Source: a virus | Lineage: Duplodnaviria > Heunggongvirae > Uroviricota > Caudoviricetes | Length of the DNA: 40,352 nt | Strand: one strand, 5' to 3' | Virus record (IMG/VR): IMGVR_UViG_2923302340_000006 | Coordinates: 1 to 40,352 of that record | Shown: piece after piece, positions 1 through 40,352 of the stretch | Numbering within the stretch: position 1 is the first letter of the stretch | Layout of the letters: each line of letters starts with the position of its first letter | Notes under the pieces: model-generated | Told to the model about the DNA's origin: nothing | The model's database searches: none | The model's input: the letters and a program-made list of their open reading frames with translations, nothing else | Made by a program: the position numbers and the translations under genes

Positions 1-192
1 TCAGGAGCATTTCTGATTAACGCCACCGTTAATAATCCACCCCTCAACAGCTTCACGAAGGTATGATTTGGGGTGGGTTCTGACTGGCTTCGGAAATCCG
101 TGCCGTTTGGTATAGTTCCAGATTGTCTGACGTGATGAAACACCGAGCTTGTTCATCACTTCTTTCTCAGGAATCAGGCTGGTATCGGTCAT
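1..192 (-). CDS. AlpA/Xis-family excisionase-like DNA-binding protein
   Basis: 63-aa ORF, stop at 1..3; RBS GGAGAA upstream of ATG at 192; HTH-like ...VSSRQTIWNYTKRHGFPKPV... typical of AlpA/Xis proteins; first gene at the att-proximal end of the early-left operon. Confidence 0.6.
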   Translation of the reverse strand: MTDTSLIPEKEVMNKLGVSSRQTIWNYTKRHGFPKPVRTHPKSYLREAVEGWIINGGVNQKCS

Positions 193-273
193 CTTAATTC
201 TCCAGGCAAAAAGAAACCGCCATATAGCGGCTCTATCAGATATGTACAGGCCTCATCGAGTGTGAGGCTGTGG

Positions 274-618
274 TTAGTCCTTGCGTAGCTCGCTGATTCT
301 TCTGTAAGTCTCTGGTGCTTTGTTTCCGTGTATCTTCATTTCAGACTTCAACAGAGCAACGAGAGAATCCCATTCGTTGAGGATGCCTTTGAATGCCGGA
401 ACGCGCTTTGCAACCTTGTCGAATGAATCCCTGATTTCTGGAATCTGCTCGACAAGCGCAACGCATCGTCGGAAATCGGCTGCGTCATGTGGAGCACCGA
501 AGCTATGACCATAGATATTCTTTTTCAGTCCACATGCGATTGAGGCAAGAGTTGCGCTACTGATGCCAACATCGCCAGTCGATTGCCATTTCAAAACCTT
601 CATAGCCAAATCTGACAT
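274..618 (-). CDS. hypothetical protein (early-left operon)
   Basis: ORF 274..645; start trimmed to ATG at 618 (RBS GGAGA 6 nt upstream) because the longer start lies inside a terminator hairpin at 639..652. Confidence 0.45.
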   Translation of the reverse strand: MSDLAMKVLKWQSTGDVGISSATLASIACGLKKNIYGHSFGAPHDAADFRRCVALVEQIPEIRDSFDKVAKRVPAFKGILNEWDSLVALLKSEMKIHGNKAPETYRRISELRKD

Positions 619-630
619 TTCTTGTCTCCA

Positions 631-652
631 ATAAAAAACCGCCATCAGGCGG
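631..652 (-). terminator. intrinsic terminator in early-left operon
   Basis: Hairpin ccgcc-atca-ggcgg (639..652) followed on the minus strand by a U-tract (631..638). Confidence 0.45.
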
Positions 653-718
653 CTTGGTGTTCTTTCAGTTCTTCAATTCGAATATTGGTTACATTGTTTT
701 CATATATGAATAAATAAA

Positions 719-901
719 TTAGCTTTTTTCGTTGCCTTCGCGTTCTTTATTAATTTTGACAAACTCGTTTTTACCACGCTCTCCAAATGCGTCTTTAGAG
801 TCGTTGTATCCGCAATCGCAGCACACATAATCATCAGACCATCCACGCATTGTTTTTTCTTTTGCAATATTTCCAGAACCGCATTTTGGACAAGACATAT
901 C
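719..901 (-). CDS. small zinc-ribbon protein (CPKCG...CCDCG)
   Basis: ORF 719..931; start at ATG 901 preceded by RBS GGAGGTG; two Cys pairs MSCPKCGSG...YVCCDCGY. Confidence 0.5.
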   Translation of the reverse strand, partial: DMSCPKCGSGNIAKEKTMRGWSDDYVCCDCGYNDSKDAFGERGKNEFVKINKEREGNEKS

Positions 902-994
902 ACCACCTCCAAAGCATGAGTGAGATGACAACGTAACATTGATTGGAGATTAACAATAGATTGCTGATGTAAAAGATATGTATAAGCTTCGCTT

Positions 995-1372
995 TCAAAG
1001 TGGAGGCTCTGGTAGCGGCATCCAGTGTGACGGCTCACATACCCCCTCAACACCATTCATGTAAAAGAATTGAAATAACCCTTTACCTTTGTGAAACCCT
1101 ACCATCTGCTCTTTTGTGTCTGAACAATAAACCAAAACATCTTCTTCGTTTGGCATTCGCTCACTACAGCTTATCCAACCATCCGGAGTTACCGGAGAGT
1201 TGCCATTTACATCGAAGTTTGGCTCTGAGTCCTGAACCAGGAGGATGTAACCATTCTTGGCAGTATCAAGTTCTAACGCCTCGGTGACGGTGCCGAAATA
1301 GCGATTACCTAAATCAGCATCACAAGTACTTACATCAATGGAAACTTCCATGCCTTCGATTAATTCTGGCAA
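995..1372 (-). CDS. DUF551-family phage protein
   Basis: 125-aa ORF; C-terminal HWMPLPEPP motif characteristic of DUF551 proteins of lambdoid prophages. Confidence 0.6.
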   Translation of the reverse strand: MPELIEGMEVSIDVSTCDADLGNRYFGTVTEALELDTAKNGYILLVQDSEPNFDVNGNSPVTPDGWISCSERMPNEEDVLVYCSDTKEQMVGFHKGKGLFQFFYMNGVEGVCEPSHWMPLPEPPL

Positions 1373-1410
1373 GTTGTAAGCTTGGCTTACAGGTTCGGCT
1401 TCCAGTTCTG

Positions 1411-1779
1411 CTATGCGCTTTTTGCTGCTTCCAGCTCAACGCGCAGCTTCCCTACCGTTAGCGCAATATCCTCGTTCTCCTGGTCGCGGCGTTTGATGTA
1501 TTGCTGGTTTCTTTCCCGTTCATCCAGCAGTGCCAGCGCAACATTTGGATTAAAAGCAGCAATAAATTCAGCGTTTGCATAAGCCTGAACATCTGTTTCA
1601 ACCAGGCAGTTAACATGACATTCCGCAATCACACCACCGGGTTCTCCTTTCCATTTTTGACAAACAAAAACTCCTGTTAAATTGCCGTGCTGGTTAACAG
1701 ATGTATGCCCTACGATGTAGCTTCCTTTAGTTGCTTTCTCTGCCTTTTCACGCAGTGCCTGATAGTCAATCTTGTTCAC
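1411..1779 (-). CDS. Ead/Ea22-like protein
   Basis: 122-aa ORF; motif pattern ([10 protein letters not shown] ... WKGEPGG) recalled from Ead/Ea22-like proteins; not searched. Confidence 0.5.
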
Positions 1780-1961
1780 TGCTTGCCTCCTTTACGCCAC
1801 ATCGCATTCAGATATTTGTTGTCATTAACAGAACCGAAACTATTTCTCTTAAGCAATTCCTCTCTCGATGGCATTGGCTTTACGCGTTGGCGAATAATCA
1901 TTTCTGCTGGAAGAATGCCGGGATTGTATGCAAGTCCTCTCATGGTAAATTCCTCAGTCAT
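1776..1961 (-). CDS. small hypothetical protein
   Basis: 61-aa ORF from ATG at 1961; 4-bp overlap with the downstream gene start at 1779; call is weak. Confidence 0.3.
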
Positions 1962-2247
1962 TACTGATAGCGCCATAGCGTGAGCGGTAATTACGCAGGC
2001 GAGGGTCAATTTCAGGGAAGTGGGTATATGTGGCTTTGCGGAATGGTCGGATTGATGTCTGGTAAATTCGCTCGCGTTCTTCTTTCTCTGCAAGCCATAT
2101 ACAATGGCGAAATTCCTTTTCCTCTTTCGTTTCCTGCGGTAGCGACATTATCAGGTCGTAGTTTTTTCTGAATTTATCCAGCACCTCCGATACGGAATTG
2201 CCGGAACAGCGGCGCGGGTCATCCGCACCATACAGAGGCGCTGGCAT
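1954..2247 (-). CDS. hypothetical protein
   Basis: 97-aa ORF in operon context. Confidence 0.4.
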
Positions 2248-2270
2248 AATGGGAGCCTTATTTTCAGTAA

Positions 2271-2858
2271 TCAGAAAGGAGGGTAATCGTTCTGGCTGTA
2301 ACCATAATCATCTGCATGATTCTGGCTTACGTTTTTAGAGCGATTGTCTTTATCTTTGAGGCTGGCAACCATGTTGGCGATAGTTTCTGGTTGCTTGCCT
2401 TCCGCCTTTTCTTTAAGGGTTTGACCTGTTTGTGCAATAAACGGGATGCGTATTTCCATCTGGTAGCTGTCTGCGCCAGTCTTTTTGTTTGTGGTTAATA
2501 CTTTCTGGAGCACTAACCCGATTTTCTTTCCATGAAATTCAGGCGCAACAAATTTACTGGCGGAAACCATATGTTGCGTTAATTGTCCAATACCGGCACA
2601 CCCCATCATGGCGTGAACGACATTTGCGCCAAATTTGTTTTCCGTTCCGTCATTTTTCTGAACACAGACGCTAAGATATTGGATTTTACGTCCGTCGTCG
2701 GATTCGCCAGAAAACTCAATAAATTTTGCGCCTTTTTCTGATTGCTTGAGTTCTGCTTCAGTAATGGTAATGATATGAGCGCCAGTTTCGTTAATAAAAC
2801 CACCTTGCCCTGCGGTCAGTGCTGCTTCTTCGTTATAAGTAAAAATCACGTTGCTCAT
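2271..2858 (-). CDS. hypothetical protein, possible ssDNA-binding partner of the Sak4-like ATPase
   Basis: 195-aa ORF; RBS AAGGAAA; start overlaps the stop of the upstream ATPase gene (ATGA); function inferred from position only. Confidence 0.5.
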   Translation of the reverse strand: MSNVIFTYNEEAALTAGQGGFINETGAHIITITEAELKQSEKGAKFIEFSGESDDGRKIQYLSVCVQKNDGTENKFGANVVHAMMGCAGIGQLTQHMVSASKFVAPEFHGKKIGLVLQKVLTTNKKTGADSYQMEIRIPFIAQTGQTLKEKAEGKQPETIANMVASLKDKDNRSKNVSQNHADDYGYSQNDYPPF

Positions 2859-3535
2859 GCTGCGTTTTCCTTAATTTGATGAACATTATTGATGCCGTAG
2901 TAATCACAAACAGTGGCATCGACGAAAGAGAGATCGTTATCAATCTCATTGGAGTCAAACATTCCCATTGGGGATTTAACAGTGTCTGCACCGTTGTTTT
3001 TTGTGGTGAAAAAGAACTGGTCATCACGGGTAAGGGTGCGAAGAACTATAGTAAACATGCCTTCGACAGTGATTTTCTCGTCCAGCATTTTGCCGATAGT
3101 TTTCATTTTCACGCGCCCCATAGGGGTTTCTTCGGTGTGTGCAAGAAAATAGACTCTCAGGTCATCAGGTGCATCCTGTGCAGCCTTAATCACCTCCCAT
3201 GCGTGGCGGCCTATCTCAGTAAATTTATCAAACGATTTTTCTTCTGAGCGGCGCATAAACTCATTGCTCATCACATACTGGAAGTCATCAACAATAACGA
3301 TTCTTTTCCCGTATTCGTGAGCACGCTTAATTACGGCAACTATTACGTCCCATTTGTCAGTGGTAACTACGGTTCCTTTTTTTGCTCTGGCATCCCATGC
3401 AAGCCAGTCTTTTGATTTAAATGGTAGCGGCTTGCCTATTGGTTTTATAAGTATTGCTTCCTCGGGATTGATATTTCTCATGCTGGTTGATTTTCCGGTG
3501 CCAGACTCACCGAGTATTAATGTCGCAGTTCCCAT
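2855..3535 (-). CDS. Sak4-like (AAA_24-type) recombination ATPase
   Basis: 226-aa ORF; N-terminal Walker A LILGESGTGKST; size and early-left position typical of phage Sak4/RecA-core ATPases. Confidence 0.65.
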   Translation of the reverse strand: MGTATLILGESGTGKSTSMRNINPEEAILIKPIGKPLPFKSKDWLAWDARAKKGTVVTTDKWDVIVAVIKRAHEYGKRIVIVDDFQYVMSNEFMRRSEEKSFDKFTEIGRHAWEVIKAAQDAPDDLRVYFLAHTEETPMGRVKMKTIGKMLDEKITVEGMFTIVLRTLTRDDQFFFTTKNNGADTVKSPMGMFDSNEIDNDLSFVDATVCDYYGINNVHQIKENAA

Positions 3536-3543
3536 AATTTGCC

Positions 3544-3744
3544 TCAGAATGGTAATTCGGATGGGGAGGAAAGAAACTCGCGCTCATTCATGCGCTCTCT
3601 TTGTGCCTGCCATAAACAAAGTTGTTTCTTTGATTTATCTCCCGCTTTACGCCAGTAACGAGCCTCAGCAATGTGATATTCTCTTTTTAATCGACTTAAT
3701 TCTGGAGTTTTCGCCAGTTCTACCGGAATCATTTTGACCTCCAT
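3544..3744 (-). CDS. hypothetical protein
   Basis: 66-aa ORF in operon, basic. Confidence 0.4.
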   Translation of the reverse strand: MEVKMIPVELAKTPELSRLKREYHIAEARYWRKAGDKSKKQLCLWQAQRERMNEREFLSSPSELPF

Positions 3745-3968
3745 TTTCTGTAGGCTTCGATGGCCTCACGAAACATCTTTTCATCGCCAATAAAAGTGGC
3801 GATAGTGAATTTAGTCTGGATAGCCATAAGTGTTTGATCCATTCTTTGGGACTCCTGGCTGATTAAGTATGTCGATAAGGCGTTTCCATCCGTCACGTAA
3901 TTTACGGGTAATTCGTTCAAGTAAAGATTCGGAAGGGCAGCCAGCAACAGGCCACCCTGCAATGGCAT
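3729..3968 (-). CDS. hypothetical protein
   Basis: 79-aa ORF, overlaps the next gene start. Confidence 0.35.
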   Translation of the reverse strand: MPLQGGLLLAALPNLYLNELPVNYVTDGNALSTYLISQESQRMDQTLMAIQTKFTIATFIGDEKMFREAIEAYRKWRSK

Positions 3969-4047
3969 ATTGCATGGTGTGCTCCTTATTTATACATAAC
4001 GAAAAACGCCTCGAGTGAAGCGTTATTGGTATGCGGTAACGCCGCGT

Positions 4048-4416
4048 TCAGGCGGCCTTGATAGTCATATCATCTGAATCAAATATTCCTGATGTATCGA
4101 TATCGGTAATTCTTATTCCTTCGCTACCATCCATTGGAGGCCATCCTTCCTGACCATTTCCATCATTCCAGTCGAACTCACACATAACACCATATGTATT
4201 TAAGTCGCTTGAAATTGCTATAAGCAGAGCATGTTGCGCCAGCATGGTTAATACAGCATTTAATACAGAGCCGTGTTTATTGAGTCGGTATTCAGAGTCT
4301 GACCAGAAATTATTAATCTGGTGAAGTTTTTCCTCTGTCATTACGTCATGGTCGATTTCAATTTCTATTGATGCTTTCCAGTCGTAATCAATGATGTATT
4401 TTTTGATGTTTGACAT
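4048..4416 (-). CDS. hypothetical acidic protein
   Basis: 122-aa ORF; RBS GAGGA before ATG at 4416; AT-rich. Confidence 0.5.
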   Translation of the reverse strand: MSNIKKYIIDYDWKASIEIEIDHDVMTEEKLHQINNFWSDSEYRLNKHGSVLNAVLTMLAQHALLIAISSDLNTYGVMCEFDWNDGNGQEGWPPMDGSEGIRITDIDTSGIFDSDDMTIKAA

Positions 4417-4434
4417 CTATTCATATCCTCACAG

Positions 4435-4462
4435 ATAAAAAATCGCCCTCACATTGGAGGGC
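4435..4462 (-). terminator. intrinsic terminator
   Basis: Hairpin gccctc-acattg-gagggc (4445..4462) followed on the minus strand by a U-tract (4435..4444). Confidence 0.6.
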
Positions 4463-4566
4463 AAAGAAGATTTCCAATAATCAGAACAAGTCGGCTCCTG
4501 TTTAGTTACGAGCGACATTGCTCAGTGTATTCACTCGTTGGAATGAATACACAGTGCTTACTCGTA

Positions 4567-5037
4567 CTAATAAAATACCCAATTTTCTGTTTCTTGGTTG
4601 TGCCCAAAGTTATATTCAATATCTGGTGTTGATGTATCAATATTTTTCATCCCATCAACAAGAGTTGATACAACAGCCAAATCTTGTTTTATTCTCATTA
4701 AATGGTATTTCTTCCGGCGCAATAAACTTTCAATAGCAAGTTTCTTCGTTGGGAATGCAAAAGATCTTTCTGCATTTTTTGCTACTTTCTTAATTGCATA
4801 TCTATTTCTCTTTTGTTTCCATTCCTGTAACCACTGATTTGGTGCTGGTTTAAAATTAACAATCCAATGCGCAGGAACCAACCATGCATAATGCTCTGTC
4901 TGATGAAAAGCTATATATTGAAGTGCGAATATTTTGATTCCATCTTCTTCAACTGTCGCCTGGAATCTCCAGAAAACAGGCATTCCATCATGTTCAGTTT
5001 CTGATTCAGGAAAAGGTACGCTCCATGATTTTGTCAT
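4567..5037 (-). CDS. hypothetical protein (AT-rich cargo)
   Basis: 156-aa ORF; RBS GAGGTG before ATG at 5037. Confidence 0.5.
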   Translation of the reverse strand: MTKSWSVPFPESETEHDGMPVFWRFQATVEEDGIKIFALQYIAFHQTEHYAWLVPAHWIVNFKPAPNQWLQEWKQKRNRYAIKKVAKNAERSFAFPTKKLAIESLLRRKKYHLMRIKQDLAVVSTLVDGMKNIDTSTPDIEYNFGHNQETENWVFY

Positions 5038-5237
5038 ATCTCACCTCAAATAAGTGGTTTGCTGTCTAATTTCATTTTCTGGAGACCAACACAAGTCACA
5101 CCCATTTCACTGCGTGGCTTGCGGTAGTAAAGATTGTGCCTGTCTTTTAACCACATCAGGCTCGGTGGTTCTCGTGTACCCCTACAGCGAGAAAAAGAGT
5201 AAAATCCTCTTACCCCTACAGTAAGAGAGTAATTTAT

Positions 5238-5732
5238 ATGGATGTGTTATCTGGTATAACTGCCGCGAAACAGGCTTATGATCTGCTGAAGACAATAAAA
5301 GAAACCAGAGACGATGCTGTTATCGCTAAAGCTATTGGTGATCTACACCAAAGAATAACTGACTTACAGATGCTTAATGCGGAGCTCTCTGGCCTTTATC
5401 AGGCCGAGAAGGAGATCGCAATGAAGCTTCGAGATGAAAATAGAAAAATCAAGATGTTTGTTGTGCAAGCTGAGAATTATGAACTTCATACAACTGAAGG
5501 TGGTTCTGTCGTGTATCGACCTAAGAGTCATTCCGATCCTTCTATTCAGCAGCATAACCTTTGTGCACATTGCTTCGGCGAACATAAAATATCGATACTT
5601 CAACCAAGCACGGTTACTATAAAATCTAATGGGTTCTTTGTGCATTCATGTCCTCGCTGTAAGAATGAATACCGGATGTATAGAGCGCCAGACCCTAAGC
5701 CTGTATATGTACCGCCGCTGACAAATTATTAA
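5238..5732 (+). CDS. hypothetical protein with coiled-coil N-terminus and C-terminal Cys4 zinc ribbon
   Basis: 164-aa ORF on the strand opposite to the surrounding operon; CAHCFGEH ... CPRCKNEY; direct repeats tacccctacag x2 upstream. Confidence 0.5.
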   Translation: MDVLSGITAAKQAYDLLKTIKETRDDAVIAKAIGDLHQRITDLQMLNAELSGLYQAEKEIAMKLRDENRKIKMFVVQAENYELHTTEGGSVVYRPKSHSDPSIQQHNLCAHCFGEHKISILQPSTVTIKSNGFFVHSCPRCKNEYRMYRAPDPKPVYVPPLTNY

Positions 5733-5762
5733 TTTTATTCCTGAAATGGCCTCTTCACCCCC

Positions 5763-6125
5763 TTACTTTGTCAGGGGGATATCTCCTTCAGTTTTGACCA
5801 TTCGCCTTAATACTTTCCTTAAGTCGATGTAAAGTTGAAGGTCTCCATTTGCTGCGGCATCAGCCATTTTTTGCCTGACAAGCAGTAATGTTTCATACGG
5901 CTCAATAAGAATATCGTCATGAGTAATTAGGTGAAGCGTTGCCGCATCAACTATTCCTAGAGCTGCGCCAAGTATCAAAAATTCCCTGCTATTTTTGTCG
6001 CATGAGGAGATAAGCGTATTTAGCGCATACCTAATATTCTTTATAGCTGTTGTTAATGCTGCAATTTCTTCTATGGCGTCTTCTCCAATGAGCTTTTTAA
6101 GCTCATATTTTTCTTCCTGACCCAT
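5763..6125 (-). CDS. hypothetical protein
   Basis: ORF 5763..6194; start trimmed to ATG 6125 (RBS GAGGT) to avoid overlap with the N-like gene. Confidence 0.45.
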   Translation of the reverse strand: MGQEEKYELKKLIGEDAIEEIAALTTAIKNIRYALNTLISSCDKNSREFLILGAALGIVDAATLHLITHDDILIEPYETLLLVRQKMADAAANGDLQLYIDLRKVLRRMVKTEGDIPLTK

Positions 6126-6169
6126 AATTACCTCGCCGTCAGTTGTTTTGATTTCCGGTAGCCTGCCGC

Positions 6170-6400
6170 CTAAAGAGCTACGTTTGGAAGACAAGTTGAA
6201 CCTTCATATTTTCTGATCAACGTTGTCAGAGTTATAACTTCTGCTCTCATTGCTGGTTTGCGCTTGCATTGCAAGACCACTCGTGAGGTGGTTGGCCTGT
6301 GTAGCTTGTCGGAGCTAATCGCCTCCTGACTTTGCAGGTTTGCGCGACGAGCTCTACGGCGAGAAGCTGCGGTGCCTTTAAATTCTGTTTTTCTGGACAT
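6170..6400 (-). CDS. N: N-like transcription antiterminator
   Basis: Arginine-rich motif near N-terminus (TAASRRRARRANLQ); first gene after the pL/nutL region, lambda-like position; start taken at MSRKTEF. Confidence 0.55.
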   Translation of the reverse strand: MSRKTEFKGTAASRRRARRANLQSQEAISSDKLHRPTTSRVVLQCKRKPAMRAEVITLTTLIRKYEGSTCLPNVAL

Positions 6401-6516
6401 AGATTCCTCCCGAATAAACTTTGGTGATGCAATCTCGAAGCCCCTCCTGAGACGGTTGCTTCGGCATTGCATCCCACAGCTTATGTGGTTGGGTGATCTG
6501 GCTTTTCAGCCACGTA

Positions 6517-6544
6517 GTCGAGTGTTCGACGTTGTTTAAAGAGC
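6517..6544 (-). promoter_or_regulatory. nutL-like site (boxA-like GCTCTTTAAA + CAAC + boxB-like hairpin)
   Basis: On the minus-strand transcript GCUCUUUAAACAAC-GUCGA-ACAC-UCGAC; near-identical layout to the element after cro (9301..9328). Confidence 0.5.
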
Positions 6545-6599
6545 CTGCCAGTCTGTTCCGTTGGGCTTACAGCGTCCTGCTGATGAGTTAACTTTATCG

Positions 6600-6705
6600 G
6601 AATGATAAATTCATGGCAATAGCAAAATGATAAATTGTTTTGGTTTTCAAATATCCTGTTGATTATTATGGTTTTTTATTTGATTGCAGGAATTTATCAG
6701 AAGGA
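6600..6705 (-). promoter_or_regulatory. oL/pL region with repressor operator motifs
   Basis: TGATAAAT at 6603..6610 and 6627..6634 and an inverted-type copy near 6691..6700; same motif as in the cI-cro intergenic region. Confidence 0.5.
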
Positions 6706-6813
6706 ATAAAGAGACTTGAGGGGGATCAGAATTGCGCGTTTTAGTGAGTTGTATCTGTTTATTTTCCAATAAATACAATCGATTATGTGTTTTTAGGTGG
6801 GCGAACGTGAGGC

Positions 6814-6839
6814 AAAGAAAACCCGGCGCTGAGGCCGGG
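6814..6839 (-). terminator. intrinsic terminator ending the cI operon (t_imm-like)
   Basis: Hairpin cccggc-gctgag-gccggg followed on the minus strand by UUUUCUUU; immediately after the stop of the 250-aa gene. Confidence 0.65.
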
Positions 6840-6844
6840 TTGTA

Positions 6845-7597
6845 TTATGCTGCAAGTCTCTTAACCCAAGTCTCTCTTTTGGAGAATGGTAGAACTTGGC
6901 TTGATTCATGGAAGAGTAAGGAGAGTTGTTGCATTTGGTCACCAATTGCTTCGCTGTCTATAACAACAAATCTGTTGTTATACTCCTCACTTGATGCTTT
7001 AAGATCAATTAGTTTCCCAAGCAATGAGTAAGCACTATTCCAGCTTCCTCCGTGTTTCACGCTTGATGTAAAAACGTATTTAGGTATGTCGGTTTTTATT
7101 GTTACAGGGACGGTAATTTGATGTCCACTCAAGCCATATACGTTTTCACGAAGAGAAAGTGCGTCTCTAAGCTCTGTGTGATATAGATAATCAATAACCA
7201 TACTTTCAAACTTTTCAGCTTGAACTGGCTGATACCAGTCTAACGACAAAGTTGATGCGAGTATACCAGCTCTAATTATGTTCGATGTAATCGCACCGAC
7301 ATCCTTTTCTGTTGCCCAAGCAATGATTTCTCCTCGATCATTGAGCTCTGCGCCTTCTTTAAGCAGTAATTGTCGTATCTCATCAAGTCGTTTTTTGGTA
7401 AGCGAGATCCCTCTTGCCTCCATATTCATTAAGGCATCGCATCTATCACTAACTAAATACCTACCATTGACTTCACGGATAAAAGCACCGACATGCTCTC
7501 CATCATCACAGTAAGTGAATGGACTGATAATTCTCAAGGTCTTGCCTATTGGATGGCATTCGAAACCTAGTTGTGAGATCACTGTTGAGCACATCAT
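6845..7597 (-). CDS. unknown protein, distal gene of the cI-adjacent two-gene cassette (rexB position)
   Basis: 250-aa ORF; ATG overlaps the stop of the upstream gene (ATGA); AT-rich; no motif I can assign. Confidence 0.6.
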   Translation of the reverse strand: MMCSTVISQLGFECHPIGKTLRIISPFTYCDDGEHVGAFIREVNGRYLVSDRCDALMNMEARGISLTKKRLDEIRQLLLKEGAELNDRGEIIAWATEKDVGAITSNIIRAGILASTLSLDWYQPVQAEKFESMVIDYLYHTELRDALSLRENVYGLSGHQITVPVTIKTDIPKYVFTSSVKHGGSWNSAYSLLGKLIDLKASSEEYNNRFVVIDSEAIGDQMQQLSLLFHESSQVLPFSKRETWVKRLAA

Positions 7598-8151
7598 ATT
7601 CCAAACCCCATTTGCCCCGACTCATCTTCAAGTGGTAAAGGTATTCTCCCAGAGTAAGTTATGTTCAGATGTTTACAGAAGTAATTCCAATACCCTACCA
7701 GGTCATCTGGGTTTATGTCATCTTCGATTGGAAACGCTATTCTATCACTATAGTATCCAGCTTCTTCATAGTATACATGGTAGTGAGCACCGTAAATGAT
7801 ATCTTGGTACTTCGGATGATCGACCTTGTAACTATTCGTGTGTTTGTCAAAGTGATAGGTATCTACCGCGAAAACCCTCTTGTTATGATAGAAAGCAATA
7901 ATATTTATTTTAGGGTAAGAAATCGGGTCATCAGGTTCTGAATCCTGATCTGGTTTCCATTTCAGTTCAAACTTTAGCCCTTGTATAGGTATACAATCCT
8001 CATCCAAGGGGATGATATGAGCTTGTAGCCACATATCAGAGCGACTTGGTTTCTGTTTCCATTTAACGCCAGAAAAGTTAACTATTTTTTTACAATAAAG
8101 TACTTTATCAACTTCTACTTGGCTTGGCTGATAATCATCTATTTTTGCCAA
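7594..8151 (-). CDS. unknown protein, proximal gene of the cI-adjacent two-gene cassette (rexA position)
   Basis: 185-aa ORF beginning 90 bp downstream of cI on the same strand; apparent TTG start; Asp/Tyr/His-rich; no recognised domain. Confidence 0.55.
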   Translation of the reverse strand: MAKIDDYQPSQVEVDKVLYCKKIVNFSGVKWKQKPSRSDMWLQAHIIPLDEDCIPIQGLKFELKWKPDQDSEPDDPISYPKINIIAFYHNKRVFAVDTYHFDKHTNSYKVDHPKYQDIIYGAHYHVYYEEAGYYSDRIAFPIEDDINPDDLVGYWNYFCKHLNITYSGRIPLPLEDESGQMGFGI

Positions 8152-8241
8152 TGTTTACCGCCCTGTAAATTGTAGATAAAAGTGGTTTCATCACCCAAAC
8201 GTCTCTTCAGGCCACTGGTTACCAGCTATGTGACGATGAAG

Positions 8242-8946
8242 TCACGAACTTTTCAGCCACTCCCTTGCCTCAATGTCATCCAGATGGCGAGATTGCTTCA
8301 GAATACCAGCTACATACTCCACCTTTGCTACTTGATGATAAGGCAACGTTATTGGCCTATGATCCTGGTTGATGCTTGTAAACTGGTATTCTCCGTCTCT
8401 GTCATAGCCAAGAACTTTGATCATGTTGTGTCCTTCAACGGTTCTGACAAACACCTCATCACCCGGGAATACTTTGGTGTTAGGCTCAATGAGTACATAT
8501 TCTCCTGATTTTATTCTAGGCCACATGCTGTCTCCTTTCACACGAAGACCAAAGGCATCTGGATCATCGCTATAAATCTTGAGCCACCCATCGCGCTCTT
8601 CGGTCATCTCGATGGCACCATCAACACCAAGAATTGCCTCACCAACCACGCGCACTAACCCTTTTCTTACCTGACCGACAAAAGTTAAAGAATCTGAGCA
8701 TGATGCAATTGGTGTTACATCATGTACCAAATCAAGCCACCCATTAGGTAACCCAAGTGCGGCTTCGAATTTTCTTGCTAGTTTATCCCCTATGTTTCGA
8801 GTGCTTTTTTCACCGGAGACTTGCGTGAGTTGAGAAGGGCTAACTCCAAGCTTATCGGCAAAGCTTGCATTAGTGTTACCCGCGATTTTTTTATGCTCAT
8901 CTAGCAAAAACGCCAGATTCGATTTGCGAATATCTTTGTTTTCCAT
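8242..8946 (-). CDS. cI: cI-type prophage repressor (HTH + LexA-like S24 autopeptidase domain)
   Basis: 234 aa; N-terminal HTH; C-terminal GDSMWP Ser motif with downstream Lys; divergent from cro. Confidence 0.85.
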   Translation of the reverse strand: MENKDIRKSNLAFLLDEHKKIAGNTNASFADKLGVSPSQLTQVSGEKSTRNIGDKLARKFEAALGLPNGWLDLVHDVTPIASCSDSLTFVGQVRKGLVRVVGEAILGVDGAIEMTEERDGWLKIYSDDPDAFGLRVKGDSMWPRIKSGEYVLIEPNTKVFPGDEVFVRTVEGHNMIKVLGYDRDGEYQFTSINQDHRPITLPYHQVAKVEYVAGILKQSRHLDDIEAREWLKSS

Positions 8947-9059
8947 CCCACGATTCTCCCTCTATTTAGCAAATGGATAAATACGCATTTTGATAAATCT
9001 CCATTGCAGTTTATTTATCAAAATGGTAAAGTTGCTCTGTGTGATAAACGGAGGCACTA
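8947..9059. promoter_or_regulatory. oR/pRM/pR divergent promoter-operator region
   Basis: Three GATAAAT-type sites (about 8973, 8990 and inverted at 9013) between divergent cI and cro. Confidence 0.6.
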
Positions 9060-9293
9060 ATGAGTAATGAACTACTACGCTGGCGAAAAGAGGCTTCTAG
9101 TGAGGAATGGAAGCGACTCGCCGCATTAGCGAATACTTCAGTTGGCTATCTTGATCAGATTGCATATGGGTTTCGAAGAGCTTCCCCAGATAAAGCGAAT
9201 GCAATCGAAGAAGCCACTCGTAATTTCACGGGTTATAAACCTGTGAAAAAGGAAAATCTGGTGTTCGTATCGCGTAGAGCATCAGCAGCATAA
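9060..9293 (+). CDS. cro: Cro-like HTH regulator
   Basis: 77-aa ORF divergent from cI with an HTH-like segment. Confidence 0.65.
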   Translation: MSNELLRWRKEASSEEWKRLAALANTSVGYLDQIAYGFRRASPDKANAIEEATRNFTGYKPVKKENLVFVSRRASAA

Positions 9294-9300
9294 GTAACCC

Positions 9301-9328
9301 CGCTCTTTGTAACAACGGACATTCGTCC
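9301..9328 (+). promoter_or_regulatory. nutR-like site (boxA-like CGCTCTTTGT + AACAAC + boxB-like hairpin)
   Basis: CGCUCUUUGUAACAAC-GGAC-AUUC-GUCC 8 nt after the cro stop; parallels the nutL-like element. Confidence 0.5.
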
Positions 9329-9431
9329 TACGTCGCTGAAAAGCGAATCCCAGAATATCTGACCAACTAAGGCCATATGCGTTTCCACGCATACCTTTCA
9401 ACTAACTATTCACTATTGGAAATCTTAAGAA

Positions 9432-9731
9432 ATGGAAAGAACAAGTTACAGCAAACTATCACAGCGTGACGTTGATCGCGCAGAAACAGATTTACTTATC
9501 AATCTGTCAACTATTACCCAGCGCGGTCTGGCAAAGATGATTGGCTGTCATGAATCGAAGATAAGCAGAACAGACTGGAGGTTTATAGCTTCGGTCTTGT
9601 GTGCTTTTGGCATGGCATCAGACATCAGTCCGATTAGCAGAGCTTTTAAGTATGCGCTTGATGAAATCACCAATAAAAAACGCCCGGTGTGCAAGACCGA
9701 GCGTTCTGAACAAATCCAGATGGAGTTCTGA
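9432..9731 (+). CDS. cII: CII-like transcriptional activator
   Basis: 99 aa; C-terminus TNKKRP...TERSEQIQMEF matches lambda CII as I recall it. Confidence 0.8.
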   Translation: MERTSYSKLSQRDVDRAETDLLINLSTITQRGLAKMIGCHESKISRTDWRFIASVLCAFGMASDISPISRAFKYALDEITNKKRPVCKTERSEQIQMEF

Positions 9732-9763
9732 GGTCATTACTGGATCTATCAACAGGAGTCATT

Positions 9764-10663
9764 ATGACAAATACAGCAAAAATACTCAACTTCGGCAGAG
9801 GTAACTTTGCCGGACAGGAGCGTAATGTGGCAGATCTCGATGATGGTTACGCCAGACTATCAAATATGCTGCTTGAGGCTTATTCGGGCGCAGATCTGAC
9901 CAAGCGACAGTTTAAAGTGCTGCTTGCCATTCTGCGTAAAACCTATGGGTGGAATAAACCAATGGACAGAATCACCGATTCTCAACTTAGCGAGATTACA
10001 AAGTTACCTGTCAAACGGTGCAATGAAGCCAAGTTAGAACTCGTCAGAATGAATATTATCAAGCAGCAAGGCGGCATGTTTGGACCAAATAAAAACATCT
10101 CAGAATGGTGTATCCCTCAAAACGAGGGAAAATCCCCTAAAACGAGGGATAAAACATCCCTCAAATTGGGGGATTGCTATCCCTCAAAACAAGGGGGCAC
10201 AAAAGACACTATTACAAAAGAAAAAAGAAAAGATTATTCGTCCGAGAATTCTGGCGAATCCTCTGACCAGCCAGAAAACGATCTTTCTGTGGTTAAACCG
10301 GATGCTGCAATTCAGAGCGGCAGCAAGTGGGGAACAGCAGAAGACCTGACCGCCGCAGAGTGGATGTTTGACATGGTGAAGACCATCGCGCCATCAGCCA
10401 GAAAACCGAATTTTGCAGGGTGGGCTAACGATATCCGCCTGATGCGTGAACGTGACGGACGTAACCACCGCGACATGTGCGTGCTGTTCCGCTGGGCATG
10501 CCAGGACAACTTCTGGTCCGGTAACGTGCTTAGCCCGGCCAAACTCCGCGACAAGTGGACCCAGCTCGAAATCAACCGTAACAAGCAACAGGCAGGCGTG
10601 ACAGCCAGCAAACCAAAACTCGACCTGACAAACACAGACTGGATTTACGGGGTGGATCTATGA
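9764..10663 (+). CDS. O: replication initiator O
   Basis: 299 aa; matches lambda O from memory; contains the ori iterons. Confidence 0.95.
   Translation: MTNTAKILNFGRGNFAGQERNVADLDDGYARLSNMLLEAYSGADLTKRQFKVLLAILRKTYGWNKPMDRITDSQLSEITKLPVKRCNEAKLELVRMNIIKQQGGMFGPNKNISEWCIPQNEGKSPKTRDKTSLKLGDCYPSKQGGTKDTITKEKRKDYSSENSGESSDQPENDLSVVKPDAAIQSGSKWGTAEDLTAAEWMFDMVKTIAPSARKPNFAGWANDIRLMRERDGRNHRDMCVLFRWACQDNFWSGNVLSPAKLRDKWTQLEINRNKQQAGVTASKPKLDLTNTDWIYGVDL
10111..10240 (+). repeat. ori-lambda: four ~19-bp iterons plus AT-rich segment inside O
   Basis: tatccctcaaaacgagggaaa / aatcccctaaaacgagggata / aaacatccctcaaattggggga / ctatccctcaaaacaagggggca, then A-rich run. Confidence 0.9.
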
Positions 10664-11361
10664 AAAACATCGCCGCACAGATGGTTAACTTTGACCGTGA
10701 GCAGATGCGTCGGATCGCCAACAACATGCCGGAACAGTACGACGAAAAGCCGCAGGTACAGCAGGTAGCGCAGATCATCAACGGTGTGTTCAGCCAGTTA
10801 CTGGCAACTTTCCCGGCGAGTCTGGCTAACCGTGACCAGAACGAACTGAACGAAATCCGCCGCCAGTGGGTTCTGGCTTTCCGGGAAAACGGGATCACCA
10901 CAATGGAACAGGTTAACGCAGGAATGCGCGTAGCCCGTCGGCAGAATCGACCATTTCTGCCATCACCCGGGCAGTTTGTTGCATGGTGCCGGGAAGAAGC
11001 ATCCGTTATCGCCGGACTGCCAAACGTCAGCGAGCTGGTTGATATGGTTTACGAGTATTGCCGGAAGCGAGGCCTGTATCCGGATGCGGAGTCTTATCCG
11101 TGGAAATCAAACGCGCACTACTGGCTGGTTACCAACCTGTATCAGAACATGCGGGCCAATGCGCTTACTGATGCGGAATTACGCCGTAAGGCCGCAGATG
11201 AGCTTGTCCATATGACTGCGAGAATTAACCGTGGTGAGGCGATCCCTGAACCAGTAAAACAACTTCCTGTCATGGGCGGTAGACCTCTAAATCGTGCACA
11301 GGCTCTGGCGAAGATCGCAGAAATCAAAGCTAAGTTCGGACTGAAAGGAGCAAGTGTATGA
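10660..11361 (+). CDS. P: replication protein P (DnaB helicase loader)
   Basis: 233 aa; matches lambda P from memory; overlaps the O stop. Confidence 0.95.
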   Translation: MKNIAAQMVNFDREQMRRIANNMPEQYDEKPQVQQVAQIINGVFSQLLATFPASLANRDQNELNEIRRQWVLAFRENGITTMEQVNAGMRVARRQNRPFLPSPGQFVAWCREEASVIAGLPNVSELVDMVYEYCRKRGLYPDAESYPWKSNAHYWLVTNLYQNMRANALTDAELRRKAADELVHMTARINRGEAIPEPVKQLPVMGGRPLNRAQALAKIAEIKAKFGLKGASV

Positions 11362-11648
11362 CGGGCAAAGAGGCAATTATTCATTACCTGGGGACGCATA
11401 ATAGCTTCTGTGCGCCGGACGTTGCCGCGCTAACAGGCGCAACAGTAACCAGCATAAATCAGGCCGCGGCTAAAATGGCACGGGCAGGTCTTCTGGTTAT
11501 CGAAGGTAAGGTCTGGCGAACGGTGTATTACCGGTTTGCTACCAAGGAAGAACGGGAAGGAAAGATGAGCACGAACCTGATTTTTAAGGAGTGTCGCCAG
11601 AGTGCCGCGATGAAACGGGTATTGGCAGTATATGGAGTTAAAAGATGA
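11358..11648 (+). CDS. ren: Ren
   Basis: 96 aa; matches lambda Ren from memory. Confidence 0.9.
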   Translation: MTGKEAIIHYLGTHNSFCAPDVAALTGATVTSINQAAAKMARAGLLVIEGKVWRTVYYRFATKEEREGKMSTNLIFKECRQSAAMKRVLAVYGVKR

Positions 11649-11720
11649 CCATCTACATCACTGAGCTTGTAACAGGCCTGCTGGTAATCGCAGGCCTTTT
11701 TATTTGGGGGAGAGTAAATC

Positions 11721-11927
11721 GTGGCTGAGTTTATGCTCGTCGCACTAAAATGCGTTGGCGTTGGATGGATTCTTCTGACGTTTTTTATTGTTCTGCATAG
11801 CTACATTCGTCTTGTGAATGACGGTAAAGACCCATGGTATACGTTGTTTGGCGCTACATTTGTCTGGGTGATTATCGGTGTTATGCCTGTCGCTGTAGCA
11901 AAAATGGCGTGGCGTTTTGTGAGTTAA
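11721..11927 (+). CDS. small membrane protein (two predicted TM helices)
   Basis: 68 aa, GTG start, hydrophobic; sits where lambda has the start of its nin region. Confidence 0.4.
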   Translation: MAEFMLVALKCVGVGWILLTFFIVLHSYIRLVNDGKDPWYTLFGATFVWVIIGVMPVAVAKMAWRFVS

Positions 11928-11939
11928 GCGGAGGTAAAC

Positions 11940-12266
11940 GTGGCTGACTGGCAAATTCCAATCATCATTCTTGCCGGAGCTTCGCTGGTTGCTGGCTTTA
12001 TCCTGCTGAAGAAGCATAAAGACCGTGATCAAAAAGTCGAAGTTCTCTATGGGTATCCAGCGAACAGCACAACATGGCTGACCATTTACCACTACCGAAA
12101 ATCAGGCCGCTGGGTATTCGAATGGGATGATCTGTTCGCTGAAAAGCGACCAAAGTCATGGGGAGACATCAGCGAATGCATGATGTTTGAAGAAAGAAAA
12201 TCCGGCGCAACCCGAGAAGAGTTTAACGAAGCGTGGGCGCGATTAAGTGAGAGAGGGTATTTGTGA
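11940..12266 (+). CDS. hypothetical protein with N-terminal TM helix
   Basis: 108 aa, GTG start after RBS GGAGGT. Confidence 0.5.
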   Translation: MADWQIPIIILAGASLVAGFILLKKHKDRDQKVEVLYGYPANSTTWLTIYHYRKSGRWVFEWDDLFAEKRPKSWGDISECMMFEERKSGATREEFNEAWARLSERGYL

Positions 12267-12463
12267 GCAAGTACGAAAAATTAGATCAAAACATTCTTTC
12301 AATGCTGAGTGAAAGACCAACACCTGTTTTTGATATCTGGCTTAAATGGCGGAGCAATGGAATGTATATCGAAACCATCGATCGTCGTATGCAATACCTG
12401 AGAAAGAAATGGCTTGTTGCAAATGTGCGTGGGAAGGGTTGGGTGAAAATTAACCTGTCATAA
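12263..12463 (+). CDS. hypothetical protein
   Basis: 66 aa, translationally coupled to the previous ORF. Confidence 0.4.
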   Translation: MSKYEKLDQNILSMLSERPTPVFDIWLKWRSNGMYIETIDRRMQYLRKKWLVANVRGKGWVKINLS

Positions 12464-12474
12464 CGGGGATTGAT

Positions 12475-12831
12475 ATGGACGAATCAAGAAAGCAGTTTGA
12501 AGAATACGTTGCCAAAAAATTGAGATTACCATTCGAGATGATAACCGAGGCAAGAAATGGTGATAGGTACTTCGCATTTTCAAGTATGGATATTCGTCAC
12601 TCCTTAAATGAGTGGTGGGCTTTATGGCAGGCATCGCGAGCAGCTATTGAACTGGATATCGACTGGCCCGAATCGAATGACGACTTTTGGAAAGATGGTG
12701 AAGAAGGTGCTTATGCGATGGGTTATGAGGATGGGAGAGACAAAACGGTAATTGCAGTAATGAAAGCTATCAGAGCCGCTGGAATTAAAGAGAAGAATTT
12801 CGATGAAGCAAACAATCTTCCTCCGAACTAA
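12475..12831 (+). CDS. hypothetical protein
   Basis: 118-aa acidic ORF. Confidence 0.5.
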   Translation: MDESRKQFEEYVAKKLRLPFEMITEARNGDRYFAFSSMDIRHSLNEWWALWQASRAAIELDIDWPESNDDFWKDGEEGAYAMGYEDGRDKTVIAVMKAIRAAGIKEKNFDEANNLPPN

Positions 12832-13213
12832 GCAACAACAGCAAGCTGCAATAAATGCCATCCTCGCAACACCACTCGATAAAGACAAGCCAGTCACCAT
12901 CCGCATTACTGACTACAAGCGCAACCTTGACCAGAACGCAAAATTTCACGCGATGCTGGCGGATATCGCTCGTCAGGTTCAATGGTGCGGCAAATGGTTA
13001 AAACCAGAACAATGGAAGGTTTTGTTGATCAGCGGTCATGCAGTGGCAACAAAACAGGAAGCTGATGTTTTGCCCGGGCTTGAAGGCGAATACGTCAACA
13101 TTCGCGAAAGCAGCGCGCAGATGAGTGTGAAGCGTATGGCAAGTCTTATCGAGTACACAACAGCCTGGGCTATTGGTCATGGTGTCAGATTTACCGACAG
13201 GAGGTACGAATGA
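12803..13213 (+). CDS. ninB: NinB-like recombination protein
   Basis: 136 aa; resembles lambda NinB (e.g. [20 protein letters not shown] vs lambda LDQNRKLWACLGDVSRQVEW). Confidence 0.75.
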
Positions 13214-13386
13214 GACGACAGCGACGAAGTATCACCGACATCATCTGCGAAAACTGCAAATACCTTCCAACGAAACGCTCCAGAAATAAACGCAAGCCAA
13301 TCCCAAAAGAATCTGACGTAAAAACCTTCAATTACACGGCTCACCTGTGGGATATCCGGTGGATAAGACATCGTGCGAGGAAATAA
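13210..13386 (+). CDS. ninE: NinE
   Basis: 58-aa ORF not in the supplied track; [51 protein letters not shown]... matches lambda NinE from memory; ATGA overlap with ninB. Confidence 0.8.
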
Positions 13387-13391
13387 GGGGA

Positions 13392-13505
13392 TTGACGCGA
13401 TGATTTATCCGGGGCTATATTCCTCACACGCCAGCAAAATCTGGCGTCGGGATTGGCATCCCGGATAGAAACCGCGACAGATACACGCCGCGAGCGTGTT
13501 TTTTA
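13392..13505 (+). promoter_or_regulatory. candidate promoter + structured leader/sRNA + intrinsic terminator
   Basis: -35 TTGACG (13392..13397), -10 TATATT (13416..13421); hairpins 13430..13445 and 13447..13464; terminator acacgc-cgcga-gcgtgt + T-run (13483..13505). Confidence 0.45.
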
Positions 13506-13665
13506 TTGTCGTATGCACGCGCACATCTGAATTATGGTGGGCTGTGTGGGGGCGGAGAGATCCGCGCCGGTCGGTTTCCCGGTTATGCCAACCCTGCACA
13601 GTTCACCACCAGATGATTGGCATCGTCGGTGGTGGGTTATTTAGAAACCACCAGAGGGCGTCATT

Positions 13666-14349
13666 ATGACAACTCAAATCTCTGTTGAAACTCTCTCCCC
13701 GATCACCCATAACCAGATACCTGTTATTACCACTGAACTTTTGGCGCAGCTTTACGGCACAGAAGCGATTCGCATTCAGCAAAATCACGCCAGAAACGCT
13801 GAACGTTTTATTGAAGGTAAGCATTTTTATAAATTAGTGGGCGATGAGCTTAGAGGTATGAAGCACAGACTATCTTTAAGCGAGTCTGTGAAAATTGCCC
13901 GCAACGTTCGCTCTCTCATCCTCTGGACAGAACGCGGCGCAGCCCGTCACGCCAAAATGCTCGAAACCGATCAGGCGTGGGATGTGTTCGAAAAACTGGA
14001 AGACTGCTATTTCAGGCAGTGCAAGAAAAATACTGGCAAACAAGAGAAGAGCACCAACGAGCTTTCCGCAAAAGAAGCAAACAGCCTTGTATGGTTATGG
14101 GATTATGCCAACCGCTCACAGGCATTATTCCGCGAACTGTATCCGGCATTAAAACAAATTCAATCGAACTATTCCGGCAGATGCTACGACTACGGTCATG
14201 AGTTCTCGTATGTTATTGGAATGGCAAGAGACGTTTTAATAAACCACACACGAGATGTTGATATCAATGAGCCAGACGGACCAACAAATCTTTCCGCATG
14301 GATAAGGCTTAAGAACAAAGAATTACCTCCTTCACTGCATCGCTACTGA
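13666..14349 (+). CDS. antirepressor-like protein (ORF6N-type N-terminal domain + C-terminal domain shared with Ant)
   Basis: 227 aa; N-terminal segment resembles ORF6N domains; C-terminal ~100 aa nearly identical to the C-terminus of the ant product (35542..36420). Confidence 0.7.
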
Positions 14350-14400
14350 CAATTGACAACTTAACAAACCCAGCTTCGGCTGGGTTTTTTATTGCTGAAT
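14038..14400 (+). repeat. direct repeat copy A (~340 bp, ~95% identical to 36112..36445)
   Basis: 3' coding end of the ORF6N-type gene plus its terminator. Confidence 0.85.
14369..14391 (+). terminator. intrinsic terminator
   Basis: cccagc-ttcg-gctggg followed by TTTTTT. Confidence 0.8.
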
Positions 14401-14417
14401 TTTCAATGTGAGAGGAC

Positions 14418-15146
14418 ATGACAATGAATGAGCTGATAAATAACAATGCCATCAAAATGACAAGCATTGAAATCGCTGAGTTGGTGGGAAGCCAACACGG
14501 TAATGTCAGAATATCAATAGAACGTCTGGCAAAGCGTGGGGTGATTCAACTTCCTCCAATGCAAAAAGTTGAAAATAAACAAACAATTAGCCCTAACAAA
14601 TTCACAAGCGTGTATATATTCGAAGGCGAACAAGGTAAGCGCGATAGTATCATTGTCGTCGCCCAGTTGTCGCCAGAGTTCACCGCTCGCCTTGTTGACC
14701 GCTGGCGAGAACTCGAAGGGGCAACCGCGAAAATCCCACAAACCTTCTCTGAAGCATTGCGCCTCGCGGCTGACCTTGAAGACCAGAAGGCTGAACTGGA
14801 GAAACAGCTTGCTCTCGCAGCACCTAAAGTTGATTTTGCCGATCGCGTTGGCGAGGCCAGCGGAATTTTGATTGGAAACTTTGCAAAGGTTGTTGGAATT
14901 GGTCCAAACAAACTGTTTGCGTGGATGCGCGATCACAAAATCCTTATTGCTTCAGGTTCCCGGCGCAATGTGCCAATGCAGGAATATATGGATCGCGGCT
15001 ATTTCACAGTGAAAGAAACAGCGGTCAACACAAATCACGGAATACAGATATCGTTCACCACAAAAATCACCGGGCGTGGTCAACAGTGGCTGACCAGAAA
15101 GCTGCTCGATAACGGAATGCTGAAAGTAACAGGGGAGGCTGCTTAA
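14418..15146 (+). CDS. Rha-family regulator / antirepressor with KilA-C-like C-terminal domain
   Basis: 242 aa; N-terminal Rha-like segment ([14 protein letters not shown]); C-terminal Ant-like domain. Confidence 0.65.
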
Positions 15147-15751
15147 TGGCTAAACCAGCGCGAAGGAAATGCAAAATATGCAAGGAATGGTTTCACCCGG
15201 CATTCTCAAATCAGTGGTGGTGCTGCCCGGAACACGGAACTCAGTTAGCACTCAAACTACAAAGTAAACAGCGAAAAAAAGCGGAAAAAGCAGCAGAGAA
15301 GAAACGACGACGAGAGGAGCAGAAACAGAAAGATAAACTGAAGATTCGAAAACTCGCCTTAAAGCCCCGCAGTTACTGGATTAAACAAGCCCAACAAGCC
15401 GTAAACGCCTTCATCAGAGAAAGAGACCGCGACTTACCATGTATCTCGTGCGGAACGCTCACGTCTGCTCAGTGGGATGCCGGACATTACCGGACAACTG
15501 CTGCGGCACCTCAACTCCGATTTGATGAACGCAATATTCACAAGCAATGCGTGGTGTGCAACCAGCACAAAAGCGGAAATCTCGTTCCGTATCGCGTCGA
15601 ACTGATTAATCGCATCGGGCAGGAAGCAGTAGACGAAATCGAATCAAACCATAACCGCCATCGCTGGACTGTCGAAGAGTGCAGAGCCATCAAGGCGGAG
15701 TATCAGCAGAAACTCAAAGACCTGCGAAACAGCAGAAGTGAGGCCGCATGA
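15146..15751 (+). CDS. ninG: NinG (Rap) recombination endonuclease
   Basis: 201 aa; matches lambda NinG over most of its length from memory. Confidence 0.9.
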
Positions 15752-15954
15752 CGTTCTCAGTAAAAACCATTCCAGACATGCTCGTTGAAGCATACGGAAA
15801 CCAGACAGAAGTAGCACGCAGACTGAAATGTAGTCGCGGTACGGTCAGAAAATACGTTGATGATAAAGACGGGAAAATGCACGCCATCGTCAACGACGTT
15901 CTCATGGTTCATCGCGGATGGAGTGAAAGAGATGCGCTATTACGAAAGAATTGA
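15748..15954 (+). CDS. ninH: NinH
   Basis: 68 aa; matches lambda NinH from memory. Confidence 0.85.
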
Positions 15955-16597
15955 TGGCAGCAAATACCGAAATATTTGGGTAGCTGGCGATCTGCACGGA
16001 TGCTACACGAACCTGATGAACAAACTGGATACGATTGGATTCGACAACAAAAAAGACCTGCTTATCTCGGTGGGCGATTTGGTTGATCGTGGTGCAGAGA
16101 ACGTTGAATGCCTGGAATTAATCACATTCCCCTGGTTCAGAGCTGTACGTGGAAACCATGAGCAAATGATGATTGATGGCTTATCAGAGCGCGGAAACGT
16201 CAATCACTGGATGCTTAATGGCGGTGGCTGGTTCTTTAATCTCGATTACGACAAAGAAATTCTGGCTAAAGCTCTTGCCCATAAAGCAGATGAACTTCCG
16301 TTAATCATCGAACTGGTGAGCAAAGATAAAAAATATGTCATCTGCCACGCCGATTATCCTTGTGACGAATACGAGTTTGGAAAGCCAGTTGATCATCAGC
16401 AGGTAATCTGGAACCGCGAACGAATCAGCAACTCACAAGACGGGATCGTGAAAGAAATCAAAGGCGCGGACACGTTCATCTTTGGTCATACGCCAGCAGT
16501 GAAACCACTCAAATTTGCCAACCAGATGTATATCGATACCGGCGCAGTGTTCTGCGGAAACCTCACATTGATTCAGGTACAGGGAGAAGGCGCATGA
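15932..16597 (+). CDS. ninI: NinI Ser/Thr protein phosphatase
   Basis: Starts at MRYYE (ATG 15932); metallophosphatase motifs GDLHG, GDLVDRG, GNHE; matches lambda NinI. Confidence 0.85.
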
Positions 16598-17217
16598 GAC
16601 TCGAAAGCGTAGCTAAATTTCATTCGCCAAAAAGCCCGATGATGAGTGACTCACCACGGGCCACGGCTTCTGACTCTCTTTCCGGTACTGATGTGATGGC
16701 TGCTATGGGGATGGCGCAATCACAAGCCGGATTCGGAATGGCTGCATTCTGTGGTAAGCACGAACTCAGCCAGAACGACAAACAAAAGGCTATCAACTAT
16801 CTGATGCAATTTGCACACAAGGTATCGGGGAAATACCGTGGTGTGGCAAAGCTCGAAGGAAATACTAAGGCAAAGGTACTGCAAGTGCTCGCAACATTCG
16901 CTTATGCGGATTATTGCCGTAGTGCCGCGACGCCGGGGGCAAGATGCAGAGATTGCCACGGTACAGGCCGCGCGGTTGATATAGCAAAAACAGAGCAGTG
17001 GGGGAGAGTTGTTGAGAAAGAGTGCGGAAGATGCAAAGGTGTCGGCTATTCAAGGATGCCAGCAAGCGCCGCATATCGCGCTGTAACGATGCTAATCCCA
17101 AACCTTACTCAACCCACCTGGTCACGCACTGTTAAGCCGCTGTATGACGTTCTGGTGGTGCAATGCCACAAGGAAGAGTCAATCGCAGACAATATCTTGA
17201 ATGCGGTCACACGTTAG
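16594..17217 (+). CDS. Q: late-gene antiterminator Q
   Basis: 207 aa; matches lambda Q from memory. Confidence 0.95.
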
Positions 17218-17259
17218 CAGCATGATTGCCACGGATGGCAACATATTAACGGCATGATA

Positions 17260-17288
17260 TTGACTTTTTGAATAAAGTTGGGTAAATT
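17260..17288 (+). promoter_or_regulatory. late promoter pR' (with overlapping Q-utilisation site)
   Basis: -35 TTGACT (17260..17265), 17-nt spacer, -10 TAAATT (17283..17288); lambda-like sequence. Confidence 0.8.
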
Positions 17289-17294
17289 TGACCC

Positions 17295-17488
17295 AACGAT
17301 GGGTTAATTCGCTCGTTGTGGTAGTGAGATAAAAAGAGGCGGCGCTTACTACCGATTCCGCCTAGTTGGTCACTTCGACGTATCGTCTGGAACTCCAACC
17401 ATCGCAGGCTGAGAGGTCTGCAAAATGCAATCCCGAAACAGTTCGCAGGTAATAGTTAGAGCCTGCATAACGGTTTCGGGATTTTTTA
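17295..17488 (+). ncRNA. 6S RNA (pR' leader transcript ending at tR')
   Basis: About 194 nt from the pR' start to tR'; sequence lambda-like. Confidence 0.6.
17429..17488 (+). terminator. tR' intrinsic terminator
   Basis: Long hairpin atcccgaaac ... gtttcgggat followed by TTTTTT. Confidence 0.8.
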
Positions 17489-17885
17489 TATCTGTGCAAC
17501 AGGTAAGAGCATTCTCCCTTATGGGGCTTGGCTTAAATGCACCGAGTGCTCTTATCGTTGTGCTGAATTAAGCGAATGCCGGAAGCAGAACCGGATCACC
17601 AAATGCGTACAGGCGTCATCGCCGCCCAGCAACAGCACAACCCAAACTGAGCCGTAGCCACTGGCTATCCTGAATTCATCAGTGATAGTTATGCTGCGGC
17701 CTTCTACACATGACCTTCGTGAAAGCGGGTGGCAGGAGGTTGCGCTAACAACCTCATGCCGTTTTGCCCGTGCATATCGGTCACGAACAAATCTGATTAC
17801 TAAACACAGTAGCCTGGATTTGTTCTATCAGTAACCGACCTTATTCCTAATTAACTAGAGCAAATCCCCTTATTGGGGGTAAGAC

Positions 17886-18209
17886 ATGAAGATGCCAGAA
17901 AAACATGACCTGTTAGCCGCCATTCTCGCGGCAAAGGAACAAGGCATCGGGGCAATCCTTGCGTTTGCAATGGCGTACCTTCGTGGCAGATATAATGGCG
18001 GTGCGTTTACAAAAACAGTAATCGACGCAACGATGTGCGCCATTATCGCCTGGTTCATTCGTGACCTTCTCGACTTCGCAGGACTAAGTAGCAATCTCGC
18101 TTATATAACGAGCGTGTTCATCGGCTACATCGGCACTGACTCGATTGGTTCGCTTATCAAACGCTTCGCTGCTAAAAAAGCCGGAGTAGAAGATGGTGGA
18201 AATCAATAA
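17886..18209 (+). CDS. S: holin S (dual start S107/S105)
   Basis: 107 aa [10 protein letters not shown]...; matches lambda S. Confidence 0.95.
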
Positions 18210-18669
18210 TCAACGTAAGGCGTTCCTCGATATGCTGGCGTGGTCAGAGGGAACTGATAACGGACGACAGAAAACCAGAAATCATGGTTATGACGTCATT
18301 GTTGGCGGAGAGCTATTCACTGATTACTCCGATCACCCTCGCAAACTTGTCACGCTAAACCCAAAACTCAAATCAACAGCAGCAGGGCGCTATCAGCTTC
18401 TTTCCCGTTGGTGGGATGCCTACCGCAAGCAGCTTGGCCTGAAAGACTTCTCTCCAAAAAGCCAGGACGCTGTGGCATTGCAGCAGATTAAAGAGCGTGG
18501 CGCTTTACCGATGATTGATCGCGGTGATATCCGTCAGGCAATCGACCGTTGCAGCAATATCTGGGCTTCACTGCCGGGGGCTGGTTATGGTCAGTTCGAG
18601 CATAAGGCTGACAGCCTGATTACAAAATTTAAAGAAGCGGGCGGAACGGTCAGAGAGATTGAGGTATGA
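18193..18669 (+). CDS. R: endolysin R (lytic transglycosylase)
   Basis: 158 aa; matches lambda R. Confidence 0.95.
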
Positions 18670-19103
18670 GCAGAGTCACCGCGATTATTTCCGCTCTGGT
18701 TATCTGCATCATCGTTTGCCTGTCATGGGCTGTTAATCATTACCGTGATAACGCCATAGCCTACAAAGAGCAACGTGATAAAGCCACATCCACAATTGCT
18801 GACATGCAGAAGCGTCAACGTGATGTAGCAGAACTCGACGCCAGATACACAAAGGAGCTTGCTGATGCTAACGCGACTATCGAAAGTCTCCGTGCTGATG
18901 TTTCTGCTGGTCGTAAGCGCCTGCAAGTCGCCGCCACCTGTGCAAAGTCAACGACCGGAGCCAGCAGCATGGGCGATGGAGAAAGCCCAGGACTTACAGC
19001 AGATGCTGAACTCAATTATTACCGTCTCCGAAGTGGAATCGACAGGATAACCGCGCAGGTTAACTACTTGCAGGATTACATTAGGACGCAGTGCTTAAAA
19101 TAA
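18666..19103 (+). CDS. Rz: spanin inner-membrane subunit Rz
   Basis: 145 aa; N-terminal TM segment identical to lambda Rz, C-terminal half divergent. Confidence 0.85.
18859..19050 (+). CDS. Rz1: spanin outer-membrane lipoprotein Rz1 (embedded in Rz, +1 frame)
   Basis: 63-aa ORF within Rz; lipobox LVVSAC followed by a Pro-rich segment. Confidence 0.7.
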
Positions 19104-19321
19104 TTTTAATTTCACTGAAATTTAACAAGTGACTTTCAGGAAAATGCCTCGCAGATGCGGGGCGTTTTTGTATAGGTATTTCACCGCGCACCGCAGCGCA
19201 CAATAACCACCGAACCTGACCCTTTGGAATGGGCCTTTGAGGATACCAGTTAGTGCTGGCGAGCCTCGGTGGGCTGGTTTCCTGTGCGGCAAAGGTTCAT
19301 TTCGAAGTAGCAGGTAACGCC

Positions 19322-19735
19322 ATGAATGAATTAATTGTGAATCATGACTTTGACTTTCGCCAGTTAGTTACCGCAGCAGAAGGTCAACCGGTAACTGACA
19401 CCTTCCAGATCGCAAAGGCATTTGGTAAGCGTCATGCGGACGTATTGAGGGCGCTGAAAAATTGTCATTGCTCTGAAGATTTCCGGAGAGCGCATTTTTG
19501 CGTTGCCGAAAAAATCAATGACTTAGGGATTTTTGACAAGAAACAGATTTACTACCGCATGGACTTTAGTGGCTTCGTTATGCTGGTCATGGGATTTAAT
19601 GGCGCAAAAGCCGACGCTGTTAAAGAGGCCTATATAAATGCCTTTAACTGGATGTCTGCAGAACTCCGTAAGTACAGCGAAAGTTATGAACCAGAACGCA
19701 GCCGCAGAGGAAGCATTTCAGTTCATTGGCACTGA
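19322..19735 (+). CDS. rha: Rha-family phage regulatory protein (possibly truncated)
   Basis: Rha-like segment; start taken at MNELIV (ATG 19322) rather than ORF start 19253; an overlapping ORF 19638..19865 in another frame may be its displaced C-terminus. Confidence 0.55.
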   Translation: MNELIVNHDFDFRQLVTAAEGQPVTDTFQIAKAFGKRHADVLRALKNCHCSEDFRRAHFCVAEKINDLGIFDKKQIYYRMDFSGFVMLVMGFNGAKADAVKEAYINAFNWMSAELRKYSESYEPERSRRGSISVHWH

Positions 19736-19867
19736 CGAGCTGAAGCTTGAGCTATTCAAAATTCACTTCCAGTCAGGCGGCGCTAATTCAGATATCACGA
19801 CCCGCACTATCGAAGCGGTGCGCAAATCGAAGGAAGCGTTAGACCTGTTCACTACCGGAGCATAAAC

Positions 19868-20308
19868 ATGGCGCGCCCAACAAAGTATCAAGAGGCGTAC
19901 GCCGAACAGGCACGCAAACTGTGCTTGCTGGGCTACACCGATGCAGAGCTTGCTGATTTCTTCGAAGTCAGTGAGTCAACTATTAACAAGTGGAAGCTTG
20001 ATTATCCTGAGTTTTCGGAGTCCATAAAAAAGGGTAAGGCCGTTGCTGATGCAGAAGTTAGTGACCGTCTTTATCAACGCGCTATGGGCTTCGTGGCTCC
20101 AGACATCGATATTCGTGTTATTGAAAACAGAGTTGTCGAAACTCCGCTTGAGAAGTATTACCCGCCTGATACAACCGCCGCCATCTTCTGGCTTAAGAAC
20201 CGACAGAAGGATAAATGGCGCGACAAGGTTGATCACGAACTAACAGGCAAAGACGGCGGCGCAATTCAGATTGAAACATCACCGATGAGCACTCTATTCG
20301 GAAAATGA
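19868..20308 (+). CDS. terminase small subunit
   Basis: 146 aa; HTH-like GYTDAELADFFEVSESTINKWK; immediately upstream of and overlapping the large terminase. Confidence 0.7.
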   Translation: MARPTKYQEAYAEQARKLCLLGYTDAELADFFEVSESTINKWKLDYPEFSESIKKGKAVADAEVSDRLYQRAMGFVAPDIDIRVIENRVVETPLEKYYPPDTTAAIFWLKNRQKDKWRDKVDHELTGKDGGAIQIETSPMSTLFGK

Positions 20309-21720
20309 CCTCGATTAATCCTATCTTTGAACCGTTCATTGAGGCGCATCGCTACAAAGTCGCCAAAGGCGGTCGAGGTAGCGGTAAGTCATGGGCAATC
20401 GCGAGGCTGCTTGTTGAGGCGGCGCGTCGGCAGCCGGTGCGTATTCTCTGTGCTCGTGAGCTGCAAAACAGTATCAGTGATTCGGTAATCCGGCTGCTTG
20501 AAGACACCATCGAGCGTGAAGGGTATTCGGCTGAGTTTGAAATTCAGCGTTCCATGATTCGTCATCTCGGAACGAATGCTGAATTCATGTTCTACGGCAT
20601 AAAAAACAACCCGACGAAGATTAAATCGCTCGAAGGCATTGATATCTGCTGGGTGGAAGAAGCGGAAGCGGTAACGAAGGAATCATGGGACATCCTGATA
20701 CCAACCATCCGTAAGCCGTTCTCTGAAATATGGGTGAGCTTTAACCCGAAGAACATACTCGACGATACCTATCAGCGATTCGTTGTAAATCCTCCCGATG
20801 ATATTTGCCTGCTGACGGTGAACTACACCGACAACCCGCACTTTCCTGAAGTTCTCCGTCTGGAGATGGAAGAGTGTAAACGCAGAAACCCGACACTGTA
20901 TCGTCACATCTGGCTTGGTGAGCCAGTAAGCGCAAGTGATATGGCAATCATCAAACGTGAATGGCTTGAAGCTGCAACTGATGCGCACAAGCAACTCGGA
21001 TGGAAAGCGAAAGGCGCGGTTGTTTCTGCGCATGACCCATCAGATACAGGGCCAGATGCTAAAGGTTATGCATCGCGCCACGGTTCGGTAGTTAAGCGCA
21101 TTGCCGAAGGCCTGCTGATGGACATCAACGAGGGTGCTGACTGGGCTACTTCGCTGGCGATTGAAGACGGCGCTGACCATTACCTGTGGGATGGTGATGG
21201 TGTTGGTGCCGGGCTACGCAGACAGACAACGGAAGCGTTCTCCGGCAAGAAAATCACCGCCACGATGTTCAAGGGCAGCGAATCGCCATTCGATGAAGAT
21301 GCTCCGTATCAGGCCGGAGCATGGGCTGATGAAGTCGTACAGGGTGACAACGTTCGCACTATTGGTGATGTGTTCCGCAATAAGCGAGCGCAATTCTATT
21401 ACGCGCTGGCTGACAGGCTTTATCTGACATATCGGTCGGTTGTCCACGGTGAGTATGCAGACCCAGACGACATGCTGAGTTTCGACAAAGAAGCGATAGG
21501 CGAGAATATGCTGGAGAAGCTGTTTGCAGAACTGACGCAGATTCAGCGCAAATTCAATAACAACGGGAAGCTGGAGCTTATGACTAAGGTCGAAATGAAG
21601 CAGAAGCTCGGTATTCCATCTCCTAACCTGGCTGATGCGCTGATGATGTGCATGCATTGCCCGGAGTCGGCTGCGCAACCCGACTATTCCAGTTACTCAA
21701 TTCCTTGTGGTGTAGGTTGA
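20305..21720 (+). CDS. terminase large subunit
   Basis: 471 aa; Walker A KGGRGSGKS; size and position as in P22/Sf6-type phages. Confidence 0.9.
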   Translation: MTSINPIFEPFIEAHRYKVAKGGRGSGKSWAIARLLVEAARRQPVRILCARELQNSISDSVIRLLEDTIEREGYSAEFEIQRSMIRHLGTNAEFMFYGIKNNPTKIKSLEGIDICWVEEAEAVTKESWDILIPTIRKPFSEIWVSFNPKNILDDTYQRFVVNPPDDICLLTVNYTDNPHFPEVLRLEMEECKRRNPTLYRHIWLGEPVSASDMAIIKREWLEAATDAHKQLGWKAKGAVVSAHDPSDTGPDAKGYASRHGSVVKRIAEGLLMDINEGADWATSLAIEDGADHYLWDGDGVGAGLRRQTTEAFSGKKITATMFKGSESPFDEDAPYQAGAWADEVVQGDNVRTIGDVFRNKRAQFYYALADRLYLTYRSVVHGEYADPDDMLSFDKEAIGENMLEKLFAELTQIQRKFNNNGKLELMTKVEMKQKLGIPSPNLADALMMCMHCPESAAQPDYSSYSIPCGVG

Positions 21721-21721
21721 T

Positions 21722-23920
21722 ATGGCAGAAAAAAAGATGAATGACTGGCATCGCAAGGTGCTGTGCAACTTTGATAATGCCTGGTCAGCAACGCAGGATA
21801 TGCGTGAGCAGATTATTGAGGCTCAACGTTTCGTCCGGGTATCCGGCGCACAGTGGGAAGGCAGCACAAACGCTGGTTACTCATTTGATGAAGGCAGGTT
21901 TGAGCATTACCCGCGCTTTGAACTGAATAAGATTGCCCGTGAATGTGATCGCATCATTGGCGAGTATCGACAGAATCGCATCAGCGTTAAATTCAGGCCG
22001 AAGGATGACAAGGCATCGGAAGCGTTAGCCGAAAAGATGAACGGCAAATTCCGCGCTGACTATCAGGAAACATCCGGTGGCGAAGCGTGTGATAACGCAT
22101 TTGATGATGCTGTAACGGGCGGATTCGGTTGTTTCCGCATGTGTGCCGATTACGAAGATGAAATGGACCCAAGTAACGAGCAGCGACGCATCAGCCTTCT
22201 TCCTGTTTACGACCCGGCGACATGCGTCTTCTTCGATCAGGACAGCAAACAATATGACCGCTCTGATGCTATGTGGGCTATGGAAATGTTCTCCATGACG
22301 CCTAAAGCGTTCGAGGCTGAATACCCTGATTCCATTGCGGCAAGCCTTTCTCGGGATGACACTGGTACTCAGTATGACTGGTCAACGCCTGACGCCATCT
22401 ATGTTGGACGTTACTACGAAGTTCGCATAGAGAAGGTGAAGCTCACGGCGTGGCGCAACCCTGTTAGCGGAGAAACGGCAATCTATGATGAAGAGCAAAT
22501 CAAAGATATTGTCGACGAGCTGACCGATGGTGCATTCGAACTGATTGGCGAGCGAACGGTGAAGAAGCGCCGCGTTTATTGCGGTCTTCTGTCTGGCGCT
22601 GAATGGCTGGAAGAACCGAAGCGTATTCCGGGTGAACATATTCCTCTCATCCCGGTATATGGGCGTCGCTCATTTGTTGATAATCAGGAGCGAATCGAAG
22701 GCCACGCAGCAAAAGCGATGGATGCACAGCGTCTTGAGAACCTGATGGTTTCCATGATTGCAGATAACGCTACTCAGGCTGGCGGTGATGGCATTCCTGT
22801 AGTTGATGTTGACATGATTCCTGGTCCTCTCGCCACTCATTGGGCGGAGCGCAACAAAAAGCGCCCGGCGTTCCTGCCGATGGTCAGTCTGAAAAACAAA
22901 AACGGAGATATTACTGCGCAGGCTCAGGTCAGCAGTTATACGCCTCCGACACAAATGCCTCCAGCTCTTGCCGGGCTATTGCAGTACACCGGAACGGCTA
23001 TTCAGCAAATTACAGGTGCGTCGCAGCTTGAGAACATGCCGAGCAACGTCGCTACTGATACCGTTGATAGCATTTTTAACCGGATGGACACGCAGTCCTA
23101 TATCTACATGGACAACATGGCTAAATCTATGCGTCGCGCTGGCGTTGTGTGGCTTTCTATGGCGCGTGAAGTCTATGGCAGCGATACGCCGATGCGTATC
23201 GTTAATGAGGACGGCAGCGATGACGTGGCGCTGATGACTGGTGAAGTGGTTGACCGTCAGACAGGGCAGGTTATCGCGCTTAACGACCTTTCGCAGGGTA
23301 ACTATGAAGTGACTGTCGATGTCGGTCAGTCGTTCGCTACTCGCCGTGATGCAACGGTTAAGTCGTTACTTTCCATGCTGGCACTTATCCCACCAGGAAC
23401 GCCGAAGCACGACCTTGTATCGTCGATGATTCTCGACAATATGGATGGCGAAGGGATGGACGACCTGAAAGAATACAACCGCAATCAGTTGCTTCTGTCT
23501 GGCGTTATCAAGCCGAGAACGCCTGAAGAACAGCAGATGGTTGAGCAGGCGAAACAACAACAGGCCAGTCAGCCAGATCCGGCTATGGTTGCAGCGCAAG
23601 GTCAGCTTCTTGCAGGTCAGGCTGAATTGCAGAAAGCGCAGAACGAACAGGCAGCCATTCAGGTTAAAGCATTCCAGGCACAGACTGATGCTCAGGTTGC
23701 AGCGGCAAACGTTGTGAAAATCCTCGCATCTGCCGATAGCCAGCAGAAATCTGATATCCGCGAGGCTCTGAAACTGCTTGGACAGTTCCAGCAACAGCAA
23801 GGAGATAATGCCCGTGCTGATGCAGAGCTTGTCCTGAAAAGTCAGGCACAGGGCCATGCGCAGCGCATGGACATCAGCAGCATCCTGCAAAAATCAACTC
23901 AGCAACAACCACAGCAGTAA
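21722..23920 (+). CDS. portal protein (P22 gp1-like)
   Basis: 732 aa; resembles P22 portal (GEHIPLIPVYG; TPEEQQMVEQAKQQQASQPDPAMVAAQGQLLAGQAELQKAQNEQ). Confidence 0.9.
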   Translation: MAEKKMNDWHRKVLCNFDNAWSATQDMREQIIEAQRFVRVSGAQWEGSTNAGYSFDEGRFEHYPRFELNKIARECDRIIGEYRQNRISVKFRPKDDKASEALAEKMNGKFRADYQETSGGEACDNAFDDAVTGGFGCFRMCADYEDEMDPSNEQRRISLLPVYDPATCVFFDQDSKQYDRSDAMWAMEMFSMTPKAFEAEYPDSIAASLSRDDTGTQYDWSTPDAIYVGRYYEVRIEKVKLTAWRNPVSGETAIYDEEQIKDIVDELTDGAFELIGERTVKKRRVYCGLLSGAEWLEEPKRIPGEHIPLIPVYGRRSFVDNQERIEGHAAKAMDAQRLENLMVSMIADNATQAGGDGIPVVDVDMIPGPLATHWAERNKKRPAFLPMVSLKNKNGDITAQAQVSSYTPPTQMPPALAGLLQYTGTAIQQITGASQLENMPSNVATDTVDSIFNRMDTQSYIYMDNMAKSMRRAGVVWLSMAREVYGSDTPMRIVNEDGSDDVALMTGEVVDRQTGQVIALNDLSQGNYEVTVDVGQSFATRRDATVKSLLSMLALIPPGTPKHDLVSSMILDNMDGEGMDDLKEYNRNQLLLSGVIKPRTPEEQQMVEQAKQQQASQPDPAMVAAQGQLLAGQAELQKAQNEQAAIQVKAFQAQTDAQVAAANVVKILASADSQQKSDIREALKLLGQFQQQQGDNARADAELVLKSQAQGHAQRMDISSILQKSTQQQPQQ

Positions 23921-24010
23921 TTAACCCATAACGTGCAATGGCTGTCTTTATGAGGCCTGGCACCCTATTGCCTTCCGATGGGCTGAACATCGAGTAAACA
24001 GGGGTAACAA

Positions 24011-24904
24011 ATGGACCAGATGGCAGAAAACACACCAGAAGTTGAAATCGAAACCGACGCGTCAGAGCAGATTCCTGATGATGTCGAACTGGCTGAAGAA
24101 GTCGAAACAGAAGATGGCAGTGAGTCCTCTGGCAATGATGCAGAGGAAGCTACTGAAACTGATGACGACGAATCAGAACAGGAATTCTACTTTGGTGACG
24201 AAAAGCTGGATTCGCCAACCAGCGAAGATGGCGCAGAGCATGGACTGGTAAAACACTTGCGCAAGACGATTAAAGAGAAAGACCGTGAGCTGAAAGAGCT
24301 GATGCGTCAGTCTCAGAAGCCCGTCGAGCAGCAGCCGGTAATCACTCAACCACCGCGAATGCCAAAACTGGATGATGAGGACATCGGTTTCGATGAAGAA
24401 ATCTACCAGCAACGCATGGCTAAGTGGGCAGAGGATAACGGCAAGTACCAGGAGCAAGTACGAGAGCGGAAACGAGAGGAAGAGGCGCGTACCGCAACGC
24501 TTCAGCAGAAAGCAGCCAATTACATGCAGAGAGTAAAAGCACTGAAAGTGGCTGGCTACCAGGATGCAGAGCAGGCTGTACGCGAAGATGTTCCTGTTCA
24601 TATTCAGGACATGATCCTTCTTGAGTCAGAGAAGCCGGAAATCGTTGTTCTGGCACTCGGTCGCAACGCTGAACTGCGCAAGCAACTGGCAGAAGCTACC
24701 AACCCCGTAGCAATTGGTCGTCTGCTGGAACGTATCGAATCGAAGGCCAGAATCATGCCAAAAGCAAAAACCACGGCAGCCACAACCCCGACAGTTAAGG
24801 GGAGCAACGGCGCAGTAATCAATAACCTCGACAAACTGAAAGCCAAGGCGCTGGAAACTGGTGACTGGACGCCGTATTTCGCCGCTAAAAAGGCAAAAAA
24901 ATAA
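24011..24904 (+). CDS. scaffolding protein (P22 gp8-like)
   Basis: 297 aa; highly acidic N-terminus, helical, between portal and coat. Confidence 0.75.
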   Translation: MDQMAENTPEVEIETDASEQIPDDVELAEEVETEDGSESSGNDAEEATETDDDESEQEFYFGDEKLDSPTSEDGAEHGLVKHLRKTIKEKDRELKELMRQSQKPVEQQPVITQPPRMPKLDDEDIGFDEEIYQQRMAKWAEDNGKYQEQVRERKREEEARTATLQQKAANYMQRVKALKVAGYQDAEQAVREDVPVHIQDMILLESEKPEIVVLALGRNAELRKQLAEATNPVAIGRLLERIESKARIMPKAKTTAATTPTVKGSNGAVINNLDKLKAKALETGDWTPYFAAKKAKK

Positions 24905-24922
24905 CCTATCGGAGCATTAAGC

Positions 24923-26176
24923 ATGGCTAACCAATTAGCAAAAGACCTTGAAATCATGTTCGAAAACTACGTTGAAGGATTTGAGGCCGCCTGCGTAGTT
25001 TCCCGTAACGCTAAAAAATTCCGTCCCGGTGATACAGCAATGCAGCGAGCAGGTGATGTTCTGTATCGTCCGCAGCATTACCACATGAACATTGAGGAAG
25101 GCCTCGACCTCAGCAGCAAAACGCCAACAGCACTGGTTCAGCGCCTTGTTCCTTCTGTGTTCAAGGAGCCGAAAAACATTCTGTACACTCTGGATGCGCG
25201 TGAAATGCGTGACCCGGAACATAAAACTGAAGCTGGTCGCGCCGCAGGTATGCGCCTTGCTGCACAGATTGACTCTGACCTGATTTCCATGGTCACGCAG
25301 CGTGCTACTAACGTGATCACAATGGCTGACTCAACCACTGGTTCACAGGGCCGTGATTTGTGGAACTGTGCGGCAGGTATTGATGCCACCATGACGGCGA
25401 TTGGTGTACCACAGGGTATCAACCGTCGCTCTTTCTGGAACCCCTTCAACTACAAAGACCTTGCTGGCGAGCTTGGTCACCGTGCCTATGCTCAGGGCGC
25501 AACCCTGACAGCATACGAAAAAGCGCAAATCCCTCCGGTTGCGTCCTTTGATAGCTACAAGACCGATATTTCTGGTCGTGTTCCGAAGGGTACAGCAACT
25601 TCCCTGACGCTGGCGGCTGAACCTGCGCACAAGGTTGAAGCGAAAGATGCCAACGATATGCCAGTGGATAACCGACAGGGGACCATTACGGTATCTGCAT
25701 CTGGTTTGCAGGTTGGCGATGCGTTCACCATTGCTGGCGTGAATTCCGTACACCAGATCACCAAAGATACCACCGGGCAGCCGCAGGTATTCCGCGTTCT
25801 GGCAGTAAGCGGAACGACAGTAACTATCTCCCCGAAAATTCTGCCGCCTGACAACGCTGATGTCGCCAGCCGACCATATGCAAACGTTGATGCTAACGCG
25901 GCAAATGGTGCAGCAATTACCATTCTCAACAAAAATGCCGCACCTGCTAACCTGTTCTGGGCTGATGGTTCTGTTGAGCTGATGTACGGCAAACTGGCGT
26001 TCCCGACTGGTCAGGGTCCACAGGTAATGACAGCAACCACCGAGCAGGGCGCTACGCTGATCATGTCTTACGCCTTCGACCACATCAAAGGCGTAACCAC
26101 TGCTCGTTTCACCACTCTGTACGGTTGCTCTGTACTTGTTCCTGAATATACGGGCATCGTTATTGCCGGGCAGTAA
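24923..26176 (+). CDS. major coat protein (P22 gp5-like)
   Basis: 417 aa; conserved blocks resembling P22 coat (YANVDANAANGAAITILNKNAA; NLFWADGS). Confidence 0.85.
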   Translation: MANQLAKDLEIMFENYVEGFEAACVVSRNAKKFRPGDTAMQRAGDVLYRPQHYHMNIEEGLDLSSKTPTALVQRLVPSVFKEPKNILYTLDAREMRDPEHKTEAGRAAGMRLAAQIDSDLISMVTQRATNVITMADSTTGSQGRDLWNCAAGIDATMTAIGVPQGINRRSFWNPFNYKDLAGELGHRAYAQGATLTAYEKAQIPPVASFDSYKTDISGRVPKGTATSLTLAAEPAHKVEAKDANDMPVDNRQGTITVSASGLQVGDAFTIAGVNSVHQITKDTTGQPQVFRVLAVSGTTVTISPKILPPDNADVASRPYANVDANAANGAAITILNKNAAPANLFWADGSVELMYGKLAFPTGQGPQVMTATTEQGATLIMSYAFDHIKGVTTARFTTLYGCSVLVPEYTGIVIAGQ

Positions 26177-26183
26177 TTTGGGT

Positions 26184-26205
26184 GGGGCTTCGGCCCCATT
26201 TTTAT
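26184..26205 (+). terminator. intrinsic terminator after coat gene
   Basis: ggggc-ttcg-gcccc followed by ATTTTTA. Confidence 0.75.
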
Positions 26206-26217
26206 TGGGAGAAGACA

Positions 26218-26406
26218 ATGGCACGAACAATGCTCTATAAGCCGGGCAACATGATCACCTGTGGTCAGGTTGCTGTCGATTACATCATTGTTGATGACGA
26301 AGAAGTTAAATCTCACCTGAAAAAAGGCTGGGTAAAAGCTCCTGAAGAAACCGCAACGAAGCAAAAAGTGGCTAAGGCGGAAGAAGATGGCGAAAACGAA
26401 GGGTGA
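26218..26406 (+). CDS. small hypothetical protein between coat and gp4
   Basis: 62 aa from ATG 26218 (RBS GGGAGAAG). Confidence 0.4.
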   Translation: MARTMLYKPGNMITCGQVAVDYIIVDDEEVKSHLKKGWVKAPEETATKQKVAKAEEDGENEG

Positions 26407-26848
26407 TCTCGTTCTAAAGGCTTTACGAAAAGCCGGGCTGTATTCCAATGCCACGTTGACAGATGCTGACCCTCAGGCAATTGAAGATGCCATTAATGAC
26501 CTCGAAGACATGATGGCAGCATGGCAGGCTAAAGGTATCGAGCTTGGATATCAGTTTGCGGATACAGAAAACGGCATCATGCCGTTACCTGACGATGATT
26601 CAGGTATCCCTGCATGGGCAAATGATGGCGTCGCTTTGAAGCTCGCTGTGCAAGTGTGCATGGATAACGTCATTCAGCCGTCGGATGCTCTCCTGACCGC
26701 TGCTGACAGTGCATATCAGACAATCTGTATCGCTTTAACCAAAATACCACCACTTGAGCGACGAAATGATATGCCTCGCGGTAGTGGTAACAAAAGCGCG
26801 TTTACGTGGAATCGGTTTTACATCGAGAAAGATGATCCGAGTACGTGA
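26387..26848 (+). CDS. head completion protein (P22 gp4-like)
   Basis: 153 aa; N-terminus KTKGDLV..LRK.G..S.ATLTD..PQ...DA..DLE.MMA.W resembles P22 gp4. Confidence 0.75.
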   Translation: MAKTKGDLVLKALRKAGLYSNATLTDADPQAIEDAINDLEDMMAAWQAKGIELGYQFADTENGIMPLPDDDSGIPAWANDGVALKLAVQVCMDNVIQPSDALLTAADSAYQTICIALTKIPPLERRNDMPRGSGNKSAFTWNRFYIEKDDPST

Positions 26849-26857
26849 GGTGAATAA

Positions 26858-28276
26858 ATGCCGATTCAGCAACTTCCACTCATGAAAGGCGTCGGCAAAG
26901 ACTTTCGAAACGCCGACTATATCGACTATCTGCCAGTGAATATGCTGGCTACACCCAAAGAAATCCTGAACAGCAGCGGATATCTTCGCTCATTCCCGGG
27001 CATTGCCAAACGTTCTGATGTGAACGGTATATCGCGCGGCGTCGAGTACAACATGGCGCAGAGTGCTGTTTATCGCGTGTGTGGTGGCAAGCTGTATAAG
27101 GGCGAAAGTGAAGTCGGTGATGTTGCCGGAAGTGGTCGTGTATCAATGGCGCATGGTCGGACATCTCAGGCTGTAGGCGTTAATGGTCAACTGGTCGAGT
27201 ATCGCTATGATGGCACGGTTAAAACCGTCTCAAACTGGCCTACAGACAGCGGATTCACTCAGTATGAGTTAGGTTCAGTCCGCGACATTACACGCTTACG
27301 TGGGCGTTATGCGTGGTCAAAAGACGGCACGGATTCATGGTTTATCACTGACCTTGAAGACGAATCGCATCCTGACCGTTACAGCGCACAATATCGTGCC
27401 GAGTCGCAGCCTGACGGCATCATCGGAATCGGAACATGGCGAGACTTCATCGTCTGCTTTGGTTCATCGACGATTGAATATTTCTCCCTGACTGGTGCAA
27501 CCACAGTTGGTGCTGCTTTGTATGTCGCACAGCCATCGCTGATGGTGCAAAAAGGCATCGCCGGGACTTACTGCAAAACGCCGTTTGCTGATTCCTATGC
27601 GTTTATCAGCAATCCGGCAACAGGTGCGCCGTCTGTATACATCATCGGCTCCGGTCAGGTGTCACCAATCGCCAGCGCGAGCATTGAGAAAATCCTCCGC
27701 TCCTACACTGCTGATGAACTGGCTGATGGCGTGATGGAATCGTTGCGCTTTGATGCGCATGAGTTGCTGATTATCCATCTTCCGCGCCACGTACTCGTGT
27801 ACGACGCATCTTCAAGCGCCAATGGTCCGCAATGGTGTGTGTTGAAAACAGGCCTGTATGACGATGTGTACCGCGCTATCGACTTCATTTACGAAGGCAA
27901 TCAGATAACGTGCGGCGATAAGCTGGAATCTGTTACCGGGAAACTGCAGTTCGATATCAGCAGCCAGTACGACAAGCAACAGGAACACCTGCTGTTTACT
28001 CCACTCTTCAAAGCAGATAACGCCAGAGTTTTCGACCTTGAGGTTGAATCGTCAACTGGCGTTGCGCAGTACGCCGACCGCCTTTTTCTCTCTGCAACCA
28101 CTGACGGCATCAATTACGGGCGTGAGCAGATGATTGAGCAGAATGAACCGTTCGTTTATGACAAACGTGTTTTGTGGAAGCGAGTCGGGCGCATCAGGAA
28201 AAATGTCGGCTTCAAATTGCGCGTTATCACGAAGTCACCTGCCACTCTGTCAGGCTGCCAGATAAGGATTGAGTAA
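26858..28276 (+). CDS. head completion / DNA stabilisation protein (P22 gp10-like)
   Basis: 472 aa; near-identical to P22 gp10 as I recall it ([11 protein letters not shown]...). Confidence 0.9.
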
Positions 28277-29229
28277 TGGCTGATTCGAATCTCAATGAGC
28301 CGGTAATCATTCAGGCTACACGACTCGACACATCAGTCCTTCCACGCAATATCTTCTCGCAGTCATATCTGTTGTACGTTATCGCACAGGGTGCTGATGT
28401 TGGTAACGTGGCTAACAAGGCCAACGAAGCAGGGAAGGGGGCTTATGATGCACAGGTGAAGAATGATGAGCAGGATGTCACCCTTGCAGACCATGAATCC
28501 AGAATTGAAGCTGCTGAAGCAACTCTCATCAATCATGAACATAGAATTGCAGCAGCGGAAAGCACTTTTGCAGAACATGAAACAAGGATTACGGCTGCTG
28601 AAACAGAGCTGGCTGATCACGAGACGCGAATTGCTGCCAATGAATCTGAGTTAGCAAACCATGATGCGCGCATAACTCAGAATACAACCGATATCGACGC
28701 ACTTGATACCAGGCTCACAGCGGCAGAGGGAAGTATTTCGACGCTACAAAGCACAGTTGGTGACCACTCAACAAGAATATCTGCGCTTGAGTATGCCACC
28801 ACGCGCAAGAAATCAGAGGTTGTTTACTCAGGAGTATCTGTAACCATCCCGACAGCGCCGACCAACCTTGTTAGCCTGCTGAAAACGCTCACGCCGTCAT
28901 CCGGCACATTGGCACCATTCTTCGACACCGTTAACAACAAGATGGTTGTGTTCAACGAGAACAAAACCCTGTTCTTCAAGCTGTCGATCGTCGGGACGTG
29001 GCCCAGCGGAACCGCCAACAGGTCAATGCAGCTAACCTTTTCCGGCTCTGTTCCTGACACGTTGGTCAGCAGTCGTAATGCGGCGACAACAACCGACAAC
29101 ATCCTGTTAGCTACGTTCTTCAGCGTGGATAAAGACGGCTTTCTTGCCACAAATGGCAGCACGTTAACCATTCAGTCAAATGGTGCGGCGTTTACTGCCA
29201 CAACCATCAAGATAATCGCGGAGCAGTGA
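28276..29229 (+). CDS. tail needle protein (P22 gp26-like) with extra C-terminal knob domain
   Basis: 317 aa; N-terminus [18 protein letters not shown]... as in P22 gp26; repeats in the central coiled coil; ~130-aa C-terminal domain not in P22. Confidence 0.85.
28485..28680 (+). repeat. five imperfect 42-bp tandem repeats encoding 14-aa coiled-coil units of the tail needle
   Basis: Units [14 protein letters not shown] / [14 protein letters not shown] / [14 protein letters not shown] / [14 protein letters not shown] / [14 protein letters not shown]. Confidence 0.7.
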
Positions 29230-39185: not shown

Positions 39186-40352
39186 TTGAAACGCCGTCTT
39201 ATTATTGCTGCTTCTTTGTTCGTTTTTAACTTATCGTCTGGTTTTGCGGCGGAAAACATTCCTTTTTCACCTCAGCCTCCAGAGATTCATGCCGGGTCCT
39301 GGGTATTGATGGATTACACCACCGGACAGATCCTCACCGCGGGTAATGAGCATCAACAGCGCAATCCCGCCAGCCTGACAAAGCTGATGACGGGCTATGT
39401 CGTGGATCGCGCTATCGATAGTCATCGCATTACGCCAGACGATATTGTCACCGTGGGGCGCGATGCGTGGGCGAAAGATAATCCAGTGTTTGTCGGTTCT
39501 TCACTGATGTTTTTGAAAGAGGGCGATCGCGTATCGGTACGTGATTTAAGCCGTGGTTTAATTGTGGATTCCGGAAATGACGCTTGTGTTGCTCTGGCTG
39601 ACTATATTGCCAGTGGGCAACGGCAGTTTGTTGAAATGATGAACAACTATGCCGAGAAGCTGCATCTCAAGGATACGCATTTTGAAACAGTGCATGGTCT
39701 GGATGCACCTGGCCAGCATAGCTCGGCTTATGATTTAGCCGTGCTTTCTCGCGCTATCATCCACGGCGAGCCCGAGTTTTATCATATGTACAGTGAGAAA
39801 AGCCTCACCTGGAACGGTATCACCCAGCAAAACCGTAACGGGTTATTGTGGGATAAGACCATGAATGTTGACGGCCTGAAAACGGGTCATACTTCTGGTG
39901 CCGGGTTTAATCTTATTGCTTCGGCTGTAGACGGGCAGCGTCGCCTCATTGCAGTGGTAATGGGTGCTGACAGCGCAAAAGGTCGTGAGGAAGAGGCAAG
40001 AAAATTACTGCGTTGGGGGCAACAAAACTTTACTACGGTGCAAATTTTGCACCGTGGGAAAAAGGTCGGTACGGAACGCATCTGGTATGGCGATAAAGAA
40101 AATATCGCCCTGGGAACGGTACAAGAGTTCTGGATGGTGCTACCGAAAGCCGAAATTCCACATATCAAAGCCAAATATACCCTTGATGGTAAAGAGCTCA
40201 CCGCGCCAATTAGCGCCCATCAGCGGGTAGGGGAAATTGAACTTTACGACCGTGATAAACAGGTGGCGCACTGGCCGCTGGTTACCCTGGAATCTGTCGG
40301 GGAAGGCAGCATGTTTTCTCGCCTGAGTGATTATTTCCACCATAAGGCCTGA
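39186..40352 (+). CDS. dacD: D-alanyl-D-alanine carboxypeptidase DacD (PBP6b), host gene
   Basis: Signal peptide, S11 motifs SLTK, SGN, KTGHT; matches E. coli DacD from memory; likely TTG start at 39186 (ORF opens at 39180). Confidence 0.95.
   Translation: MKRRLIIAASLFVFNLSSGFAAENIPFSPQPPEIHAGSWVLMDYTTGQILTAGNEHQQRNPASLTKLMTGYVVDRAIDSHRITPDDIVTVGRDAWAKDNPVFVGSSLMFLKEGDRVSVRDLSRGLIVDSGNDACVALADYIASGQRQFVEMMNNYAEKLHLKDTHFETVHGLDAPGQHSSAYDLAVLSRAIIHGEPEFYHMYSEKSLTWNGITQQNRNGLLWDKTMNVDGLKTGHTSGAGFNLIASAVDGQRRLIAVVMGADSAKGREEEARKLLRWGQQNFTTVQILHRGKKVGTERIWYGDKENIALGTVQEFWMVLPKAEIPHIKAKYTLDGKELTAPISAHQRVGEIELYDRDKQVAHWPLVTLESVGEGSMFSRLSDYFHHKA

Follow-up and report, generated by a model that had tools for sequence, protein, structure and literature searches.

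Gene content of the hkaP locus

The analysed window, a stretch of 40,352 nucleotides that makes up IMG/VR virus record IMGVR_UViG_2923302340_000006, is the genome of a P22-like temperate phage with genes for cI, N, terminase, portal and tailspike. The gene hkaP, an open reading frame of 164 amino acids with an ATG start codon, is located downstream of N and runs against the pL operon (Table 1). The flanking genes are all encoded on the minus strand and hkaP on the plus strand, thus hkaP opposes the leftward early operon, as the initial annotation had noted for this reading frame. The start of N was placed at an internal methionine according to the match to the Pfam profile N_peptide.

The window DNA from approximately position 5137 to 6194 is 99 % identical to the phages HK620, HK630 and HK629, and the protein shares 99.4 % identity with HkaP of these three phages (HK620: AAK28864). 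The likeness comprises hkaP itself as well as the same hkaQ and N neighbours, whereas to the left of approximately position 5137 the window carries genes other than those of HK620, namely the phrog_1636 and DUF2528 genes, before cIII is reached. In the annotation of HK620, the product was recorded as 'unknown; putative superinfection exclusion protein'. The gene has been present in GenBank since 2001. A full-text literature search for hkaP retrieved unrelated words only. Full-length hkaP was detected in 65 of 5426 complete E. coli genomes. Like the corresponding genes of HK446 and JBD30, it is a single, stand-alone reading frame on the opposite strand of a temperate phage. A small reading frame of 56 amino acids (5054..5224), which crosses the conserved block upstream of hkaP, was set aside as spurious.

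Table 1 Features of the hkaP locus; positions refer to the window
Feature	Position	Strand	Basis or remark
cIII	3811..3975	-	left of hkaP; kil is also located there
DUF2528 gene	4048..4416	-	left of hkaP
phrog_1636 gene	4567..5037	-	left flank of hkaP
sas-like antisense region	5121..5242	-	reverse complement match to P22 sas; putative RNA
predicted sas-like stem-loops	5206-5228, 5169-5194, 5138-5161	-	RNA folding prediction
sieB-type promoter	5175..5205	+	-35 TGTACC 5175-5180, -10 TAAAAT 5200-5205; aligned to BK000583 promoter 29690-29720
TACCCCTACAG, copy 1	5177..5187	+	overlaps -35; loop of sas stem-loop 2 on the minus strand
TACCCCTACAG, copy 2	5211..5221	+	at the inferred +1; part of sas stem-loop 1 on the minus strand
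hkaP mRNA start (inferred by homology)	A5212	+	BK000583 'sieB RNA start site' 29727
hkaP, Rip1-family gene (by homology)	5238..5732	+	ORF; identity to HkaP of HK620, HK630 and HK629; match to 9oox
hairpin CCCCCT/AGGGGG	5758..5778		just past the hkaP stop codon, overlaps the 3' end of hkaQ; read from the sequence
hkaQ (phrog_7374)	5763..6125	-	context gene, between N and hkaP
N antiterminator	6170..~6400	-	first gene of the leftward pL operon; Pfam N_peptide E 3.7e-22

Family and fold of HkaP

HkaP is assigned to phrog_1244 of the PHROGs collection, a group of unknown function. Searches in Pfam, NCBIfam and PADLOC 2023 yielded nothing significant, where PADLOC 2023 and NCBIfam may predate the Rip1 family or omit Rip1. 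The Pfam profile Zn_ribbon_SprT scored 15.8 bits (E 0.014) and stayed below its cut-off of 28.1. Profile and structure searches had been proposed with the initial annotation, and both matched a Rip1 protein of known structure. A profile built from 22 homologues aligned in residues 17-148 to chain L of PDB entry 9oox, named 'Rip1', with an E value of 1.2e-17, and the single HkaP sequence matched the same chain with an E value of 1.8e-10. The title of 9oox describes Rip1 of phage HK446 in complex with the small terminase of phage T6. The AlphaFold2 model of HkaP had a mean pLDDT of 84.7 and comprised two helices (residues 3-22 and 26-78) ahead of a C-terminal domain rich in beta structure. Foldseek comparison of this model with the PDB gave chains M and L of 9oox as the only matches, with E 5e-7 and TM scores of 0.57/0.71; the alignment covered 123 columns with 27 % identity, and the next PDB match had an E value of 0.9. 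On the amino acid level (BLASTP), HkaP shared 28 % identity with Rip1 of HK446 (E 4e-14) and 27 % with JBD30_030 (E 1e-16). Each of the three proteins has 164 residues, and their four cysteines align. tblastn likewise connected HkaP to HK446 Rip1 and to the Mu-like Pseudomonas phages JBD30, DMS3, D3112 and MP38.

The cysteines C109, C112, C138 and C141 (CAHC...CPRC) were invariant across the 22 homologues. Together with the two modelled helices, they bear out the coiled-coil-like N-terminus and the C-terminal CxxC...CxxC motif of the initial annotation. The accompanying term zinc ribbon holds for the presence of a four-cysteine domain; this domain is better described as the conserved C-terminal domain of the Rip1 family, and the Pfam zinc-ribbon match is the sub-threshold one given above. 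A search of 5.8 billion proteins retrieved HkaP homologues in 34 clusters, of which those with a named host all belonged to the Enterobacterales (Escherichia, Salmonella, Serratia, Yersinia, Pantoea, Hafnia, Edwardsiella, Sodalis and Enterobacter). An exhaustive profile search recovered 2156 cluster representatives at E <=1e-3, of which 274 also passed E <=1e-10; judged by these sequences, the Rip1/HkaP family is large.

The N-terminal half was inspected for membrane-active features. In the first 80 residues, the maximal hydrophobic moment was 0.51, a value reached by 147 of 500 shuffled sequences; the measure does not discriminate, as both reference Rip1 proteins score likewise. The best Kyte-Doolittle mean over 19 residues was 0.6 for HkaP versus 1.28 for HK446 Rip1, and on this scale no membrane-spanning segment was predicted in HkaP. 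A hydrophobic stretch rich in glycine and alanine, present at residues 11-29 of HK446 Rip1, is missing in HkaP.

Rip1, the ring interacting pore 1, is portrayed in section 8 of the review PMC13434031, on Patel et al. 2026 (Nature 651:1060), as a single prophage protein that guards lysogens and is not toxic on its own. According to the same section, escape mutants mapped to the portal in Pseudomonas phages and to the small terminase in E. coli phages. Twelve Rip1 monomers are described there as a ring around the 11-mer ring of the small terminase, with the C-terminal half touching the terminase ring and the N-terminal part forming an amphipathic helix. The assembly is presented as a membrane-permeabilising pore that causes early cell lysis. 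Rip1 is also mentioned in a conference report (PMC12908700) and in a paper on terminase sensing (PMC13601566), and the account given here draws on all three sources. The family was first described in 2026, and its HK446 member, encoded in the same genomic slot as hkaP, has a solved structure.

Genes in the same slot of related phages

Position and orientation of hkaP near N, behind a sieB-type promoter, match those of lambda sieB, which is encoded on the plus strand, directly adjoins N and is opposed to the pL operon. The rip1 gene of HK446 (HK446_037) occupies the same slot as sieB, on the opposite strand and abutting N. A similarity of HK446_037 to HK620p16, which is hkaP, had already been recorded by the annotators of HK446. 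The two phages agree in the slot beside N and in a 164-residue product with N-terminal helices and a four-cysteine C-terminal domain; they differ in the protein sequence (28 % identity) and in the insertion of hkaQ between hkaP and N in the window. Among Salmonella prophages, two homologues with 71 % (P0004) and 63 % identity (P0014) lie on the opposite strand, convergent with N and abutting it. A third with 79 % identity (P0002) is also on the opposite strand of the early-left region; no N gene was called alongside. The loci of Salmonella and HK446 lack hkaQ, and their Rip1-type gene lies directly against N. The claim that this gene is a moron in the sieB/ral neighbourhood of lambda is borne out by the position and orientation shared with lambda sieB and HK446 rip1.

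The Rip1 genes of Mu-like phages of Pseudomonas aeruginosa (JBD30_030 and those of DMS3, D3112 and MP38) resemble hkaP as single opposite-strand genes; for JBD30_030, the strand is opposite to its neighbours, and the product has 164 residues with 27 % identity to HkaP. They differ in their location, which is given in PMC13434031 as the late region between the genes of the small and the large terminase. Furthermore, they lack the sieB/sas cassette and belong to another host clade.

A sieB-type promoter cassette and its direct repeat

A block of approximately 100-115 bp, hereafter the cassette, precedes hkaP, lambda sieB and P22 sieB. When the 200-bp upstream regions of hkaP, HK446 rip1 and three Salmonella alleles were aligned, about 100 bp proved almost invariant. 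Between the window and HK446, cassette and mRNA leader were 91.5 % identical in the 117 nt before the ATG, versus 51.6 % in the coding regions, a value from a forced global alignment and close to the level of unrelated DNA. An exact 26-nt pattern taken out of the cassette was present in at least 119 IMG/VR contigs. Including other loci, 129 instances were collected, and the first open reading frame after the cassette could be called in 121: it was of the SieB type in 90 and of the Rip1 type in 31 loci, the latter divided into 17 HK446-like and 14 HkaP-like genes. In an all-against-all BLASTP of these 121 cargo proteins, SieB-type and Rip1-type proteins formed separate clusters at E 1e-5, and HkaP had no detectable sequence homology to SieB at this threshold. 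The SieB-type sequences begin with long hydrophobic stretches. The cassette itself was found in 988 of the 5426 complete E. coli genomes. The assumption of a moron with its own control region is supported, because the cassette precedes either SieB (90) or Rip1 cargo (31), and in P22 promoter and RNA start of this region are annotated.

The hkaP promoter was placed by alignment to the P22 record BK000583, in which the region was located by BLAST; the coordinate origin of NC_002371/BK000583 differs from that used in PMC13397905. A simple sigma-70 scan missed the promoter at a threshold of 9 out of 12 matching positions. The annotated P22 start 29727 is the A of ACCCCTACAG, 31 nt ahead of the P22 sieB ATG. 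For hkaP, the homologous start results in a predicted leader of 26 nt with a Shine-Dalgarno-like AAGAGAG at 5222-5228. Among 62 distinct cassette variants, the -10 hexamer changed at positions 3-5 only (TAAACT, TAAAAT, TATAAT, TAACAT), and the start A lay 7 nt past the -10 hexamer in nearly all variants.

Exactly two copies of the direct repeat TACCCCTACAG are present in the whole window of 40 kb, their starts being 34 bp apart. The initial annotation had recognized a real repeat with two copies; its positions (5181-5191 and 5207-5217) and its gap of 15 bp have to be corrected to 5177-5187 and 5211-5221 and to 23 bp, respectively. With the BK000583 promoter aligned to 5175-5205 and its start site to 5212, copy 1 overlaps the -35 hexamer and copy 2 provides the first ten bases of the predicted mRNA. 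In a shuffle test, 2 of 100 shuffled sequences contained two or more matches to the pattern, which had been chosen post hoc. For such a pattern the chance test is weak, therefore the support for the repeat rests on its conservation. Both copies and their spacing were kept in loci that had been collected through protein homology or accession numbers, including lambda, where the block upstream of sieB carries both copies of the 9-bp core CCCCTACAG. Copy 2 at a spacing of 34-35 nt was retained in 55 of the 62 variants, whereas the invariance of copy 1 in this set is uninformative, because copy 1 lies inside the search pattern. In nearly all variants, the core and the spacing of 34-35 bp were conserved, while the bases in between varied. 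On these alignments, the repeats belong to the sieB control cassette and are conserved along with it; they are probably not a separate operator pair.

A sas-like antisense region

Reviews describe the small RNA sas of P22 as a switch of translation inside the sieB gene on which the SieB system critically depends (PMC12197685, PMC7067206). A study of P22 small RNAs from 2026 provides the sas sequence with 127 nt (PMC13397905, Table 2). Read as its reverse complement, this RNA corresponds to the P22-type cassette from the second sieB codon back past the promoter. Aligned to P22 sas from position 5242 to 5121, the minus strand of the window shows 82.9 % identity over the full alignment; in the 3' 91 nt, the part upstream of the mRNA start, identity rises to 90 %. 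By sequence, the cassette thus carries a sas-like sequence that is antisense to the hkaP leader, the Shine-Dalgarno sequence and the start codon, including the first 5 nt of the reading frame (5212-5242).

Three stem-loops were predicted for each of the two RNAs, that of the window and that of P22, with z-scores of -0.5 and -1.8, and the repeat motif CUGUAGGGG is part of the first two predicted stem-loops in both. Covariation was limited to one pair with a two-sided change, from U-A to G-C in 4 of 23 sequences. The search pattern covers stem-loop 2, which explains its invariance. Rfam families were not matched in the region 4900-5900 at E values up to 1. A sigma-70-like promoter on the minus strand was not detected in 5238-5330 at the scan threshold, and no conserved minus-strand sas promoter emerged when the initial 75 nt were compared for each type of cargo. 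Some hkaP alleles contain candidate minus-strand -10 hexamers, GATAAC or GATAAT. The putative sas-like transcript could also stem from read-through of pL transcription.

As reported by Ranade and Poteete in 1993, a superinfecting or growing phage makes sas, which blocks the synthesis of SieB and allows that of Esc. A conserved Esc-like internal start was not found in hkaP among the homologues. Two candidate codons were rejected: M62 has a good Shine-Dalgarno sequence (AAGGAG) at the right distance, yet it is not conserved, and M73 is conserved, yet it has no Shine-Dalgarno sequence.

Proposed function and alternative explanations

We consider it likely that hkaP is a divergent abortive-infection defence gene of the Rip1 family and that the repeats upstream are parts of a sieB cassette. 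Judged by sequence and structural model, HkaP belongs to the Rip1 family and is encoded behind a sieB-type promoter and leader. The homology over the whole length, the equal length and the matching fold argue for a conserved mechanism. By analogy, we infer an anti-phage activity of HkaP, its trigger and the use of the promoter; any role of the sas-like RNA is more speculative. In the lysogen, hkaP would be transcribed rightward from the sieB-type promoter with its start at A5212, independent of the repressed pL operon. A second infecting phage would provide the trigger by making the ring of its small terminase or portal. The four-cysteine domain at the C-terminus, probably the ring-binding half by homology to Rip1 (PMC13434031, section 8), would bind around the ring of the foreign phage; a membrane pore would next arise from the N-terminal helices, so that the cell dies before progeny is made. 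An exclusion function, as previously suggested for this gene, fits the homology to Rip1 as an abortive-infection protein; the alternative suggestion of anti-restriction found no support. A gene of HK620-type phages that was filed for 25 years as unknown or putative exclusion thus gains a concrete candidate function. Moreover, the lambdoid slot beside N appears to accommodate at least two mutually unrelated effectors of abortive infection, which share one promoter/antisense-RNA cassette.

A close known arrangement is the sieB-esc-sas region of P22 and sieB of lambda, which share with hkaP the N-adjacent position, the orientation, the promoter, the RNA start and the sas region, and, by analogy, perhaps an abortive-infection type of exclusion exerted from a prophage. 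The cargo differs: SieB-type proteins have hydrophobic segments and are unrelated to HkaP, which lacks such segments. HkaP could nevertheless be a functional analogue of SieB that, e.g., blocks the macromolecular synthesis of the superinfecting phage, its likeness to Rip1 reflecting ancestry only. The shared slot, orientation, promoter and sas cassette, the label given by the HK620 annotators and the low identity of 27-28 % to the tested Rip1 proteins are in line with such a role. We regard it as unlikely, as HkaP has neither homology to SieB nor a hydrophobic segment: at E 1e-5 the two cargo types are unrelated, a membrane-spanning segment as in SieB-type cargo is absent, and full-length homology, length and fold all point to Rip1. 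A highly improbable role is that of a nucleic-acid-binding zinc-ribbon regulator or a Ral-like anti-restriction factor, for which the CxxC...CxxC motif, the sub-threshold Zn_ribbon_SprT match (E 0.014) and the location in the ral neighbourhood could be cited; no such family matched at threshold, and the significant relatives in sequence and fold were Rip1 proteins only.

The repeats permit other explanations as well. Two identical 11-mers that bracket the promoter core at -35 and +1, with a conserved core CCCCTACAG, a conserved spacing of 34-35 bp and variable bases in between, would suit an operator pair for a protein regulator of the promoter. There is little likelihood for this, as a regulator is neither known nor encoded nearby, a spacing of 34 bp does not correspond to an integral number of helical turns, the search pattern itself imposes the invariance of copy 1 on the large set, and both copies are situated in predicted stem-loops of an RNA that was detected in P22. 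The placement in the predicted sas stem-loops is a sufficient reason for the conservation of the repeat without an operator. The view of the repeats as control elements stands insofar as they belong to the control region, as constituents of a promoter/antisense-RNA unit rather than as an operator pair of their own. On the minus strand, the hairpin at 5206-5228 with its T-rich run could alternatively be an intrinsic terminator of leftward pL transcription, with the repeat being incidental. A consensus scan flagged 9 pairs followed by ATTTTACTCT, and the annotators of HK620 placed several tL terminators in this region. But the U-tract is interrupted, lambda retains the repeat without the hairpin, and the sequenced P22 sas RNA passes the equivalent stem-loop and continues for approximately 90 nt (PMC13397905), which makes a terminator quite improbable.

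For hkaP as a Rip1-family defence gene behind a sieB cassette, the question of self-tolerance arises, since the phage makes its own ring-shaped terminase and portal. The potential triggers encoded in the window are the small terminase TerS (19868-20308), the large terminase (20305-21720) and the portal (21722-23920). Tentatively, and with the odds against it, the cassette may be a portable module in front of SieB or Rip1 cargo, in which a sas-like RNA made during the phage's own lytic growth shuts off Rip1 translation. Such a shutoff would shield the phage from its own pore-former and would represent an RNA-based self-immunity of Rip1. Insensitive alleles of the phage's own terminase and portal proteins would explain self-tolerance equally well. 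The gating of Rip1 by a sas-like RNA is the only part of the proposal that could be novel; if true, it would explain how a prophage survives its own sensor of assembly rings and would extend the classic antisense switch of P22 sas to a new effector.

Variants of the cassette without cargo

In five loci (L017, L025, L070, L094 and L120) the cassette was fused straight to the hairpin that follows the hkaP stop codon, with no cargo gene in between. A neighbouring hairpin that overlaps it (5773-5787) was flagged as terminator-like by the scan. The hairpin at 5758..5778 is possibly both a terminator and the junction used by the variants without cargo.

Cassette occupancy and possible gain or loss of the Rip1-type gene

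Five IMG/VR loci (L017, L025, L070, L094 and L120) possessed the cassette, the sieB-type promoter/leader with the sas-like antisense RNA region, in the absence of a cargo gene; the counterpart region in the window is 5212-5763. In these loci the cassette continued straight into CCCCCTTATTTTGTCAGGGGG, the hairpin with which hkaQ ends at its 3' side. The fusion point falls within a short stretch of homology, ACCCC, with which the second direct repeat (repeat copy 2) opens; this suggests recombination at this junction as the route of a clean gain or loss of the Rip1-type gene. Among 5426 complete E. coli genomes, 65 carried the full cassette together with hkaP, the Rip1-family candidate defence gene, and 988 contained the cassette at least in part. 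Among the 1072 matching places, seven were plasmid-borne. Within the cassette, the only two-sided compensatory change was found in the predicted third stem-loop of the sas-like RNA, the stem GCCTG/CAGGC being replaced by GCCGGG/CCCGGC in L006, L085, L126 and L127.

Inside hkaP, at window 5415-5423, a perfect Shine-Dalgarno sequence, AAGGAG, was read from the sequence 6 nt ahead of the in-frame ATG of Met62. A start at this codon would yield a product truncated at the N-terminus, comparable to Esc, the internal-start product of P22 sieB. Met62 varies among the homologues and is not conserved, hence an Esc-like product of hkaP is unsupported.

Neighbouring genes

Features of the window outside the hkaP reading frame
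Feature	Position	Strand	Remark
DUF2528/phrog_646 gene	4048-4416	minus	between cassette and cIII
phrog_1636 gene	4567-5037	minus	between cassette and cIII
Third sas stem-loop, predicted	5138-5161		stem GCCTG/CAGGC
hkaQ (phrog_7374)	5763-6125	minus	between N and hkaP
PDC-M24-like gene pair, overlapping	6845-7597 and 7594-8151	minus	PADLOC and Pfam matches
Rha-like or antirepressor-like ORF	19253-19735	plus	phrog_518, E 1e-56

The gene hkaQ, without a match in Pfam or PADLOC, has the same location in HK620, HK630 and HK629 as in the window. HK446 and the Salmonella loci lack it, and there the Rip1-type gene adjoins N. hkaQ represents an independent insertion into the hotspot that also holds hkaP. 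The phrog_1636 and DUF2528/phrog_646 genes are absent from HK620; lambda carries ral and ea10 in their place.

The overlapping gene pair, located between N/pL and the cI repressor gene (8242-8946), occupies the slot of rexAB in lambda. Among the candidate defence systems in PADLOC it matched PDC-M24, with E 4.4e-10 for PDC-M24B and E 4.8e-4 for PDC-M24A; in Pfam it matched DUF1828, with DUF6978 under its cut-off. The pair is probably a second defence expressed from the prophage. In this P22-like genome, the Rha-like or antirepressor-like ORF lies just ahead of the small terminase gene.

What the first reader, a model, noticed from the sequence alone, without database searches (positions are those of the whole stretch)
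6845..8151. Unrecognised two-gene cassette in the rexA/rexB position downstream of cI
Two translationally coupled genes (185 aa then 250 aa, ATGA overlap) follow cI on the same strand and end at an intrinsic terminator (6814..6839) before the oL/pL region. This is the layout lambda uses for its lysogen-expressed exclusion system RexAB. Both are AT-rich compared with the neighbouring lambda-like genes and I cannot assign either product to any domain or defence family. This is my leading candidate for an undescribed prophage-encoded defence or exclusion system.
Basis: partly seen in the sequence, partly recalled or inferred. Interest (0 to 1): 0.85.

Follow-up and report, generated by a model that had tools for sequence, protein, structure and literature searches.

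The report
Repressor-linked two-gene prophage defence candidate
Two overlapping genes of unknown function sit directly behind the repressor gene of this E. coli prophage, where phage lambda keeps its RexAB exclusion system; they are real, always paired, distantly related to an untested catalogue entry (PADLOC candidate PDC-M24), and a good but unproven phage-defence candidate.

Summary
Gene A (7594-8151, minus strand, 185 aa, TTG start) and gene B (6845-7597, 250 aa) overlap by ATGA. They follow cI (8242-8946) with no terminator between and end at a strong intrinsic terminator (stem 6820-6841) before oL.

The cassette is not entirely unrecognised. B carries Pfam DUF1828 and matches PADLOC PDC-M24B over its full length. 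A weakly matches PDC-M24A/DUF6978. PDC-M24 is a computational, untested "phage defence candidate" (Payne et al. 2024).

A and B were adjacent in every locus where adjacency was checked, from E. coli to Aeromonas and Pseudomonas phages. They lie behind at least ten unrelated S24 repressor families. A fossil 3' end of a lambda-type cI sits just upstream of A.

Neither protein resembles RexA or RexB, and neither has a membrane segment. The B model has two domains, and its fold matches are of two kinds: restriction-endonuclease fold, without the catalytic motif, and type III secretion chaperones. A is a beta-rich protein with no solved structural relative, an invariant Asp/His/Asn/HxH cluster and a conserved C-terminal tail.

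My best reading is a lysogen-expressed anti-phage module and a divergent prophage branch of PDC-M24. Function and mechanism are untested. The cassette occurs in 239 of 5426 complete E. coli genomes, including Nissle 1917.

The parts
8242..8946 (-). Resident cI repressor (234 aa, HTH + Peptidase_S24), first gene of the cI-A-B transcription unit
8190..8218 (-). Fossil 3' end of a lambda-type cI gene (CAGTGGCCTGAAGAGACGTTTGGGTGA = QWPEETFG-stop) between the resident cI stop and gene A. It marks the right-hand edge of the shared cassette block.
   Evidence: 27/28 nt identical to the end of lambda cI. The 24-mer is exact in EcN, PhiR57_1 and in loci whose A is only 68% identical. It occurs once in the window, with 0 expected.
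7594..8151 (-). Gene A: 185 aa, TTG start, soluble acidic beta-rich protein. Deep invariants are K22 W31 R92 D97 (H104) N106 G121 H123 H125 F158 P173. It has a conserved low-confidence C-terminal tail (SGQxGFxx). It is a weak relative of DUF6978 / PDC-M24A.
7594..7597 (-). ATGA stop/start overlap of A and B (translational coupling)
   Evidence: The same 4-nt overlap is seen in Aeromonas, Thorsellia, Klebsiella, metagenomic and Pseudomonas-phage loci.
6845..7597 (-). Gene B: 250 aa, soluble. Pfam DUF1828 matches residues 26-110, and the model has a second domain at 127-250. Fold matches are to restriction-endonuclease (PD-(D/E)xK) folds and type III secretion chaperones; I infer the N-terminal domain is the chaperone-like one and the C-terminal domain the endonuclease-like one. 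The canonical catalytic motif is absent. B matches PDC-M24B over its full length.
6811..6841 (-). Intrinsic terminator ending the cI-A-B unit (8-bp stem with 6 GC pairs, then a U-rich tract), analogous to lambda tImm
6724..8218 (-). Extent of the mobile cassette block: 98.8% identical to phages ev017, ev207, PhiR57_1, PhiR63_2 and to E. coli Nissle 1917 prophage 3, which carry a different cI/cro
6603..6699 (.). oL-side operator cluster: three copies of TGATAAAT, the octamer also clustered at oR (8991-9020)

Best explanation
The cassette is an accessory ('moron') operon extension of the prophage repressor gene. It encodes a two-protein cytoplasmic module that most likely protects the lysogen against other phages. 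It is a divergent, prophage-borne branch of the PADLOC candidate family PDC-M24.

Shown:
- cI, A and B are co-oriented, with no terminator between cI and A and a strong terminator after B.
- A starts at a weak codon (TTG here, GTG in a relative). B's ATG overlaps A's stop.
- A and B were adjacent in every locus where adjacency was checked, down to 21-33% identity.
- The pair sits behind many unrelated repressors.
- A evolves faster than B.

Inferred (about 0.6): in the lysogen the pair is transcribed with cI from the maintenance promoter, as lambda rexAB and Salmonella bstA are, and it acts against superinfecting phages.

Inferred more weakly (about 0.15-0.2 for the whole chain):
- A and B form a complex. 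B's chaperone-like N-terminal domain holds A, plausibly through A's conserved, disordered C-terminal SGQxGF tail.
- B's restriction-endonuclease-fold C-terminal domain has lost the D...(D/E)xK residues but keeps a GxSGH loop. It would bind nucleic acid or a nucleotide rather than cut DNA.
- A's invariant D97/H104/N106/H123-x-H125 cluster is a metal site. It would belong either to the effector or to the fast-evolving sensor of a phage product.
- Infection changes the complex and blocks phage development, by abortive infection or direct interference.
For: Layout and coupling.

Same slot as lambda rexAB, bracketed by oL/oR-type operator clusters.

A fossil lambda-type cI 3' end lies directly upstream of A, so the cassette once sat immediately behind a lambda-type cI, where lambda has rexA.

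Obligate pairing and repressor linkage:
- One A protein (P0006) sits behind at least five different repressor types.
- The same arrangement occurs in Aeromonas, Thorsellia and Klebsiella.
- A-family members at about 22-28% identity are still followed by a DUF1828 gene, two of them behind an S24 protein.
- 80/80 IMG/VR loci have A next to B, with 13 clusters of upstream neighbour, 10 carrying the S24 motif.
- A Pseudomonas D3-like phage has CI, then one gene, then an unannotated A, then B.

Link to a defence candidate:
- B matches PDC-M24B at E 4.4e-10 over its full length, and 11/11 family members match (best 1.8e-15).
- A matches PDC-M24A at E 4.8e-4, and 6/10 distant A members independently hit PDC-M24A models.
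- Gene order (small protein, then DUF1828) is the same.
- PDC-M24 was defined from cassettes embedded in BREX/DISARM/type I RM loci.

Company in the slot: a second PDC candidate (DUF3024 = PDC-S43, E 2e-36) is inserted between cI and A in some prophages.

Literature: the cI-N interval is a known site of lysogen-expressed exclusion genes, and bstA there is transcribed from the cI promoter (PMC7067206).

A diverges faster than B in every locus pair.
Against: - No experiment exists for this pair or for PDC-M24. The 145 PDC systems are explicitly untested, and no paper mentions PDC-M24, the protein accessions, or a function for DUF1828/DUF6978.
- A's link to PDC-M24A/DUF6978 is weak. It is below Pfam's gathering score (22 against 29.6 bits) and covers only residues 104-164.
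- No recognised effector is present. There is no catalytic PD-(D/E)xK motif in B, no membrane segment, and no match to any validated defence family in PADLOC.
- Which B domain carries which fold was inferred from secondary-structure order, not from residue-level superposition.
- Co-transcription with cI is inferred from sequence only.
- The cassette is not among the 21 systems recovered in the E. coli fosmid selection against T4, lambda-vir and T7. I could not verify that a carrier strain was in that library.
Confidence: 0.5

Rival explanations
1. A toxin-antitoxin-like addiction module that stabilises the prophage. One partner would be toxic and the other would neutralise it, with no dedicated anti-phage role.
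For: Two small, translationally coupled, strictly co-inherited genes. The partners evolve at unequal rates. A has a conserved, disordered C-terminal tail that could be a docking or degradation element. B has a chaperone-like domain.
Against: Neither protein hits a toxin or antitoxin family in Pfam, NCBIfam or PADLOC. There is no DNA-binding antitoxin-type domain. Both proteins are large for type II pairs. The position inside the repressor operon, rather than an autoregulated stand-alone operon, is atypical. Many TA-like pairs act in defence anyway, so this rival overlaps the main explanation.
Confidence: 0.12
2. A modulator of the prophage's own lysis-lysogeny switch or induction. It would be analogous to the reported regulatory role of lambda RexA (my own knowledge, not checked here), not an exclusion system.
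For: Immediate linkage to the repressor in every locus where the neighbourhood was read. B has a nuclease-fold domain without catalytic residues, which could be a DNA-binding module.
Against: The same cassette, 98.8% identical, serves different cI/cro pairs. The family sits behind at least ten unrelated S24 repressor families and behind short non-S24 HTH repressors. It therefore cannot depend on one operator or repressor specificity. Its relatives (PDC-M24) were defined from loci embedded in restriction/BREX systems outside prophages.
Confidence: 0.13
3. A direct restriction-type nuclease. B's endonuclease-fold domain, perhaps with metal-binding A as cofactor or specificity subunit, would cut incoming phage DNA.
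Against: The D...(D/E)xK triad is absent from the positions expected on strands 2 and 3 of the C-terminal domain. K173 and D214 are not conserved in distant members. There is no partner methyltransferase or other self-protection gene. Foldseek support is weak (E at least 0.014).
Confidence: 0.1
4. A host-fitness moron unrelated to phages, for example in stress tolerance, metabolism or virulence, like lambda lom/bor.
For: It is lysogen-expressed by position. It is widespread in extra-intestinal and commensal B2-type strains, including Nissle 1917, NU14 and UPEC isolates. No defence domain is recognised.
Against: Both proteins are cytoplasmic, with no signal peptide or membrane segment evident. 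The pair is distributed across phages of very different hosts, from Pseudomonas and Aeromonas to Thorsellia, always at the repressor. It relates to cassettes embedded in RM/BREX loci and keeps company with PDC-S43.
Confidence: 0.08

Closest known systems
PADLOC 'phage defence candidate' PDC-M24 (Payne et al. 2024, bioRxiv 10.1101/2024.01.29.577857; cassette CAS_00098, FAM_00129>>FAM_00065)
   Same: It is a two-gene, co-oriented cassette with a small protein first and a roughly 255-aa DUF1828-type protein second. B aligns to the PDC-M24B models end to end (2-249 of 250 against 4-254 of 256, E 4.4e-10; 11/11 family members hit). A and six of ten distant A relatives hit PDC-M24A models over the C-terminal half.
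   Different: A is 185 aa against about 148 aa, and only residues 104-164 align (E 4.8e-4). Pfam DUF6978 is below threshold. The context is a prophage repressor operon, not embedded in BREX/DISARM/type I RM. PDC-M24 itself is untested, so this comparison transfers no mechanism.
Lambda RexA/RexB exclusion system
   Same: It occupies the same slot and has the same architecture: two genes directly behind cI on the same strand, ending at a terminator before oL/pL. A fossil lambda-type cI end upstream of A shows the cassette once occupied that very position.
   Different: There is no sequence similarity (E above 0.3). RexB is known as a polytopic membrane protein (my knowledge), while A and B have no hydrophobic segment (max 19-residue Kyte-Doolittle score 0.45 and 1.19). 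The RexA structure 8TWQ is in the PDB but is not among the listed fold matches.
BstA of Salmonella prophage BTP1 (Owen et al. 2021, PMC8585504; Owen et al. 2020, PMC7067206)
   Same: It is an accessory locus immediately downstream of the cI repressor, between cI and N. It is transcribed from the cI promoter and acts as prophage-encoded abortive-infection defence.
   Different: BstA is a single protein. PADLOC reported no family other than PDC-M24 for A or B.
Two-domain sensor + PD-(D/E)xK nucleases Can2/Card1 and type II restriction enzymes (NgoMIV, PspGI, BstEII)
   Different: Pfam assigns B's N-terminal domain to DUF1828, not CARF. B also gives separate Foldseek matches to type III secretion chaperones. 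The catalytic D...(D/E)xK residues are not conserved. Similarity is at fold level only (6-13% identity), and Foldseek E-values are above 0.01.

Membership tests
PADLOC PDC-M24 (candidate, untested) | Second gene matches a PDC-M24B model | tested here: met
   E 4.4e-10, residues 2-249 against model 4-254/256. All 11 family members match (best 1.8e-15).
PADLOC PDC-M24 (candidate, untested) | First gene matches a PDC-M24A model (DUF6978-type) | tested here: inconclusive
   E 4.8e-4, 18 bits, residues 104-163 only. Pfam DUF6978 scores 22 bits, below the gathering score of 29.6. Six of ten distant A relatives give similar weak hits. Whether PADLOC's own thresholds would call it was not testable here.
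PADLOC PDC-M24 (candidate, untested) | Two adjacent co-oriented genes in the order A then B | tested here: met
PADLOC PDC-M24 (candidate, untested) | Founding members embedded within BREX, DISARM or type I RM loci | tested here: not met
   Where the neighbourhood could be read, the pair lay in a prophage or phage immunity region behind a repressor; two metagenomic contigs showed no recognisable repressor. None was seen inside an RM/BREX locus. Embedding is how the family was found, not a requirement for homologues.
Lambda RexAB | Position: two genes downstream of cI, same strand, ending at a terminator before oL/pL | tested here: met
Lambda RexAB | Homology to RexA | tested here: not met
   BLASTP E 11 and 18. 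8TWQ is absent from the listed fold matches.
Lambda RexAB | Second component is a polytopic membrane protein homologous to RexB | tested here: not met
   BLASTP E 0.34. No hydrophobic segment in A or B.
PD-(D/E)xK (restriction endonuclease-like) nucleases | alpha-beta-beta-beta-alpha-beta core fold | tested here: met
PD-(D/E)xK (restriction endonuclease-like) nucleases | Conserved catalytic D ... (D/E)-x-K residues | tested here: not met
   Deep invariants of the C-terminal domain are G155, S157, G158, (H159), P164, T177, G194 and D198. No acidic-x-Lys is conserved on strand 3, and K173 is lost in distant members.
Pfam DUF1828 | Score above the Pfam gathering threshold | tested here: met
   35.5 bits against 22, residues 26-110. 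11/11 family members match. One member weakly hits DUF1829 (E 0.049).

The most novel reading that the evidence does not exclude
The pair is a mechanistically new two-protein anti-phage system of temperate phages. A beta-rich, metal-binding protein of a fold with no solved relative (A) would be held or controlled by a protein (B) that joins a secretion-chaperone-like peptide-binding domain to a catalytically dead restriction-endonuclease fold. This would be an effector/sensor logic not represented among characterised defence systems. It would also validate and give a mechanism to the untested PDC-M24 family.
Probability: 0.22. Interest if true: 0.75.

Novelty: new variant of a known kind. Interest (0 to 1): 0.57.

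Why it matters
The cI-N interval of lambdoid prophages is where RexAB, the first abortive-infection system ever described, and BstA both reside. This cassette is one of the commoner occupants of that slot in E. coli. It is in 239 of 5426 complete genomes, including the probiotic Nissle 1917, the species type strain ATCC 11775, UPEC strains and an Stx1a-converting phage. Yet it has no known function, and neither protein has a sequence relative among solved structures.

If it defends, it adds a widespread, prophage-borne system that current annotation tools probably miss, because A scores below family thresholds. That is relevant to phage therapy host range, and to the reported but unexplained phage resistance of Nissle 1917 linked to prophage 3. 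It would also give the first functional anchor for DUF1828, DUF6978 and PDC-M24.

The test is cheap: a 1.5-kb insert and a phage panel. If it does not defend, it is a clean counter-example to guilt-by-position in this slot.

Tried and rejected
1. Hammerhead-like or other RNA element in the conserved leader upstream of A. The 'CUGAAGAG...GAAAC' string looked suggestive. However, Rfam found nothing there at E up to 1 over 6400-9100, and the fold is unremarkable (z -0.37). The conservation is explained by the sequence being the fossil end of a lambda-type cI gene.

2. Direct experimental evidence from E. coli Nissle 1917. Bury et al. 2018 attribute lambda/Stx-phage resistance to a prophage-3 'phage repressor' gene. 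Mapping their primers shows the cloned gene is the cII homologue (L010 6550-6919). It is neither cI nor the cassette, so it says nothing about A-B.

3. Sequence relatives with solved structures. There are none for either protein, as single sequences or as profiles. A single-sequence hit of A to a designed Kelch-type propeller (8pjr, E 4e-6, no stretch passing on its own) disappeared with the family profile, and I discounted it.

5. Validated defence families. PADLOC reported no family other than PDC-M24 for either protein. NCBIfam gave nothing, and both PHROGs are 'unknown function'.

6. Literature. Searches for PDC-M24, DUF1828, DUF6978 and the RefSeq accessions found no relevant text. The Gifsy-1 HepS paper is an unrelated single HEPN protein.

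7. The afdb50 fold library was unavailable. I could not test structural similarity of A to DUF6978 models.

8. Reaching bona fide DUF6978 proteins from the A family by profile search failed. Only 20 representatives at E up to 1e-3 were found among 1.84 billion, and the word-indexed profile search added only a few metagenomic members.
Full report
**What is there**

The window is a P22-like lambdoid prophage. It is 100% identical to one in E. coli CFSAN018748, which carries integrase, lambda-type early genes, a P22-type virion module and an immI region.

On the minus strand the order is as follows:
- cI at 8242-8946, an HTH plus Peptidase_S24 protein.
- A 90-nt spacer.
- Gene A at 7594-8151, 185 aa, TTG start.
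- Gene B at 6845-7597, 250 aa. Its ATG overlaps A's TGA as ATGA.
- Two bases after B's stop, an intrinsic terminator: stem 6841-6820, 8 bp with 6 GC pairs, then a U-rich tract (-16.8 kcal/mol, z -3.2).

The cI-A spacer has no terminator-like site and no unusual structure (z -0.37).

The octamer TGATAAAT is over-represented (7 copies against 2.2 expected). It clusters at 6603-6699 and 8991-9020, which are the oL and oR sides of the block.

RefSeq calls the same two CDS with the same ends.

Cassette GC is 0.394, against 0.47 for the window and 0.445 for cI. Other leftward early genes are just as AT-rich, so composition alone is not distinctive.

**Comparison with lambda**

Lambda has cI, rexA, rexB, tImm and oL in the same order and orientation.

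A and B have no sequence similarity to RexA or RexB (E from 0.34 to 18). Neither has a hydrophobic segment (maximum 19-residue hydropathy 0.45 and 1.19). The solved RexA structure 8TWQ is in the library but is not among the listed fold matches of either model.

The resemblance is one of position and layout only.

**A fossil that documents the history**

The 29 nt at 8190-8218 read CAGTGGCCTGAAGAGACGTTTGGGTGA. This translates as QWPEETFG-stop and is 27/28 identical to the 3' end of lambda cI. The resident cI is a different protein that ends ...REWLKSS.

The 24-nt core is exact in E. coli Nissle 1917, in phage PhiR57_1, and in enterobacterial prophages whose A protein is only 68% identical. In some of these it occurs twice: once as the real end of a lambda-type cI and once as the fossil.

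The block shared at 98.8% with ev017, ev207, PhiR57_1, PhiR63_2 and Nissle prophage 3 runs from this fossil (8218) to about 120 nt beyond B's stop (6724). It then breaks off where the immunity-specific oL sequences begin.

The cassette is thus a roughly 1.5-kb module. It once lay directly behind a lambda-type cI, where lambda has rexA, and it has since been recombined into other immunity regions.

**Distribution and linkage**

The cassette is present at 80% coverage or more in 239 of 5426 complete E. coli genomes. These include Nissle 1917, the type strain ATCC 11775 and several UPEC/ExPEC strains. It is also in four isolated coliphages plus an Stx1a-converting phage.

Homologues of A (59-71% identity) and B (48-84%) occur in Salmonella, Klebsiella, Yersinia, Serratia, Xenorhabdus, Photorhabdus, Providencia, Pectobacterium, Erwinia, Aeromonas and Thorsellia.

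One A protein (P0006) sits behind at least five different repressor types in six prophage contexts.

In Aeromonas, Thorsellia and Klebsiella the order repressor, A, B with the 4-nt overlap is kept. In Klebsiella the repressor is a short HTH protein without S24.

Even A-family members at about 22-28% identity are followed by a DUF1828 gene. Two of them lie behind an S24 protein.

In 80 IMG/VR loci retrieved with the B profile:
- All 80 have A directly upstream.
- The same-strand upstream neighbour falls into 13 clusters, 10 carrying the S24 GxSM motif.
- The rest are short HTH repressors, or an extra small gene inserted after the repressor.

A Pseudomonas D3-like phage has CI, one extra gene, an unannotated A homologue (L105 2986-3504) and then B, again with a 4-nt overlap.

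A diverges faster than B in every pair, for example 68 against 79, 47 against 64 and 40 against 52 % identity.

The A family is tiny. Only 20 representatives at E up to 1e-3 were found among 1.84 billion cluster representatives.

**What the proteins are**

*Protein B.* B passes Pfam's threshold for DUF1828 at residues 26-110. It aligns end to end with PADLOC PDC-M24B (E 4.4e-10), and all 11 family members tested match (best 1.8e-15). One member also weakly hits DUF1829.

The AlphaFold model has pLDDT 85. Its pTM of 0.55 reflects two domains, 1-120 and 127-250.

From the strand-helix order I assign the endonuclease fold to the C-terminal domain and the chaperone-like fold to the DUF1828 domain. 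This assignment is inferred, not superposed.

The deep invariants of the C-terminal domain are G155, S157, G158, (H159), P164, T177, G194 and D198. They do not include the D...(D/E)xK triad. K173 and D214 are lost in distant members. The N-terminal domain keeps C3, C14, S25-P26, D32-G33, D51, (D54), R70 and G89-E90.

*Protein A.* A matches PHROG 2017, of unknown function. It hits PDC-M24A (E 4.8e-4) and Pfam DUF6978 (22 bits, below the 29.6 cut-off) only weakly, over residues 104-164. However, 6 of 10 distant A relatives independently hit PDC-M24A models and 5 of 10 hit DUF6978 over the same region.

Across the family the invariants are K22, W31, R92, D97, N106, G121, H123, H125, F158 and P173, with H104 nearly so. 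An acidic residue lies 3-4 positions after the HxH. I read this as a probable metal site, which is an inference.

The last ten residues (…SGQMGFGI; Pseudomonas phage …FGQMGFDV) are conserved but modelled with pLDDT below 50. That is typical of a docking peptide.

Neither protein has a sequence relative in the PDB, as a single sequence or as a profile.

**What PDC-M24 is**

PADLOC's PDC entries come from Payne et al. 2024 (bioRxiv 10.1101/2024.01.29.577857). The authors collected gene cassettes found embedded inside BREX, DISARM or type I RM loci and filtered out mobile and housekeeping functions. They listed the survivors as 145 'phage defence candidates' that the authors state are untested.

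PDC-M24 is the two-gene cassette CAS_00098 (FAM_00129>>FAM_00065).

No paper in the searchable library mentions PDC-M24. None gives a function for DUF1828 or DUF6978, or cites the RefSeq accessions.

So the window's pair is best filed as a divergent, prophage-borne branch of an already catalogued but unvalidated candidate family. B's membership is clear. A's is only suggestive.

**How it most likely works**

*Shown.* The genes form one co-oriented unit with cI, closed by a terminator. A has a weak start codon (TTG here, GTG in a relative), and B is translationally coupled. The pair is strictly co-inherited. It is independent of repressor type.

*Established context.* The cI-N interval is a recognised site for lysogen-expressed accessory loci such as rexAB and bstA, and bstA is transcribed from the cI promoter (PMC7067206; PMC8585504).

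*Additional guilt by association.* In some prophages a second PDC candidate (DUF3024 = PDC-S43, E 2e-36) is inserted between cI and A.

*Inference.* The pair is expressed with cI in the lysogen and acts against other phages (I put this at about 0.6).

The specific chain is much less certain (about 0.15-0.2):
- B's chaperone-like domain grips A's conserved tail.
- B's degenerate endonuclease fold binds nucleic acid or a nucleotide.
- A's metal site belongs to the effector or to the fast-evolving sensor.
- Infection remodels the complex and stops phage growth.

The main evidence against is the complete lack of experiments, the absence of any recognised effector chemistry, and the weakness of the fold and A-family matches. 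The cassette is also not among the 21 systems recovered by the E. coli fosmid selection against T4, lambda-vir and T7. I could not establish that a carrier strain was in that library.

**Rivals**

- A toxin-antitoxin-like stabilisation module. No TA family hits; it overlaps with defence.
- A modulator of the prophage's own switch. This is hard to reconcile with service behind ten or more unrelated repressors and with non-prophage relatives.
- A direct restriction-type nuclease. The catalytic motif is absent and there is no self-protection gene.
- A phage-unrelated fitness moron. Both proteins are cytoplasmic, and the pair has a phage-wide distribution across host orders.

**A false lead worth recording**

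Bury et al. 2018 reported that a 'phage repressor' gene of Nissle 1917 prophage 3 reduces plating of lambda and Stx phages about 200-fold. They speculated that other prophage-3 genes contribute.

Nissle prophage 3 carries this cassette, with an A protein identical to the window's (WP_001062368.1). However, their primers map to the cII homologue. The paper provides no evidence on A-B, though it makes Nissle a convenient strain in which to test them.

**Verdict**

Novelty: a new variant of a known kind. The cassette is a repressor-linked prophage moron in the rexAB slot and a divergent branch of candidate PDC-M24. Interest is moderate to good (0.57). The locus is common, cheap to test and built from two proteins with no known chemistry. 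But the slot's role and the family's candidacy are already in the literature.

Noticed in passing
window 8190-8218 (minus strand): A 29-nt fossil of the 3' end of a lambda-type cI gene (QWPEETFG-stop) sits between the resident, unrelated cI and gene A. It is 27/28 nt identical to lambda. The 24-nt core is exact in loci whose A protein is only 68% identical, and it is duplicated in some of them. It marks an old recombination junction.
   Followed up: yes
L010 (E. coli Nissle 1917 NZ_CP022686.1) 6550-6919: The 'phage repressor pr' gene (EcN_1294) that Bury et al. 2018 cloned and credited with lambda/Stx-phage resistance maps, by its primers, to the cII homologue of prophage 3. It is not a cI-type repressor.
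   Followed up: yes
L058 2052-2393; L105 2180-2830: The slot between repressor and gene A can hold an extra gene. One is a DUF3024 protein matching PADLOC candidate PDC-S43 (E 2e-36) in some enterobacterial prophages. Another is a 216-aa protein weakly matching PDC-S48 (E 3e-6) in Pseudomonas phage phPA-G. A third locus (L100 2127-2369) has an 80-aa hydrophobic protein there.
   Followed up: partly
L105 (Pseudomonas phage VB_PaD_phPA-G, PP083311.1) 2986-3504: An unannotated ORF encodes a homologue of gene A (MAK... start, RVVAID, HxNK, HPHLH, C-terminal FGQMGFDV). It overlaps the start of the annotated B homologue by 4 nt, so the deposited annotation misses it.
   Followed up: partly
window 5238-5732 (plus strand): A 164-aa ORF with CxxC...CxxC motifs lies on the opposite strand to the leftward early genes, near where lambda has sieB. 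It has no convincing Pfam or PADLOC family (only a marginal PADLOC Cas10 hit, E 0.0035). It may be another lysogen-expressed accessory gene.
   Followed up: partly
window 6170-6597 (L001 7471-7898): RefSeq annotates a short antitermination protein N (231 nt) preceded by a frameshifted hypothetical pseudogene. The mechanical ORF list shows overlapping 100-aa and 76-aa ORFs here, so the N start and reading frame look uncertain.
   Followed up: no
window 7594-8151 and homologues: Gene A starts with a non-ATG codon in the two loci inspected (TTG in the window, GTG in L003), while the N-terminus MAK is conserved across the close homologues. This suggests deliberately low translation of A relative to the coupled B.
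   Followed up: partly
window about 20000-36500 (L009): The virion half of the prophage is P22-like (portal, P22 coat, gp4/gp10, needle, ejection proteins, Arc/Mnt-type immI with antirepressor, tailspike-like head-binding protein), joined to lambda-type O/P/ren replication genes. It is integrated next to dacD.
   Followed up: no

Follow-up and report, generated by a model that had tools for sequence, protein, structure and literature searches.

A predicted C4-type antisense-RNA immunity cassette upstream of an antirepressor-like gene in the nin region of a lambda-like prophage

The cassette between ninE and the antirepressor-like gene

A 279-bp gap (positions 13387-13665) separates ninE (13210-13386) from an antirepressor-like gene (13666-14349) in the 40,352-nucleotide stretch of viral DNA analyzed in this study, referred to below as the window, and the gap holds the whole of an element that we identify, from its sequence and that of its homologues, as a putative immI-type antisense-RNA immunity cassette in the nin region of a lambda-like prophage. 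The cassette is homologous to c4-icd-ant of phages P1 and P7 and to isrK-orf45(STnc1160)-anrP of Salmonella Gifsy-1. The regulatory RNA module in the gap is real and looks functional, and the system to which it belongs is already known. An Rfam scan of the whole window, a search that had been suggested in a preliminary description of this DNA, placed three families above their gathering scores in the gap, isrK, c4-a1b1 and C4, each matched over its full length on the + strand and following one another in the order expected. The DNA around the cassette is ~96% identical to lambda O, P, nin, Q and R, and the C4-type cassette takes the place of the ninF region. A lambda cIII thermoregulator RNA element (3930-3988, - strand, 88.5 bits in Rfam) fits a lambda-like early region.

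The features of the cassette, all on the + strand, begin with a sigma-70 promoter (13392-13421) that was already recognized in the preliminary description and consists of the -35 hexamer TTGACG (13392-97), an 18-nt spacer and the -10 hexamer TATATT (13416-21), with 10 of 12 consensus matches. A motif scan found one promoter-type match in 1.6 kb against 1.8 expected, which is not above chance, so that an argument for significance from the scan alone was rejected and the case for the promoter is one of homology. Both TTGAC and TATA.T are invariant in an alignment with homologues from P1, E. coli, Stx phages and an Actinobacillus phage, and the aligned P1 hexamers carry the annotation P1c4/P51b. 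The window promoter is the positional homologue of P1 P1c4/P51b and of Gifsy-1 PisrK, the deletion of which kills transcription in Gifsy-1 (from 280 to 3 Miller units; PMC4825925 Table 1A).

The region from the start site to the terminator corresponds to an IsrK-like short RNA of ~77 nt (13428-13504), which carries the sites designated a1 and b1 below and matches the Rfam isrK model (RF01394) over its full length (model positions 1-77 of 77) with 80 bits against a gathering score of 50. This agrees with the earlier idea of a small RNA in the gap, and the IsrK-like RNA combines such a covariance-model score with a promoter of its own and an intrinsic terminator, as expected for a member of the IsrK family. 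The c4-a1b1 match (RF03163; 52.4 bits against a gathering score of 46.7) covers 13415-13467 and lies 69 nt upstream of C4. Two short hairpins, also noticed previously, were confirmed at 13428-13447 and 13448-13463. The first, seen both in the fold and as an inverted repeat, has the arms ACGCCAG and CUGGCGU around a CAAAAU loop and shows changes on both sides in 6 of its 7 pairs among 46 homologues; the second, seen in the fold, holds a1 in its loop. The terminator claimed to lie about 80 nt downstream is present at 13483-13504 (stem 13483-13499, loop CGCGA, T run 13499-13504), and by a strict rule a terminator was found at this position in 36 of 48 family classes. In Gifsy-1 the matching terminator ends IsrK, with some read-through (PMC4825925). 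The word attenuator, which had been proposed for the element, is only loosely right: the short IsrK-like RNA is a product of the terminator, but the antirepressor is most likely controlled by antisense occlusion of its ribosome-binding site (RBS).

All of the parts listed in the preliminary description are present, but the central one, lying between the two copies of a repeated 10-mer, was overlooked. It is a C4-type antisense RNA of 75 nt with a tRNA-like fold (13536-13610), which matches the Rfam C4 model (RF01695) at 13530-13613 with 68.2 bits (gathering score 45; model positions 1-87 of 87) and the ends of which were set by alignment with the annotated C4 of P1. A closing stem of 16 bp (13536-51 with 13592-607) surrounds hairpin 1 (13552-65) and hairpin 2 (13566-83) and is followed by the 3' tail ACC(A), and the minimum free energy fold reproduces this architecture of a long closing stem around two hairpins. 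Folding and covariance analysis across relatives, as had been recommended, supported the helices by compensatory changes, which occur in 15 of the 27 consensus pairs; the C4 stems were 99-100% paired in 46 homologues, versus ~40% when the partners were slid by 1-3 columns. ARAGORN called 13536-13610 neither a tRNA nor a tmRNA. The AAUUAU/GGUGGG context at the 5' end and the ACCA 3' tail are conserved, and by analogy the 5' end is predicted to be cut by RNase P after AAUUAU. Citron & Schuster (1990) are said to have described the C4 of P1/P7 as an RNase P substrate and/or ant repressor. C4 is listed as an RNase P substrate (PMC11143913), and the C4 of P1/P7 represses its downstream gene, ant (PMC12197685). 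The sole long unpaired stretches of the window C4 are b' (CGGTTTC, 13572-13578), which forms the hairpin-2 loop, and a' (ATGCCAA, 13585-13591), which is a single-stranded linker leading directly into the 3' strand of the closing stem; their probabilities of being unpaired in the full transcript ensemble are 0.96 and 0.97, respectively.

The gene that follows the gap (13666-14349, + strand) encodes a protein with an N-terminal ORF6N and a C-terminal P22AR domain (Pfam), which matches PHROG 377 ('anti-repressor Ant') at 1e-82. Its N-terminal 127 aa are 66% identical to Gifsy-1 AnrP/STM2616, and with this identity and its ORF6N domain it is the AnrP-type controlled gene expected of an IsrK system. 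A strong terminator hairpin of 9 bp (14366-14387, + strand), composed of AAACCCAGC, TTCG and GCTGGGTTT, preceded by an A run and followed by a T run, lies between this gene and a second antirepressor-like gene (14418-15146) with an ANT/KilAC domain, and is probably the 3' end of the C4-controlled unit. Because this strong terminator intervenes, the second gene is probably outside C4 control. The element had been proposed to control the downstream antirepressor-like genes, in the plural; control of the first of them is borne out by its position, but the plural is doubtful.

Pairing sites and their covariation in relatives

There are exactly two copies of the 10-mer GATTGGCATC in the whole 40-kb window (13451-13460 and 13615-13624), the duplication having been recognized previously with the second copy placed one base too low (13614-13623). 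The core of the first copy, a1 (TTGGCAT, 13453-13459), lies in the loop of the hairpin at 13448-13463, and the core of the second, a2 (TTGGCAT, 13617-13623), lies 6 nt past the 3' end of C4, within the distal hairpin at 13604-13634. A further repeat, TAGAAACC (13466/13642), had been missed and was found by a repeat search, which independently recovered the a and b sites as inverted and direct repeats. Of the b sites, b1 (GAAACCG, 13468-13474) is complementary to b', and b2 (GAAACC, 13644-13649) ends 16 nt before the ATG at 13666 and 4 nt before the Shine-Dalgarno sequence (SD) GAGGG (13654-58), to which it is adjacent. Complementarity is complete at all four contacts (a'-a1 7/7, a'-a2 7/7, b'-b1 7/7 and b'-b2 6/6). 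In most of the family a1 lies ~82 nt upstream of C4, and the start-to-start spacing from a to b is 15 and 27 nt in the window versus 14 and 29 nt in P1. By itself the 10-mer repeat is only mildly unusual, an exact 10-mer repeat in 279 nt turning up in 2.9% of shuffles and, among segments of equal size taken from this sequence, in 22 of 287; its weight derives from its complementarity to a third element and from covariation.

The distal hairpin was correctly described as having a 7-bp stem, in which CACCACC (13604-10) pairs with GGTGGTG (13628-34), although the fact that its 5' arm is the last 7 nt of C4 escaped notice. GGUGGUG (13628-34) can pair either with this 3' end of C4 (13604-10) or with CCACCA beside b2 (13648-53). 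It is possible that the leader at 13630-13653 is a structural switch that depends on whether C4 is folded in place or cleaved off.

For the family analysis, viral contigs were pattern-scanned for AATTATGGTGGG...CCACC and the few chance matches were removed, which left 107 instances. These fall into 48 classes, among which 18 a' 7-mers and 32 b' loops are represented. Complementarity between cognate and non-cognate partners was then counted at fixed positions. At a1 it was found in 46 of 48 cognate pairs compared with 61 of 2010 non-cognate pairs (3.0%), and at a2 in 48 of 48 compared with 18 of 2010 (0.9%). The corresponding numbers were 36 of 48 versus 143 of 2214 (6.5%) for b1 and 45 of 48 versus 136 of 2214 (6.1%) for b2. 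Pair changes were counted in a MAFFT alignment of 46 modules, in which the a1-a' helix had changes on both sides in 6 of 7 pairs, with 88.8% of cells paired, and the a'-a2 helix in 5 of 5 core pairs. The observed covariation score was reached by none of 500 shuffles, and controls slid by 1-3 columns were ~40% paired as against 96%. In the family as a whole 2-16 nt separate the end of b2 from the start codon, and in essentially all classes b2 either overlaps the SD of the following gene or lies directly against it. The same b' loop was found in the sample with up to three different a' types.

The window itself provides an example of coordinated change. E. coli prophages that are 96-97% identical to it across the module have TTGGCGT at a1, ACGCCAA at a' and TTGGCGT at a2, and at the three corresponding positions, 13458 (a1), 13586 (a') and 13622 (a2), the window has A, T and A where its nearest E. 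coli relatives have G, C and G. The a' of the window (ATGCCAA) recurs in two further C4 modules from viral contigs, the b' loops of which are different, and both of these modules have TTGGCAT at a1 and a2. These were retained from a scan for the a' type of the window with CCGGTTATGCCAACCC, in which 6 of 9 matches arose by chance in unrelated coding sequence and were dropped. The coordinated change at three sites, together with the modules of different b', favors RNA-RNA pairing over a conserved protein motif, and it argues for the repeated 10-mer being a C4 base-pairing site, as read from the sequences, and not a protein-binding site.

Related systems and a possible mechanism

The closest characterized relative is isrK-orf45(STnc1160)-anrP of Gifsy-1 (PMC4825925), which is co-linear with the window and can be aligned with it base for base from the promoter through ACGCCAGCAAAATCTGGCGTCGGGATTGGC and AATTATGGTGGG to the antirepressor gene. 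The Gifsy-1 record was taken by accession, the search of phages with the Rfam IsrK consensus having missed it. Common to both are the promoter, the IsrK 5' hairpin, the a1 hairpin, the terminator, AAUUAUGG, the C4-fold RNA, the a2 hairpin and b2, followed by an SD (GAGGG in the window, GGAGGG in Gifsy-1) and by genes that begin with the same protein sequence. In view of this co-linearity the Gifsy-1 numbering transfers directly: G28 of IsrK is 13455 and positions 31, 159 and 162 are 13458, 13586 and 13589, so that two of the positions at which the window differs from its E. coli relatives, 13458 and 13586, are G31 and C159 of the Gifsy-1 study. What that study calls orf45 is the frame from the conserved AUG of AAUUAUGG through C4, a2 and b2. 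The processed RNA STnc1160 comes from read-through, downstream of IsrK (PMC4825925), and by alignment this stable RNA would correspond to C4; neither C4 nor P1 is mentioned in Hershko-Shalev et al. 2016 (PMC4825925). The two loci differ in their specificity alleles (a' AUGCCAA and b' CGGUUUC in the window, a' ACGCCAA and b' CGGUGAU in Gifsy-1), in the C-terminal domain of the protein, which is P22AR in the window and differs from that of AnrP, and in position, the window locus lying between ninE and ninG, upstream of Q, and the Gifsy-1 locus just downstream of antQ. In addition, Gifsy-1 orf45 has 45 codons and an AUGA overlap with anrP, whereas in the window the ORF from AUG 13534 encodes 36 aa and ends at 13644, 22 nt upstream of the antirepressor gene. 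Gifsy-1 also has IsrJ after the gene, whereas an Rfam search past the antirepressor gene of the window gave nothing near the gathering score for an IsrJ homologue and there is a terminator there instead.

The P1 record is annotated in the order promoter P1c4/P51b, a1, b1, C4, a2, b2 and icd, with a' (CUGUCAA) just before the 3' strand of the closing stem and b' (CACUAAC) in the hairpin-2 loop. The window and P1 immI are alike in the order a1-b1-terminator-C4(b'..a')-a2-b2-SD, in near-equal spacing, in the tRNA-like fold and in the aligned promoter hexamers. In P1/P7 as in the window b2 lies at the RBS of the first downstream gene, and specificity conferred by a few a'/b' bases is the basis of P1/P7 heteroimmunity. 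There are also differences. Between C4 and the antirepressor gene of the window there is no icd, the antirepressor-like ORF following b2 directly, and no similarity was found between the 13666-14349 protein and P1 Ant1. The post-b1 terminator of the window is a clean intrinsic one, unlike that of P1/P7 immI; an operon behind a C1 operator (Op51) is a feature of P1, and the host element is a lambdoid prophage in the window versus a P1-type plasmid prophage. The CI RNA of P4 is, by description, likewise a small RNA processed from the leader that it controls, with complementary sites up- and downstream, and the Gifsy-1 authors name IsrK a structural homologue of P4 seqA (PMC4825925). However, CI acts on its targets seqA and seqC by premature transcription termination of replication genes, and not by blocking the RBS of an antirepressor.

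We consider it likely, by analogy with these systems, that in the window C4 occludes the RBS of the antirepressor and that the terminated IsrK-like leader acts as its cognate decoy. Transcription would start at ~13428 from the promoter at 13392-13421, and many transcripts would end at 13483-13504 to give the ~77-nt IsrK-like RNA showing a1 (UUGGCAU) and b1 (GAAACCG), while read-through transcripts would carry the tRNA-like C4 precursor. By homology, RNase P would cut this precursor after AAUUAU to give the ~75-nt C4 (13536-13610), the a' (AUGCCAA) and b' (CGGUUUC) of which would pair with a2 (13617-23) and b2 (13644-49), which lie in the antirepressor mRNA leader. Since b2 ends 4 nt before the SD, the C4-leader duplex would bar ribosomes and the ORF6N/P22AR antirepressor would not be made. 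For the C4 of P1/P7, Biere et al. (1992) reportedly found Rho-dependent polarity after the translation block, the P1 message left untranslated being terminated by Rho. Conversely, the short IsrK-like RNA, when abundant, would titrate C4, or a'/b' in the long transcript, and antirepressor translation would be switched on; this decoy step, like processing and repression, is carried over from the homologues. Occlusion of the SD by the b2 duplex is plausible in the window and less direct than in P1 and Gifsy-1, in both of which b2 overlaps the SD. When C4 was cofolded with IsrK or the leader in RNAcofold no a/b duplex was obtained (ddG 0 to -2 kcal/mol), a result that was expected and is uninformative, as a kissing contact made by a multiloop or hairpin loop is a pseudoknot and this nested algorithm cannot form one. 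In Gifsy-1, co-expression of STnc1160 left IsrK toxicity unrelieved (PMC4825925), which a pure decoy model does not predict and which counts against such a model.

A broader reading, which we offer tentatively and doubt slightly more than we believe, is that the leader and C4 constitute an RNA-only three-site switch (decoy a1b1, repressor a'b' and target a2b2) with combinatorial seeds that give each prophage a private immunity code, and that the rarer AUGCCAA code insulates the antirepressor of the window from ACGCCAA-type C4s. The AUGCCAA code is indeed the rarer of the two, with three distinct modules in viral contigs and none among the best-matching complete E. coli genomes. If this reading is true, the code of the window, made by a coordinated three-site change, provides insulation from the common ACGCCAA-type C4s of co-resident Stx and lambdoid prophages. 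It would also reconcile two literatures that do not cite each other, that of P1, in which C4 represses, and that of Gifsy-1, in which IsrK activates.

The strongest competitor to C4 occlusion, and one that we regard as rather unlikely, is that the mechanism published for Gifsy-1 by Hershko-Shalev and co-workers applies as it stands and that a processed antisense repressor is unneeded. In Gifsy-1, PisrK drives anrP transcription and IsrK in trans lifts anrP translation >100-fold (PMC4825925); a cis helix between a1 and a' is proposed to lock the mRNA in an inactive form until IsrK in trans opens the RBS of the small ORF and translational coupling activates the antirepressor. In its favor are direct experiments with native gels, compensatory mutants, 30S footprinting and a tagged Orf45 (PMC4825925) in a locus that aligns base for base with the window. 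The AUG of the small ORF (13534) is conserved, and a1 is no less complementary to a' than is a2. However, the ORF of the window stops short of the antirepressor ATG and its second AUG is missing, and across the family the length of the ORF is very variable, with stops within C4 in 8 classes (after 14 codons in P1). The authors themselves report that nucleotides are conserved and amino acids variable (PMC4825925). The mechanism also leaves out a2 and b2, the covariation of which with a' and b' is as tight as that of a1 and b1. Finally, the a1 mutations G28A and G31A and the a' mutations C162U and C159U pair physically (PMC4825925), and yet in the double mutants G28A/C162U and G31A/C159U the fold was regained and repression was not (224-327 versus 4 Miller units; PMC4825925), an outcome that would fit a requirement for a' to match a2 as well.

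It is improbable that the IsrK-like RNA is mainly a trans-acting, Hfq-dependent regulator of host mRNAs for which the cis locus is secondary. The Rfam family description is that of an Hfq-binding RNA, and IsrK is highly expressed in all tested conditions in Salmonella prophages (PMC7067206), but there is no known host target, the variable segments of the RNA follow the cognate C4 and not host sequence, and the toxicity of Gifsy-1 IsrK requires an intact cis locus (PMC4825925). Least credible is the earlier suggestion that the duplicated 10-mer is a recognition determinant for an RNA- or DNA-binding protein: two identical copies are indeed shown in hairpin loops and Rfam lists IsrK as Hfq-binding, but the repeat alone is weakly non-random, its core TTGGCAT is the exact Watson-Crick complement of ATGCCAA in C4 (13585-91), and in homologues at least 18 core sequences occur with all three sites changing together, where a protein site would be conserved or would covary with its protein.

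Prophage context, annotation and distribution

A complete P22-type immI region is present at 34978-36420 in the same window, with a mnt-like gene (34978-35217, - strand), arc (35291-35479, + strand), the sar antisense RNA (35474-35540, - strand; 70 bits in Rfam) and ant (35542-36420; Bro-N and P22AR_C domains). The last 104 aa of this P22-type Ant are 95% identical to the C terminus of the 13666-14349 protein. The shared C-terminal domain indicates that one prophage has two antirepressors, each under a different kind of antisense RNA. In both systems an antisense RNA restrains an antirepressor, but P22 sar is a cis-antisense RNA from the opposite strand, whereas C4 comes from the same strand as its target and recognizes it by two short seeds.

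An ORF of 57 aa (13496-13669), with a GTG start in the terminator and a stop that overlaps the ATG at 13666, covers the terminator, C4, a2 and b2 and matches PHROG 20442 ('unknown function', 8e-41). This frame ends in AUGA and has no conserved AUG, the nearest relatives having ACG in place of its in-frame ATG at 13613. The ORF is probably an artefact of gene calling over conserved RNA. We also rejected orf45 as a conserved coding gene, as neither its length nor its frame is conserved in the family. In 33 of 44 classes the conserved AUG of AAUUAUGG is separated from the downstream start by a number of nucleotides divisible by 3 (129, 132, 135, 138 or 141 nt), which amounts to 5 of 12 distinct distances in frame, the classes being related and the lineages non-independent; in 20 of the 33 in-frame classes the frame is open from C4 into the downstream gene.

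The module was found in 550 phage records, mostly of Stx-converting phages. Of 5426 complete E. coli genomes, 751 contain it, some in as many as four copies, and the best identity among them is 97.1%. No RNA feature was annotated under the module match in the 15 E. coli records listed or in the two regions opened, and in phage records small 'hypothetical proteins' are annotated across the RNA. In four viral contigs two or three complete C4 modules occur in tandem, ~655 bp apart (L017, 4675-5418; L018, 3663-4403; L031, 9712-11108; and L074, 7841-8578). The a'/b' combination differs from module to module, and every module is followed by a short gene, which makes each tandem an array of antisense-controlled cassettes carried by one phage.

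Recognition of the cassette matters mostly for annotation, and what remains of value beyond the annotation correction is the specificity-code and decoy reading. The a'/b' code would predict which co-resident prophages silence each other's antirepressors, and prophages that share a code could do so in trans. By deciding whether the antirepressor is produced, the cassette would determine whether a lambdoid prophage of this kind, a close relative of Stx-converting phages, remains silent or undergoes SOS-independent induction.

Follow-up and report, generated by a model that had tools for sequence, protein, structure and literature searches.

The 40,352-nt stretch of DNA analyzed here (the window) is a P22-like prophage located at the Escherichia coli sbcB-dacD site, and the ends of two of its antirepressor genes—the nin-region gene A and the ant gene beside the tailspike gene—carry the same 3' cassette in direct orientation. 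The two copies are in all likelihood old paralogues, drawn from two locus-specific lineages of a widely circulating cassette, with no recent duplication or conversion between them. Mosaic assembly of the prophage arms would have brought them together as repeats that are prone to recombination, and this explanation as a whole is held to be quite likely from the sequence comparisons that follow. The presence of a shared 3' cassette at two places in one genome is in itself ordinary, i.e., an already-described kind of phage mosaicism.

Two antirepressor modules in one prophage

The gene context of the window includes NinB, NinE, NinG, NinH, Q, a tailspike and dacD, along with Abc2, a Sak4-like AAA_24 protein (2855-3535) and a LexA-like repressor (8242-8946). 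The phages closest to its late region are Kapi1, phiv205-1, CUS-3 and E212, and those closest to its nin region are Stx phages. Judging from their RNA matches, its two antirepressor modules are placed under two different RNA switches, namely one of the isrK/C4 type and one of the sar type.

The nin-region module opens with a candidate sigma-70-like promoter (TTGACG-18-TATATT, 13392..13421, + strand), a consensus match that is conserved in the Gifsy-1 isrK region. It precedes a full-length isrK-like small RNA (13428..13504, +; Rfam RF01394, 80 bits against a gathering threshold of 50), within which the terminator call places a terminator-like site (13483-13499 plus a T run, +). A match to the C4 target sites a1/b1 (13415-13467; RF03163, 52.4 bits) overlaps this RNA, and the Rfam C4 antisense RNA match (13530-13613) overlaps an orf45-like leader ORF (13514..13669, +) with in-frame ATGs at 13514 and 13535 and a mean column identity of 89% with the Gifsy-1 region. 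The stop codon of this ORF overlaps the start of gene A as ATGA (13666-13669), a layout from which coupling of the two is predicted. Gene A itself (13666..14349, +) codes for an AnrP-type protein of 227 aa with an ORF6N (Pfam, 74 bits) and a P22_AR_C domain (103 bits), and its consensus-level promoter and terminator-like site, both predicted from sequence, would flank it as those of a moron, an insert expressed independently from signals of its own, are expected to do.

These elements parallel the isrK-orf45-anrP module of Gifsy-1 (Hershko-Shalev et al. 2016, PMC4825925), where orf45 has an AUGA overlap and a pair of in-frame AUGs: the promoter, the IsrK RNA with its leaky terminator, the orf45-like ORF, the AUGA overlap and the ORF6N protein all have their counterparts in the window. 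The gene A product is 66% identical to Gifsy-1 STM2616/AnrP over 127 aligned residues (1-126), a similarity that stops approximately where the shared module begins, and from about residue 124 it has P22_AR_C in place of the AnrP C-terminus. The window module also differs in lying between ninE and roi, whereas that of Gifsy-1 lies by Q, and in having no isrJ match downstream of gene A (E-values up to 10, in 14200-14450; the same holds for 36270-36530).

A parallel in gene order is found with the nin antirepressors of Stx phages (e.g., antA/antB-roi of 2851 and Nil2, and ant of Phi24B), which have the order NinE-ant-roi-NinG and whose region is 92-95% identical to the window at the DNA level throughout. 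In the window, the gene immediately 3' of copy A is a Roi-like one (Rha plus KilAC, 14418..15146, +; Pfam ANT/KilAC 113.8 bits, Phage_pRha 26.4 bits), annotated as roi in Stx phages. An identical gene A protein is found in the NinE-gene A-roi setting in three other contigs, with the same order in Stx phages. The Stx-phage proteins have the same C-terminal 104 residues in common with P22 Ant, the Ant of Phi24B being 82% identical to that of P22 over these last 104 residues (Fogg et al. 2011, PMC3064807). Unlike the Stx-phage genes, the window module resides in a prophage of the P22-like (podovirus) type, one with an immI ant as well, and the two copies in it are 96% identical.

This second module resembles immI of P22, with the ant locus flanked by the gene 16 homologue and the tailspike gene and with divergent repressor genes upstream, one Mnt-like and of the Arc family (34978..35217, −; Pfam Arc, 48.8 bits) and the other Arc (35291..35479, +; Pfam Arc, 46.8 bits). 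As in P22, a full-length match to the sar antisense RNA (35474..35540, −; Rfam RF00262, 70.1 bits, gathering 43) lies opposite the translation start and ribosome-binding region of ant, with predicted promoter-like (35576-35548) and terminator-like (35509-35478) signals on the minus strand. The ant gene (35542..36420, +) codes for a protein of 292 aa with a Bro-N domain (Pfam, 71.8 bits), a middle region common to other tailspike-side Ant proteins in a consensus of 100 homologues, and P22_AR_C (97.9 bits). The P_ant/t_ant layout of ant is known, and here too the ant gene, whose product ends in P22_AR_C, is separated by a terminator from the tailspike gene (36521..38593, +; Pfam Head_binding, 224 bits, the P22 head-binding domain), residues 156-193 of which give a pectate-lyase-like match. 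Unlike P22 Ant, which begins with P22_AR_N, the window Ant has Bro-N at its N-terminus, and unlike P22 immI, the window has a P63C-domain gene upstream of the Mnt-like gene, presumably about where sieA sits in P22. Pfam thus confirms that the N-terminal domains of the two antirepressors are unrelated (ORF6N in gene A and Bro-N in ant), as a sequence-only reading of this DNA had held. The arc-ant-tailspike arrangement is intact in P22-like phages, and other P22-like phages of E. coli conserve the block 36088-36861 at 94-96%. Binding and inactivation of a C2-type repressor is known for P22 Ant only (as cited in PMC3121763), and high genetic flux has been described for the "ant moron" of P22-like phages (Villafane et al. 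2008, PMC2629481). The window prophage may be seen as carrying two independent antirepressor morons, one in the nin region and the other in immI by the tailspike gene.

The shared 3' cassette

In a pairwise and an ungapped comparison, 289 of 300 nucleotides (96.3%) are identical between 14035-14334 (copy A) and 36106-36405 (copy B), a continuous match as opposed to short scattered ones, with both copies on the + strand and in one reading frame. The repeat finder and the ungapped register comparison give an offset of 22071, in keeping with the spacing of about 22 kb first noted, and this is the only pair of direct repeats of at least 40 nt that the repeat finder returns in the window. The copies share perfect tracts of 85, 68 and 47 nt, and their flanks are at the random level of 21-23% identity. 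As defined by the alignment and the repeat finder, the coding part (P22_AR_C, aa 124-227 of gene A plus the stop codon; 14035..14349 in copy A and 36106..36420 in copy B, both +) is 95.2% identical over 315 nt, and the stretch up to the stop codon (14032-14349) is 94.7% identical.

The identity of about 95% that the sequence-only reading gave for 14038..14400 therefore holds up to the stop codon; over that whole interval the value drops to 91.5% because the 18-nt locus-specific spacer past the stop codon (14350-14367, +, upstream of the hairpin) has diverged, with 12 of 23 positions identical in 14350-14372. The homology it assigned to 36112..36445 likewise stands, with the bounds moved to 36106-36471; position 36445 falls within the terminator. 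That the terminator is shared as well is borne out by a perfect 23-nt tract (14368-14390) spanning its hairpin, CCCAGCTTCGGCTGGGTTTTTT. Terminator-like sites are predicted at 14366-14387 in copy A and 36438-36457 in copy B, with predicted folding energies of −15.1 and −14.5 kcal/mol, respectively. [quoted passage not shown]

Beyond the window, the cassette is matched in 239 phage records and in more than 118 IMG/VR contigs, and it occupies three genomic homes; the contexts counted are ORF6N/roi (8), a Bro-N-class gene upstream with the tailspike (52), other upstream genes with the tailspike (38), and others in addition. In ORFs extracted from the cassette loci, the N-terminal families of 100 cassette proteins are P22_AR_N (63), Bro-N (22), KilA-N (8) and ORF6N (5). 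The Pfam family PF10548 (P22_AR_C) scores above its gathering threshold of 22.4 in gene A, in ant and in 99 of the 100 cassette-bearing proteins, and all lineages share a sharp 5' boundary of the cassette (GGCAAACAAGAG...). These patterns describe a mobile 3' cassette, made up of about 312 bp of P22_AR_C coding sequence, then a short spacer that differs by locus and a single conserved intrinsic terminator. It circulates widely in lambdoid phages of enterobacteria, with 86-99% identity between copies at the DNA level, and recombination at the sharp boundary has joined it to N-terminal domains of at least four unrelated families.

The Stx2 phage 1717 also has two direct copies, though far less alike than the window pair: its nin copy, of the VT2-Sakai/Nil2 class, is 85.8% identical to window copy A, and its second copy is located between the tail genes L and K. 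Twelve IMG/VR contigs with A-type 5' and B-type 3' alleles were considered as recombinants, but the 10 that were inspected all fall into a third lineage, a stable one that sits between Stx-phage tail genes, and so do not attest to recombination; the opposite combination (B-type 5' with A-type 3') has 0 matches in IMG/VR. A seeming abundance of two-copy P22-like prophages was also set aside, as the three inspected have no nin copy, their single ant module having aligned to both parts of the query.

Crossover in the module and the age of the pair

The E. coli O111 strain 2013C-3250 shows that recombination within this module has happened in nature, between two different prophages. This strain has an ORF6N::P22AR_C-tailspike junction, the only one among 5,426 complete E. 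coli genomes and itself recorded in one public assembly (GCF_003018875.1). Up to gene position 561 the junction gene agrees with its Stx1-prophage parent at 7/7 informative sites, and from position 588 it agrees with its P22-like parent at 38/38. This pattern marks one clean crossover, mapped to 26 nt of the module, that joined the Stx1 prophage to the P22-like phage; the two parents differ by about 6% in the crossover segment. A second boundary of the patch lies in ninH, the sbcB-dacD site of the strain is empty, and half of a P22-like prophage is now inside the Stx1 prophage. The prophage of O111 11128 was tried as the exact donor: it is 99.85% identical on the tailspike side, but its left arm differs (exo/bet/gam versus ERF), so the donor was a relative of it. 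The cassette thereby links the Stx and P22-like prophages of pathogenic E. coli; the case of 2013C-3250 shows that, through a crossover at it, a Shiga-toxin prophage can take in about 20 kb from another prophage, and this bears on how the regulation and immunity regions of Stx phages are rearranged.

Such a crossover between Stx1 and P22-like parents raises the proposal that selection has kept the cassette as a recombination linker, i.e., a boundary retained for swapping antirepressor heads and genome arms. It would account for the common sharp boundary across the four N-terminal families and the three genomic homes and for an invariant terminator beside a variable spacer, and the CUS-3 record has a "boundary sequence" annotated at ant. 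However, any shared sequence serves as a crossover site without selection for that role, and the crossover in 2013C-3250 is the one clear case in 5,426 genomes. The recombinant-looking haplotypes in L101, L022, L024 and L119 may be counted on the side of a linker; the combination of A-type 5' and B-type 3' alleles considered above as recombinant has turned out to be the third stable lineage. Moreover, a dN/dS of 0.22, with 99/104 amino acids identical between the window copies, amounts to ordinary purifying selection on the protein, and a dS of 0.13 is within what shared lambdoid modules usually show at the low end. Selection for a linker role is thus judged unlikely. A related and rather unlikely proposition, suggested by the 2013C-3250 case, is that the cassette acts as a preferred crossover point for the exchange of antirepressor sensor domains and genome halves among unrelated lambdoid phages (P22-like podoviruses, Stx siphoviruses and podoviruses, and Gifsy-type phages). 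If true, a lysogen with at least two copies, in one or several prophages, would rearrange or disable its prophages at a rate that could be measured.

As to the age of the pair, the sequence-only reading had proposed recent domain shuffling or gene conversion. Shuffling of domains is upheld by the unrelated N-terminal domains that precede a near-identical 3' end and terminator in the two genes; a recent event in this genome is contradicted by a dS of 0.133 (dN 0.029; 15 nucleotide differences over 104 codons) and by the retention of locus alleles. At 10 locus-diagnostic sites, which are fixed or nearly so in about 100 independent copies, each window copy keeps the alleles of its own locus (10/10 in both copies), with locus-specific alleles at 14051/52/67 and 14304-14342; the spacers 3' of the stop codons are locus-specific too. 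The nearest relatives of copy A are nin-region copies in other genomes (99.4% and 99.0%), against 96.3% for copy B, so that the paralogues are not closer to each other than the orthologues are. Furthermore, the alleles of copy A at 14217 and 14286 occur in 2/7 other nin-region copies and are absent from copy B.

A recent homogenization of both genes within this prophage lineage, whether by gene conversion or by duplication of their 3' end, is largely refuted by these observations as far as a whole-tract event is concerned, and is very unlikely. What speaks for it is the place of the window pair in the top 3-5% of such pairs: the mean identity of unrelated nin-copy and tailspike-copy pairs is 93.4%. 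However, unrelated pairs reach 97.0%, and 4/90 foreign tailspike-side copies match copy A at least as well as copy B does. Conversion would also suit the window-type nin lineage (the window, L050 and L004), which, compared with the Stx-phage nin lineage, is nearer to the tailspike-side copies, as well as the central 236 nt, which are without locus-fixed differences. Given the rank of the pair and this central stretch, some past exchange within the 236 nt is possible. That the repeat is an artefact of a collapsed or chimeric contig, or a similarity by chance or convergence, is extremely improbable: although the source is a 77.7-kb contig of a draft assembly (GCA_012780495.1) and repeats of about 300 bp may mislead short-read assemblers, the copies differ at 11/300 positions and in their spacers and so are not a duplicated read pile, both contexts (NinE-gene A-roi and arc-ant-tailspike) are intact in many independent records, and 96% identity over 300 nt between random-level flanks extends to a non-coding terminator.

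A widely circulating cassette joined to at least four N-terminal families therefore points to the two window copies as probable old paralogues, and the assembly of a P22-like late region with a Stx-phage-like nin region would have united them in one prophage.

The predicted deletion and the shared domain

The two copies have the orientation of direct-repeat substrates, and their perfect tracts exceed the minimal processing segment of about 25 bp. As direct repeats with long perfect tracts, they could be a substrate for host RecA or for the phage Sak4/NinB/NinG functions. With perfect tracts of 85, 68 and 47 nt, a crossover between them would remove exactly 22,071 bp at any crossover point, as given by the offset (approximately 14350..36105). 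The segment begins with the roi-like gene as the first one removed and further includes ninG, ninH, a phosphatase gene, Q and the genes for lysis, terminase, portal, coat and ejection proteins, followed by the P63C gene, mnt, arc, sar and the N-terminal part of ant. In the window prophage, the product would be an in-frame ORF6N::P22AR_C chimera adjoining the tailspike gene, in a prophage without Q, lysis and virion genes. The loss of the late and virion block foreseen in the sequence-only reading is thus right in its geometry, taking in Q, lysis and all virion genes, but the intra-prophage deletion junction was found in 0/5,426 complete E. coli genomes, and none was found in IMG/VR for any two-copy P22-like prophage. 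This absence is weakly informative, since its weight depends on how many two-copy P22-like prophages exist.

Comparable events have been reported for homeologous recombination in lambdoid mosaicism, where diverged repeats of a few hundred bp recombine efficiently, as the parents did in 2013C-3250. In a study by Martinsohn, Radman and Petit (2008, PMC2327257), repeats of about 800 bp in lambda that are 4% diverged recombined, per single-step growth, at frequencies from about 4e-4 with RecABCD to 1e-3 with Red. Those repeats were engineered and scored in an inversion assay, and the recombinase of the window phage is Sak4-like, not Red. The repeat provides a concrete, testable junction for the spontaneous decay of a P22-like prophage to a defective but immunity-proficient remnant that keeps its tailspike gene.

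The domain coded by the cassette is modeled by AlphaFold as three helices at moderate confidence (pLDDT 76). A Foldseek search of the PDB with this model gave nothing better than E = 3.3, sequence searches of the PDB nothing relevant, and an NCBIfam scan no family. P22_AR_C is predicted as a small helical module that would most likely serve antirepressors in protein-protein interaction or oligomerization, and two antirepressors with this C-terminal domain in common constitute a natural system for probing its role. Gifsy-1 AnrP, which is without P22_AR_C, induces its prophage (PMC4825925), so the domain is not the sole way to build such a protein.

The repeated 3' cassette and its boundaries

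The ORF6N gene of the nin region (gene A, 13666-14349, + strand, 227 aa) and ant (35542-36420, + strand, 292 aa) share a 3' cassette, in the same reading frame, comprising the coding part for P22_AR_C, a spacer after the stop codon and a terminator hairpin. Comparing copy A (14035-14334) with copy B (36106-36405) base by base at a fixed offset of 22,071 nt gives 289 identities in 300 positions (96.3%), with a MAFFT alignment and a repeat finder being concordant; the latter reports this as the sole direct repeat of at least 40 nt in the 40-kb window. The match is far above chance level, and the 100-nt flanks on each side drop to 21–23% identity, i.e., the random level. Up to the stop codons (14032-14349) the copies are 94.7% identical; 3' of the stop lies a diverged 18-nt spacer, and beyond it a 23-nt perfect tract (14368-14390) spans the intrinsic-terminator hairpin CCCAGCTTCGGCTGGG, with a T run after it. 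In each copy a terminator-like site with a stable fold is called on the + strand, at 14366-14387 (copy A) and 36438-36457 (copy B). The sequence-only reading had described near-identical 3' ends and terminators attached to different N-terminal domains, and both points are borne out by the pairwise alignment and by the domain matches (ORF6N in gene A versus Bro-N in ant). Its figure of about 95% is right up to the stop codon and falls to 91.5% over the full interval that it gave, 14038-14400; its copy-B coordinates (36112-36445) stop about 29 nt too early, cutting the terminator.

Two regulatory modules in a mosaic prophage

The window is a P22-like prophage: its portal and coat are of the P22 type, its ejection protein belongs to the gp16 family and its tailspike carries the P22 head-binding domain. 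It also codes for NinB, NinE, NinG, NinH, a phosphatase, Q, a LexA-like repressor, Abc2 and a Sak4-like AAA_24 protein. It occupies the sbcB-dacD site, with host dacD as the last ORF (39180-40352, + strand) at the 3' end, and the segment 25542-40352 is 100% identical to contig DABDNB010000017.1 of NCBI assembly GCA_012780495.1. The late half is similar to the E. coli phages Kapi1, phiv205-1, CUS-3 and E212, and the nin region around gene A to Stx-converting phages; the genome thus combines a P22-like late arm with a Stx-phage-like nin region, and this mosaic make-up accounts for the presence of two cassette copies in one genome.

Gene A and ant are two different, complete regulatory modules. 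That of copy B is a classical immI region, with a Mnt-like gene (34978-35217, - strand), arc (35291-35479, + strand) and the sar antisense RNA (35474-35540, - strand; full-length Rfam match, 70 bits), followed by ant, its terminator and then directly the tailspike gene. In PMC2629481 the stretch preceding the tailspike gene is described as an "ant moron" of high flux; within it, just upstream of the Mnt-like gene, lies a gene for a 347-aa P63C-domain protein (33919-34962, + strand), which a related prophage of pig E. coli also has.

The 280-nt interval that separates ninE from gene A holds features absent from the sequence-only reading: a sigma-70-like promoter (TTGACG-18-TATATT, 13392-13421, + strand), a full-length Rfam match to the IsrK RNA with its own terminator (13428-13504, + strand; 80 bits), matches to the P1/P7 C4 antisense RNA and the C4 a1/b1 targets, and a leader ORF (within 13392-13669, + strand) that contains two ATGs in frame and the stop codon of which overlaps the gene A start (ATGA). 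This arrangement matches point for point the isrK-orf45-anrP region of the Salmonella prophage Gifsy-1 (mean column identity 89%), where IsrK switches on AnrP translation and expression of this antirepressor-like protein triggers prophage induction (PMC4825925). By analogy, gene A is probably under small-RNA translational control. Its product is 66% identical to Gifsy-1 STM2616 (AnrP) over 127 aligned residues (1-126), the similarity ending about where the cassette begins, and the C-terminus of AnrP is unrelated. The recognition of gene A as an isrK-orf45-anrP-type module with a swapped C-terminus is new here.

Two other prophages, L127 (GCA_038076995.1) and L128 (GCA_958335485.1), encode a protein identical to the 227-aa gene A product, but among neighbors that differ from those in the window (YbcO-RusA in place of NinG). 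The portal of one is P22-type, and the second has another head module (Phage_portal_3, Mu_F-like). These two cases show the free movement of the nin-region module.

The shared domain, P22_AR_C, has no sequence relatives in the PDB, NCBIfam holds no model for it, and its AlphaFold model, three helices at moderate confidence (pLDDT 76) from a shallow alignment, found no informative fold match (best E = 3.3). P22 Ant is cited in PMC3121763 as inactivating several repressors, and the authors of a Phi24B ant knockout proposed impaired efficient prophage induction (PMC3064807); Gifsy-1 AnrP works without a P22_AR_C domain. Our best guess, held with low confidence, is that P22_AR_C is a common protein-interaction or oligomerisation part, with specificity coming from the N-terminal domains.

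Elsewhere in the window, an RNA element at 3930-3988 (- strand) is a full-length match to the Rfam lambda cIII thermoregulator (88.5 bits). Adjoining the LexA-like repressor, a gene pair matches the PADLOC candidate defence genes PDC-M24B (6845-7597, - strand; E = 4e-10) and, weakly, PDC-M24A (7594-8151, - strand; E = 5e-4), with Pfam giving DUF1828 and DUF6978. Exclusion genes of lambdoid phages often lie at this position beside the repressor.

Cassette lineages and the age of the two copies

The cassette is a widely circulating module: a search with a 366-nt query finds 239 phage records (19 at 95–99%, 43 at 90–95% and 177 at 80–90% identity), and an exact 32-mer from it matches more than 118 IMG/VR contigs. 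When the 119 copies then in hand were classified by their flanks, 8 followed an ORF6N gene part and preceded roi, 52 followed DNA like that of the window's ant and preceded a tailspike gene, 38 followed a different N-terminal part, again with a tailspike gene after them, and the remainder lay in other contexts. In Stx siphophages the cassette has a third home, a moron flanked by tail genes L and K, seen in the antirepressor-like gp70 of Stx2 phage 1717 (L126, 32228-33151) and in ten IMG/VR contigs (L131, L132, L135-L142); copies there carry a distinct type of spacer (CAGATTGCC...), and two or more different upstream parts meet them at the common boundary. A sharp 5' boundary, GGCAAACAAGAG, and the terminator hairpin are common to all lineages, and the spacer 3' of the stop codon is specific to each genomic home. 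Among 100 scanned proteins (the two of the window and 98 distinct full-length proteins from the compared loci), 99 have P22_AR_C, with N-termini of the P22_AR_N (63), Bro-N (22), KilA-N (8) and ORF6N (5) types. The essential point of the shared C-terminus is already in the literature, the Ant proteins of Stx-phage Phi24B and P22 being 82% identical over the last 104 residues and only 37% overall (PMC3064807). Modular P22_AR_C antirepressors, joints at domain boundaries and homeologous recombination among lambdoid phages are likewise of known kinds; the lineage structure of the cassette is new.

The two window copies differ over 104 codons by 8 synonymous and 7 non-synonymous changes (dS 0.133, dN 0.029, ratio 0.22; 99 of 104 residues identical). 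Across about 100 independent copies, the nin-region and tailspike-side lineages show a fixed or nearly fixed difference at ten sites (14051, 14052, 14067, 14304, 14307, 14316, 14335, 14337, 14341 and 14342); at every one of them, copy A is of the nin type and copy B of the tailspike-side type. Comparison with related phages places copy A nearest to nin-region copies of other genomes (99.4% and 99.0%) and not to copy B. Thus, of the recent domain shuffling or gene conversion proposed by the sequence-only reading, the shuffling stands, as an old, population-wide process, and the gene conversion is not supported, given dS and the retained locus alleles. Some old exchange confined to the center of the cassette is possible, since the pair lies in the upper 3–5% of the similarity distribution and the central 236 nt are without fixed differences. 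Recent conversion or duplication within this genome is not supported: beyond the synonymous divergence, locus alleles and foreign affinities of copy A, unrelated nin and tailspike-side pairs (mean 93.4%, sd 2.1) reach 97.0%, and 4 of 90 tailspike-side copies from other genomes equal or exceed the resident copy B in their identity to copy A. Phage 1717 likewise carries two direct copies, separated by about 28.6 kb; its nin copy is far more diverged than the other three sequences in the alignment, so general within-genome homogenisation is absent.

Recombination at the cassette

The sequence-only reading had also foreseen a deletion between the copies, and the geometry agrees: they repeat directly, keep one reading frame and share perfect tracts of 85, 68 and 47 nt, and a crossover would remove exactly 22,071 bp, including roi, ninG, ninH, the phosphatase gene, Q, the lysis and all virion genes, the P63C gene, mnt, arc, sar and the Bro-N part of ant. 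The product would be an in-frame ORF6N::P22AR_C gene controlled by isrK, with the B-type terminator and the tailspike gene behind it. In lambda, repeats of about 800 bp with 4% difference recombine at about 4e-4 (RecABCD) and 1e-3 (Red) per single-step growth (PMC2327257), and a 1000-fold reduction at 4% divergence in the E. coli chromosome is cited there; by analogy with these rates, junction molecules should be detectable in lytic growth and much rarer in a quiescent prophage. A search with the constructed junction sequence found an intra-prophage deletion of this kind in none of 5,426 complete E. coli genomes.

A single genome, E. coli O111 2013C-3250 (NZ_CP027380.1), has NinE, an ORF6N::P22AR_C gene and the tailspike gene consecutively. 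A simple deletion is ruled out as the origin, the locus being a Stx1a prophage adjoining ssrA; in other O111:H8 strains the same prophage at the same site reads NinE-ORF6N/P22AR_C-roi-NinG-NinH-Q-stx1. On the tailspike side, 4 kb match the P22-like prophage that O111 11128 has at sbcB-dacD with 99.85% identity, and the tailspike protein is identical. The junction gene agrees with the Stx1-prophage parent at 7/7 informative sites up to gene position 561 and with the P22-like parent at 38/38 from position 588 on, no site matching neither parent-like sequence; hence, the crossover lies within a 26-nt interval, equivalent to window 14206-14231. The acquired patch of about 19.7 kb, its other end inside ninH, holds the 3' half of ant, the tailspike and acyltransferase genes, the att region, the left arm, the immunity region, and replication and nin genes (L001 20433-21137 and about 21000-40752, and L145 30054-32856, for the hybrid prophage). 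The sbcB-dacD site of this strain is empty. On the simplest reading, a circular P22-like genome crossed over with the resident Stx1 prophage in two places, the cassette and ninH, with loss of its own late genes; the donor would be a relative of the 11128 prophage rather than that prophage itself, because the left arm differs. As the unrecombined Stx1-prophage gene is found in more than 30 genomes and the junction in only one assembly, the junction appears to be the derived state. The mapping of this crossover is new here, and it documents the recombination potential of the cassette as real, the one natural case having arisen between prophages and not within one.

Follow-up and report, generated by a model that had tools for sequence, protein, structure and literature searches.

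In the Salmonella prophage Gifsy-1, the isrK-orf45-anrP-isrJ locus was characterised by Hershko-Shalev et al. 2016 (PMC4825925). Supplying IsrK in trans activates translation about 100-fold, and the antirepressor AnrP induces the prophage; the published model combines refolding in cis and in trans with translational coupling of orf45 and anrP (PMC4825925). In immI of P1/P7, the elements run in the order promoter, two hairpins with a target copy in a loop, second target copy, terminator-like hairpin, C4 RNA, both target copies again, Shine-Dalgarno sequence, and first ORF. The pairs in P1 are CTGTCAA/TTGACAG (two copies) and TCACTAAC/GTTAGTG(A) (two copies). In the Stx phage Φ24B, deletion of ant lowers late-gene expression after induction and lowers the output of pR' (PMC3064807). 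In immI of P22, ant is accompanied by the Mnt and Arc repressors and by the antisense RNA sar.

The window (the whole stretch of DNA that we analysed, 40,352 nucleotides) comes from a P22-like podovirus that also carries an immI region. The sequence-only reading of this DNA had described two antirepressor-like genes inserted between ninE and ninG, where lambda has ninF. Both genes are present at the claimed coordinates and on the + strand, Pfam's NinE and NinG flank them, and NinF was not found in the gap between ninE and the first gene (ORF1) or among the nin flanks. The same reading had taken positions 13387-13665 for empty; instead, this interval contains a promoter and two RNA genes. The features of the locus are:

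12803-13213: NinB (Pfam)
13210..13386, + strand: ninE, the left flank (Pfam NinE, E = 3e-43)
13392..13421, + strand: sigma-70 promoter, TTGACG, 18-nt spacer, TATATT (consensus scan, 10/12 positions)
13428..13504, + strand: IsrK / c4-a1b1 small RNA with two hairpins (Rfam)
13453-13459, + strand: upstream C4 target copy UUGGCAU in the loop of IsrK hairpin 2 (exact 7-nt complement)
13468-13474, + strand: upstream C4 target copy GAAACCG in IsrK (exact 7-nt complement)
13483-13504, + strand: intrinsic terminator of IsrK (terminator scan)
13530..13613, + strand: C4-type antisense RNA, a long closing stem and two hairpins (Rfam, MFE fold)
13534..13644, + strand: leader ORF of 36 aa, AUG homologous to that of Gifsy-1 orf45
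13572-13578, + strand: exposed C4 segment CGGUUUC in a hairpin loop
13585-13591, + strand: exposed C4 segment AUGCCAA, single-stranded
13617-13623, + strand: downstream C4 target UUGGCAU (exact complement of the C4 segment)
13644-13649, + strand: downstream C4 target GAAACC (exact complement), ending 16 nt before the ATG of ORF1
13652-13657, + strand: Shine-Dalgarno sequence of ORF1, AGAGGG
13666..14349, + strand: ORF1, antirepressor-type protein of 227 aa (ORF6N and P22_AR_C)
14366..14393, + strand: intrinsic terminator that ends the ORF1 unit, 9-bp stem and T-run (terminator scan)
14418..15146, + strand: ORF2 (roi), 242 aa, Rha-like N-terminus and KilAC/ANT C-terminus
15146..15751, + strand: ninG, the right flank (Pfam NinG, E = 1e-89)
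15748-15954: NinH, downstream of NinG

The roughly 280 bp upstream of ORF1 thus hold a strong promoter, then IsrK/c4-a1b1 and the IsrK terminator, and lastly the C4 antisense RNA. Both RNAs exceed the gathering scores of Rfam: isrK (RF01394) reaches 80 bits (gathering score 50), c4-a1b1 (RF03163) 52.4 bits (46.7), and C4 (RF01695) 68.2 bits (45). C4 has a minimum free energy fold of -44.5 kcal/mol, and the consensus fold of 42 related leaders includes 17 compensatory pairs in C4. The promoter is equivalent to PisrK of Gifsy-1 and to the immI promoter of P1, and its -35 and -10 hexamers are kept in every related leader; the Gifsy-1 homologue is active by experiment (PMC4825925). Both exposed segments of C4 (CGGUUUC and AUGCCAA) have exact complements within IsrK and again beside the ribosome-binding site of ORF1. 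Because of this promoter and these two RNA genes, ORF1 appears to be the payload of an autonomous, P1-immI-like cassette with translation under two small RNAs, rather than a bare insert. Given the P1-style architecture, this switch for prophage induction would be of a known type rather than a new one.

The order of elements in the cassette is identical to that in immI of P1/P7, and the target spacing is as in P1. The Rfam scores are also close (C4, 68.2 bits versus 68.8 in P1; c4-a1b1, 52.4 versus 51), although the leaders are just ~51% identical. In both, a KilAC-domain gene comes after the antirepressor-type gene: roi here, in the place that kilA has after ant in P1. P1 has icd before ant, whereas the window's cassette lacks an icd-like first ORF coupled to ant, and ORF1 comes directly after the downstream sites. 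Also, by Pfam, ORF1 combines ORF6N with P22_AR_C, while Ant1 of P1 has ANT/KilAC only. Finally, the window's cassette is set within a lambdoid nin region, and the P1 version is in a plasmid prophage.

The Gifsy-1 isrK leader is ~85% identical in DNA, across the promoter, IsrK, the terminator, and the C4-like region. The ORF6N half of AnrP is 66% identical to ORF1 (residues 1-120), and the first 27 residues are identical. However, AnrP is shorter (187 aa), lacks P22_AR_C, and has a C-terminal domain that is unrelated to ORF1's. The Gifsy-1 locus lies after Q, and the window's lies between ninE and roi/ninG. Gifsy-1 has isrJ, which we did not find downstream of ORF1, even at E values up to 1.

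Another difference is that orf45 of Gifsy-1 overlaps the antirepressor gene by ATGA at its end, while the 36-aa frame in the window has its stop codon at 13642-13644, 24 nt ahead of ORF1. This frame has no Pfam match. Across the 42 leaders its start codon is conserved, but its length varies from 8 to 47 aa, and it has the ATGA overlap with ant in only 2 of the 42. The AUG is conserved because it falls within the stem of C4. We rejected a coupled leader peptide like orf45 or icd, since the reading frame varies across the relatives, and going by these comparisons the 36-aa ORF is probably not a conserved coding gene. Two other potential leader genes were set aside as window-specific or without a family match: one begins at the ATG at 13613, and the other is a 57-aa ORF with a GTG start in the gap between ninE and ORF1, with no matches to any Pfam family. 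There is no LexA box (CTGT-N8-ACAG, at most 1 mismatch) in 13387-13665, and counts across the whole window equal the chance expectation. With no LexA box near the cassette, we rejected SOS/LexA gating of ORF1, as in the Gifsy GfoA / SPC32H Ant type.

Pfam upholds the ORF6N assignment of ORF1 (E = 1.2e-20, residues 12-98) and adds P22_AR_C (E = 9e-30, residues 127-199), which had been missed. ORF1 matches phrog_377, "anti-repressor Ant", over its full length (E = 1e-82). In the C-terminal domain, identity is 95% with the phage's own immI Ant and 91% with P22 Ant. By sequence comparison, ORF1 is homologous to AnrP of Gifsy-1 (in the N-terminal half) and to the Ant family of Stx phages, including Ant of Φ24B; the closest protein match from a Stx phage is at 84.6%. 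A search of solved structures related by sequence to ORF1 or Roi gave no meaningful match.

The 3' end of ORF1 is part of a 357-bp repeat: 14035-14390, which includes the ORF1 terminator, is 93.6% identical to 36106-36461 at the 3' end of the immI ant. This might suggest recent gene conversion between the two genes, but we rejected this because the nin-region ant genes of other phages have 3' modules that are closer still (L046 and L050, 99.2%). The 3' module of ant genes is a shared and shuffled unit. It is present in only 28 subject sequences, in a search that covered ~88 loci and the immI region.

For ORF2, the Rha/KilA-C assignment holds in its KilA-C part (ANT/KilAC, E = 6.4e-33, residues 128-230), while the Rha part is below the threshold (Phage_pRha, 26.4 bits; the gathering cut-off is 29.9 bits). 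Over all 242 aa, ORF2 has 82% identity to the ORF at the position of roi in HK022, which shares the Pfam pattern of ANT plus a sub-threshold Phage_pRha; we see no difference of substance between the two. The HK022 record leaves this ORF unannotated; in the Nil2 record, the equivalent gene carries the name roi. These similarities identify ORF2 as Roi, which is 98% identical in Stx2a phages. Residues 73-234 are 56% identical to Ant1/Ant2 of P1. The true start is likely to be the ATG at 14424, which lies 7 nt after the Shine-Dalgarno sequence GAGAGGA (14410-14416). Clerget and Boccard reportedly described (1996) that Roi binds a site inside its own gene. According to PMC3430580, Roi binds DNA and has been implicated in lytic growth. 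Here, Roi would be a KilAC-domain DNA-binding regulator downstream of the ORF1 terminator, and its role is less clear than that of ORF1.

Two more regulators had been proposed elsewhere in the window, and both are real:

19322..19735, + strand: Rha-family gene that follows the lysis cassette; short form, N-terminal domain only (alternative GTG start at 19253)
34978..36420: P22-type immI region (mnt-like, arc-like, sar, ant)
34978-35217, - strand: mnt-like gene (32% identity to P22 Mnt)
35291-35479, + strand: arc-like gene (40% identity to P22 Arc)
35474-35540, - strand: sar antisense RNA (Rfam sar, 70 bits)
35542-36420, + strand: immI ant (Bro-N, E = 7e-20, and P22_AR_C, E = 3.6e-28)

The Rha-like gene matches Phage_pRha (E = 4e-22, 79 bits, curated threshold 29.9) and TIGR02681 (69.6, threshold 45.95). 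At 137-160 aa, this short form covers only positions 1-123 of the 268 in phrog_518; its relatives have 182-194 aa. The immI Ant has Bro-N at its N-terminus, and its C-terminal 171 aa are 83% identical to P22 Ant. ORF1 resembles the ant of P22 immI in having P22_AR_C, a terminator, and antisense-RNA gating. The two differ in the N-terminal domain (ORF6N instead of P22_AR_N or Bro-N) and in the setting: the P22 locus has Mnt, Arc, and sar, while ORF1 has neither repressor nearby and has a c4-type RNA. The claim that each of the four proteins has a different N-terminal domain stands for ORF6N and Bro-N, but ORF2 is weakly Rha-like, which is the family of the gene after the lysis cassette. (The pairwise similarity of these two proteins is not significant, E = 0.088.)

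We considered three other explanations for these genes. If ORF1, Roi, the Rha-like protein, and the immI Ant were four independent antirepressors, each inactivating a cI-type repressor, then the prophage would have four inputs for induction. All four match PHROGs families that are labelled "anti-repressor" or regulator, the P22 Ant C-terminal domain is common to ORF1 and the immI Ant, and the similarity of Roi to Ant1/Ant2 is to a genuine antirepressor. On the other hand, these family names are mostly transferred by annotation, the Rha-like gene is limited to an N-terminal domain, PMC3430580 does not label Roi an antirepressor, and only ORF1 and the immI Ant, among the four, have both the P22 Ant C-terminal domain and a dedicated antisense-RNA control. 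(The reported site within roi also counts against this idea.) So, of the four potential antirepressors in the sequence-only reading, ORF1 and the immI Ant stand, while ORF2 is Roi and the Rha-like gene has just the N-terminal domain. The count of four exceeds the evidence, and we consider four separate inputs to be improbable.

A somewhat better alternative, though still an unlikely one, is that ORF1 and Roi are mainly DNA-binding regulators of transcription, which would boost Q or the late genes, or affect replication or steps that depend on IHF, with no contact to a repressor. Iyer, Koonin and Aravind (2002) are said to have placed ORF6N, Rha, and Bro-N in a shuffled pool of viral domains that are predicted to bind DNA, and because these N-terminal modules are predicted DNA-binding domains, ORF1 could act on DNA instead. 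The lower pR' output of Φ24B without ant is compatible with either mechanism (PMC3064807), and, according to PMC4825925, expression of AnrP raises the level of the antQ transcript. But AnrP also induces its prophage, the C-terminal domain of ORF1 is 91-95% identical to that of the P22-type Ant, which is the archetypal repressor-binding antirepressor, and the layout of the cassette copies immI of P1, whose payload is an antirepressor (PMC8198154). By far the least likely of the three is that the ant-roi genes serve superinfection exclusion, abortive infection, or host killing, and do not regulate induction. KilA of P1, which has the KilAC domain in common with Roi, reportedly kills cells when it is over-expressed (PMC8198154), and the N-terminus of ORF1 weakly matches PDC-S05 from PADLOC (E = 1e-8). 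This match spans only the generic ORF6N domain, PDC-S05 is merely a candidate system, the other four proteins that we scanned had no PADLOC matches, and superinfection was unaffected by deleting ant from Φ24B (PMC3064807).

The explanation that we favor, with a probability of about 0.7, is an ant-roi module in which ORF1 is the RNA-gated antirepressor payload, collinear with the c4 part of P1 immI and with isrK-orf45-anrP of Gifsy-1. The complementarity of C4 to IsrK and to the ribosome-binding site, the layout shared with P1 immI, and the three-way covariation described below together point to ORF1 as an antisense-RNA-gated antirepressor. By analogy to Gifsy-1, where these steps were demonstrated, the cassette promoter would fire in the lysogen, most transcripts would end at the IsrK terminator, and read-through would give C4 RNA and the ORF1 mRNA. 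As in P1, and as the covariation suggests, the two exposed segments of C4 would pair with the downstream sites and block translation of ORF1. IsrK would bear decoy copies of both C4 target sites, so the balance of IsrK and C4 would set the translation of ORF1. Given its C-terminal domain, the ORF1 protein would then help to lift repression. Since an S24 autocleavage domain is present in the resident repressor (8242-8946), this route would supplement induction by SOS without replacing it.

The exact mechanism may differ between relatives, as the orf45 frame is not conserved in the window. Also, in Gifsy-1, co-expression of the C4-like RNA STnc1160 with IsrK led to stronger, not weaker, growth arrest (PMC4825925), which is at odds with a simple picture in which C4 represses.

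To analyze covariation, we used 42 distinct related leaders, with 500 shuffles and slid positions as controls. The C4 segments, the IsrK sites, and the downstream sites co-vary three ways. The single-stranded segment of C4 has 11 alleles among the 42 leaders, and its exact complement is present at the upstream site in 41 of them and at the downstream site in all 42. Non-cognate pairings match over a mean of just 2.3-3.5 nt. The covariation score is 0.50 for the upstream site (0.21 if shuffled) and 0.43 for the downstream site (0.19 if shuffled); none of the 500 shuffles reached the observed value in either case, and the slid controls scored at most 0.125. In the b helix, 96.9% of cells are paired, with both partners changed in 6 of 7 pairs; at the a-type upstream site the pairing is looser (78.6% of cells). 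These patterns support pairing of C4 with the downstream sites, which is absent from the Gifsy-1 model.

The diversity of alleles at the RNA sites is a by-product of this analysis, and the one of greatest interest. The other C4 segment has at least 8 alleles, and the two segments occur in 25 combinations among the 42 distinct leaders. The window's allele, AUGCCAA, is rare: besides the window, we found it only in a near-identical twin (L005). It differs from the Gifsy-1 allele by one nucleotide at all three copies of one site, and from the commonest allele (ACGCCAA) exactly at the positions of IsrK G31 / C159, whose pairing in Gifsy-1 was demonstrated by mutagenesis (PMC4825925). Tentatively, and at somewhat less than even odds, we propose that the two recognition segments of C4 constitute an RNA specificity code that is hypervariable and recombines freely, with the pair of alleles defining an RNA "immunity group". 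AUGCCAA would then be a one-step change that was fixed simultaneously at three copies, in a phage with two differently gated antirepressors that have nearly the same effector domain. If so, this code would widen the two-allele heteroimmunity of P1/P7 to a large family of lambdoid prophages, and the immunity group would decide in which phages C4 can silence, or IsrK in trans can unlock, the nin-region antirepressor. Such groups would concern phages that are co-resident or incoming, and would be of consequence in polylysogens, E. coli O157 among them.

More broadly, the gene promoting induction in Stx-type phages lies behind a P1-like switch made of two RNAs, with many co-varying alleles; this picture joins three literatures that are usually separate: c4 of P1, IsrK of Gifsy-1, and Ant of Stx phages. 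This suggests RNA-based rules of cross-talk for prophage induction, and hence for the release of Shiga toxin, in strains with multiple prophages.

ORF1 and ORF2 are a widespread and common lambdoid "ant-roi" pair. Records of hundreds of Stx and lambdoid phages already annotate it, and Rfam already has families for its RNA elements. The module in Stx phages (Φ24B, 933W-like, VT2-Sakai, Nil2, and CP-1639) has the same genes, order, and flanks, with 91-95% DNA identity across a 2.5-kb segment. Unlike these hosts of the module, the window's phage is a P22-like podovirus with immI. Some Stx phages have two tandem cassettes with differing leaders (antA and antB in Nil2). Overall, 546 phage records have the ant-roi module; among complete E. 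coli genomes, 444 contain at least 80% of the module query, with up to 10 matching loci per genome in E. coli O157 polylysogens.

Two ORFs do lie between ninE and ninG, at exactly the positions and on the strand given by the sequence-only reading. That reading's domain assignments mostly held up: Pfam supports ORF6N in ORF1, KilAC in ORF2, and Rha in the gene at 19322–19735. For Rha in ORF2 the match was sub-threshold (Phage_pRha scored 26.4 bits, under the 29.9-bit Pfam threshold), and ORF1 has a second domain, P22_AR_C, that had gone unmentioned. The 280 bp between ninE and ORF1, which that reading did not mention, hold a promoter and two RNA genes. The observation is confirmed, and its interpretation partly supported. 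By Pfam, the flanking genes are NinB, NinE, NinG, and then NinH; a search of the ninE–ninG interval against Pfam did not find NinF.

Features of the cassette and related genes
13392–13421, + strand: strong promoter, TTGACG-18-TATATT (consensus scan)
13428–13504, + strand: isrK/c4-a1b1 small RNA (IsrK) with an intrinsic terminator at its end (Rfam, 80 and 52 bits)
13530–13613, + strand: C4 antisense RNA (Rfam, 68 bits)
13666–14349, + strand: ORF1, 227 aa; ORF6N (E = 1.2e-20) and P22_AR_C (E = 9e-30)
14366–14387, + strand: strong terminator 3' of ORF1, the second at the locus (terminator scan)
14418–15146, + strand: ORF2, 242 aa; ANT/KilAC (E = 6e-33)
19322–19735: Rha-family gene; Phage_pRha (E = 4e-22)
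35542–36420: immI ant; Bro-N and P22_AR_C (Pfam)

The cassette belongs to the known family of P1 c4, Gifsy-1 IsrK, and the Ant of Stx phages; here its setting is a P22-like prophage that has immI as well. This E. coli prophage is mosaic, with a late region like that of CUS-3, Sf101, and phiv205-1 and an early region like that of Stx1a phages. The 2.5-kb segment is a common module, labeled "ant" and "roi" in public records, with matches in 546 phage records and in 2477/5426 complete E. coli genomes, with as many as 10 matching loci in one genome; in 444 of these genomes, the match spans at least 80% of the query.

ORF1 is covered end to end by phrog_377 ("anti-repressor Ant"). Its residues 1–120 are 66% identical to Gifsy-1 AnrP (STM2616). 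The C-terminal 104 residues share 95% identity with the end of the immI Ant of the same prophage and 91% with the C-terminus of P22 Ant. ORF1 and immI ant share a 357-bp direct repeat (14035–14390 and 36106–36461; 93.6% identity, terminator included), whose copies are 22 kb apart. We rejected local gene conversion as the source of this repeat, which is a shuffled module. Homologous recombination between the two copies would cost the prophage roi, the late regulator, the lysis genes, and every virion gene as far as ant.

ORF2 shares 98% identity with the Roi of Stx2a phages and, over its full length, 82% with the ORF in the roi position of HK022; residues 73–234 are 56% identical to P1 Ant1/Ant2. 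Its likely start is ATG 14424.

The Rfam scores for isrK, c4-a1b1, and C4 all exceed the gathering scores, and the leader is ~85% identical to the isrK leader of Gifsy-1. Two segments are exposed in the C4 fold, CGGUUUC within a hairpin loop and AUGCCAA where the RNA is single-stranded. Exact complements of each are found both inside IsrK (13468–13474 and 13453–13459, respectively) and downstream (13644–13649 and 13617–13623), and both downstream sites are just 5' of the Shine-Dalgarno sequence of ORF1 (13652–13657). The P1 immI sequence has the same topology and spacing of C4 and target sites. The promoter spacer (13398–13415, ...ATCCGGGGC...) and the IsrK hairpin-1 loop GCAAAAUC (13434–13441; nearly matched by the P1 loop GCAAAUUC) are almost invariant across all leader alleles. 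Neither is complementary to C4; a protein operator, or an Hfq or RNase site, are possibilities.

The most notable by-product is how many alleles the RNA sites have and how they co-vary three ways. From 80 viral-contig loci coding for relatives of the N-terminal domain of ORF1, we aligned 42 distinct leaders. The single-stranded C4 segment has 11 alleles, and its exact complement is found in the IsrK loop of 41/42 leaders and at the downstream site in 42/42; non-cognate combinations match at a mean of just 2.3–3.5 nt. In the helix formed by this segment, 96.9% of cells are paired with either partner, and 6 of 7 pairs are altered on both sides. Its covariation scores are 0.50 (upstream) and 0.43 (downstream), versus 0.21 and 0.19 for shuffles; 0/500 shuffles reached the observed scores, and slid controls gave at most 0.125. 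In one allele, UUAGGAAC/GUUCCUAA, all three copies share a co-varying insertion of 1 nt. The C4 fold itself shows 17 compensatory pairs.

Among the 42 leaders, the segment in the hairpin loop is present as 8 or more alleles. In most leaders its downstream site ends 8–17 nt 5' of the start codon, and for some alleles the target is the Shine-Dalgarno sequence itself (CCTCTTA/TAAGAGG). The two segments reassort independently (25 combinations). AUGCCAA/UUGGCAU, the allele in the window, occurs nowhere else in the set except in a near-identical twin (L005). It differs from the commonest allele exactly at the positions of IsrK-G31/C159, whose pairing was demonstrated by mutagenesis in Gifsy-1 (PMC4825925), and its downstream copy is altered along with the IsrK and C4 copies.

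In a single leader, L048 (IMGVR_UViG_3300029840_000205, upstream of 1501), the IsrK loop fails to match both the C4 segment and the downstream site of the same leader: the loop is of the GAGAC type, and the C4 and downstream site are GTTCCTAA/TTAGGAAC. Judging by these sites, L048 looks recombinant, with an IsrK that would be unable to act on the C4 beside it. Some Stx phages have tandem cassettes, antA and then antB-roi (phage Nil2, L002, 2183–4152; Stx2a_WGPS6; O157 genomes). Because the tandem leaders differ strongly, two RNA specificities can coexist in one prophage. The window has one cassette, in which the leader is antA-type and the C-terminal domain antB-type.

How might this cassette work? 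In Gifsy-1, IsrK is transcribed from the locus promoter, and some transcripts read through to give a translationally silent mRNA; IsrK in trans turns on AnrP translation more than 100-fold, and AnrP both raises antQ and induces the prophage (PMC4825925). In P1, full repression of ant requires C4 RNA (PMC8198154). In Φ24B Δant, late-promoter output after norfloxacin was 27–56% of wild type and was complemented in trans (PMC3064807). In the window, C4 would pair with both downstream sites and block initiation of ORF1. Because IsrK carries decoy sites, the IsrK:C4 ratio would set ORF1 translation, and the ORF1 protein may then help inactivate the repressor. The covariation of the downstream site adds a predicted pairing that is missing from the Gifsy-1 model. 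On the other hand, co-expression of the Gifsy-1 C4-like RNA increased IsrK toxicity (PMC4825925), which argues against simple repression by C4, and the orf45 coupling frame is not conserved among the aligned leaders. The switch may differ in detail between relatives. Because the repressor (8242–8946) has a Peptidase_S24 autocleavage domain and no LexA box was found at the cassette, the ORF1 route would supplement SOS induction.

The prophage had been credited with four potential antirepressor or regulator genes. Two are credible antirepressors, ORF1 and immI Ant, each behind a different antisense RNA. The immI region has the canonical layout of mnt-like and arc-like genes, sar RNA (Rfam, 70 bits), and ant, whose product combines a Bro-N N-terminus with a P22-type C-terminus. 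The other two are regulators whose role is unclear, because Roi is described as a DNA-binding protein (PMC3430580) and the short Rha-like gene encodes the N-terminal domain alone. The Rha-like ORF departs from its relatives past about residue 150 and stops early (19700–19866); the open frame beyond its stop runs to 19866, just 5' of 19868–20308, which lacks a Pfam match and is likely the small terminase gene. This 3' end looks like a recombination scar.

Adjoining mnt in the immI region, 33919–34962 (+ strand) encodes a protein of 347 aa in which Pfam finds P63C (E = 8e-14). Like Bro-N, KilA-N, and ORF6N, P63C is one of the viral regulator domains that are shuffled among proteins, and this gene would bring the prophage's total of such genes to five. 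Although the virion genes are P22-like, the left operon resembles that of lambda; a lambda cIII RNA thermometer is at 3930–3988 (− strand; Rfam, 88.5 bits). Two genes adjacent to the repressor (6845–8151, − strand) match only DUFs (DUF1828 and, below threshold, DUF6978), and could be exclusion or defense genes, as they are in the position of lambda's rexAB.
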